Assembly: GCA_964658305.1 (NCBI GenBank)
Contig: OZ210885.1
Span: forward strand, 7,130,001 to 7,194,000
Source: Leptogorgia sarmentosa
Taxonomy: Eukaryota
Reading direction: 5' to 3'
DNA length: 64,000 bases
In this document: positions 1-64,000 of the stretch, piece after piece
Layout: every line of letters begins with the position of its first letter
How positions within the stretch are numbered: position 1 is the first letter of the stretch
Program-made: the position numbers and the translations under genes
Notes under the pieces: model-generated
Database searches by the model: none
Seen by the model: the letters and a program-made list of their open reading frames with translations, nothing else
What the model was told of the DNA's origin: nothing

Positions 1-15
1 CACCGCAAAACTTCC

Positions 16-170
16 CGATGGAACTTCAAGGAAATTTCAAGGAAATTACGAATACTATCTAAGGAATTTAAGGAAATTTTGATGCCAAAAATAGGAAATT
101 TTGATTTAGAAAATGGAAGCACTGATTTTCATACAAATCGAAGAAGGTGTGTACATTCAAATCGCGCTTA
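16..170 (+). promoter_or_regulatory. 5' flank with repeated AAGGAAATT motifs, homologous to the 5' flank of the Kelch gene
   Basis: Colinear with the reverse complement of about 15124-15276 (CGATGG..CAAGGAAATTT..TGGAAnCACTGA..TCGAAG). Confidence 0.6.
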
Positions 171-180
171 ACAATATAAA

Positions 181-515
181 ATGGCCTTCACTGTAAACAG
201 CCCGAACGTCGTTTATACCGACAAGTACATCGAAAGCCTGTTTCAATACGAAACGTCCGAAGTGAAACAAGATTGTGGAAAAATCGAAGTGACTCCGAAG
301 CGAACCGTTTACACGTTTAAAACGGAGAGAAAAGTGCCCAAACTCGGCTGCATGCTCGTAGGCTGGGGTGGCAACAATGGCACTACCCTAACAGCTTCGG
401 TGCTCGCAAATAAATTGAATTTATCGTGGAATACAAAGTCGGGCGTTTCGAAACCGAATTACACTGGTTCGGTGACACAATCTTCGACCGTAAGCTTGGG
501 AGCGGGAGCAGACGG
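181..515 (+). CDS. ISYNA1: Myo-inositol-1-phosphate synthase, N-terminal part (interrupted by transposon insertion)
   Basis: ORF 181.. has the MIPS signature KLGCMLVGWGGNNGTTLT and NYTGSVTQSST. Similarity stops at ..GAGADG where a TIR begins (516). Confidence 0.95.
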
Positions 516-530
516 AGGCCTACTTTGGGG

Positions 531-645
531 GCCAATGTCGGCTAATGTCGCTGCGACAATAGGCGACATTTGGCGACATTGGGGATTTTCAAAGAAAATT
601 CCTTGCGACATTAGGCAACATTAGGCGACATTGGGCGACATTAGG
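531..645. repeat. Left subterminal 10-bp repeats (TTAGGCGACA-like)
   Basis: Two reverse copies followed by several forward copies. Confidence 0.85.
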
Positions 646-3446
646 TTAGATAGATGGACAGTATTAGAAATATTTGTCAGCCCAGGGGCTGAATTGGGGG
701 CCACACCACAGTGACCTGGGGTGCTTATGGACAATAATTGACAAATTTGAATATTCCCATGATCTCCTAGCCTGGAGACCCACTACTATTCTAATAAAAT
801 ACAAAAAATAGTAACTCTGAATAACATTGTTTATATTGTACAGATGTTTGGACTTCAGCAATAATACAAGGAAGCAAAATGTTATTAGGAGTTAATATTC
901 TTTTATGTGAGTTAATGAACATAAAAATCAAAAAATGTCAGTTAATGAGCAGCTATTAATAAATAGCAAAGCAAGTAAATGCAAATCAGCAAGTATTTCA
1001 ATACTGCAATTCATAATTGGTCAATTAATCAAGTTGTTTAAATACTCAGCTTATTGAAAAGTATAAACAGGTAATAATTAATGCATTATATATTGCACAT
1101 ATTGCCCATGGAAGTATTATTTCTTTACCTTACTAAATAACTGTCAACTATTCATTGATATTGTCATATAGCTCATACTGAATTATTTAATCAGCATTCA
1201 GCCATCAGGGTCACGCTTGTTTGCTGTAAACGGACGCTTTGTAAGACCTTCCGGGATATGCAGTTGCTTCTAGGAAGTTTATCAAATGATGTATCGTTGG
1301 ATATGAAAAGCATATCAGTGATTTAATCGTATTTATTATCATTGAAAGTAGCAAAGTCAATTTCATATTCTAAAAAGTCGTGTTTTCGCCATATTAGCAG
1401 CCTGCGGATAGGCAAAATTGTTTCCATAAATGAATAGTAACATTCAATTTCCACTTTTCGGCAAATAAAGTTATAGCCACTGGTCATAGCTGGGATTAAG
1501 AGGTCATTTACATATTAAAAATCCTGAAACTTAATCTCTAATCCTGATCTAAAACCAACCCCAGATCTAACCCTATTGTTTATTGTATTGGCAATCCTGA
1601 CTAATCCTAGTGATTATCTTTGGGGTGTAAAGATATATGAAAGTGATTCTAAAAACAATTACGAGACGAAAGAATTTATCGACAGAAATAGTTAATTATT
1701 AAGTTCGGTCCACTGAGCTAAAGAAATACTGGAGAGAGTGCACGGCATCAAAAAGTGAAGCCAAAATTATGGCGTGGATTCATGCTTGCCACGCCAGATC
1801 CACGCCACTGGAAGAGGTGGGAATTTTGTCTCCGCTGGTCACATATTCGCTGGCGCGGTCATCATTTCTTCGATTTTCATCTCTTGTGCCAACGTGTTCG
1901 GTTTTTGTCACGGCAAATATACCTTTTTTGTGCAAATTATTTGTCGAAACGTAGATTCTTTTGAAGCTCAGGGAGAAATGTTTACGCTACAGAAATTTTA
2001 TTGAGATCGATGTTAGTTTTGAATGAATTTCAGCTGCGAAAACATGGTAGAAAATGCGTTCTGTTAATATTGTCGTGTGTTTATGACGCTAGAAATCTTG
2101 TTTATCACGATCGTACGAACATGGGTAAGTGATTAAATTTTCCTTGATTCTTTAGCTCTCAGAAAGTATCGTTAGATTTCTTGTTGGATATAACATAATA
2201 GCATGATCGTTCGTGTAAAATTGGCTATTCAGAGAATAAGTAGGTTTTTACGAAGTTTTCAAAGCAAAATTGTGCAAAATCTAGTCGAGAGCCTCAAAAC
2301 GAAATCCATTTTAAAAGTGTTCACATGTCCTATACTTTTTAATTTTATAGCAATTTTAGCAATGAAAATTCGCACCGATACGAATTTCGCTCAATTTGTA
2401 AGCGTGGTGTATATTTTGTCCACGTTGTCTTCTCCTAAAATACCGTGTGAAAGTACACTTGATGTACTTTGATTGCCTTCAACTTGCATTTACGTTATTC
2501 TTTACATGCAACAGAAGTAAGGAAAATATAGCATTGCCAAGAATTTGCATTTGTTTTCTGTACTCAATAGGTTAGAGTATTAGTATTTTTTGTCGAGGAA
2601 ATTATGAAGCAACCCGTAAAGAAAAAATGGAATATCTTTAAATTTTGTCGAGAGCCTCAAAACGAAATAGGGATAAAAACACTTTACTTCTACCATAGAT
2701 CACGTTAGTATCATGTTTATTGATATTAAAATTCGCGTTCATAGAAATTTCAGGGTTCAAACATGAGCAGTATGAAACGTTCCACCAAAATTTCTTGCAA
2801 GCGCTGTAAACATTGCGAAGCTTGTACGGGAAATTCCGAGCACCGACCGATGATGAAAATATTTGCCTGGCTTCATGTTGTGTTTCTTTCTTTGCAATAG
2901 AATGACAAAACATTTGCTAAATTTTGCTCTTTATTTCTAAAATTTTTGTTTTCAAAAAATAGCCATGGAAACATGATCTTTAATGACTATTTACATTCTA
3001 TACAAAAATTAATTTAATCATTATTTTTTCAACAAACATTCCTTGTAAATTGATGCAATTTACAATTGTCGAACATTCAGATAAAATCATTAATATTTAT
3101 AATATTTACATTTTATATAATTATAATCTTGAACAAATTATCTTTGCAATGCAATTTAAAATTGTCAAACATTCAGATAACATTGTTGATATTTACATTT
3201 CATACAACTAATTAAATCATTGATTATTATTCCAACAAACATTCCTTGTAAATTGACGCAATTTAGAACTGTCATACATTCAGATGATATTGTTAACATT
3301 TATACTATTATCATTTTGTATAATTATGGCTTTTATTATTTATAATCATGAAATCTAATTTGATTGTCATTGTTCATAATTACCATAGCAAAAAAGATAT
3401 ATGAGACAAAATTTGTTCATAATACTGCATCAGACATTCTTTTGAT

Positions 3447-6400
3447 TTATTCTTCAACATCGCTTTGAATAACTGCGAAGTTTGACCCTGCTAGTGATCC
3501 ATTCCAATGACGTTTCACCATTCCACATAAATATTTCACAAAGTTAAAGATATTGGAGGAGGTGGCAATAATAGCTCCGTGTGGACCATGTTCATGACTG
3601 TCCATTAAACATAAGTTTCCGTCTTTCATAAAAATGAGCATGGATTTATCAGGTGGAACTATCAGGACTGAAGTGAATTCCCTGTGGCTTTTCGCTAATG
3701 TTTCTAATTTCTGAAGAAGTTCGGCAGGTGTAAAAAATCCTGTATCTTCAATAATACTTATTCGATGTTTTAGCATTCTCATTTTTTCAACAACTTCTTT
3801 AACCTCCAGGTTTGGTTGACAAGGATCAATACCAAACTCTTGATACAGGAAATTGCCTTCTCTCATGAACTTGATAAAGTTACTGATGGCTTCAGAAAGT
3901 TGTTGTTCATTTGCCGGAAATGTCATACCACCACTGGCTAATTTAATGGCTCCGAGAACTGATATTATAGTGCAGGCATTGCTACCATGGAAAGAACCAA
4001 AGATTTGGGACTGGGAAATATTGTTTGGCAAGATCCACTCAACAACTCCAGGGTATGTATTTCGTAAAACTGTTATTCCACCAGATGAATAGTTATTGGT
4101 TTTTGAGAGAAGATTATCAGAGCAGGTGAATGATTTGTTTGTTAGGGTCTGGCTATTGTTTTTTCCCCCACATTCTTCAGGTTTCTCTTCTAGATGTTTT
4201 GTGGATGGTGGTGTTGTTTTTGTAACTTGTGTTGCCTGATGGGTTGCATTGCTTGCTTGTGGTCTTTTCTCATGTTGCTTGCTTGTGTTGTTTCCTTGTG
4301 AACCTTGTGTTGGTTGCTTTGGTTGGTTGCTTGTGTTGCTTGAACTTCTTGATTGTGTTGCTGATGTTTGCTTGCATTGTTGCGTTCTTGTGTTGCTGTT
4401 GCTTGCTTCAGTTGGTTGCTTTTGTTGATTGTTTGTATTACTTGTACTATCGTCTCTTATTTTCTTGTTAATTGATGTAATTGCCTCTTCAATATATTGC
4501 TCATCTACATTTGGGATGTTGTTTGTACCTTCATCGTTGTCATGATCTTCTTGTCTTGTATCTGATATGTCCTCCACCTTATCGTTACTTGGATTGTTAT
4601 TGAAGATGGCCTCCTTTGCCACTTTACCCAATTCTTCAATATTGCTTTCCAGCAACTTCTTGCATAAAGGACAGTAAGTGAGGTTTTGCAGGCATTTGTC
4701 ATGGAACGAGTGCCAGCAGCCTTGCAGGATTGACCACTCACCTCCCACTTCTTTACAATCTGGGGAATCACAATTCATGTCCTCATCCGGTGGTCGTTCA
4801 CCATGGAAGCCAAGGGGTAGGATAATGTCGTCCATTCGTTTCTTTCCAAAAATCTCTGGCATTGTAACTGTCATTTTCTTTTTTCTTTTGTCCTTTGAAA
4901 AGTGGAAGGAAGTGTGTGATGGGTTGTTGCGAACTGCTGCCAAGACATCTGCCAAAAATCTAGCACACTTTAGTTTGAGATATTTTAGTTGACCATGAGA
5001 GAATGAAAAGTTCTTTGGTGGAGTAAAAATGGACCGGAAATGCATTTGCTTCGCTTTCGATTGGAATATGCTTTTTACCTTTCTTGTCAGTAGTGAAGCA
5101 GTATCTGAATGTTTTGTTTGTGCCCTTATGATGCTATGGGTGTTCTCAACTGGGTATTCATCAGATATTACGAGCCAATTTTCAAAAAGATGATAAAATT
5201 CTGGGAAACATCTCATCCAATGTGTCATATTCGCAATCCAAACCAATGTTGCTTTGTTGTAATGCCTTCGTCGTAAACATGTAAACATGACCCATATTCT
5301 GATTACCGCATTGAAATATTGGGCAAACTGATTGGATTTGAATGTTACAGGATATATTGACAAAACTAGCGGGATATAATTGTCCAGGAGATTCAAGAGT
5401 GTTCCATATTGCAGGTCTTTGCACATGGCATACGCATTTCGTGTGGTTTCCCTTATCAGCGTCCATCCACCATATACAACTTCTAATAATAGGCTGATGC
5501 ACCAGGGTTTAGGATTCTGTGGTAACTTGCTAGATGCAAAAAGGTACTGGTAGACATTTTTGAAAAATGGGTGAAAGGATAGCAATACATGTTCCCTGCT
5601 ATTAAGTGATATATGAAGAGGACCTATCAGAGGAACAATAGAGGCCATAGGTGGAATAGGAATAGTGGACTTTGATGACTTAGGTGGAAGTGTGGTGTCC
5701 AACTGATTGAAGGCTGCCCTGGTTTGTTGCAAGTACCTAGTGACTTGTTCATACACCAATTGTCTGCTGTAAAACTGGCATGGCCAATCACCTGGTTGGA
5801 TCAAGATGTATTTCTGCATATATAACTTTAAATTTGTGTTGATTGCAATATCGAATGCCTGTCTGAAGTTTTCCTTTGACTTGAGTTGGAGTTCAACAAA
5901 ATCAACCAAATGTAAATTATCCATTCTTCTCATGGTACGAACAGATGGATTTTCACAGTATTCATGTACCGAGATGCGCAGTCGTTCTGATTCTGGCTGA
6001 AAAAATTGTGTCATCATCCAATCTGGCATGGTAGATACATATGTATTTGCCATAAGAGACAATTGATTATTTGAACAGATGACTTGTTTACAAGAATCTA
6101 TATCCACCCCTTGTTCTTCATGAAGGCTGATTATGTTGGTACTAGAGGGTCGTTCTATGGCTTTGAGATTTTTGAATGCCTTTACAACAATTGTACACAT
6201 GCTGGCGGCAGTTGAGGTATGGATTCCTTTTGGTCTTCGATGTGTATGGACATTGGTATAATCATCAATAATGAGAACCAACAACCACTGGTTTTTTATA
6301 GCATCTAGGAGAAAGCTGTTAAGCTGCTGTAAGTTTTGTGTGGCAAGAGAATTGAGGGTGGAGTCCATCGTTCTTCGACAACATGTATTTCCCATGCGGT

Positions 6401-6727
6401 TTTCTGTGTCTATTCCTTCTTGGCTCATGTGGTTACTATTCAGATACAAGGCATGGTCTACCTGCATGACATTACATTGCTGACTTAAACAATAACACAT
6501 CTTATATATGAAAGATACAACTCTTTTCTCATTTAGCTGAATTCGGTTTTGTGAATGCCGGGAATTGGTAACTGCTGAAAGGATTGTATCAAAGAGTGTT
6601 GGGGCTCCAGATGACAAACAGAAGTTTCTCAACTCTTGTGGATCATAAATAGGTGCTTGTTTACCAACAATGAATGCCTGGTACATTGCATCTTTGATAA
6701 CGAGAAGCTCAGTTTTAATGTCACATC
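3447..6727 (-). CDS. Main exon of putative DDE transposase with RING-like finger and C-terminal papain-fold (tegument/VTD-type) deubiquitinase-like domain
   Basis: 1079-aa ORF inside the TIRs. Candidate catalytic motifs VLIIDDY, PGDWP, IGPLH, EYPVENTH. Cys/His cluster CDSPDC..CWHSFHDKC..CPLC. Q/T/S/N linker. GSNACT..LMDSH. Splice acceptor tttag at 6728-6732 (minus strand). Confidence 0.7.
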
Positions 6728-7147
6728 CTAAACAGTAAGAACAGTATATTTTAAGTGGTCATGAATGTTAATTTTTTTATTTACCCCTCTCTCTTTCAAA
6801 CACTTCTGCCCACCCCCACCCACCTGCCCATTTTACTGTACATACGTATATGACTTTTTTATTTATTTATTTATCTTTGTCACAAGACAGGGTGACCACA
6901 ATGCTCAGCATAATGGCAATTACCTCACCATATATTTACACATATTATATAGTACAATAATATATATTATAATATGTTGCTATAAATTATTTAGGAATAC
7001 TTCTGTGGTCAATCAGTCAATTTACTCTTACCCTTAAGCCCCCCTTTCAGGTTGTTATATACTGCAAATAATACCCTACTCAAAAAAGACACACTAATGG
7101 TGCCAGTTGGATATGTTGGAGCTGTTCAGCCTTTGCTGGGTTAAGAC

Positions 7148-7426
7148 TTAAGAAACTACATGTAATCTCGGATAAAATGTCTGACAAATTTGTAATATGA
7201 ATTTTATTTTGTTCTCACTTGTAAGGAGTCTATTCATGTCTTGTTCAATTTCACGAAATACATTCTCGGGTAAAAGAACCCCTTGTGGTCCACGAAGAAT
7301 TTTGCCAAACCTAGACTTTTCTTCACGCCATTCCTCTTCGTTAACATAGCGTTCAACTCGCATTGGTTGTATTTTGCGAACTCGTTTTGGCCGGCCAGGT
7401 TTCAGTTCCAAGCCCAAGGTGGTAGA
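7148..7426 (-). CDS. Second exon of the inner transposon gene (basic, KPGRPKRVRK); 3' boundary unresolved
   Basis: Acceptor tttcag at 7427 joins exon 1 in phase 0. The link to the main exon is unclear (possible frameshift near 7150). Confidence 0.55.
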   Translation of the reverse strand, partial: STTLGLELKPGRPKRVRKIQPMRVERYVNEEEWREEKSRFGKILRGPQGVLLPENVFREIEQDMNRLLTSENKIKFILQICQTFYPRLHVVS

Positions 7427-7522
7427 CTGAAACATTTTAAAAACAACAACAAATTAACGATAGTATAATTGTCCTGTCAATGGGTGAATATATTCTTATT
7501 TTGTACAGGTTTATATACTTAC

Positions 7523-7789
7523 TCTTGTAGATGTTTTCTTCGATATTTTGTATTTATTGAAAGCTCGGTAACAAGCGCTACACAGCACGCCATTGGCGTT
7601 GTTGACCGGACCGAAACAACTTGAAAAATTCGTGTTCGTGGAGTTAACTGTATAGTATCTTTCCGTTTTCTTGCCGTGGGAATCTTTTCGGCCACAAACA
7701 CAGCAAAATTTTCCACTTGCAAAATTAGACGTCGTATAAAAACCCAACAAAACGCCCAGGAAAACAGCGAAATTTTTGTTTATATACAT
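7523..7789 (-). CDS. First exon of the inner transposon gene, C4 zinc finger
   Basis: CCVCGRK...LCSACYRAF. Donor GTAAGT at 7522, phase 0, in frame with the next exon. Start codon uncertain. Confidence 0.6.
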
Positions 7790-9409
7790 TTTATTTACAT
7801 TAAAAAGGGCATTTAAATTTCCCGCCGCTCGCTCAGGGAAAATCACACGAAGGGGAAAACATTCGCGCGTGGTTCAAACAAATTTCCACGCATTTATTTT
7901 TCGCGCATGCTCAGACAAAATTCCCACCTCTTCGCCACTGGTTCCTAATTTTCATTGGAGCACCACTGACCAGAACAAAATTTGAGCCCACTAAAGACTT
8001 GTTTTGGCCAAAATATTTTGGTTTTTGCAAAGGATTTTTCGGTTTTTCTTCCTTTTTTGACATTCTGATATCATTTCCTGCCTTCAAGACGACTGAAGAA
8101 GTGGCGACATCCATTCTAGCTAGTTAAAAATTAAGCGACACAGATATTCGGAGCTCGAAAATCTCATTTGAAACTTGAAAGGTAGTCTTTATAGAAAATA
8201 TTTTATTCAATTTTTTGCATAAAAAAGGGATTACATTTACCTTTTTGGTTGAAAAAACTCTGCTTTTTTTATAAGGATTGCGAAACCGTTTCAGCCGTGC
8301 AAAAATTCGGCCTTTTCGTCTTGATTTTTTCAATATAAAAACAAAATTTCGGCTTTTTTTTACAAAAACATCGTCGGGGAGAACATGAGACCGCTGTTGG
8401 TCAGTGGAAATTATATGAGAAATAGGAACCAGTGGCGTCAGCAACGGTAAAATCCGCCATGTTTTTGGCTTCACTCCTTTGTATGGAAAAAGTCGAGTGC
8501 ACTCTCTCCAGTAATATTATATCTCAGTGGTTCGGTCCCAATCGCAGTCCATTGCACGGAAATCAATATGGCGGCCAATATGGGCAATGTAAATTTCAGG
8601 ATTTAGCAATTTAAAATGTTCCTGTCCGGCCAATTCGTCACGTATGGTTATGTATGATGTAGGACCACTATAGTTTATAAATGTATTGACATCCGCAACG
8701 GAATCATGTTTGAATGCAGTATGCAGACAGGATGTAAGTGTATTTTGTAAAGCAGTATCCAGTATGTCACACATGGAAGTGATAAATGTCTTAAAATTAT
8801 ATGTGAATATATTCTAATTTATTTGGTTTATGCAAATTTCATTTGCATGTTAAACATAAAGTTTTCAGACTGCTACAGTGAACTTGCATACATATTTATA
8901 CCACCTTCATTTGCTATTTGAAAGAGCATTTCACTTTCAAGTCCAAAACTGTTCAAAATAGTAATATGTAGGTATACTTTGTGGATAGTATATGAGAATG
9001 AATAGAGTTTTGATATTTTTTCCATTTCATCAATATACTGACGTTGACGGAATTAGGTTCTAATGAATGACCCCAGGCCCTGGTAAGGAGGGCTATCACA
9101 GCTATAAGTTCAGCTATGTTCTAGTGTTTCTGCTGCACAAAAAAACAGATCTATACTATGCTTTGCATTGACCCAGTTGTTTGAAGGAATAAAAGGCCAT
9201 GTTTTCAATGGGCTAAGTGCCAGGTAGTCTCAACAGGGAGAAAATGCTAACTTTTTAATATATAGCCTAATTATTAAATGTTAGGCATTGCCTTATATAT
9301 ACCAAAAATCAAGAAAGCCTATAAAAATTAACCAATTACTCAAGGATAGGGTAGATATAAGAAGGTAATGCTGGTTGACACTACCTGACATTGGGCAATG
9401 ATGTGCGCT

Positions 9410-9492
9410 AATAGGCGGCATTGGGTGACAATGGGCGACATTAGGCGACATTAGGCGACATAAGGCGACATTAGGCGACATTAGGCGACATT
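9410..9492. repeat. Right subterminal tandem 10-bp repeats (TTAGGCGACA)
   Basis: Directly visible tandem array abutting the right TIR. Confidence 0.9.
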
Positions 9493-9516
9493 GGCCCCCA
9501 AAGTAGGCCTAGACGG

Positions 9517-10819
9517 AGAGGTTTTTGTGCCTCTCAAAGCCCTTCTGCCGATGGTCGAGCCAAACAAAATAGTCTTCGACGGCTGGGATATTAACTCGAT
9601 GAACATCGCCGATGCGATGCAACGCGCCGAAGTGCTGGACTTCGATTTACAACGACAACTTCGTCCGTACCTAGAGCCTCTCAAACCACGACCTTCGATC
9701 TACTGTCCCGATTTCATCGCAGCAAACCAAGCCGACCGGGCCGACAACGTTCTCAAAGGCTCTAAGAAAGACATGGTCAAGCAAATCCGTGCAGATATTC
9801 ATGATTTTAAAGCGAAGAATGCGCTCGACAAGGTCATTGTACTTTGGACGGCGAATACCGAACGGTTTTGCGAAATTCAAGAAGGCCTAAACGACACTTC
9901 GGACAACCTGTTAGCATCAATTGCTCGAAACGAGGACGAAGTATCGCCTTCTACGCTGTTTGCCGTTGCAAGCATTTTGGAAGGCTGTTCGTATATCAAT
10001 GGATCGCCACAGAACACGTTCGTTCCGGGTGTGGTGTCGCTTGCAGAGAAATACCACACATTCCTTGGTGGTGATGATTTCAAATCGGGTCAGACCAAAA
10101 TCAAATCGGTTTTGGTTGATTTTCTCGTCGGCGCTGGCATCAAACCCGTCTCGATCGTAAGCTACAACCATTTGGGGAATAACGACGGCAAAAATCTCTC
10201 GTCTGCGAGGCAGTTTCGTTCCAAGGAGATTTCCAAGAGCAACGTGGTCGATGATATGGTGGAATCGAATCCAATCCTTTACCAGAAAGGTGAGAAGCCG
10301 GATCACTGTGTTGTTATCAAGTATGTACCATATGTAAAAGATAGCAAGCGTGCCATGGATGAGTATACCTCTGAAATATTTATGAATGGCACAAACACAC
10401 TTGTCATACACAACACATGCGAAGATTCGCTCCTGGCCGCACCAATCATCCTCGATCTGGTCATACTCTGCGAGGTTTGCGAGAGGATAAAGTTTCAAGC
10501 TGGCGCCGATACCAATTTCCAGAGCTTTAATACCATTTTGTCCATACTTAGCTACTTGCTCAAGGCACCACTAGTACCCAGCGGAACGCCTGTTGTGAAT
10601 GCATTGTTCCGTCAGCGCGCTTGCATTGAGAACATATTCCGTGCATGTGTCGGACTTGCTCCGCAGAATAACATGTTACTAGAACACAAGCACTCGAGCG
10701 TAGCCCATTCGAAGCCTACGGAATACTCCAATGGCATTTGCGAGATTAATGGAGTTGCAACGAAGTCTGAGAAAAACTCTGATGTCCATGTCCCGGTGTT
10801 AAATTTACTTTGCAATTAA
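9517..10819 (+). CDS. ISYNA1: Myo-inositol-1-phosphate synthase, C-terminal part
   Basis: MIPS motifs [48 protein letters not shown]. Joining 181-515 to 9517-10819 gives an uninterrupted 1638-nt frame (545 aa; ..[13 protein letters not shown]..). Confidence 0.95.
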
Positions 10820-11085
10820 ACACTTAGTAGTTTAGGTCTATTCTAATATATTTAAAGTTTTTCATAAAAAGGTGTAAACTTACATTTGAAGATGCTATTT
10901 TACTCTTCGGCTATTTATTGCTTTAGAGAGCGAGCATTAGGTACTGTGTTGGGCTTGTGGACAGTTTAATGGCAGCAATGTGCCAGAACATTGGTCTAGT
11001 ATTTTGTTAGCTTGTCTCTAGCACTTTATCACAATATTGTTGTTTGATGTTCATAGTATTAAAAAATGTTCAATTGTTAATTGCT

Positions 11086-11231
11086 TTGTCTTTGTTTGCT
11101 TTCTTATTATTCTATTTTTATTTTATGTAAAAGTTAGATCAAAAATATACTTATAAATAAAAATTGATATTCAACATTTTAAAGAGGGTGAAATCAAGAT
11201 TCAGCATTCAGTATATAATTAAAAATCATAA
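11086..11231 (+). repeat. 3' flank block with AATAAA, inverted copy at 13093-13240
   Basis: Near-identical reverse complement, e.g. ATAAATAAAAATTGATATTCAACATTTTAAAGAGGGTGAAATCAA. Confidence 0.9.
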
Positions 11232-11497
11232 AATAAATGAATTCATTTTACTTACAATGTGAAGACGAACTGAACGTACAGCAAAAAAACACAATTCAGT
11301 CCATACTTTTTTAGCGTGTTTGTAATCCTTATCGCTTTTTCCACAGTCCCTTGCTCTACCTTCTGAGCTATCAGAAATACAATTCGTCGAATGTGTAAAA
11401 AAGGGTTGTGCTTTGTTTCGAAAAAAAATTTTTTTTTACGATATGTTTAACGTTTTCGTAGATATGCATGGTCAGAATGAGTTTTGTTAAAGGATGA

Positions 11498-11632
<135 letters not shown>

Positions 11633-12109
11633 TAATTAATAGTGTTTTCTGGAAATCACAAAAAAAAAATACAAAAAAACTGGGTAAAAGATAATATTGA
11701 GGAATATAAAAAAGTCTTTAAAAAAATCAAACGTAAGAGATACAAAGGTATTCCATTCATAATGACCAATGAGGAAATAAAAGATTTAGATACAGATGAA
11801 AAAATCAATAAACATAACTTAGATTTTCAGAATAAACATAAAAACAAACCTAGAGTTAAGTATTTAATATATAAGAAAAACCAATGCCTATACCACGGAA
11901 ACAATTTAAGATCCAATAGATTAGTTTGTTGTGAGTGTGAGGATAGAATAATTATCACCATGAAAAATGTTGAAGAAATTTATAATGTTTTATCCCCTTG
12001 GATAATATTTGGTGCAATACGTGAAAAAAACAGGCAGAGAGGGATTTAACACAGCTCACGTTAAAATTGGTATAAAAAATACGGCGGAATAGATTTTAAA
12101 CTTAAACGA

Positions 12110-24059: not shown

Positions 24060-25457
24060 TTATTTAGCCTTCCAAACACAAGGCATTTTACACGTCTTTT
24101 TCAGAAGTTTGAATGCTTCTGCCCGCAATAATGGCCTAGTCCAGAAAAATATTACTGAATTTAAACTGGAATTCAAAAATGAAAATGTTCCAGTCCACAT
24201 CTTAAATAAAACGAAGTTTGATTTGTCGTCAAAATACGCCTGAAAAATTACAACACTGGCTGAAGCAAGCAAGCAAAAAAGAAAGCATGCCACAGCAAGA
24301 AAACAGGACTTCGCAAGCTTAATTTCGTGTAAAAATTTGCGTTCATTTTGGTTGTTTTGGGCGATATTGCCACCGACATTTCCTGGACGTTTTCGCGTTT
24401 TGATGGCAATGAAAATTTTAGTATACATAAATACAGCAAGGATGAGAAAGAGGAACAAATAAACTGAATAAAAGGCAACAAGGATTTCGGTTTTCAAAAC
24501 AGAGAGTGCGATAATCGCAAATATGAACATGTTTCCATAAACTATAAAATTACTGATATTCCTTTTTGTAACTTTCGTACGATGCTTGAATAAACGACGC
24601 TTAAATATCTATCAACCAGGGCCTATTCTAAGGAAATTTCAATACTGCACTCTTCGGACTAAATATGATCAATTACCGTGATGTTATCTTGTGACGTCAT
24701 GTTTTAAATGTCCAAGTTACATGAATTATAATTTATACAGCGAAATAGAACGCCAAACGCTTAGCACGAAGTACTATGACTTTCTGGAGACTGAATATTG
24801 GATTTAGTGGAAACTTGCCAGCTTTGGTATTTCGCCAAATTTTGTTGCATGTTGCATGTGGCTTTGACAATTTTTTTTGCAATGTCACTTTAGAAATCTG
24901 AACTTTCTAGTAACATTGTTCCCTCAGAACATATCAAATATAAAATTAAACTTTTAATCTCAAATTTCAATACTACACACTTTTGCATTCAATACTGCAC
25001 ACTTCTCATTCAATACTGCACAAAGTGTGCAATACTGCACACTAAAATAGGCCCTGCTATCAACTGTCATAGCAGTCAAGCAGATAATAGACATTGACGC
25101 CGGAAACGTTGCGATATTTATCAGGATCCGCTGCGTCAAGCAATCAGCTTTGCCCAAAACTTGTGTCATACAAACATAGCTCATCAGTGGTATGGTGATA
25201 AATCCTACTGCCAAGTCAGCAATTGATTGAACCATTATGAGAAAATAAGGGATCTTTTCTTTGAGCTGAGAACATGTCTTTATTGCGAAAACAGATATGC
25301 CATTTAGTAAAATCGTAGGTATGATTAAAAGCATAATGAAAGAGCAAGCACTGATCATCTTGTTGAAATATGCTTTGGACGGAATCTTAACCAATATTTG
25401 ATATGTCGACTGGACCAAAATGCAATGCTGAAAAACCTTTTCACTTGTGGCATTCAT
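24060..25457 (-). pseudogene. Intronless rhodopsin-class GPCR pseudogene
   Basis: TM1 LNG, TM2 SIADL, TM3 MTVDRY after removing the MITE, KLAKS, NSSLNSVIFFW. MITE inserted in the DRY motif plus a frameshift near 24590. Confidence 0.88.
24617..25056. mobile_element. hAT-like MITE
   Basis: TIR CAGGGCCTATT; 8-bp TSD CTATCAAC; subterminal CAATACTGCAC repeats. Confidence 0.88.
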
Positions 25458-27417
25458 TATTCTGTCTTATCTTTGCTGAATAGTTGACAATTGAATTCTG
25501 CAAGCTTTTACTGATTAGTTCATTTATATAGAGTTCACAGCCATCGGAATTACATCAAAAAGCTTTTAAGTCCAAATGAGTTTCCATTGTGTGGAGAAAG
25601 AAAAGCTTAATCGATATCAGTCAGCAATTAAATGAAAATGTTTCATCCTGGATTTAATGGGCCTTCCCTCTTTTAGGCGAATTCACAAATTAGGAAAAAT
25701 TCATCCCCACAGCTGGAAAAGAGTATCTTTAAATTTGTTTACTTTTGTATTCCGCACGGCAAAGTAATAATGAGAATTTTCGACGTTTAAAAGGGGAAAG
25801 GCAAATTGTTACATCCGTTAGCTATAACGAAAACGTTCAAATCAAAATCAAATCAAAATCAAATCAAAATCAAATCAAATCGCTTTATTTAACCACGGTA
25901 AAATCTACAGTATTTACACATGCATGATAAAAGAGCTTAAAAGAAAATTCTTTTTCCCTTCATTATTAAAGCAAGATAAATAGCTACTTTCAAATCATAG
26001 ATTAGCAATGGTTGTACAAGACGTATTCTGATGCCTTCCTACTTTTGAGTTTCTCAAAATAGCTGGCATATCATGAACATACAAAAACATGTACTAGCAC
26101 AAAATTATAGAAAACGCTATAATTTTTGGTTCAAATATTCCCGCGAACGGTTCCTACTCAAAAGTCATTACTCATGTTAAAATCCTGAAGTTGTGCTGTT
26201 GTTGTTCGACTAAAGCCTTGTTTGCATTCAGGAAAGAATAGCTATAGTACGGCGGTAAACTTACTACTCATGAATACTTAACTGTAAACTTACTACTCTA
26301 TATGGGTGAGCTAATGACCAGAAATTGCTAACTAAGGCCAACACAATTTACAGGCGGTTCGGATCGAAAATACTTTTTTGAGGGCATTTGTGAATGGTTA
26401 ACATTTCTAAATACTTTTCGTAAAAGAATAAACGACGAACATGGTTATTTTTTATTTATAGTAAGAGCGGGAATGGCTGTGTTGCAAAACTACATCTGGT
26501 GTATATACTGACTGGAAGGGAGAGTATTACAGCTAATGAGTATTAATCGTGCATGTTGAAAACTGCCTTGTTTTTTTGTAGTACTAGACAAACTTTGATA
26601 GCTTCAGTTGAGTAAAACAGAATAATACTCAAACATTTTCACTGAAAAACAACATTAATGTTACTATATGACCTGGAACTGGTGCCGGAGGTCTTCAGAG
26701 TTGTGAAAATCATTTAAAAGCAGCTGTTTATAGACAATCATATATTTTATATTAATGGATATGCAAGCATGGATATTGCTGATGAACTGAAATGAATTCA
26801 TATCTCTTTATTTAACTTTTGCAATTAATTGAGCATTAGCTTTTGCCAACTGCCTGGTTCTCACATTTTCAACGAATTTCTTTGTAATTTTATTTTGATT
26901 TTGTTGCGTTTTCCCACGCGTATACAGTTGAAACACAATAATCTTCTGATCATTTCCAATCCATGCACAAATTATAATGGAAGACAAATGAGCGGCAGTT
27001 TTTGATCTTTGCGCTTTGAAACTCGATTGATTGGTTATGACGCCTTCGGTCATAGAACAATTTGCCTTTTTTTATGTTTCATCATTTATCATACATGGGA
27101 CGGTTAGTTCGGTGCCCTTGAAGCACGATGATATTAACCAGACCTTACTACTATTAAATATTTAAACATATTAATTTATTACTGGTTGCCTTTCAGTCTC
27201 CTATTTTTCAAATTTTTCAATGAAATACATCAAATTATCCAAATTCAAAGAATATACCTGGGCATCATTTTAGTCTTTTCTTGTTCATTTATCGAAAACA
27301 ACATTGTTGATTTTCCATGCAACAAATACAAAATTCGGTTGGCCACTCTAATTAAACGAACGACGCCATTATGAAAACAATTTTTTGGCGGGAAACGATC
27401 ACGTGATCGATATCTTC

Positions 27418-27621
27418 CAGGGGCGGCGGAAATCAGGATATGCAATTGTGCATAGTGCATACTGTAGATCATCCGATCATCGCATGACTCAGTGTCTCGC
27501 ATTCTGGCATTCTCTATATTTTTTGGGGGGCTAAAGCCCCCACTTTTACTTCTGGGCGTGGGGGGGGGGGCTAAAGCCCACCTAACCCCCACCCCCCCAC
27601 GCCCCTGTTCCGCCGCCACTG
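27418..27621. mobile_element. hAT-like MITE
   Basis: TIR CAGgGGCGGCGGAA; 8-bp TSD ATATCTTC. Confidence 0.8.
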
Positions 27622-27686
27622 ATATCTTCACTAGTGAAGATATGCAATTATGGAAAGGATCTCGCATTCTCGCTGTATATTTTTCA

Positions 27687-28873
27687 ATATTATACCTCAA
27701 ATTCAAATTGTCCAATGAAAAAACAGCATTTGTACCACGTGATAATGTGATTTTTTACGGTATTTCACTGAAATTCATGATTTCGCAATCCAGCGTGGGA
27801 TACTATAATATCGCACGGCAGATCCACCGTGGGATATTATAGTATCCCACGCTCACGCGTGACGCGTGGGCAACACGCGTTTAGCATATTTATGCAAAAT
27901 GGCGGGCGAGCAAGACTCGACTTGCGGCTAAATAGCGTTTTGGCACCAGCGACGCCATCTTGGATTTTAACGTGAGGGAGACTGGGAACGACGATATTGC
28001 TCGTGGGTTCTCGCGGGTGAGGTAAAATCGTGGTAAAAACGTGGGTATAATTCACTAATGTTGGTAAAATCACAGTTAATGAAAGGAGACCATTAACTGT
28101 GGTAAAATTGTGGGATAATTTAATTTATGAAGTGTTAGCTCGTTGCAGCTATAGAAATAGGAATAAATAGATGGTAATACACAGCCCTATGAAGAATAAG
28201 ACTCAATACATTTAGTAGATTAACCGAAATTATGTAGGCTACCGTCAAGCTCGCGCCTGTTAAACAGGCTCTGATCTGCGCGCGAAATTTTGAGACATGT
28301 CCACATTGATAGATTTCGTCAAGCTTGCTGGAAATCTCTCAAAATTTTGCCGAATACGGGAGGGACTTTGCTTATGCGAATGCCCACCGGTGACTGGCAG
28401 CTTAGCTGATAGCTCTGATTGCTAGGTTTTTCACAAATGAATATTCCCGCGCGCAACAACCTTTATCGTTTGTCTTCGAGCTTTGAGCCTTCGATCTGAA
28501 AATATGTGAAGCTGATTAGGTTGAGACAAAAGAGAAAAGTCGCTAGTGAGTAAACTTTTGCTTCGAGATGATTGTGCGTATCCCAAAGAAATAAACAAGA
28601 AAATATTTGCATAATTATATAGCCTGCATCAGTAATATTTTTACATTTTGCGTCGGCGTTGTATATCGTCCCAGTCTCCCTCACGTTAAAATCCAAGATG
28701 ATGCAAAATATATCGTTCGGTATAATATATCATTTATAGACCCTCCGCTCGGGGGATTCGGCGATATTTCCCTCAGTGATGATATTTTCCTCGGGGCAGA
28801 GCCCCTCGGAAAATATCATCACTTCGGGAAATATTACGCCGAATCCCCCTCGCTCCGGGTCTATAAATGATAA
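27687..28873. mobile_element. Non-autonomous element ending in a 145-bp hairpin (Crypton-like)
   Basis: Absent from the paralogous site at about 19436. No clear TSD or TIR. Terminal hairpin 28728-28872 resembles 37505-37627. Internally deleted copy at 32741-32838. Confidence 0.7.
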
Positions 28874-29325
28874 GTATCTCACTGTCTACTATATAATAAT
28901 TAAACCCATATTTGTGTTTTAATCGTTTTGTTTGGAAGTTTATTCCATATGATACTGTTTTAGTTTTTGGAAATTATTGCTGTCGCAGAACCTCTGCACT
29001 ACGTTTGGTAATTTGACGAAGACTGCAGACTTTACCACTGATAATGTGTGTGGTCTGGTAGAAATTGGCAAAAAACGGTAATTGCCGTGTTCAGGACTCA
29101 AAGTACACACCATAAATTATGTCATATAATACAGTGTGAAACTGAAACTGATACCCAATTCCCTAAGGAATATTTCAGCTGAAAATCTGAAATATATTGA
29201 GGAACAAAATTCTTCTGAATCTTATCTAAATTCTCACATTCCATAGAAATAAATCATATTTCCCCACTTTAGTACAACGCCATCGAGCGGTTTAGATACA
29301 ATAAAAAGAAAATGTTGTACGTGGT

Positions 29326-29398
29326 GGCCTCGTGGCCTAATGGATAAGGCGTCTGACTTCGGATCAGAAGATTGCAGGTTCGAATCCTGCCGGGGTCG
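29326..29398 (+). tRNA. tRNA-Arg(TCG)
   Basis: Canonical cloverleaf, one difference from the 21348 copy; oligo-T terminator. Confidence 0.92.
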
Positions 29399-29950
29399 AA
29401 TAACTTTTTCGACACCACTTTTGAGTTTTTTTCTTTGAAATCTACAAATCCTTCTCATCGTTACCAACGACCATTTAATTAGCAAACATAATGATGAATA
29501 ATTTTTTTAGGAAGTAATATTTTCATTCTAAATCCATTCAAAAGCTTGCCTCGCTTCTTGCCCGCCTTTAGGGTGTTCTTAGCCTACCAGCAGGCTCGAG
29601 TATCAGTATCATAGAGAGATTTCCTTGGAAACAGGAATTATGTAACTTGAGTAACTTGACGTAAACAAATTGTATAGAAAAACACTTTTTGGGTAGAAAT
29701 AGACGTATATTTTGATAGAAATGTAAAAATTGGATATCTTTTACGGAATCCATAACTAAAATTACTAAATTGAACAATTGCAATGGGATTTGTTACCGTC
29801 AGGAATTTTACTTCCGTTCGGGAAATTTCACCCGGCATGCATGGAATTCGGTAAATAAAAGTTACTTTGGCGAAAATTTTGAAAAAAAATCAACCACATT
29901 TCAAATCTTGAACTTCGAAGATATTTTTGTTGTTCGTCGAATTTTCTGAA

Positions 29951-31288
29951 ATGGATCCTTCGGAGCTGTGGAAAAAGTCTCATAAATCGAATTTAACTTG
30001 GTGTATATTAAAACGGCAACAGCGTCGTCTTTCACAAGACGAAAAGCGTACAATTTTACGTTATGCTGTGTGCCAAACCTCACATACTCGTCGGGCTGTT
30101 TCGTGCAAGCTTTCTGGGTCACCAACCAGCACTTATTTCCTTACTTTTAGCCCCGATGGAGAGACAATTGCCTCAAGTCACGGGGATCATTCGGTGCGAA
30201 TAAGCAACGTTAAATCTGGTCGCTGTTTGCACGTTTTAAAAGGCCACCCTAGATCAGTTTGGTGTATAGCATTTCACCATTCAGTACCAAATCTGCTAGC
30301 ATCCGGATGCCTTGAGGGTAAAGTAAACATATGGGATTTAAAACTCGATGACCAACCGATTGCTTCACTTAACTGCAATGGTGTGACGTCACTTACATTT
30401 CACCCAACGGACATGGTTCTCCTAGTCGCTACGGGCAACCAGTTGTTACTTTGGTCTTGGCATGACCAGGAACCACTGGTAGTGGCAGAATCTTCTGCTC
30501 TTGAAAAAATTCGGATGGTAAAATTTGACTCGCTCGGACACCACATACTAACTGGTATTCGTGATACAGAACTATTGCACAAAGCAGACCCTACCGGCAC
30601 GGAAAATACACCCATCAACGAAACGTCTGTTGTCCGTATCAATTTACAAAACATGGAAACTACTGTAGGCCGTGTTACTGGAAGTGTTCTTGAGCGTCCT
30701 CGTGGAGTTACAGTGTCAATCCACGATCACACACATTTGTTTCGCCTGCAATGGTGGGACTTTACACAATTGAACTTTCCTGATTTACTGCAAAGAAACT
30801 TAAATGTTGTCGTACGCAACTGCAGATTGCACAACAATCTGAGTGCAGATATATCTGAGGATGGCTGTCTTTTAAGTGCTTTGGTTGCAAAAGTTGAGAA
30901 CAATGTGGAGTTATTTAGACAGGTTTGTGTATTTTCATTGGAACAGTCTAACTTTGGTCAGTGTCTATTTTCAACAAATCTTGGGTGTAACACTATATCC
31001 ACATGTTTCTCACCACTTGGTACTCACATCATCGTTGGTGTAGCATGCGAAAATAGATTGATCCATTTATTGCAAGCGCACCGAGAAGACAGAACTGTGG
31101 CATATATTTTTAAACTAACCGGGCGAGCTGATCATTCATGTGAAGTGACTACATTGAAGTTACAAGCATCTGATGAAAGACAGTTCTCACATTTGAAAGC
31201 GAACAGTGTGGTATGGCATCCAGTAATTGCATATGGATTGATTGCATTTGGTACAAACAATGGAGGTGTGTACTTTCTCCATGTTTGA
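29951..31288 (+). CDS. AMBRA1: Compact intronless AMBRA1-like WD40 protein
   Basis: STYFLTFSPDG..SSHGDHSV..GHPRSVWCIAFH and FRLQWWDFT..NVVVRNCRLHNNLSADISEDG match the two halves of the AMBRA1 split WD40 domain as recalled. First ATG at 29951. May be a paralog rather than the ortholog. Confidence 0.8.
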   Translation: MDPSELWKKSHKSNLTWCILKRQQRRLSQDEKRTILRYAVCQTSHTRRAVSCKLSGSPTSTYFLTFSPDGETIASSHGDHSVRISNVKSGRCLHVLKGHPRSVWCIAFHHSVPNLLASGCLEGKVNIWDLKLDDQPIASLNCNGVTSLTFHPTDMVLLVATGNQLLLWSWHDQEPLVVAESSALEKIRMVKFDSLGHHILTGIRDTELLHKADPTGTENTPINETSVVRINLQNMETTVGRVTGSVLERPRGVTVSIHDHTHLFRLQWWDFTQLNFPDLLQRNLNVVVRNCRLHNNLSADISEDGCLLSALVAKVENNVELFRQVCVFSLEQSNFGQCLFSTNLGCNTISTCFSPLGTHIIVGVACENRLIHLLQAHREDRTVAYIFKLTGRADHSCEVTTLKLQASDERQFSHLKANSVVWHPVIAYGLIAFGTNNGGVYFLHV

Positions 31289-34200
31289 AAAGCATCAGGT
31301 ACTGTACATGTTGCCAAGTGATTAGAAATTCTAGCTTACTGTAGTTTCAATGGAACTGTTCATAAAAGTGGTCATTCTAGAAAAGATCTATAAAACCCCC
31401 CCCCATAAAAATTACAAATCCCCCCTTCCCCTCTGTGGACATTCCACAGAGGTTTAACCTCCCCCACCCTGGACATCTGGGGCCAGTTGTTCAAATGCCA
31501 CTTAGTTTATCGCTAATTTTTGGCAAGTTTCATATAGTTCAAATTATAACATATCCATGGTACATCAACACAATCATTTGAGATAAGTCCATTATTATAG
31601 ACTTCACATCCATAATACAACCAATTATGCCAATTAAAGGACATTGGCAACAAAAATTTTTATTCCTTATATCGATAGACTAATCTATCGATTTTCCAAA
31701 GTAGAAGGGGGGCTCAGCCCCCTCAGATATTCCAGTAGGGGGGTTCCGCTCCCAAGCACACCCGCACTTCTACATCACTGCACCCCCCCCCCCGATGTTA
31801 ATTTGAAGGTGTGCTGAAGTATACTCAATCGGATCGTAATATTAAAATATATTTAAAAGCTTTAGGATTACAAGTTTATAGGTAATCTCTATTGTGGTAA
31901 ATAGCATTATGTAAGTGTAACCATGCAAAAACAAGCACGCTTCCTCCACATTTGCAGTTGAAAACCACTTGCAGCTTTATATCTTCTGATGAGCCCAACT
32001 CCGAGGTTGAATCAGTATCGACAATATCAGCCATGAATACAATACTTTTTAGATTGCCATGGTTAGCGGTTAAAGAGATAAAAAAATTGAGCTCGCATTA
32101 CATATGTACTAGAAATACATACTAACATACAACATGCAACAACCCCTCGCTCTCCCTCTAATGTACCAAGACTACATTCAACTCAATGCATCTATATTCT
32201 AACAACATGAAGTACTCTGTCATTGTCGTCATAACAACACTACAGATGCAGAACAAGACGCAGTTTGACTGTTTAATCACAGAGTATATATCATACAGAG
32301 ATATATAACTGGTGTAAATCAATATGAAAAAACTCGCATTTTCACGTACCCACTTTTTTTTCAATGCGATCGGCAAAAAATGATCAACTGCGCATGCTTG
32401 GCAAGTTTAAATTTAGTCGTCATCAGGTCGTCATCCAATCAGATGCACGCATCTAGTAACTTGCCGAGCATGCGCACAAAAAAAGTGGGTACAACAGTTA
32501 CATCTCTGTATGATATATACTCTCTGGTTTGATATACTGTAAATTTTCGACTTTATTTCAAAGTCATCTTGAGACAGAATGAAATACAATACTTTACACA
32601 ACACATGTTTATACAACGCAGAGAGAGACCATCTGTCATGTGGGCGGAAAGAAGGATTATCCAAGCGAAGCGAAACATGATCAAGAAAATAGTAACTGAA
32701 AATGGAATATTTAGCTATATATATATAATTAATATATATATATTATACCTCAAATTCAAATTGTCCAATGAAAAAACAGCATTTCACTTCGGGAAATATT
32801 ACGCCGAATCCCCCTCGCTCCGGGTCTATAAATGATAAATATATATATGTGTGTTGTATAAAGTATTGTATTTCATTCTGTCTGAAGATGACTTTGAAAT
32901 AAAGTCGAAAATTTACAGTATCAAACTGCGTCTTGTTTTGAATCATATATTGAATTCTCAAGATATCCTGTATTTTCGGAATTTGTTTTTTACTTTATTG
33001 ATTCAAGTTCATTTGATTTGCTTTCGTTGTCTTGCATTAGGTTCTGAGTCAAGTCTTCAGGCTTTTCAATTCGAGTAGATTGAGCAGATATTTTCGTTTG
33101 TTCGGAAAGCGCGCAGCCGTGTCGTTTCTGGGCAGTGGGGTGACGTGGAATTCGAAAAGAAACCCGAGCGCCGTCATGGACTTACCTGTAAAGTGTGTAA
33201 AGTGAAAAAGGACGGTTAATTTGAACAAAGATCGAAAGCTGTTCTGCTGTCCTCTGGATCGGATAAGGAAAATTCGTGCAGATACTTTGAATGGTTATCC
33301 GAAGAACCTTACAATGACGCCAATCTCCTCAGAGCCATCGAAACCAAGTCAGCAAGCAAGCCAGCAAACAAGGAATACTGTCTGGAAAACAGTTTTATCA
33401 ATGACTTTGCTAATAGTTTGAACATTTAAGATTTTATTAAATACTTTTGTATAAAAAACGTTAATAAACTGTTCCTTGTTTCAACATGTGTCATTTGCTT
33501 TTCACCATGAACATACAAGGCAATGCATCTCATGCATATTCTACGCGGTAAAGTTATAGCACAAATGATCGAAAACAAATTCAATCAGTGTAGAGTATAG
33601 AGAGTATAATCAAGACTGTTTAATAAACCCGATCTTCTTTTAGTCGAATCATTATTTCAAGAAACTATTAACAATCCAACTAAACAATCCAACACTAATG
33701 CATGTTCTAAATGAAATGGAAACCCTCACTCACTGATTCTTTGGAATCATTCCGCGAGTGTTATTTCACAACTCAACCGGCGCGGTCTTCAGATACTCCA
33801 TTAAAGGAACAGACGAAAAGTTCAAAAGCAGCGAACAAGATGAACAAAAGGCCTAAGATCTCATAAACAAATTACAACAACTCTATAATAATTTGTACAA
33901 AATTCTTAAAAAAATTGTACACGCCATAACTCTCACGTCATATTCTACATTAGGTAATCTGCATACTAATTAGCGCTATAAGCATTCTGCATGACTGTTG
34001 ACACAGTCAGCCAATCAAAATAAACATGGTTATGACGTAATCACTCTCGTGGGTGTACCTACACCGCGTACGTACAGGGTGTACGTACACCATGTACATA
34101 CATTATGTACATACAAAGTGTACCTACACCCTCTACGTGGAGAGAGAAATGCAGGTATTGCAGGGCTGAGTTTCCCGATAAACGACTGTGTTGCCTATGT

Positions 34201-34524
34201 CTAAAACGAAAATGACGAATTAAAGCAAGAAAGGTGTTGCGGGGCAAAGATCCACGAAAAATGCGTAGAAACCTTAAAGCAAACATTGGAGCTATTAGCA
34301 TTTAACTTCTCGCTCGAATAGGGTGCCTTTGGCGTGGTGTTTAAATATTTTAAAATATTTGTACAATGTTAATAGATTATTCTCAAATATCCATATTTAC
34401 TGCATGCATTTTTCGATGTTTTTTACCCATTCATTATGAAAACCAAGCTAATAAATTCGCGTACCTAATCCAATATACCCAGGTCCCGCATACTTTATTA
34501 CTTGCCGTGCCGTTTGAGTACACT

Positions 34525-34996
34525 AGAGAGTTTGGCAACGCGACGGGAGGTAGCGACGGCGACGGATAAGATCGAGCTGGGACTAGGGAGAGAATGCGTT
34601 TCGAGAAACGTCGCCGTCGCGCCGGAAATCTGTTTGGCGGCAAAATTTAAAACCTAACAAAATCAAAATGGATGACGTTCTTGACGGATTGACTTGAGAT
34701 TTACTGCAAAACAATTCAAACATGGAATTCAATACAGAAAATTAGTTTATTGAGATGCTTTTTGCATGAAAAACCTCACCTTTGCTTGTTTGGATCAGCC
34801 ATACAGGATAAAAACGCAGAAACAACCAGACGTTGTCAAGACACCGTCAAATTGTACAAAATGGCGTCGTCCGGAGAACGCCAACGTCCTGACGCCGTAT
34901 GTTTGTAAATTATTTATGATAATTATTTTATATTATGCGATAATAAGGTCTTATCGCGTCGCCGTCGCCACCTCCCGTCACGTTGCCAAACTCTCT
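34525..34996. mobile_element. MITE with TIRs of about 40 bp
   Basis: TIR AGAGAGTTTGGCAACG..; 3-bp direct repeat ACT. Confidence 0.75.
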
Positions 34997-36599
34997 ACTA
35001 CATTACTTCCAGTTGCATTTGGACACATTGCATACCAATTACTTCCGGTTTTATAGACGCACTGGATACTAATTACTTCCGCCGCTAACGTTTTGCATGC
35101 TAATTACTTTTTCGGCCATATGTGCCGAGTAACCTACTATTATTCAATATAAGTTCAGTAGCTAGTTCCATGGTTTGTGTATACTTATACATCGAGAGGG
35201 GATAACTGCGTGTGGTATATGTCTAAAGAATAAAGTGACGGAAAACGCAACAAAAGACGTCACTGCATGATGTATGGTATGTTATTATTCATTGATCACA
35301 TTTATAGTCAGAGCGATATTGTTATTCCAAAGTAAATTATATATTTAAATTATCACAAAAACTTGTCAGCTTCAGACGGTTTGATACCAGTATAATGTTT
35401 ATTTGTCCTCCTCATTTGAGGTTTTGAAGTCCTAGTATTGTCGCCAGAATTATTTGCTGTAGCTATTGCAATAAATCGTGATTTAGATTGACGAAGTTGA
35501 AGCGAGTGTCTAAAAAGGTAATGGTTCAAACTATTATTATGTCAGTTTGGTTTTGGTATTGTATGCCCCCTTCCAGCCCCTGTGCTTCCTACGCCAATAA
35601 CAAATATTACTATTTTTGTTACTTTTACGACGTAAAACATGCTGAAATGAATTGGCTGACTATCTGATATGTTGTACGAAGTATTGCTTGAATTTTTCCT
35701 AGACTTCAACGTTCAGTTCGCCTACATGCAAGATTCATACTAAAATGAAATGCACCTTTTCCTTCACGTTGAAAAAAGTCCATCTTTTGGTCCATATATG
35801 CCGATTTGCAGCATGTACACGTCTTCGTCGGCGCAAATTTCGAATATACGGACAGTCGAGCACCTCATAATACGAACAATTATTCACACGCTAGTTGTGA
35901 CGCTAACCTTGAACATAAATAAAATTTTGAAAGAAAATTTTAAGTACACGTATATTTCAAAATAGATCGTTCAAAACTCTTCTATAACAGCCGCCATCTT
36001 TGAAAACAAAAAAACGTTTCTAAAAATGCTCATGCGCAAGCGTATTATCAAAACGTTGTAAGCTTGCTCTATTTGTTTGGCCCACACACGGGGGATATCG
36101 CAGTGATTTTGTTTCAGTTGATGATTGTATTTTGAACTACATCAAAACCATTGAAAAGGTTCAGTGGTTTGAATTAAAGAAAACCAAGCGATTTGAAAGG
36201 TAATTGTTTACACAGGTTATTATGTCAATTCGTTTTTGCACTTTATTTATTTGTGATTACATTTCGTTTTGTTTTTGAGTTTTTAAAAGTATGATGCATG
36301 TAAATTTCAATGACAATCCAGGTAGCAATTTCAGATGACAAGGATTCTTAGCAATATACGTAGCAAATAAGCAGGCTTTGCAAGACTATATTCCAGCAAT
36401 AATTCATAAATTTCATAATTATATTCTCATAAGATTATGGTAAATGCGACGGTTTCAACCTCAAACAAAACTCCCTAATCCGCACTTAACTGCACACAAA
36501 GATTCAACATACAGTACACAGACTTCGCGTCTGCATGTTCCTATACCCTTTGCTGTATGGCGGCGATATGGCTATCTTTTTCTGGCATGCAAAAGTAGT

Positions 36600-37090
36600 T
36601 GAACAATGTTAGACTACATTGTTGTCTTCGGCTTTGTACACGATTTTCATTCATTTTGAAAATTTTGTATGTAAGAAATCTTTCCTGTCCAGTGCACACA
36701 TTTTTGAAGTACCTTGACAAACGGAATGATGATATAACAGCACTATGGCAACGACCTCTTGGATCGTTTTTTCCTGACAGTAAAACGTGGTACTGTAAGC
36801 CCCGCTTCAAAAAACACCCTTGGAAAAATGATGAGTGAAATATCTCGTCAAGGACAATTATCACAACGTTACACTAACCATTCTGTTCGCTCAACAGCGA
36901 TAACTATGGTAGATGAAGCTGGTAAGATATCTTATTTTTCACGCATATGTACTCTAAAGTGAACACAGCACCATTTTTTGCTCAATATGTTAATTAACCT
37001 TATTATATGATTAATAATAGGTCATGAAGCAAGGACATTACGGCTATTTCAGACCATAAGAATGAAGCATTAGGTCTTACTCATCCAATA
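36600..37090 (+). pseudogene. Crypton-type tyrosine recombinase relic
   Basis: CPVHTFLKYLDKR..LWQRP..WY, KNTLGKMMSEIS..YTNHSVRSTAITM (HxxR), intron 36922-37020, then GHEARTLRLFQ/ITAISDHKNE across a frameshift. Followed by a terminal hairpin at 37505-37627. Confidence 0.8.
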
Positions 37091-38034
37091 TCTCTGACTG
37101 ACAGAAGTCGTGAAATGTCAAATGCGCTAACGATAGTGACAGCAGACCAACACTCAATCCAGGAAGCTGAAGGATCACCGGAAAGAATTCTGCCCCTGGA
37201 CGATATTGATCTCAATTCAACCCCACTTCTTAGCAGCGTCATGAATACCGTCGTTTAACCAGTGTTTAAGCCAGACAAAAGACATATTCATATATTCATC
37301 GATGGTTGTACTATTAACATTAATTATCATTCCTAGAGTGAATGTTTTCTTAAGATTCATTGTATTTTTCGGTTGAACTTAAAATTGTTGAGTGTATCAC
37401 CATTGTTCTTTGTAATAATTTCAAAAGTATTCATTAAATCCAATGACTTCACGAGCGCGTGCTGATGTATTCTTGGCTCGGGCATTTCTATCTTCGGTAT
37501 AATATATCATTTACATACCCTCCGCTCGGGTGATTCGACGAAATATTACCCGAAGATCATAGTATTTCCCTCGGACGGCGAGCTAATATTTCGTCGAATC
37601 ACCCTCGCTCCGGGTATATAAATGATAAATATCAGGCATTTCATTGTAAGAAATCAAAAAAGAAATTGAACATTTCAAACATTGACACATCTCTATTGAA
37701 TTTTGGCTAAGCAAGGTTGACAGACATAGTATGAAACATTTAGGAACTCGTACATTTTCTAGTTTTAATGGTGGACGGTTGAGTGATGTAGTTATATTTC
37801 AGTGTGCAGTGTTCATTTTAAGACGTAGAATTGCCAATCTAAAACTTCTCAGTCACTTTCAGATGTTTGTTTTGGACAAATTTGACAACGTTCGATTCGA
37901 AATGTGAAAAAAATGTGACTTTGAAATTTTATGTAGCTAATCTAATCAGTGCTATAGTAATTTACAGATTAGTGTTTTGGTCCCACAAATGCTCTGTAGA
38001 TTTCTACTTCATCATTATGTCCCTAACTGCCTTT

Positions 38035-39192
38035 TTACCCCGCTCTAATCCCCCAGTCTTTGTAACCTCTTGCTTTGCAATAATCCGCTTTAAGACCCTC
38101 CTTATGCCATTTTCCTTCAGCTATTGCCTCACATATTTGACACCAGTGACCAAATTTTCTGTCCCAATATTGTCCTATAATTGTGTTACTTATATCACCC
38201 AGACCTTTCGTTTTCCATTCCAAAAATTTATTGTACTCCGTCTTATTGTTCATCACGAACTTGAGGCGATCAGCCAAATCCTTGGGGGATTTGAAATCTC
38301 TAACATTCACAATAGCATTCTTTAGGTTTCCTGGCAAGAATTCGTAAATTTTATCTGTACTCATGACTACCGGTACTGCACCAGCATTCAATGCATGAAG
38401 AATTTGATCGTCAACGAAATAATCACAGTCTTGGTTGAAGAATACGATAATAAATTTATAGGACCGTTCAAGATTTTTTTTAACTTCTTTAAAATTACTA
38501 CTGTAGCGCTTTGCCAAACCATTTTTGTTGTGCAAACAGGCACCATAGGAGTCGACTTTAATATATTTCATCAATTCTCTCAGGTAGGCCGTTCTCACTC
38601 GTTCGCAGTTACTGAAAGCGGCCATAATACCTCCAGTTTTGTTTTCAAAAGCAATTGGGGAATCTAGAGTTGGTTTTTTAAATGCAGGTGTTGGAAAATC
38701 GGAATCCAGTCGATAACTTCTTAGTAAATGAAACTGTGACATGTATTTAGGATCCCTTAATACCCCGGTGTAAACAGGATTTTCAAGAGTAGTAAGAACC
38801 CAAGGAATATGCTTAGACGGAGGTAATGGTTTTGGATCTCTTGCATGAACAATAAAAGCTTTAGCTTCTTCAATACGGGAACGATTTGCTGTCACTTCAC
38901 ACGCCACTGGACATTGACCGCGCTCGTTACCTTTTCCCCAAACTCCCTCGGCTCTTGATGCTGGTTTATTCCACAATTTGGACCAAAACAACAGAACGAT
39001 TTTCTCGTCTTGTTTATATGAATCATTGGCAAGAGCTGCGTGTGGCAATGCAGGTGGAAATAGTTTCAGAACACTGCTTTTAATGAAGAAATTGCCTCCT
39101 TTGATATACACCACTAATGTTCCGCTGACAACCACAAGTATCAGGAAAATGTAGAAAAAAATGAAATTTCTCGTGGGTTTTGAGATGGCCAT
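38035..39192 (-). CDS. Alpha-1,3-fucosyltransferase (GT10), intronless type II membrane protein
   Basis: N-terminal TM, C.VT.NRS, ENP, SYRLDSD, FSNC..R, VDSYGAC, YKF..FNQDCDYFVDDQ..AL.AGAVPVV, VRDFKSPKDLA. Confidence 0.9.
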   Translation of the reverse strand: MAISKPTRNFIFFYIFLILVVVSGTLVVYIKGGNFFIKSSVLKLFPPALPHAALANDSYKQDEKIVLLFWSKLWNKPASRAEGVWGKGNERGQCPVACEVTANRSRIEEAKAFIVHARDPKPLPPSKHIPWVLTTLENPVYTGVLRDPKYMSQFHLLRSYRLDSDFPTPAFKKPTLDSPIAFENKTGGIMAAFSNCERVRTAYLRELMKYIKVDSYGACLHNKNGLAKRYSSNFKEVKKNLERSYKFIIVFFNQDCDYFVDDQILHALNAGAVPVVMSTDKIYEFLPGNLKNAIVNVRDFKSPKDLADRLKFVMNNKTEYNKFLEWKTKGLGDISNTIIGQYWDRKFGHWCQICEAIAEGKWHKEGLKADYCKARGYKDWGIRAG

Positions 39193-39824
39193 AACGTTGC
39201 ACGAGTCAATTTTCCCAATGGTGAAAATTCATGAAACTGCAACTGCAAGAGATACAGAATACATTTGCTTTAGTATAATTATAATCCAAATGAGAATCTA
39301 TGAGTCGCCATTCGCCCATCATGCCTGTAAACAATCTTGGCTAGTAACCCAAGCCTACTGAGGCTTCAAGCTGTCGACTGCCTTATATATAAAAGTATTG
39401 AATGAATTGAATGATATCGTCCCTAGAGTCGATTAAAATAGATTTGAACGGCAACATCGATCTACTGGACGGATTTGATTAAAGTGAATTATTGTTTTAC
39501 ATTGGGAAGGGCAATATTACCATTCCCGCGCGGCGGGAACAAATGAACAAACACGTTCAAATAAATGCGTCAAGTAAATATATGTGGTATTACTTATCAA
39601 TCGAATGAACTAAATACGGTTTAAAATTATGGTTTTCTTGTTTTAACGTGTTGACTGTGTTACTGCATCAATTGTGCGCTCTATTTACGATGGCAACAGG
39701 GAGACGGCAATTTATAATATCCACGGCAGTGGTTGATAGTTTTTCGAGGTTATTTTTGTCCATGACCAACCTATACAACCTATATACATATATATAGTAT
39801 GCAAAACGTTTGCGTCGGACCAGA

Positions 39825-40786
39825 ACGTATCCGCGCCATGCATGTATTCCACATACGTATCCGAGGCATGTATTCCAGATACGTATCAGAGGCATGTATT
39901 CCAGATACGTATCAGAAGCATGCATTCCAGATACGTATCCGAGGCATGCATTCCAGATACGTATCAGAAGCATGCATTCCAGATACGTATCCGAGGCATG
40001 CATTCCAGATACGTATCAGAGGCATGTATTCCAGATACGTATCAGAAGCATGCATTCCAGATACGTATCAGAAGCATGCATTCCAGATACGTATCAGAGG
40101 CATGCATTCCAGATACGTATCAGAAGCATGCATTCCAGATACGTATCCGAGGCATGTATTCCAGATACGTATCAGAAGCATGCATTCCAGATACGTATCA
40201 GAGGCATGTATTCCAGATACGTATCAGAGGCATGTATTCCAGATACGTATCAGAGGCATGCATTCCAAATACGTATCAGAGGCATGTATTCCAGATACGT
40301 ATCCTTGGCATGCATTACAGATACGTATCCTTGGCATGTATTCCAGATACGTATCCGAGGCATGTATTCCAGATACGTATCAGAGGCATGTATTCCAGAT
40401 ACGTATCCGAAGCATGTATTCCAGATACGTATCCGACGCATGTATTGCAGATACGTATCAGAGGCATGTATTCCAGATACGTATCCGAAGCATGTATTCC
40501 AGATACGTATCCGACGCATGTATTGCAGATACGTATCAGAGGCATGTATTCCAGATACGTATCAGAGGCATGCATTCCAGATACGTATCCGAGGCATGTA
40601 TTCCAGATACGCATCAGAAGCATGTATTCCAGATACGTATCAGAGGCATGTATTCCAGATACGTATCAGAGGCATGTATTCCAGATACGTATCCGAAGCA
40701 TGTATTCCAGATACGTATCCGACGCATGTATTGCAGATACGTATCAGAGGCATGTATTCCAGATACGTATCCGAAGCATGTATTCC
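39825..40786. repeat. Minisatellite, 26-bp unit GAGGCATGTATTCCAGATACGTATCA, about 37 copies
   Basis: Head-to-tail units with no spacers; each contains the palindrome GATACGTATC. Confidence 0.95.
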
Positions 40787-41438
40787 TAAATAACTAAACA
40801 CGTCTAGGTGTGTAAAATATGATATGAGAAGGTACCACTCGCTACGGACGCCTTGTACAACAGTGGAGTGTATCGCAGTTATTATTTATCAAGTTGTTCG
40901 CCCTGTTTTAAATAGTGGTGTAAAATTTTTTTATGAAAAGAAATGGGGATAAAAAAATTTTTAGCTTGAAAACATTTTCTCTTCAGCCCCTACCCCTGCC
41001 ATAAATAATGACCGGTCCCTTAGACGCAGTCGTCGGAACATAATCGGAAAAACGAGCAGGATTTCCATACGCTCGGAGTTTATCGTGAGAATACAGCGTT
41101 AAAAACCAATACCAGCCGACAATTTCAAAAAATATAATACAAAACATAATCCGAAGATTAACATCTTCATACCCAAGATATGAGTTAAAACAAGACAAAA
41201 ATGAGTTTGTGATCATCATCATATCTTCGGATTATGTTTTGTATTATACAGCGTTAGTGATTGGATTGGCGAAGAAAAAATGTTCATTCCGAAAATGCGT
41301 TTTATTGAACTAAAAAAGTCATAATTATTTACCATAACCACTATTGGAAATGACAATGCTGTAATAAAAATCACGTTAATATTCTCCATTGGAGATTCTC
41401 CGTCATGATTAGTGCTACATAACATGGTTATGTGTATT

Positions 41439-43164
41439 CAGGGCCGTTCTCAGAAAAAAATACAGGGGGGGTGTTAGGTGATTTCAACCGCGACCAACGG
41501 ATGAACTTGTACCGACTAATTTGTTAAAATGGAAGCTCATATCATAAATGCAGACCTGCCAACCCTTGAGTAGCAGAAATAGTGAGTTGCTATCTGAAAA
41601 GTCGTGAGATTGACGGAAAAATCGTGAGACTTAGAAATTTTCAGGTTTGTTCATTAATATGACCACGGTTAACTTTAACAACGCTAGAAAATAATCAATA
41701 GATTTTCAATCTTAGGATAGTATGCATTTATATTTTGGCATTTTTGTGAATATAACTGTTATGCAAGGCTTATTAAAATTAGGCTGTTTTTTCTTGATGC
41801 CTTTAGTAAGTGTCTGTACGAGTCCTTGGAAATATAACGCAATATCTGCACAAAAACAAGAAAATTATGAGTAATATTAAAACTTAGTACGACAATAAAT
41901 TTAGCAGGACGCGCCTTTTACTTATTGTCGTACAAAATTCTGGCATTGTAGTTTGTACATTACTAGAGCCCTTACGACACAAGAAATAATAGCATATTTC
42001 GTTTTTCCACGGGTGTTTGGAATCACTTGTGGTTTTAACAGAGATTTTGCCAAAAATCGTGAGATTTCGGGACTTAATCGTGAGATCGTGAGAAAGCATC
42101 AAAAATCGTGAGTCTCACGATTAAATCGTGAGACTTGCCGCAGGTCTGTAAATGTGAAACTTGTATTAGACTCCACTCTGAAGGCAGTTCATCGCATGCA
42201 ATGTACAATGTACAAATAATATATTTACAAAACCGCGTGCCGTTTATGACGAACCATGCTGTTGCTTTACACAATATTTTTACACGTTGTCGTTGTCATT
42301 TTTTCAAAAAGCTCGTGCTATCTTTACCATTACCGTCTATTTTTAGTGTCGTTCTGAACATGGAAATTGAAAAAAAATTGAAGTGGAAGTCAAGTCCGTA
42401 ATAATATAATAAATAATTTGTTAAAATTTTGAACATAAAAAGTTTCAAAACGTTCGAAGTTGTGGAACTTCAACATTGTTTGAATCTGAGGCCTGAGGGC
42501 CCTCCTTCGTTACGGGAAGACCGAGAAGAACCTGTGCGCAGAATTGTTTTAATTAATTTTGACCTCCACTTTGATTGATTTCTTGAATTAAAAGATGTAT
42601 TGAGAAAAATGTATAGGTTGCAACTAAAGTGAAAAGCCGTGATATTTTATTAATATTTACATTAGCGACGGTGTTTGTTGCCCAATTTTCTTATTAACAG
42701 TACCACTTTTCGGACAAAATAATTTCAATGCTTGCTTTTTTAATGACAAATCAATAAAACTCATATCACATTATTTGAATATCTTTTGTATCTTTCACCA
42801 ATTAATTAGTTTCTATCATTCAGGTACAATCAGTAAGACTCACTAGCTAGCTAATCACCATAATATGCGATTGCGACTGGAAATTTTAAATATTGAAATT
42901 TATTTTAATTTTTAACGTGAATTAAAACCTGTTTACAGCGGCTTTAGTTTATTTTGGCCTCTGTACTTGATTTAAAATCCATATATGTGACTGTGAATGA
43001 TATTTGCAAATTTACAATTAAATTCCTTGTTCCCGCAACATTTTTAATGTAATTCATCATATGTTTCTTTACCGACTCAGGTAGCGGCCTGCCGACTGAG
43101 CCTCCGAATAAAATTTCTGGGGGGGTGTCACACCCCCCCACACCCCCCCGTAGCTCCGGCCCTG
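41439..43164. mobile_element. hAT-like non-autonomous element with a nested MITE (41551-42148)
   Basis: TIR CAGGGCCG; 8-bp TSD TGTGTATT. Nested TIR CAGACCTGC with 6-bp direct repeat TAAATG and CGTGAG subterminal repeats. Confidence 0.8.
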
Positions 43165-44463
43165 TGTGTATTATTTTGTAGTTATTTTGATCCAATATTG
43201 TCGCAAATACTTTACGTTTCGACTATAAAGCGTACAAGTGTCATAAAAAATATTCACACATATACTCGGATCGAAACGTAGATTGGAAACGTTTCCATGT
43301 ATTAAACACATACATATTCTGTATCACATGGAATAATAAAAACATTTTAACAGTCGCGTAACATTCATTGGCGCTAATAGTATTGCCTATAAATTCCGAC
43401 AATGACTTACCTGACATATGTTTTTGACTTTGTCAGACTTTGTGACTGAGGAAATTTTCAGAATCCCAGTACTCGTAAAACTATGTCTCACTTCGCGATG
43501 AAAGTTGCGGTTTACTATAATGAAGTTTAGCAATGAGCCATCGGCTAAATGTGAGTTTGTTTTGATCATAACAGAACCGCTAAGACGCGCATTATTGGCT
43601 ATTAACATGTTGGAAACGCAAGCCCTTTGTCATTAATTTGAATTTGTTTCGAAAATGGGATGTTAAAAATGTCACAGTTAATCCACAACACAATAAATTA
43701 TTTCAATGTCTTTCAAACAATAACAATAATAGAGGCTGGCGGCGTATATTCAAATCATAAAATTTCCACATTTGAATATACGCCACGACCCCATGCGCAT
43801 GGGTGGCGATAAAGTCAATTGATCCAATGGTTCTACCAGTGCGAGTACCAACCTTACTATAAAGGGACACACTAATTATAAACTATTTTCGACTTCTTAT
43901 CTTAAGTTTATTATAAATTCATAATAACAAGATAATTACCTGATAGATATGATAATTTTTGGATAAATTACTTTTCTTAATCCCTTAATGGCATACCTAA
44001 GCATGGCATAGAACAGTCTATTTTTCAATATTGTACGTCACTTATTTTCATACACGTTCGATACGCGCTAAAGCCGAAGCACAAAACTCCGTGACCGATA
44101 CTAGTTATAGAAACAAGATGAGCAATCAATCGCTGACTCGTCAACCCAGACGGATGTTGGTTTTTGTCGAAGTAGACGAGACTACATGCGTTTTGCCTAC
44201 CACCAAAGTTAGACATCAGATGGATACTGGAGTCAAACCAGACCTTATGTGAAGGTGCGAAAGTTGTGGTCGAATATATACAACAAGAGACTGTTCTTTG
44301 CGCAAATTCTGAAGCTTTATTACCATCGCTAATATATATTATGAATCAATCAAAGACTAAATGGTAACGTTTTACAAAGATCTAGAAAGCATTTACCATT
44401 TTCAGTGCATTATATTAGTGCAGGATGGGAAAATAATATAAATCTACACCAACCTTTTGAGGT

Positions 44464-44548
44464 GCCTCATGAGCTCAGGGGCTAGAGCACTGGTCTTGTA
44501 AACCAGCTAGGGAACCAGGGGTCCAGAGTTCAATTCTCTGATGAGGCT
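44464..44548 (+). tRNA. tRNA-Thr(TGT) with a 12-nt insert compatible with a position 37/38 intron; G at position 8
   Basis: Perfect acceptor, D and T stems; insert AACCAGCTAGGG at 44501-44512. Confidence 0.65.
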
Positions 44549-44623
44549 TTATCTTCTTCGAAACCTTGCAAGAACATGGAAGGAAAAGGCCCCGAGGGTC
44601 TTTCATATGCTGTTCCGCTTGTT

Positions 44624-44696
44624 ATCTCATTAGCTCAGAGGTTAGAGCACTGGTTTCGTAAACCCCGGTTCCAAGGTTCGATTCTCTGATGGGGCT
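44624..44696 (+). pseudogene. tRNA-Thr(CGT), degenerate
   Basis: Homologous to the previous gene; broken stems. Confidence 0.65.
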
Positions 44697-44762
44697 TTGT
44701 GAATAAGTATTCATCCATTTCGTCTTTGGTTATTCGTTACAGATATAGAAATAAATATATAT

Positions 44763-45560
44763 GTTATTTACCAGCTGGGTATAATATTTTGTCGAGGTCT
44801 CAAAAACGGCCCGAGGCCGAAGGCCGAGGGACGTTTTTGAGACCGAGATAAAATATTTTCCAGTACGGACCGACCTAAATGGTAAATAACTTATTTATTT
44901 TTTTTCTGCTCGAAGCTATAATAAAACTCATAAGAAATTCCAGTGTTGCGAAGTAGATTTGAGATCAGTTGTGTTTGTTTACTTTGCTACTCTATCGCAA
45001 GTATGGCTGCTAAACAGCCAAGACGAAGTGAGAAAAAACCCTTCAATATTGACGCATTTTTTTCACTCAACATTACTACGAAAAAGGTAAACTTATTAAA
45101 ATTATTTATTTTCTCGTTCGTTTCACGATACAAACATGGTTAAAATACGCTTTAGACACCGAAATATTTCGCCGAGAATGTTTTGTTTTGTTCATTCTGA
45201 TGAGTTTTTGTCGCTGTAAATACCCCCTAAAATAACCCTTAGCATAATAAAATGAACTTTCATGTGCTCTTTATCGCCAAAATTCGTTTTGAATGTTTTA
45301 AAAAGCGGCCATTCAATTTTAAAAAACAAAAACATTGACTATATTTGTATCTACGAATGCGAGCCGTCCGTACGGTATAGGATACGGACCGCTCGGCAAC
45401 CAATCGGAAAGCTCTATTTAGGTTACGGACCTGGAGTTACGGACCGGAAAAAAATAAAAGCTGTTATTTTTTTGTAAATCAGCAGCGGGCGGAATCCTAG
45501 CGTTTTCTGCAATCTGATTGGCTGCAGCAGCGGGCGGAATTCCACGGTCCGGAATCCTAA
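44763..45560. mobile_element. Second copy of the hairpin-headed repeat at 15469
   Basis: High similarity to 15469-16150. Confidence 0.75.
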
Positions 45561-45904
45561 ATAAGTAATGGCCGAAGCAAATCAAAAGTCTTTTGTATGT
45601 TTATTTTATGGCAAAAAAATGACACAAAATTAATTACACAAAATTGCACTGTGATAACAGGAAGTTGCACTGTGATAACACAAAATTGCAGTGCGATAAC
45701 TCAAAATTGCACTGTGATTGCACAAAATTTCGCTATGATAACCATGTTCATACTTCATACTGGCGAACATGAGCCTTTGTAAACAATTTTTTGATACATT
45801 TATTGCCATCTCTACTGTTCAGTATTTGAATTACGTATGCATTCTCAAAGACGTATTGTCAAACCTTGTACTATCCTATTTTATTTGCGAAAATCTTTAG
45901 AAGA

Positions 45905-48900
45905 CTAATCTCTACATATTAAAGAGCTGATTCTTTCAGCAAAACTGGCCAATTGATCGAAAGAAGGTAATCTTACAACATAATCTTCTTTGGGATCGGA
46001 GGCGATTGCATTCAATTCTGCAACAGACACAGAATTTCCAATACCGATACTGAAAATATTTACACCCAAATTTCGTAGTGCATTTGCAGGACCCAATGGT
46101 CTTATACCATTTGAATAGCCATCTGTAAGCAACAATAAGACTTTCGGGACATCTGGAAAAAAGGTAAATGTAAAAGTAAATACAGGGGCAGAGAACTGAG
46201 TACAATTTCTTGAAAAATGAAAACTAAATTGATAAAAAAATTACGCTATTTAAGCAGTTTACTTAAAGTTACAGTACTGAGTAAATTTAGTTTAATTATT
46301 ATAAGGTTTCTTTTTTGTATAAAAGATTTTAGGACTGATAATAATTTTAATAATTAATAATTTTAATAATTAATAATTAATTAATAATTGATAATAATTA
46401 ATAATAATTAATTAATAATTAATTAAGAATTTTAATTATTTTAATGACTGACTCCATTCATTACAAATAAAGTCATGATTCAGTTTTCCCTATGGCGCAA
46501 AAATAACAAATAAATTCCACCGGGTTACAATTTTTCACCAGATTTTTTGTTTATTCGATTCAATTTTTGTTTCACATTCTCACGAGCGCTCAATTACTTC
46601 AACCACAGCGCAATAAATTGGCGTAAAATGTGATCCTCATTATTCAATCAAAACTTACCATCATCGGTTCTCATTCCAGCTGCTGCAGTGAATACTTTCT
46701 GTCTCACCATGTTCAATGCTTCGCCAGTGAAGGTCAAAAACCCATTATATTTGATGTCATCTACCGCATTTCGCAGCTCGTGTTTTGTGAAATATTTCAC
46801 GAGATTGAACTCGATATACGTGTCGGTATCATACGTCACCACGGAGACATGGGTGCCATCAACACCAATGTTCAAGAAATCTATCACCCGCTTTACAAAA
46901 TCTTTCACTTTTCGGAAATTTGTATCTCCCACACTACCGGAGTTATCGAGAAGGAAGACAAGATCCACCGATCTTTGGCAAGCTATGAAAAATAATTCAA
47001 AAATATTTTGTAATGTCACTTTTGGAATCTGTTTTAAGAAAATCTCGAAATCACTGCACTAGTAAATTGAGGGTAATACATGCAGTACTACAGTTCTACC
47101 GTGTAATTATGCGGTTTATTAGGCAGATTATTTTATTATTATTTTTTACGTGCATGACGGGATCAAAAATGTCGTACTTTGAGCAATCCAATCAACACAG
47201 TGTCTCAGTGTCTTTCCAATCACAGAGTCTTTGCAAAAGGGCATTTCCAAATGCCTGACACGAAATTATTTCTAAAAATCTTTCGGGGAGTGATGGGAAA
47301 ATCGAACGCGTTTCACAATATTTCTTACTCAAATATTTTTGTAAGCCGCATTACTGGATTTTCTATTCCCTACCTCCACTGATGACAGAGATCTTCACCA
47401 CGGCGGTTGTGTTTAAACTTGGTGATCCGCTATCCTCTGCTTTTATCGTCAAAGCATAAGAGCTTTCGTTCGTAAAGTTGACATGACTCACTAATGTGAC
47501 ATTACCATCTGAATCGATATCGAAAAGGCCTGGAGCATTTGAAGAAGCTATGGTGTATGTAATTTCTCCATTTTTGCCTGAATCCAAATCGGTAGCTTCC
47601 ACCTAAAAAAAGAAAAGAATTTTCTTTCAAGATGCAATCAACTTTTTCGACAGGAATTAGCTATAATGCACTGTGGAATCGAAGTATCTAAATTTTAAAT
47701 GATATGGGCAACAAAAAATATTCTTCGCTCATTTCAAAGAACTTTTAAAATCGTTTACTAAGTTATTCTGCAGTTTTAACATATCTTGCTTAGTTTTTGA
47801 AATATTTCAACCACAAATAGTCAGGCAGTGCGCCATCTTGAATTTGATTTGATTTGAAAAGACGTCACAAGCGGGGTAAACATCATAAAACTGAATCTAG
47901 AGCAGCCAGGTTGCAACCAAACATGACTTAAATATTTGTAAGAATGGCAAAATTAGAATAATTATAAATTATCAAGTTACAGGCTCACAATAAGGTCTGA
48001 TTCAAAGGAAAAAACTGCGTGACCCCTCTTGAGACCTAAAGCATTGCATATTCATGAATATCCAAGATGGCGGACTTCTCTCTTTTTCAGGTCGAAATAT
48101 TTCGAAAACTGTACAAGATAATATGTTGAAACTGTAAAATAACTTACTAAACGATTTTAAAAGTTCTTTCAAATTAGTGAAGATTATTTTTTGTTTCTCG
48201 TACCCTTTAAGGAAAATATCATAAATATATTATTGATATGCGAAATGGGCTGTTATGTATGATCAGCAACGATCGTTTTAACGTCATACAAATGCCAAAG
48301 GCAATGTCGAACTGACGAGCTTTCATGTCATAAAGATATCGTTTTCACGTAGAGCAAGAAATGTATTAATTTCGTAAATACCTTGACAACAAGGGCACCT
48401 TTTTGAGCATCCGGGCGAATACCAGCAGTGTACTCTTTCTTTTGGAACGTCGGATAGTTATCATTCAAATCGATAACATTAATTTGAATAATGGCTTGAC
48501 TTTTATGACATGGATTGGCTAAATCCTGAGCTACGACCACAACAGTGTATTGTGAAGTATTTTCATAATCGAGTTTTCTTTTGGTTAAAAGTTTAGGATA
48601 AGGATCTGATTTTACAATCCTGAACGCTGACTTGTCGCCTGCTGTAATGTGGTATTCCAGGCTGTAATTATAACGAAAAGTTGAGTTAATACAATTTATT
48701 ATACCACAATGACGTCATTTTACCATATAAGGGCAAAACGGAGTGCAGATACCCAGCCGTATTGCACTCGCCGTATTGCTCTCTAATTGTAGGGCGCGCT
48801 GCCAGACAATTTAGCGAAATATAAGTTATTTAATCTAATTAATGTTAAATTATCAGAAATACAGTTGTGTGTCGTATAATGAATTCCTTATTGAATGGTT

Positions 48901-51900
48901 TGTCATGCAATACGGCTTGGTATTTTACTCGTTTCTCACATCTTTCCTCGCCCTGCTAGCTCTGAAAATACTTACAAAACTTGTAAAATACCAGGCCGTA
49001 TTGCCATATGCATCGTGAGTCTTTCGTGACAATGTTATAAGCCGCTGTGGCTTTGCATAAAATACTGAATCAGATGTTTTTAACGTGTTGGTATTATAGT
49101 GTGGGTATCATTGACTAGAAGCTCTGCTGTTGTACTGAACGATCTGATAACATGCACCCTTGCACATACTTAAATAAGAGAACCTTTGAACTTTGCTAAT
49201 CAGTTAGGATGAGCACGCATCTATGCACAATATGCACAATGCACAATGCACCTTGTCATATGTAAAGGATATCACTACACACAAAAAGCCTGCCGTACAC
49301 GAGGGCTATCTGCTGAGCTGACAGTCACTCGTGCCTAATGGCGCAAGCAAAATGCTCCCGTGCGCGGAAAAATTTTGAGACGTTTTCGTCACGCCTGCCA
49401 AAAATATTTCAGAATTCTGCCGCACACGGGAGCATTTTGCTTACGCCAATAGGCACGAGTGACTGTCAGCTCAGCAGATAGCTCTCGTGTGCGGCAGGCT
49501 TTAGTTAGATAACAGAGTTGGGAGATTGCACGCACTGGAAATGCATTAAAAGAAGTATTTGTTGTTGAACAAGCTGTCCCGCTAACGCCTCGACGACCCC
49601 GTATCGTACAATGAATACAGCAAATAAACAGGTCGTTTAACACTTACTTGTAGGAATGTGACACCATCTTTAAACTAATAATTTCATGAGGGTCCTGCTC
49701 CTCAGTGACGTTCACCTCAAACCTTCCGCTGTTTTCAAACAGGTTATCCCAAAATGTTAAATTAAACTTGTTGTAATCCCTTTGGCCCTGAACAGCCACA
49801 TATACGGTCTAAATAATAAACAAGAATCACTGGTGAAGCAGAAGGACTCGCCAAACACCATTGGATTTTCCAAACACCATTTCCATGCGATCAAAATACA
49901 ATTATTTCGGACCATAAAACTGTAAAGGTATTAAAAAAGGTTAACCTATGACGTCAAGCGCTAGTGCTGCAGGTTCGAATTTGATTTATGCTTATGCACG
50001 AAGTAAAAATTAATTCAAACTTTTTCTGCTGAAAAGAATGAAATGAAATACAGACAGAGAGAGTATGAATAGAAAGTCATGCGCTGGTAAAGTTTGTTTA
50101 AATAAAGTCTTGATTTCAAAAATCTCACTATTAAAAGCAAAATAAACTGCATGCAAATGGTCAAATTATAGGCAAATTTTATTCCATCAATTTGCAATTC
50201 CTGCCGCATACCATGCCATGGGCTCGTTAGGGAATTAAAGCATTCAAATTCGAACATGCACTATGGCACTAGCTAACGACTTAACATTTAAGGAATAGAA
50301 AACATTTTCCATGTTTACATCGAGTTATGTAAACACGAGAGAAGCATCGGGAAATAGCTGTGTTTGCATAATCTCACATCAACACGGCTGTTAGCCAATC
50401 ACGCGCGCGCAATGTTTTTCACTTCCGGTTATTTTATAAAATCTTTTGATATTTAGGGTGTCCCAAAAAAACGGAACCTGCATAAATTAATTATACATTC
50501 GAAGAAATTTTTATTCACAATAATGTAATTATTGGCCGCTGGGATTTCATATTTTGTGTACAGTGTCAGTAAAAGCAAAACAGGATAAAAGTATTGTGAT
50601 ACAACAAAGATATTTCGTTTGTATATCAAAGAAAGCAGTATTAAAATGTTTACCTTTTTGTCATCAGGTAGTTTAAGTGAAATGGCTTTTGGACTTGCGT
50701 TATATTCACTTTTTAAACTTTCTGCGTCCAATGGGCCAGGCTTACTACTTTTGACAGATGCATACAAATAACTGATACCTAGTTGAAGAGAAACGCTTCC
50801 ATTGACACAGTTGTGATAGACCTCCTCAAAGCAATTATAATCTTCACCCAAAACATACAGGGTGAGTCAGAAAAACTGATATCTTTGAAATTTAAATTAG
50901 CCGTATTTCATAATTCAATCGCACTAACGTTGCCTGATTATCCCATAGTTCCGAAGCATGTCAAATAAACTGACGATGTCAATTCCCTATGCGAGTTTTA
51001 AGTCATTCTAAAGGAACGAAAAACTTACTCAGAACACTCAGATGTAGTATTGTTAAGTTGCTGCAACAGCTTCTCGGCTGATACGAATTATTAATGTGTC
51101 AGTTTTTTTACTCAGCCTGCATACCATTCCACACACTTACCGACCAAATCTCGTACTACAATTATGACTTCGCTCTTGGCGACGACATCAAAAGTCATTT
51201 GGAAATATTTAAATGAATCTTTATCGACAGCTGTCTCTTCAACTTTGCATGATTCAATGGGAGATCGTCCCTCTGAAAAATAGAAATACACCATTGCGGC
51301 TTGGAGAGTTGGACAGACTATTGGAATGGAATTACTGGGGGGGGGGGGGGGGGGTGAGGAGCAGGTTCAACTCCTGCGAGAGGACGTAGTGATAACAAGA
51401 CGGGTACGACTGATATCTAGGTGTGCGTGAATGGAGTGATTCGATGTTCCTCCTCGTATGTTATTGTTTCGCAAGTTTTCAAATTTAGCGGAGATTTTTA
51501 CTTCACAAACAACTAAGTCTGAGAAAAAATATGTGCACAGAAATGTGAAATACGTCAAAGCCAAGAATAAAAACAGCTTGAAAAGGTTTAGCGAAAAAGG
51601 GCAATTAATGGCCAACATTATTTATTATTTATTTCAAACAATTCAAGAGTTTTGATTGGTTAAGAACAGTGCAATAAATCTTCATATACGACATTATGAC
51701 GTCGACTAATTTATTCTGCATATGCCAAAAGCGGGAAAATTGTGGAAAATACAAATGGCTTCATCAAAGGAAAGGTTCTTTCAATTATTGAGTTGAAATA
51801 AATTTGTTTGATTTAATTCTTGTTTAGCTATGTTGAATTGCTTTGACTGCGACCTTGAAATGTACAACAGCTATAAGAACATTTTCTCTTGTAGTCTGAT

Positions 51901-54900
51901 TGGCTTATTCAATCTTGCGAACACTATATTATTGTTCTATTTCCAGTACCTTGCAATTGCGTGTTTTTGCAAGCGCTATATACAAATAAATAATAAAACA
52001 ATTATTGAATTCGGTCCTCGTAGGATATGGGGAATTATTCAGGCCTCGGTTTGTGTTATCTGCCTCAGCCTTCGGCTTCGGCAGATAACACGAACCTCGG
52101 CCTGAATAATTCCTCATATCCTACTCGGCCTCATTCAATAATTGTTTAATATTCCTGCGAAAACGCTAATTAACATAATGCAAAAATGAAACTTTTTAAT
52201 AGTTAACGAAATAAACGTAACCAGCAAAAACTCATGGTATTAGCCTTTCTCACGCTATGCGACCAGGCCTTAAATCCGCCATTTTTGGGTGGCAAATTGG
52301 TTGAATTATGTAAATTTTGTTTTATAGAAACAAAATTTAAACCAAATTTATCGTGTATTTTACCAAATACGAGACTGTCGCTAACTATGTGTGAAGTTTC
52401 AGCACAAAATGTTGAAACTTCGCTAAGAAAACACGCGATGAAAAATTGCATATTTTCGGCGAGTGTTTACATGGAAAAATTTGGCAATTTAAATCAAATT
52501 TTCAACACTTATGAATTAACTAAGTGACAAACAATTGTTTACAAGCGAAAAATTTTATCTTTTATGTTTTGATGACAAATAATCGACAAAAACAATGATT
52601 TTGCCACCCAAAAATGGCGGATTTTAAGGCCTGGTCGCATGGCGTGAGAAAGGCTAATTTCATTGTTCGTATAAGTTCGACACTTGAAGTTACTTACCGT
52701 ATTTGCAAACATAGAAAGCAGCGGCACTACAATTCTTCACGACCCACTTCATCTCCCCCCCATAAGGCATTTCGACACATCCCGAGTCAGGTAAATCACC
52801 GTCGACATTGTTGTAGAACACGGGACCGTAATCTTGATGACACAGTTTGCCTTGAGCGCAAACAATAGCCTGCATCCAAAGTGATTTTCTGGCTGGCTTC
52901 ACAAATGTCTCGTATAGGAATTTATTTTCATTTTCATTCTCTGCAGACACAAATTGCTGTCCTTGTTCGCATTTCGCAATGTGCCAAGGTCGTCGACCCA
53001 TCTTTTTGTAGCAATGGCTACCATGGGGGATGTATCCAGGGTCGCAATCTACGAAAATATCAAAATATCAAAATATAGCTCGCGCATTTTATGGGTTATC
53101 CTTATCTTAAATGCAGGTTATTAATCCAATCACTGACACAGGAAAATATTTGAGCCTGCAGTATAGCAGGTTTGAGCAATGTTTGTTGCCTAGATTTTTC
53201 ATGGTGTCAACAATATTTGTGAGTTTGAATCAGGTGTCACAATTAAAGCTGGACAATATTCAGTGTAGGAAGCCGCGAGTAATGAGAGCACAAAAAATGT
53301 TGTTGAATCTTTTTTTTATCGACACCGAAACATTATGTTGTTCATTTTTTGCTGGGTAATTAAGATTACTCAGCGAAATCTCTTTTCTCTTCCTCTTTAT
53401 TTATTCAATCAATATTTGTTTATCCTGATCAATAGACTCACGATTCACGAGACTGCGAAAGAATTCTAAGACATTTTACTGTGTTTTAATTAGCTACTTC
53501 GCCGCGTGATTGCTGTGATAATTTTCAAAAACCATATCATGTTCTAACTAAATTTGTTCTTTCGGTATTCTAAACCAAATTGCGGCAAATCCAATATAAC
53601 TCAAATTCCCCGCGCAGGAAAACATTAAATAATTGATAAGTAGTTGTTTCTGTTAAACGTTCGATTCAACATACAATTCAAATGATATACTAACCAACAT
53701 TTTGGCAGGTAGGACCACTGAATCCGGTGGGACAAATACATTCAAATCGTGTTCTGTTCATATTTCTACATGTGGCGCCATTAAAGCAAGGAATATTGGC
53801 ACAGGGATCGCCTAGAAATACAGTAAGTTAACATTATCAAGCGATATAACATAATTAATAAGCATTTTTTTTATTTAAAACTAGTGTTTACGACGAAAAT
53901 ATTTTGACGAACAAAAATACTCTTGGCTCACAATCTTGTTATTATATGGTTATTATTGCAAAAATAGTTCGCTGCATTCAAGTCTGTATTTGTGGGTAGA
54001 GAAATTTAAGAGAATAGAAAACTGGGCGCAGTGGAGTAGCAAGTTGATTTCACTTCCGAAGGTTGAATATATGAAAACGGGGCCCTAACTGTATATGTTC
54101 GTCAGAAATTTATTGTGAAAAATGTTTGAAATGAATCGAAGTAGTCAGTACATTTTGCACATTGATATCCTTCAAGTACATCCAAAAATTAGACAACTTG
54201 TTCGAGACATCTCTGGGGTAATACTCAATTATAACCAACATAACCCGACTCAACTATCACCTCGTCTATATATAGTAATCGAGCTAGTAAACTAATTGTT
54301 TTTGCAGAATTAGAGAACCAGTGGCGCCGGCAAGGGGGGGCAAGGGGGGGCAACTGCCCCCCCAATGTTTTCCAAATAGTAGTCTTCATTTTTATAATGA
54401 AAAAAAATGAAAGTGGAAAAGCACAATTATCCAGTGGCGTAGGAAGCCGCGACGGGGTGCAGGGGGGGCCGAAATATCTTTCGCCCCCCCATTAAGAGCT
54501 GGACCAGCTGTTGTATTTGGTTTGTAAACTGTGCGATTAGTTCGCAAGCTGTGGTTGTACTACATCTAAGACCTCTATACTTTATTCTGAGTGTTAAGGC
54601 TTTGGTTAACACTCTGAAATGGCCGTTTCCGGCGATCTAGAGGCTCTAAATTCTCAAAATTTTCTCGCTCGACGCCAACCATGGTGGCGTCTCGTGAGAC
54701 TCGGCTCCCACCCTCTTTAAAAACATACCTACGCGGCTACGTTACTGCAATTATCCGTCATGTAAGTGATCATTTATATCAAAACTTTGCTTGTCTATTG
54801 CGTAATGGGGTCATTGCCCCCCCCAAAAAAATCCTGCCGGCGCCACTGTAGAGAACAAACATAAAATTGGTGAGAATAATTTGAAAATGCGCGCTAAAAG

Positions 54901-57900
54901 AACATTTCTTCCAAAACATTCGCGAAGAAAATTATTGTTCTGCTACTCTCTAACTGTGGCAGAAGGACGACTAGTATAGAGCGGCAGCAAACGTTGACTA
55001 TAGCGTTTGTATTGTATTTAGTTTTAGTTTTAACAAATTTATTTGGATCTATCAAAAAGATATGTATGTTTACCAATTAAAGTATTGACAAATGCACAAT
55101 AGAAACAAGCATTTGTAATAGAATAATTAGCAGTAAGCAACGATCCAAAAGAGCAAGGTACGAACGGGACTCTTGGAAAATGATACCATAATACCTGCCA
55201 GCGAACAGTAAACATCAAACAAAGAATACTTGTATCCTAGTATGATTCCACTATAAAAACCATTTTTGTCACACATACTGCGAATGTCAATTACCCAATA
55301 ATAGCATATTTGTAATTGAAATTCTTACCACATTCTTCAAAACCAGGTTTTCCTTCCCAGTAAATAATGACACCCTTTGAACGGCAAGCCTGATCGTACG
55401 CTTCCAAAGCTTGACACCAGGCTCCAGATGGATTAGCGGCATTCATGGCGCACAAATCGTACTCACAGTTATGAATATGACCTTCTTCTGGTCTGACTCT
55501 TCCATTGCATTGGCTAAAAGGTGCCTGCTTCATTCTTCCGCACTTTTGTCTTATTGCATTGTATTCCGATGTGCCGAGTTTCTTGCATGAATCTGGTGGA
55601 ACGACGCCATTCGAGCAAAGTGGATTTGTTTTCCAGCTATTTGCAAACTCTGCAATGTTTTTAGCAATAGACCTGTCCGGTAGTTGAAAATCGTTGTCTG
55701 GATTATTATCAGCATTTCCCATCAAGCCACAGGTTTTGTTTGCATAACGTTGGTTAATCTTTACGATCATAACGGTACTGCCATCCCAGTGTACGGAGAA
55801 CAATAGAGCGGGAACATTTAAGAAAGCTCCTCGTCGATAGGCAGTAATTGTAGTTACCGGACCTAAAGTAGCGTAAACATGATCTATTTCAATTTTGATG
55901 TAACTAGAGTTTCTAGAATCTGATTGGTCGGCAAAAACGACTCTCAATTGATACGTTATTGACTGCCCAGTGAATGTAACATTTTTCGCATAATAAAAAA
56001 ATTAAAGTTCCTTTTTTTGGAAACTGAGTAATTTTACCGAGCCTGTAGTCATTGACTCAGCGACTACAGCAAAGTCCCATAACGCCCTTTAATTCTGATC
56101 GAGTACCTGTGTTTCAACTAAAAACACTTACAGGTATCTAACAATAAGATCATTGTGTTAATTTAAAAACTCAAACTCTGGAATATTATAGCAATAATGA
56201 ATCTTTATGAGTGCAATGGTAAGAATATTGTCATTTGGTGAAAATGGAATGTTTTATTCAACGAGGCGACAGCCGAGTCACATGGAACATTCCATTTTCC
56301 ACCTCATGAAAATATTATTACCATTGCACAAATAAAACATATATTATTTGTTTTATAATATAATATCACAATATCACAATAGGCTATTGCTTTTCAAGAA
56401 CAGCTTATTAAAAATCTGTATACTTTTCAAGGACTTTTTGAAGGATGGAAGTTACAAAAAAACATATAGAGTGAAATGGTGCACGTACTATTGCACTCTT
56501 TGGAATCGGAACTTTGAACTTTTTATTCAATATCACGTGACCATAGTTAACCAAATTAAATGACCTCAACGTGACGAGGTGTTATATAAAATGAAAACAT
56601 TCTTGCGGATTGTTGTCTGCATCGGGTGAAATACAATGAAAATTACCTGGCACTTTTTGTGAAAACTCCATAGTAAAATTGAGCGGTGGGTCTTGAGGCA
56701 ATGTAGATGATAAAGATCTCCACGGAAGACGAACACGAATTCCGTTGACATAAACGATCCCCGCTCTCTCCATTTTTACCTCCATTTTTTGAGTGAAAAT
56801 TCTAATGGACTTAGTGCAGCTCACAGTGCCACGACCACAAGGTTCATTCTGTTGAAGAACTTCAAAAGCGTGATCTTCGCTACAATCTTTGGTGAAAATA
56901 TATTCACACTTTCCCATGAAGTCATACGATTTTCCATCGAATGTTCTATAGTGAGGATCACCACTACCATATCCCTCTATCCAGAAATAAATTTATCATC
57001 AATAACCATTAAAGTGCCTATGCAATGAATTTTGTCTAATACTTTTTTAATTTCCTTGCAAAGATCACTTAAAATGACAATGTAACCTCTTCGGTAGAAT
57101 TCTTGTAAGTGCCTTCCTTCTCGAGATATTCAACACTGATCGTTATGACACTTATGACATCATATTGCATAATGAGTTTCTATGGCATCCCTTATTTCGT
57201 AGCATGTAGCAATAAAAATGAACTACAATGCACTTGTATGGACATAAGCTGTGATGAATTACTTGACCTTCCCATTTTTGTTTAGAATATGTTGATCAAT
57301 TTCTAAATTAATGATGATTTTTGTAAAGTCGTATCCTAATATACTTATACAATATCTTGAGAAGGAAGGGATATACAAAAAATCTATGCTATAGGTTACA
57401 CTATCATTTTGAGTGATCTTTACAATGCAATCAAAAAGACGTTTGACAAAATTTCGTTGCATAGGCACTTTAACAATGGAGATAATAAGGTGTATTTCGA
57501 GCTACACTTGCAACAGGCTCAATATCAGAGCGTGAATTAAGAGAACATATCGAAACATCACATATTTATACTGAGATTTTCCCTTTCTTATTTTTTTTTA
57601 TTAGGGTAACTGATCGCCAAATACTGCCAACGTTTGTCAGGAAGAATTGATTTTTGCCTCAAATCGCGCTAGTGAAGTATGGAATATGGATTCTGAAAAG
57701 GTTTTACGGTAAGCAGAGAAATTTAAATGGAATTTCTCACCTTTTTCACACTTTTCACCCGTCCAACCTTGCTCGCAAACACACTCGTACCCAGATCCTT
57801 TGTTGACGCATTTCTTTGAATTGACGCAGGGTTTGAGATCACATGGTCGTTCTGAAAAACATCCTAATATGTTGATCATAATTGTGTTAAAACCGAATTT

Positions 57901-60900
57901 CCTATATTTGTACATAAATCCATTCAATTTTTTATACAATTGATGTAATATTTTCAATTCACGTTATAGTTCTATCGTATCCAGACATATTCTTTTGACA
58001 AATCATAAACGTAGCAGCAATATCAAAGCAATTCCTCAGTTTTTCATTCCTCACGGATTCTGCACATATTTAATAAAAATCATCGCGCAGTACACTATCA
58101 AATTATCAATATGGCGGAGATTAATTCTCGAACACAAAAATTGGAGAACAGTGAATGGCCGTTTTTGCAAGCTTGATAAAAGCAGGGAGGAGATACAAAA
58201 GTCTGCAGTCTAAAAAGTAAGCACTAAGTAAAAGACCCTGAAAAGGGCTCAGGGCTATACCAGGGCTCATATGAAAAATGTTGTGAACGTTCCCATATAT
58301 TGAGACCCGAAAATAATATTTTATGTTAATTTTTATCGTTATTATAATTATCATAAACGCCAAGCCTGGAAAATCTCGGCGAATCCTCATTATTATCCAA
58401 CAATTACTGCGAAATTCGGGCAAATTTTTTGAACATAATTCGTTCAAAAATCTGAGGAATAAGGTAATGTCAACAATCCTTCATTTGTTAACCTGAGCGA
58501 GTATAGCGACAAAGTGGAGTTAGCTAGTACTCTGAAATCGTCGTTTCCGGCAATCTATAGAGGTTCTAAATGCCCGTTACTCCCGACAGATTCAGGCAAA
58601 GATCTTTCTCCCCCCCCCTGACAAAAATGTAGCCCGTACGTCTATGGAAACGAAAGTGTTTGAAAAACAGATAGTGCAGTTATATATAACTTTCCCAAAA
58701 CACTTTGCTAGAAAAAAAGAGTCCAAAACTTCTCGAATACCTGTACAATTCTTCCCAATAAATCCTGTGTTACATTTGCATCGGTAATCGGTGTTACTGA
58801 TATCCACACAGGTCCCATTTACACACGGATTGTCGATCGCACATGGAGGTGGCACTGAAAAAATAACATAATGAAAAAAGAACAACAATGTTTTCTCCAA
58901 CGAAAAGTAGTACATTATTCCTTCCATGTATATCTATAGCCAGACACTGAAGTTTGCTATTATATGACTGATATATGTGACTGAAACGCTCGTCAATTAT
59001 TGATGATGCACGAAATTGTCGTTATAAATAGTCGTTAGAAAACACGGCCGCGTTGACTGCAACACAATTATAGCTACAAACGCGGGAATTTTTGCGAGGG
59101 TTGCGTGGATTGCGCGGGAATTTTTGAAAAACAAAATACAAACGATATTTAATGCTGAAAAATTGAATGAATGTAATTAAAATCAATAAATTTATCTTTT
59201 TTGTTGTTCTTAAAAGGCTATTTACTAAAGGAAATTTCACTCGGGTGTATATATTCCACACAATTAGCTACTTAATTGTTTTTTTCCAAACTTCCACAAG
59301 TGTTTCTATATAAAGCCCGTTTTGCACTCACTGTTTCCGATTTCGCCGCCGCCGGCGAACAAAATTGAGAAAGGCATCACGCTTTTACATTCATCTGCGA
59401 CTGAAGAAAGTTGTTCCGACTCTCTAATTGTTGAAAATGTTCAACTTTTGTTAAGCCTTATAGGGCGAAAGATCAAAAGATTAATTTTTTGGAGGCGAAA
59501 TATTTCGCCAGCGGCGGGGAAATACGCGAGTGGAAAACGGACGAGTGGAAAACTCCTTAGCAACATGGCAAATGTTTTCTATTTCTTAGCATTGTTTAAT
59601 TGTAACAAAATAATCACCAAAACTAACTAAAGATACTTACACTAAAGATAGTTATTTACCTTCACAGTTTTTTCCGGCATAATGATTGATACATGTGCAT
59701 GCGTAGCCGTCCTTTGCATCTTTACACGTTCCTCCATTTTCACAAAGTTCTTTATCACACTGTAGTACTGAAATGTAAACACTGATTTCAAAAGGTTTCT
59801 TTGATGATTACAATTTTAACATTGAACCACATCGAAAATAGTTACGGAAGGCTGGCTTTGGACAAAATGTCCACGTCAATCAGAAAACTGAATGTTTAAA
59901 CAATGATTTATCTGGGATATTGCAGAATATAGGCAATATAGGCAATCATTGACAAAATATTGGGAACGCTATACACTTTCAGACGTTTCCCACCCCATAC
60001 AATGTTGCAATGACAGCAAATCTGCGACGACCCAACATCAATTTATCATTTATTCTATCAATTTGTTTGTAGGGAGGTGGTGAGATAGGGGGTAAACACT
60101 GTTGTTTATGGCGTTATACCATATTCTTTGCTTGATCGCATGTTAAATGTTGCTATCGTTCCAATTAATTTTGTCAATGATTGTAGTTATCAAAATGATA
60201 AACCAATAAAAACCATTAATTGACATATCCTTTAATTTTCTAGCAAATGAAGGCTACCGCGCCAATTGTCAAAACGTGAAAAAACACTTACCATAGCAAT
60301 ATTCACCGGAATAAGGTGGCTTACACACACATTTTCCATCAATACACGTACTCCCTTGGGGGTTACAAAAGTGGCCCACACAGCGATCCTCTAGAAAAAA
60401 GAATATACCTCTGATTCTCATCATTGTAATTGCTATGAAAATAATTATTGGATACAGACTGGTACAATATGGCATAAAGAAGAATTTAAAGACAAACGTA
60501 ATTACTTTCAACGAAACGAAATTGGTACAGGAAATAGGAAAGAAAACAAGTTTTGCCGGCATCCAATTTTGCCAAATTTTTGCCAAACATCAAAAGCTAA
60601 AAATCTTTAACTAGATTTACTTTCTGTCGCATCATTACTTCTACTTATATTTTTTCTAGTGGTTGTCGTTCTACAAACTAACAAACATCGAGCAATGTAA
60701 ATACTATTAGAAAAACTTAGATTTTTTCAAATCATCACATTTATCGCATTGCAATTGTCATTTCATTATATTTCTCTACCACAAGGTTCGATTACTTATT
60801 TGAATATTGATTATTTATCTGTATACTATGTACATAATTTATAAACATTTCATGGTTACTCGTAGGAAGTACAGGGATTTTAATGTCATTTATAAATAAA

Positions 60901-63735
60901 GAAATGAATATTGAATTTTATAAAGATTGAAAGTTAAATAAAACGATATGCAATTATAAGCCCTGTGTTGAACTGCCTAGAAAATTCAATATCCTATATC
61001 AATAAATCATAGTTGTGAGACCGGAACGATCAGTATGGTTTCATCACTCTTCGGATAGTTCACTATTTGACTAGGTACAGAATCTTTCTGAAAAATTTAT
61101 AGTAAACTTGGGGACAATAGACAATCAAAATCTCGTATGACGTTAGGACATGAATGCTGCCTCTCAATTAGCTATCGTTCTAGTTTCACTCGTGCTTCGT
61201 CATTCAACTTTACCTGGTTTCTTGCAGATATAATCACGTTTTTCCAACTTTGGTTGATCTGACCATTTTCCATCCCCTCGGATAACGACTGCGAAATCTT
61301 TGTTTCTTTGCCCAGGCGGATATTGTGGTCGCTTGTCAGGTTGACCAGGCGCCCAGTTAGTCCATAAGGCACCAGTGACATCCAAACGACATGTACTTCT
61401 TCTATGGCAGCGAGATAAACCTAGCCAATTGTTCCCTCCAAATGTATTCTTAAGAAAATTGTTCTCTTCTTCATCTTCTGGCTCCGCCAGTGTAGCCTCG
61501 TGGATTTCACATGCTTTTTTGGCGTTGTTCCAAGAATCAGTTGGAAACTTTTTATAGCAATTTTCTCTGCGTTCTTTCCAACCAGTTGGGCAAGCAGCTA
61601 GAAAATTTGAACAAACATCACTACTTGTTTGTAACGATTTCGATGGTAACATAATCAGCTGTAAGAACCCCGATAGCGCGTCAACGTGCAGTACGCCTGC
61701 AATAGACATTGTGCATTCCATTCCATCTTTTCACTGACGAAATATCCGGCAGAAACATTTTTAGAAATTTAATAAGAAAAATTTGAAAAAAACGTTGCAC
61801 GAAAAAAGTAATTCTTGAACTTATCTCCAACAAAACAAAGATTGCGCTTCACATTGACTTTTTTTCAACTAAATTGAAATTTCAGTCGAAAATCAGATGG
61901 GAATTAGAGGGGCAAATTTATTAGTACCCTGGGGCAAGGGTACTAATTCCGCACGGCTATTTGCACCTGGGTAAAGCAAAGCATAACGGATCCAAAGTTA
62001 TTTCGCTGCCATTTTGGGCGAAGTAACTACCAAGTTTTTTTACTCAAGAGATTGCGGGACGCGCCCCCCAGAATTTACACTATGAATGAATAAGTCAATG
62101 ACTCATCACTGATGTGAATTTTCGCCCCTCGAATATTTCCCGCATTATATAATTAACCAAGCAATATACTGGGGTGTTGGAAAAATATTTATTAACCGAT
62201 TCCACGGTTTGTTTCTACTTACATTTTATTTTCAGCCGAACGGTCTTTTTAACATTTCCATGTTTATTTCTCGCTTGACATCCATAAATCCCATTATCAC
62301 TTCCTCTTGCAGGAGACAATGTCAGAGTGGATGTAGTGATAAATACTCCGGCTGGATCTTTACTACCAACAAAATCTTCAGACATGTTTCGTAAAGGCAC
62401 GCCATCTTTGAGCCAGATTATCTCAGGTGCAGGTTTTCCGGTAGCTTCACATTTTGCAGAAATATTTTTTCCTTCAGTTGCGTTCCACTCAGATGGAAAT
62501 GAAACAATTTTTGGTCCCACTGGTAAAAAAAGCGTATGTTGAAAAGTAATTTTCTTAAATAAACATTTATGAAGAAAAACAAAACGATTGGTAACACCAT
62601 CACATGATATGGTTATCAATAAATATCTTACAACATTTCAAAACAAGTTGTAACTTCCAATTAATTTCTAAACGATTTTCAACGTCTAAATAAGCGGCAA
62701 TGCTCGTCATACTGTATCTTAAGTATCTTCTCCACTGAATTATTTTAACATCCTTCGAATTAACTGTGAACCTTTTGTCGATCTAACTGCAAGCCTACTG
62801 TATGTTTTTTTAGCGTTTCAGTTAACTACAACGATATATGACATCAATACGTCAAATACGATAATTATTCAATTAGTCATTGCAACACAATCTAAAAGTA
62901 ACTGATTTTTCTTCATCTGAAGTTTTAAATCCCGAATCAAAACTGCCAGTTGGATAATGAACAATAAAGATTAACATTCAATGTGAATTGTCAACACTAA
63001 TATAAGATGCTGCTTTAGTGAACTGGCAACCTCTACTCAGGGCCGTCGCTAGAACGTTAATTGGGGGGGGGGGGGGTGCATATTCATTTTTTGGCGTTAT
63101 GCCGACTGATTTCAAAAGAAATCAGTTGTTTATGAATTAATTTCTAAAGAAATCAGTCGGCAGAACGCCAAAATATGAATATGCACCCCTCCCAATTTTC
63201 GTTCTAGCGACGGCCCTGCCTCTACTGCGAATTGTTTACTCTTTTGTGAACAAGCGGACAATAATGAATGTTTTCAAGTTTTACACCATTATTTTTAACA
63301 TTCGGAATGACCGTGTAAATCCAGTAATCCCGACAAGAAAGCGAAAAAAATCTTTTTACCTACCAAGAACATTTAGTCTTATTCCGTGTTTGTGAGATGA
63401 TATAAGTGACCCATTTGTCAAATAGTGTAATTCCAAGGTATATACACCATCATCCACCATTTTTACATTTCTGACGTGCAGGATAATTTCTTTGCTGTTG
63501 CGAGGGCGTGTTGCAGTCCATGATCTACCTTTATAGGGATCATACGTGGCAAAAGCAAACTCGGACGTAGACACAGCTACATTAACATCCACAGTCAGTG
63601 AGGCGGATTTAAATTTGATACTAGCGGAAATAAAGTTTGTTTCTGCAGCTGTCGTAGTGAACTGCCATTTTAATTGAGCACTATATCCTAAGAGTACATC
63701 CACATCTGTATTTGAACTGTTTATTGTCAGACTTG
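45905..63735 (-). CDS. Multi-exon extracellular mosaic protein, 5' end outside the window: Ig-Ig-C-type lectin-EGFx4-VWD-C8-EGF-C-type lectin-unknown-cadherin x2-VWA
   Basis: GT-AG exons read by eye: 63735-63364, 62519-62223, 61597-61214, 60390-60292, 59767-59660, 58854-58741, 57863-57741, 56976-56647, about 55962-55329 (acceptor phase unresolved), 53811-53695, 53048-52698, 51272-51141, 50778-50654, 49808-49648, 48661-48382, 47602-47374, 46982-46659, 46152-45905. Motifs [47 protein letters not shown] and LTDG. Confidence 0.85.
49287..49500. mobile_element. Palindromic MITE (intronic)
   Basis: Inverted arms of about 85 bp, AAGCCTGCCG..CGGCAGGCTT. Confidence 0.75.
50858..51119. mobile_element. 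Degenerate MITE (intronic)
   Basis: CAGGGTGAGT..ACTCAGCCTG termini flanked by CATA on both sides. Confidence 0.6.
52241..52656. mobile_element. MITE with TIRs of about 55 bp (intronic)
   Basis: TAGCCTTTCTCACGC..GCGTGAGAAAGGCTA. Confidence 0.8.
54319..54848. mobile_element. hAT-like MITE with a nested hAT-like MITE (54432-54747)
   Basis: TIR CAGTGGCGCCGGCA with TSD TAGAGAAC; nested TIR CAGTGGCGTAG with TSD CAATTATC. Confidence 0.88.
57013..57469. mobile_element. TTAA-targeting MITE (Kolobok-like)
   Basis: TTAA-AGTGCCTATGCAA...TTGCATAGGCACT-TTAA. Confidence 0.8.
63038..63218. mobile_element. hAT-like MITE
   Basis: TIR CAGGGCCGTCGCTAGAACG; 8-bp TSD CCTCTACT. Confidence 0.9.
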
Positions 63736-64000
63736 CTAAATGGGAGAAAATAAAATGTGATTAGTCAGGAATAAAGATGATTATTATTTAATTCAAATAA
63801 TTCAAGAGTTTTGATTGGTTAAGAGCAGTGCAATAAATCCTCATATACGACATTATGACGTAATTATATCGTATATTGAAAATGATATGACATTATGACG
63901 TCGACCAATTTATGCTGCTTATGCCAAAAGCTGAAAAAAGGTTCTTGTGTACAATGCGTTTACCCTAAGCCTGATAAAGATACAAATAAATATTAAAACA

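Follow-up and report, generated by a model that had tools for sequence, protein, structure and literature searches.

The window, a 64,000-nucleotide stretch of Leptogorgia sarmentosa contig OZ210885.1, carries three nested mobile elements: a transposase-coding element lies inside a CAC-ended MITE, which in turn lies inside an outer non-coding TIR element (Table 1). The outermost element sits within the reading frame of a myo-inositol-1-phosphate synthase and splits it. Its empty site is present in all four runs, in which 509 is joined to 9511 and 9001 nucleotides are skipped.

Table 1. Positions of the elements, their ends, and the predicted coding features in the window
Feature	Position	Strand	Details
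Myo-inositol-1-phosphate synthase frame, 5' part	172..515	+	PF07994, E 9e-20
Outermost non-coding TIR element	516..9510	.	2168 bp without inserts; perfect 25-bp TIR; 6-bp TSD AGACGG
Host MITE 8-bp TSD GTTCGGTC	1703..1710; second copy 8530-8537	+	Exact flanking repeat
Host MITE, left part, CAC terminus	1711..1811	.	689 bp in total with right part
9-bp TSD CGCCACTGG, left copy	1803..1811	+	Direct repeat; "both = 9" at empty-site joint
Transposase-coding TIR element, autonomous-type	1812..7932	-	6121 bp; TIR and TSD by sequence; empty site
Left TIR (3' of gene) AAGAGGTGGGAATTTTGTCT	1812..1831	+	Perfect 20 bp
Predicted exon 3	3447..6727	-	Helical domain, predicted RNase H DDE core with helical insertion, RING-like finger, Q/S/T-rich linker, VTD domain
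VTD-type deubiquitinase domain (predicted)	3450..4109	-	Cys (3974), Asp-x-His (3602, 3596); AF2 pLDDT 92.7
RING-H2-like finger	4662..4772	-	Pfam RING families below cut-off; weak RING E3 matches in PDB
Predicted catalytic E, VENTH, E686	5145..5147	-	58/58 A3, 97/97 A1; helix after insertion domain in model
Invariant His of GPLH, H530	5613..5615	-	Occupies the C/DxxH signature place; G and H each 58/58 (A3)
Predicted catalytic D2, GDW, D472	5787..5789	-	58/58 A3, 96/97 A1; after a later strand in model
Predicted catalytic D1, IIDD, D313	6264..6266	-	D in 57/58 A3 rows (1 gap), 97/97 A1; strand 1 of model
Predicted exon 2, basic	7219..7426	-	GT-AG, in frame; homolog P0028 aligns, running on into exon 3
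Predicted exon 1, 89 codons	7523..7789	-	Hydrophobic signal-peptide-like start (hydropathy), then C4 zinc finger
Right TIR (5' of gene)	7913..7932	-	Resembles an end of related element L003 (85% over 27 nt, E 0.001)
9-bp TSD CGCCACTGG, right copy	7933..7941	+	Direct repeat
Host MITE, right part	7942..8529	.	Deepest stretch of all in X1 and X2, by a wide margin
Myo-inositol-1-phosphate synthase frame, 3' part	9511..10819	+	PF07994, E 4e-113; PF01658

No frame in the 689 bp of the host MITE exceeds 130 codons. Its ends, CACTGAG at 1711 and CTCAGTG at 8529, had been described in the first-pass annotation as TIRs of about 100 bp with an exact 8-bp flanking repeat. Both are present; the inverted repeats are gapped, and 8 bp is the sole match among repeat lengths of 4 to 12. 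A register with a 6-bp TSD and CCAC ends fits equally well, and the MITE junction contigs listed align from 1710 (16 contigs) or from 1711 (4 contigs). In X1, X2, and X7 (three of the four runs), 1702 is joined to 8530 with 6827 nucleotides skipped, which is an empty site for the full span of 1711-8529.

The inner element has an empty site of its own: contigs of X6 and X7 (two of the four runs) join 1802 to 7933, skipping 6130 nucleotides (6121 + 9). A deep X1 contig begins exactly at 1812, the left end of the element, and none of 300 Markov-simulated versions of the region yielded a perfect 20-mer inverted repeat with distant arms. For the window element alone, a 7-bp register with one extra terminal base fits as well. 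A joint of 2956 to 7534, seen in all four runs, marks a derivative that has lost internal sequence but retains both ends. The true transposase-carrying DNA transposon is 1812-7932, not 1711-8529.

The complete TIR transposon originally called at 1711..8529 is thus a TIR DNA transposon with other ends. That a single 6.8-kb CAC-ended element with an 8-bp TSD was moved by this transposase, as first proposed, is very improbable. The CAC ends, the 8-bp repeat, and the empty site of the full span are real, but the inner perfect TIRs come with a 9-bp TSD and a separate empty site, and the CAC inverted repeats continue past the inner junction, reaching about 130 bp once the inner element is removed. 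Moreover, none of the 26 TIR pairs mapped for the transposase and its relatives has CAC termini; the protein is instead accompanied by termini starting with A and TSDs of 9-10 bp, and the inner TIR sequence is common to relatives. The CAC ends and 8-bp TSD belong to the non-coding MITE. The novelty claimed for CAC termini, 8-bp TSD, and protein together fails because the termini and TSD come from one element and the protein from another, and the case illustrates how nesting can yield a false "new combination". The transposase element would have inserted into an unrelated MITE, itself presumably moved by another transposase.

Predicted gene and protein domains

The inner element contains a 1103-codon open frame at 3447-6758, with 1079 aa from the first Met. 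A spliced model of three predicted exons with GT-AG introns is stop-free and encodes 1251 aa, in agreement with the minus-strand gene initially drawn as a C4 finger exon, a basic exon, and a 1079-aa exon. Homologous first exons lie upstream of the transposase at L001-L004, L015, L016, L026, L034, L049, L074, L081, and L092. The window element has no second long frame, and no helicase gene in particular.

A signal-peptide-like N-terminal stretch is present in four animal lineages; a literature search, mostly at title or listing level, found no report of a transposase with a signal peptide. In the ESM Atlas, the only match to exon 1 is FAM60A (0.79), which is no more than a lead.

Judged by its predicted fold and conserved motifs, the protein is an RNase H-type DDE transposase with a helical insertion, as had been proposed. 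The IIDD, GDW, GPLH, and VENTH motifs, with the acidic triad, are conserved in alignments A1 and A3, and GxxH is found between D2 and E in every row of both (97/97 and 58/58). Structure prediction and a Foldseek search, the check suggested at the outset, gave a predicted RNase H fold in a largely helical core model of 699 residues (pLDDT 92.3), in which the E helix follows an all-helical insertion. In a ranking drawn from Foldseek's top 1000, the highest structural Z values are for P (10.5; 337 aligned, rmsd 5.2), Hermes (9.6), ISCth4 (8.2), RAG1 (7.3), and HzTransib (7.2); Z values of 7-10 are moderate for a predicted, largely helical core of this size. The listed structural matches with Z of at least 5 are all DDE transposases or RAG1, and the first unrelated row has Z 4.7. 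Foldseek gave no match to the core at E ≤ 0.001 (best 0.068), and PDB sequence searches returned nothing for it. No Pfam family reached its cut-off over the core in 58 members, and no IS family occurs among 20 NCBIfam families.

The RING-like finger and the tegument-type deubiquitinase-like domain of the first-pass annotation were both recovered. A RING-like pattern occurs in 72 of 165 proteins that carry both core motifs. The predicted model of the second domain adopts a papain-like VTD fold that includes the Cys and Asp-x-His residues, and its Foldseek matches include 8adb (E 8.4e-7) and MCMV M48 (E 6e-4). Among 32 aligned relatives, the active-site columns hold Cys in 30, His in 31, and either Asp (18) or Glu (14), so that Glu-x-His replaces the canonical Asp-x-His in 14. 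The predicted fold and the Cys and Asp-x-His residues are shared with VTD deubiquitinases from Helitrons and from herpesviral tegument proteins (8adb, 8adc, 8add, 2j7q), whereas the domain here adjoins a RING-like finger and is fused to the DDE transposase of a TIR element with mapped ends. Cnidarian VTDs are described as fused to "several transposon-associated domains" (PMC9741609).

Relatives and their elements

Relatives were found in cnidarians, a sponge, a hemichordate, amphioxus, a nucleariid, and a glomeromycete, with Acropora, Exaiptasia, Branchiostoma, and Gigaspora among those named; the last bears out the glomeromycete likeness suggested earlier. The family numbers 620 representatives at E ≤ 1e-30, rising to 3291 at E ≤ 0.001, and every database name of a relative is "uncharacterized", "hypothetical", or "RING-type domain-containing". 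The VTD domain occurs in some animal members. For this large "uncharacterized" family, which extends from corals to mycorrhizal fungi and is missed by domain-based annotation, the analysis supplies an identity together with mapped ends and a rule for TSDs.

TIR pairs were found at 24 of 54 relative loci examined, and a scan of 11 further loci for TIR pairs with TSDs added one usable pair, L092. With L092 and the window there are 26 pairs, 20 with both flanks and five with exact TSDs (window, L001, L072, and L092, 9 bp; L003, 10 bp). A TSD is absent at the other 15 loci with both flanks; mixed flanks from collapsed assembly are seen at L002 and are assumed for the other TSD-less loci. L078 and L080 have no TSD, and their right ends were read by eye. 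The elements of relatives mostly terminate in A[AG]CA, and those of 2.9-6.4 kb bounded by TIRs (L003, L011, L043, L061, L072) contain no second gene.

Homes outside eukaryotes were considered and rejected. Two of 133 pattern matches came from a GTDB scan, both on short MAG contigs and one with the same intron layout, and they are read as eukaryotic carry-over. None of 57 matches lay in viral contigs, and BFVD gave no match at E ≤ 0.001.

Placement among DDE transposases

DUF6589/AcademH is the nearest named family by embedding and by motif order. DUF6589 tops the ESM Atlas list for the transposase (0.95; 28 of 30 matches). The DUF6589 (PF20231) cut-off of 27 bits is reached by none of 58 members, one of which scores 17.7 bits (E 0.0016). 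A DUF6589 gene found in the analysis faces a RecQ-like helicase, which is the AcademH layout. AcademH and the window family share the motif order D[DN]-GD-GxxH-E, a similar D1-D2 spacing (151, against 157-170 in four of the five window-family proteins listed), and a similar D2-H spacing, and both occur in animals and fungi. They differ in H-to-E spacing (156-164 in the window family versus 288 in the one AcademH-like protein measured). AcademH is associated with a helicase, whereas complete window-family elements have no helicase gene; the RING-like tail, with VTD in some animal members, also distinguishes the window family.

TSD length, too, agrees with AcademH. AcademH has TSDs of 9-10 bp (PMC10045372), as do the window element, L001, L003, L072, and L092. 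AcademX is defined by 3-4-bp TSDs and an encoded nuclease (PMC10045372); TSDs here are 9-10 bp, and no second gene was found in the elements examined. The same source suggests that TSD length in these two Academ lineages hinges on the helicase or the nuclease. Elements of the window family, which have 9-10-bp TSDs with neither gene, bear on that suggestion.

The preferred reading, which we hold to be probable, is that 1812-7932 is a DNA transposon moved by its one predicted 1251-aa D-D-E protein and is a likely distant, helicase-free relative of AcademH, with weak support at the sequence level. The family may instead already be catalogued in Repbase or Dfam, as Academ, MuDR, or an unclassified group with 9-bp TSDs, and the element be merely a new member. 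This is a real if minority possibility: the family is common in well-studied genomes (Acropora, Exaiptasia, Branchiostoma, Gigaspora), its TSD length is that given for AcademH in PMC10045372, and Repbase families often appear solely in Repbase Reports. On the other hand, the 58 members lack a core Pfam family at cut-off, the names of relatives are uninformative, and no description of the transposon family was found in a literature search that worked mostly at title or listing level, with Repbase and the original AcademH paper outside its reach.

That the family forms a superfamily-level branch of its own within the helical-insertion DDE clan (P, hAT, MuDR/IS256, Kolobok, Dada), with the DUF6589 likeness reflecting shared clan membership only, is rather unlikely. 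Consistent with it, P, Hermes, and ISCth4 lead the structural list, the family has its own termini, a compact one-gene build, and a range from animals to fungi, and its 3291 representatives make it large. Global alignment with AcademH-like proteins was unsuccessful and the profile comparison is not significant: hhalign gave a probability of 0.8-1.4% (E 0.04-0.07), covering the N-terminal helical region only, against a four-sequence template. Against a separate branch, 105-107 hhalign columns are in register versus 9-27 in reversed or shuffled controls, the Atlas neighbours are DUF6589, and G precedes xxH in 58 of 58 members, as in three of four AcademH-like proteins. The structural ranking cannot test Academ, because no Academ chain is among the matches listed.

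P, hAT (Hermes), and IS256/MuDR (ISCth4) share the predicted RNase H core, including an all-helical domain inserted between D2 and E, at 9-12% identity. The C/DxxH signature in that interval is a trait of hAT, P, MuDR, and Kolobok, as well as of Dada (PMC9587614), whereas the window family has GxxH throughout. hAT TSDs are usually 8 bp (PMC12730594). The matches listed include no P or hAT Pfam family, and MULE and Transposase_mut are absent among the best 25 of 68 Pfam families at E ≤ 1, and the 20 NCBIfam families include neither; the TSD length of MuDR/IS256 is compatible with the window family. Zisupton has an 8-bp TSD, in contrast to the 9-10 bp found here. The P element TSD is 8 bp.

Transib, RAG1, and CMC have the same overall architecture as the predicted core (Z 5-7.3), and RAG1 also carries an N-terminal C4 finger and a RING. 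The window element differs in its non-CAC termini, its TSD length, and the position of its RING-like finger, C-terminal to the catalytic core. CMC, Transib, and RAG1 are marked, in the stretch from D2 to E, by C(2)C and H(3-4)H motifs (PMC12730594); in the window family, the invariant or ≥90% columns of that interval hold no Cys and one His. The branch first suggested, comprising Transib/RAG1, Chapaev, and Academ, is narrowed: Academ is the best pointer, and RAG1, Transib, and Chapaev are disfavoured because their signatures are not conserved and P, Hermes, and ISCth4 score higher structurally.

Proposed transposition and ubiquitin-related functions

In the proposed mechanism, the transposase would cut both ends through an RNase H-type D-D-E site and paste the element elsewhere. 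The N-terminal C4 finger and helical domain may bind the TIRs, and D313, D472, and E686 would coordinate a pair of metal ions for the cleavage and strand-transfer steps. The cut would be staggered by 9, sometimes 10, bases, mostly beside a pyrimidine, with the gaps filled by the host. Internally deleted copies could be mobilised by the same enzyme. Compact intact members, 2.9-4 kb long, bring a first excision assay of an Academ-like enzyme within practical reach.

A bolder reading, which we consider quite unlikely, is that of an unnamed superfamily-level one-gene DDE lineage of animals, nucleariids, and glomeromycetes that has AcademH-length TSDs without a helicase. In one animal branch, its product would be a polyprotein, either targeted to membranes or diverted to secretion, that combines a signal or anchor peptide, a zinc finger, a DDE core, a RING ligase, and a deubiquitinase and controls its own location and turnover. 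In the preferred reading, the RING-like finger and VTD domain may act on ubiquitin, probably sparing the transposase or its complex from degradation. A RING-like finger adjoining a VTD offers a direct test of why transposons encode deubiquitinases.

Three nested elements

Contigs of the four sequencing runs compared with the window over 100-11000 (X1, X2, X6 and X7, of 24 listed; all contigs) carry pre-insertion joints at three levels. The joint that omits the innermost, transposase-bearing element (1802 to 7933, skipping 6130 = 6121 + 9) occurs in X6 and X7, that of its host MITE (1702 to 8530, skipping 6827 = 6819 + 8) in X1, X2 and X7, and that of the outermost element (509 to 9511, skipping 9001 = 8995 + 6) in all four. 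The two inner joints may derive from other copies of the repeats rather than from this locus; pre-insertion sequence is evident either way.

The first-pass annotation took the CACTGAG start at 1711 and the CTCAGTG end at 8529 as the transposase element's termini. Both are present, as is an 8-bp direct repeat (GTTCGGTC) on both flanks (among k = 4 to 12 only k = 8 matches), but they belong to the host MITE and the element bounds were misplaced, because of the pre-insertion joints and because the CAC inverted repeats run on across the inner-element junction, to ∼130 bp. Once the inner element is removed, the MITE is 689 bp with no frame above 130 codons; it can be read with an 8-bp TSD and CAC ends or a 6-bp TSD and CCAC ends.

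A repeat scan of the window finds a second inverted pair inside (1811-1831 and 7913-7933). Four registers were tried. With 1812-7932 the TIR is perfect over 20 bp and the flanking repeat is an exact 9 bp; with 1811-7933 the repeat measures 7 bp, and the other two registers fail. Among family ends the base immediately outside the terminal A is C in 20, T in 17, G in 7 and A in 5. This variation favors the 9-bp over the 7-bp register and also suggests a mild target preference at insertion sites. A distant perfect 20-mer inverted repeat arose in none of 300 simulated regions.

All four runs contain an internally deleted form of the inner element (joint 2956 to 7534), whose X1 contig starts exactly at 1812. 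A second internal deletion form, in X6, joins 3173-4051 to 6536-7147; it has lost the catalytic core and kept the VTD (deubiquitinase) region. X1 depth is mostly 8-13 across the middle of the coding region, where one bin reaches 20, 5-12 across the synthase described below, ∼105 over 1920-3011 and 357-1145 over the right part of the MITE. These depths are not copy numbers and indicate only that full copies are few, deleted copies more frequent and MITEs numerous.

The outermost element, possibly hAT6-like, has subterminal 10-bp tandem repeats and splits a myo-inositol-1-phosphate synthase coding sequence (PF07994; 172-515 and 9511-10819). Since all four runs carry an uninterrupted synthase allele, the 9-kb nest looks like a polymorphic loss-of-function insertion.

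Features of the window
Feature	Position	Strand	Remarks
Predicted exon 1	7789-7523	minus	GT-AG intron follows
Predicted exon 2	7426-7219	minus	GT-AG intron follows
Predicted exon 3	6727-3447	minus	
Signal-peptide-like or signal-anchor-like start of predicted transposase	7715-7789; in related loci L003 1608, L081 1898, L011 659	minus (window)	four animal-type lineages
Element 3' non-coding region	2988-3327		∼three diverged AT-rich copies, roughly 100 bp each
Host MITE	1711-1811 + 7942-8529		very abundant family, many internal deletion forms, some only ∼50-60 bp
Outermost TIR element	516-1710 + 8538-9510		non-coding, 2168 bp, 25-bp perfect TIR, 6-bp TSD
RING-TRAF zinc finger and Kelch repeats (by eye)	13567-15066	minus	single frame, 499 aa
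WD40 protein, AMBRA1-like (by eye)	29912-31288	plus	single frame
Frame resembling alpha-1,3-fucosyltransferase (by eye)	38035-39228	minus	
Tandem array	39820-40790		unit ∼26 bp (78-bp super-period), three frames open
Palindromic or TIR-bounded repeats (self-comparison)	15457-16154, 19932-20985, 27687-28878, 44749-45537, 49285-49502, 52239-52658		probably MITEs

The transposase and its domains

The long open frame reported earlier stands (1103 codons, 3447-6758, minus strand). With predicted introns of 96 and 491 bp, the spliced model is a stop-free 1251 aa. The Exaiptasia protein P0028 aligns with predicted exon 2 and continues into exon 3, and a homologous C4-finger first exon lies upstream of the transposase in several related loci.

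In an AF2 model covering residues 1-699 of exon 3 (mean pLDDT 92.3), the predicted catalytic D313 (IIDD) lies on strand 1 of an RNase H-like sheet and D472 (GDW) follows a later strand; the insertion, all helical, begins at GPLH, which contains H530, and E686 (VENTH) lies on the next helix. Across 58 diverse members the first Asp is conserved in 57, and the second Asp, G, H and E in all. Foldseek with the core model returns nothing at E ≤ 0.001, its top three rows being RAG1 and P transposase. A VIA structural ranking places P transposase first (Z 10.5, rmsd 5.2, 337 aligned), followed by Hermes (9.6), ISCth4 (8.2), RAG1 (7.3), HzTransib (7.2) and Mos1 (5.5); the first unrelated row, at Z 4.7, falls below all of these.

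The C-terminal 220 residues have a confidently predicted fold matching VTD structures (8adb, E 8.4e-7) and MCMV M48, with the Cys and Asp-x-His arrangement described for VTD domains (PMC9741609) in place. Pfam gives the window protein RING matches only, all sub-threshold. A RING-like pattern occurs in 72 of 165 proteins having both core motifs, and the VTD in 49 of 289 core-bearing proteins, many of them fragments; the RING-like finger belongs to the family as a whole, and the VTD is an addition in some animal members.

Family and placement

A homolog search retained 143 proteins of 5838 candidates, and none of the 120 listed has a precomputed domain. A profile from 97 homologs reaches 3291 representatives at E ≤ 0.001, of which 620 also pass E ≤ 1e-30. 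In a metagenome scan, 267 of 467 pattern matches were confirmed as relatives (80 kept). Named relatives belong to corals, one anemone and one jellyfish, as well as to Oscarella, Ptychodera, Branchiostoma, Pompholyxophrys and Gigaspora. A FastTree built from 57 cores and rooted at its midpoint places the window with coral-type sequences and the low-GC loci with the Gigaspora protein, so a cnidarian is the probable host.

Among the 54 kept loci with usable flanks, 24 have TIR pairs, or 26 pairs with L092 and the window. The 52 ends begin AGCAT (23), AGCAG (12), AACAG (8), AAGAG (2), AACAA (2), TGCAG (2) or AGGAT (1), two being mis-registered; one end of the window element matches an L003 end at 85% over 27 nt. 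TIR-bounded elements span 2.7-6.4 kb, with a single gene in those whose frames were listed. Exact TSDs (9, 9, 10, 9 and 9 bp) flank 5 of the 20 pairs having both flanks and are absent from 15. Locus L002 is a collapsed assembly, because one flank is that of L003 and the other that of L001; the same is assumed for the other TSD-less loci. L092 (5378-9151) is an internally deleted member with exon 1, part of the core, the VTD region and an exact 9-bp TSD.

ESM Atlas ranks DUF6589 clusters first (0.95, 28 of 30 matches). At locus L085 (G001:C607, 6100-12010), a DUF6589 gene faces a RecQ-like helicase in a frameshift-broken, AcademH-like element. This gene-facing-helicase layout is what AcademH's name implies, so DUF6589 is probably the AcademH transposase. 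The source genome, G001, is filed as a bacterial MAG and evidently contains eukaryotic contigs. Alignment by hhalign of the window family with AcademH-like proteins gives P 0.8-1.4% and E 0.04-0.07, with 105-107 columns in register versus 9-27 in one reversed and five shuffled controls. No window-family member exceeds the DUF6589 Pfam cut-off, and neither global alignment nor a single-sequence template matches AcademH-like proteins. That the family has already been catalogued is possible but doubtful.

Four AcademH-like proteins have the motifs FDNID, GDQ, GDWH and EHxN, not all in each. The one AcademH-like protein measured has a D1-D2 spacing of 151, against 157-170 for four of the five window-family members listed, but an H-E spacing of 288, against 156-164. 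AcademH has a helicase, whereas the window element has none. TSDs are 9-10 bp in AcademH and 3-4 bp in AcademX (PMC10045372). A CMC/Transib placement was rejected, as the motifs defined in PMC12730594 are unconserved in the window family. The window element is real and apparently intact, behaves like an Academ/P/hAT-clan transposon and lies outside AcademH as defined. A superfamily of its own is an unlikely reading, slightly more so than prior cataloguing; the preferred classification is an Academ-like lineage that lacks a helicase and has TSDs of 9-10 bp.

Proposed mechanism and a hydrophobic N terminus

By analogy with established DDE chemistry, one multidomain enzyme would perform cut-and-paste transposition. 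Its zinc finger and helical domain would bind the TIRs, D313, D472 and E686 would direct two-metal cleavage and strand transfer, and a target cut staggered by 9-10 bases would be repaired by the host to give the TSD; deleted copies could be mobilized in trans. Excision by hAT and RAG proceeds via a hairpin. The VTD may protect against K48-linked degradation, a role borrowed from that suggested for transposon VTDs (PMC9741609).

The first exon begins hydrophobic in the window, the L003 and L081 groups and L011 (starts picked by eye), and is not so in five fungal-type members and L018. The best 11-residue hydropathy is 2.65, 3.23, 2.74 and 3.69, respectively; a value of 2.65 is attained by ∼3% of the frames in this DNA that open with ATG (16 of 650 and 39 of 1290), and three of these lineages are related to one another.
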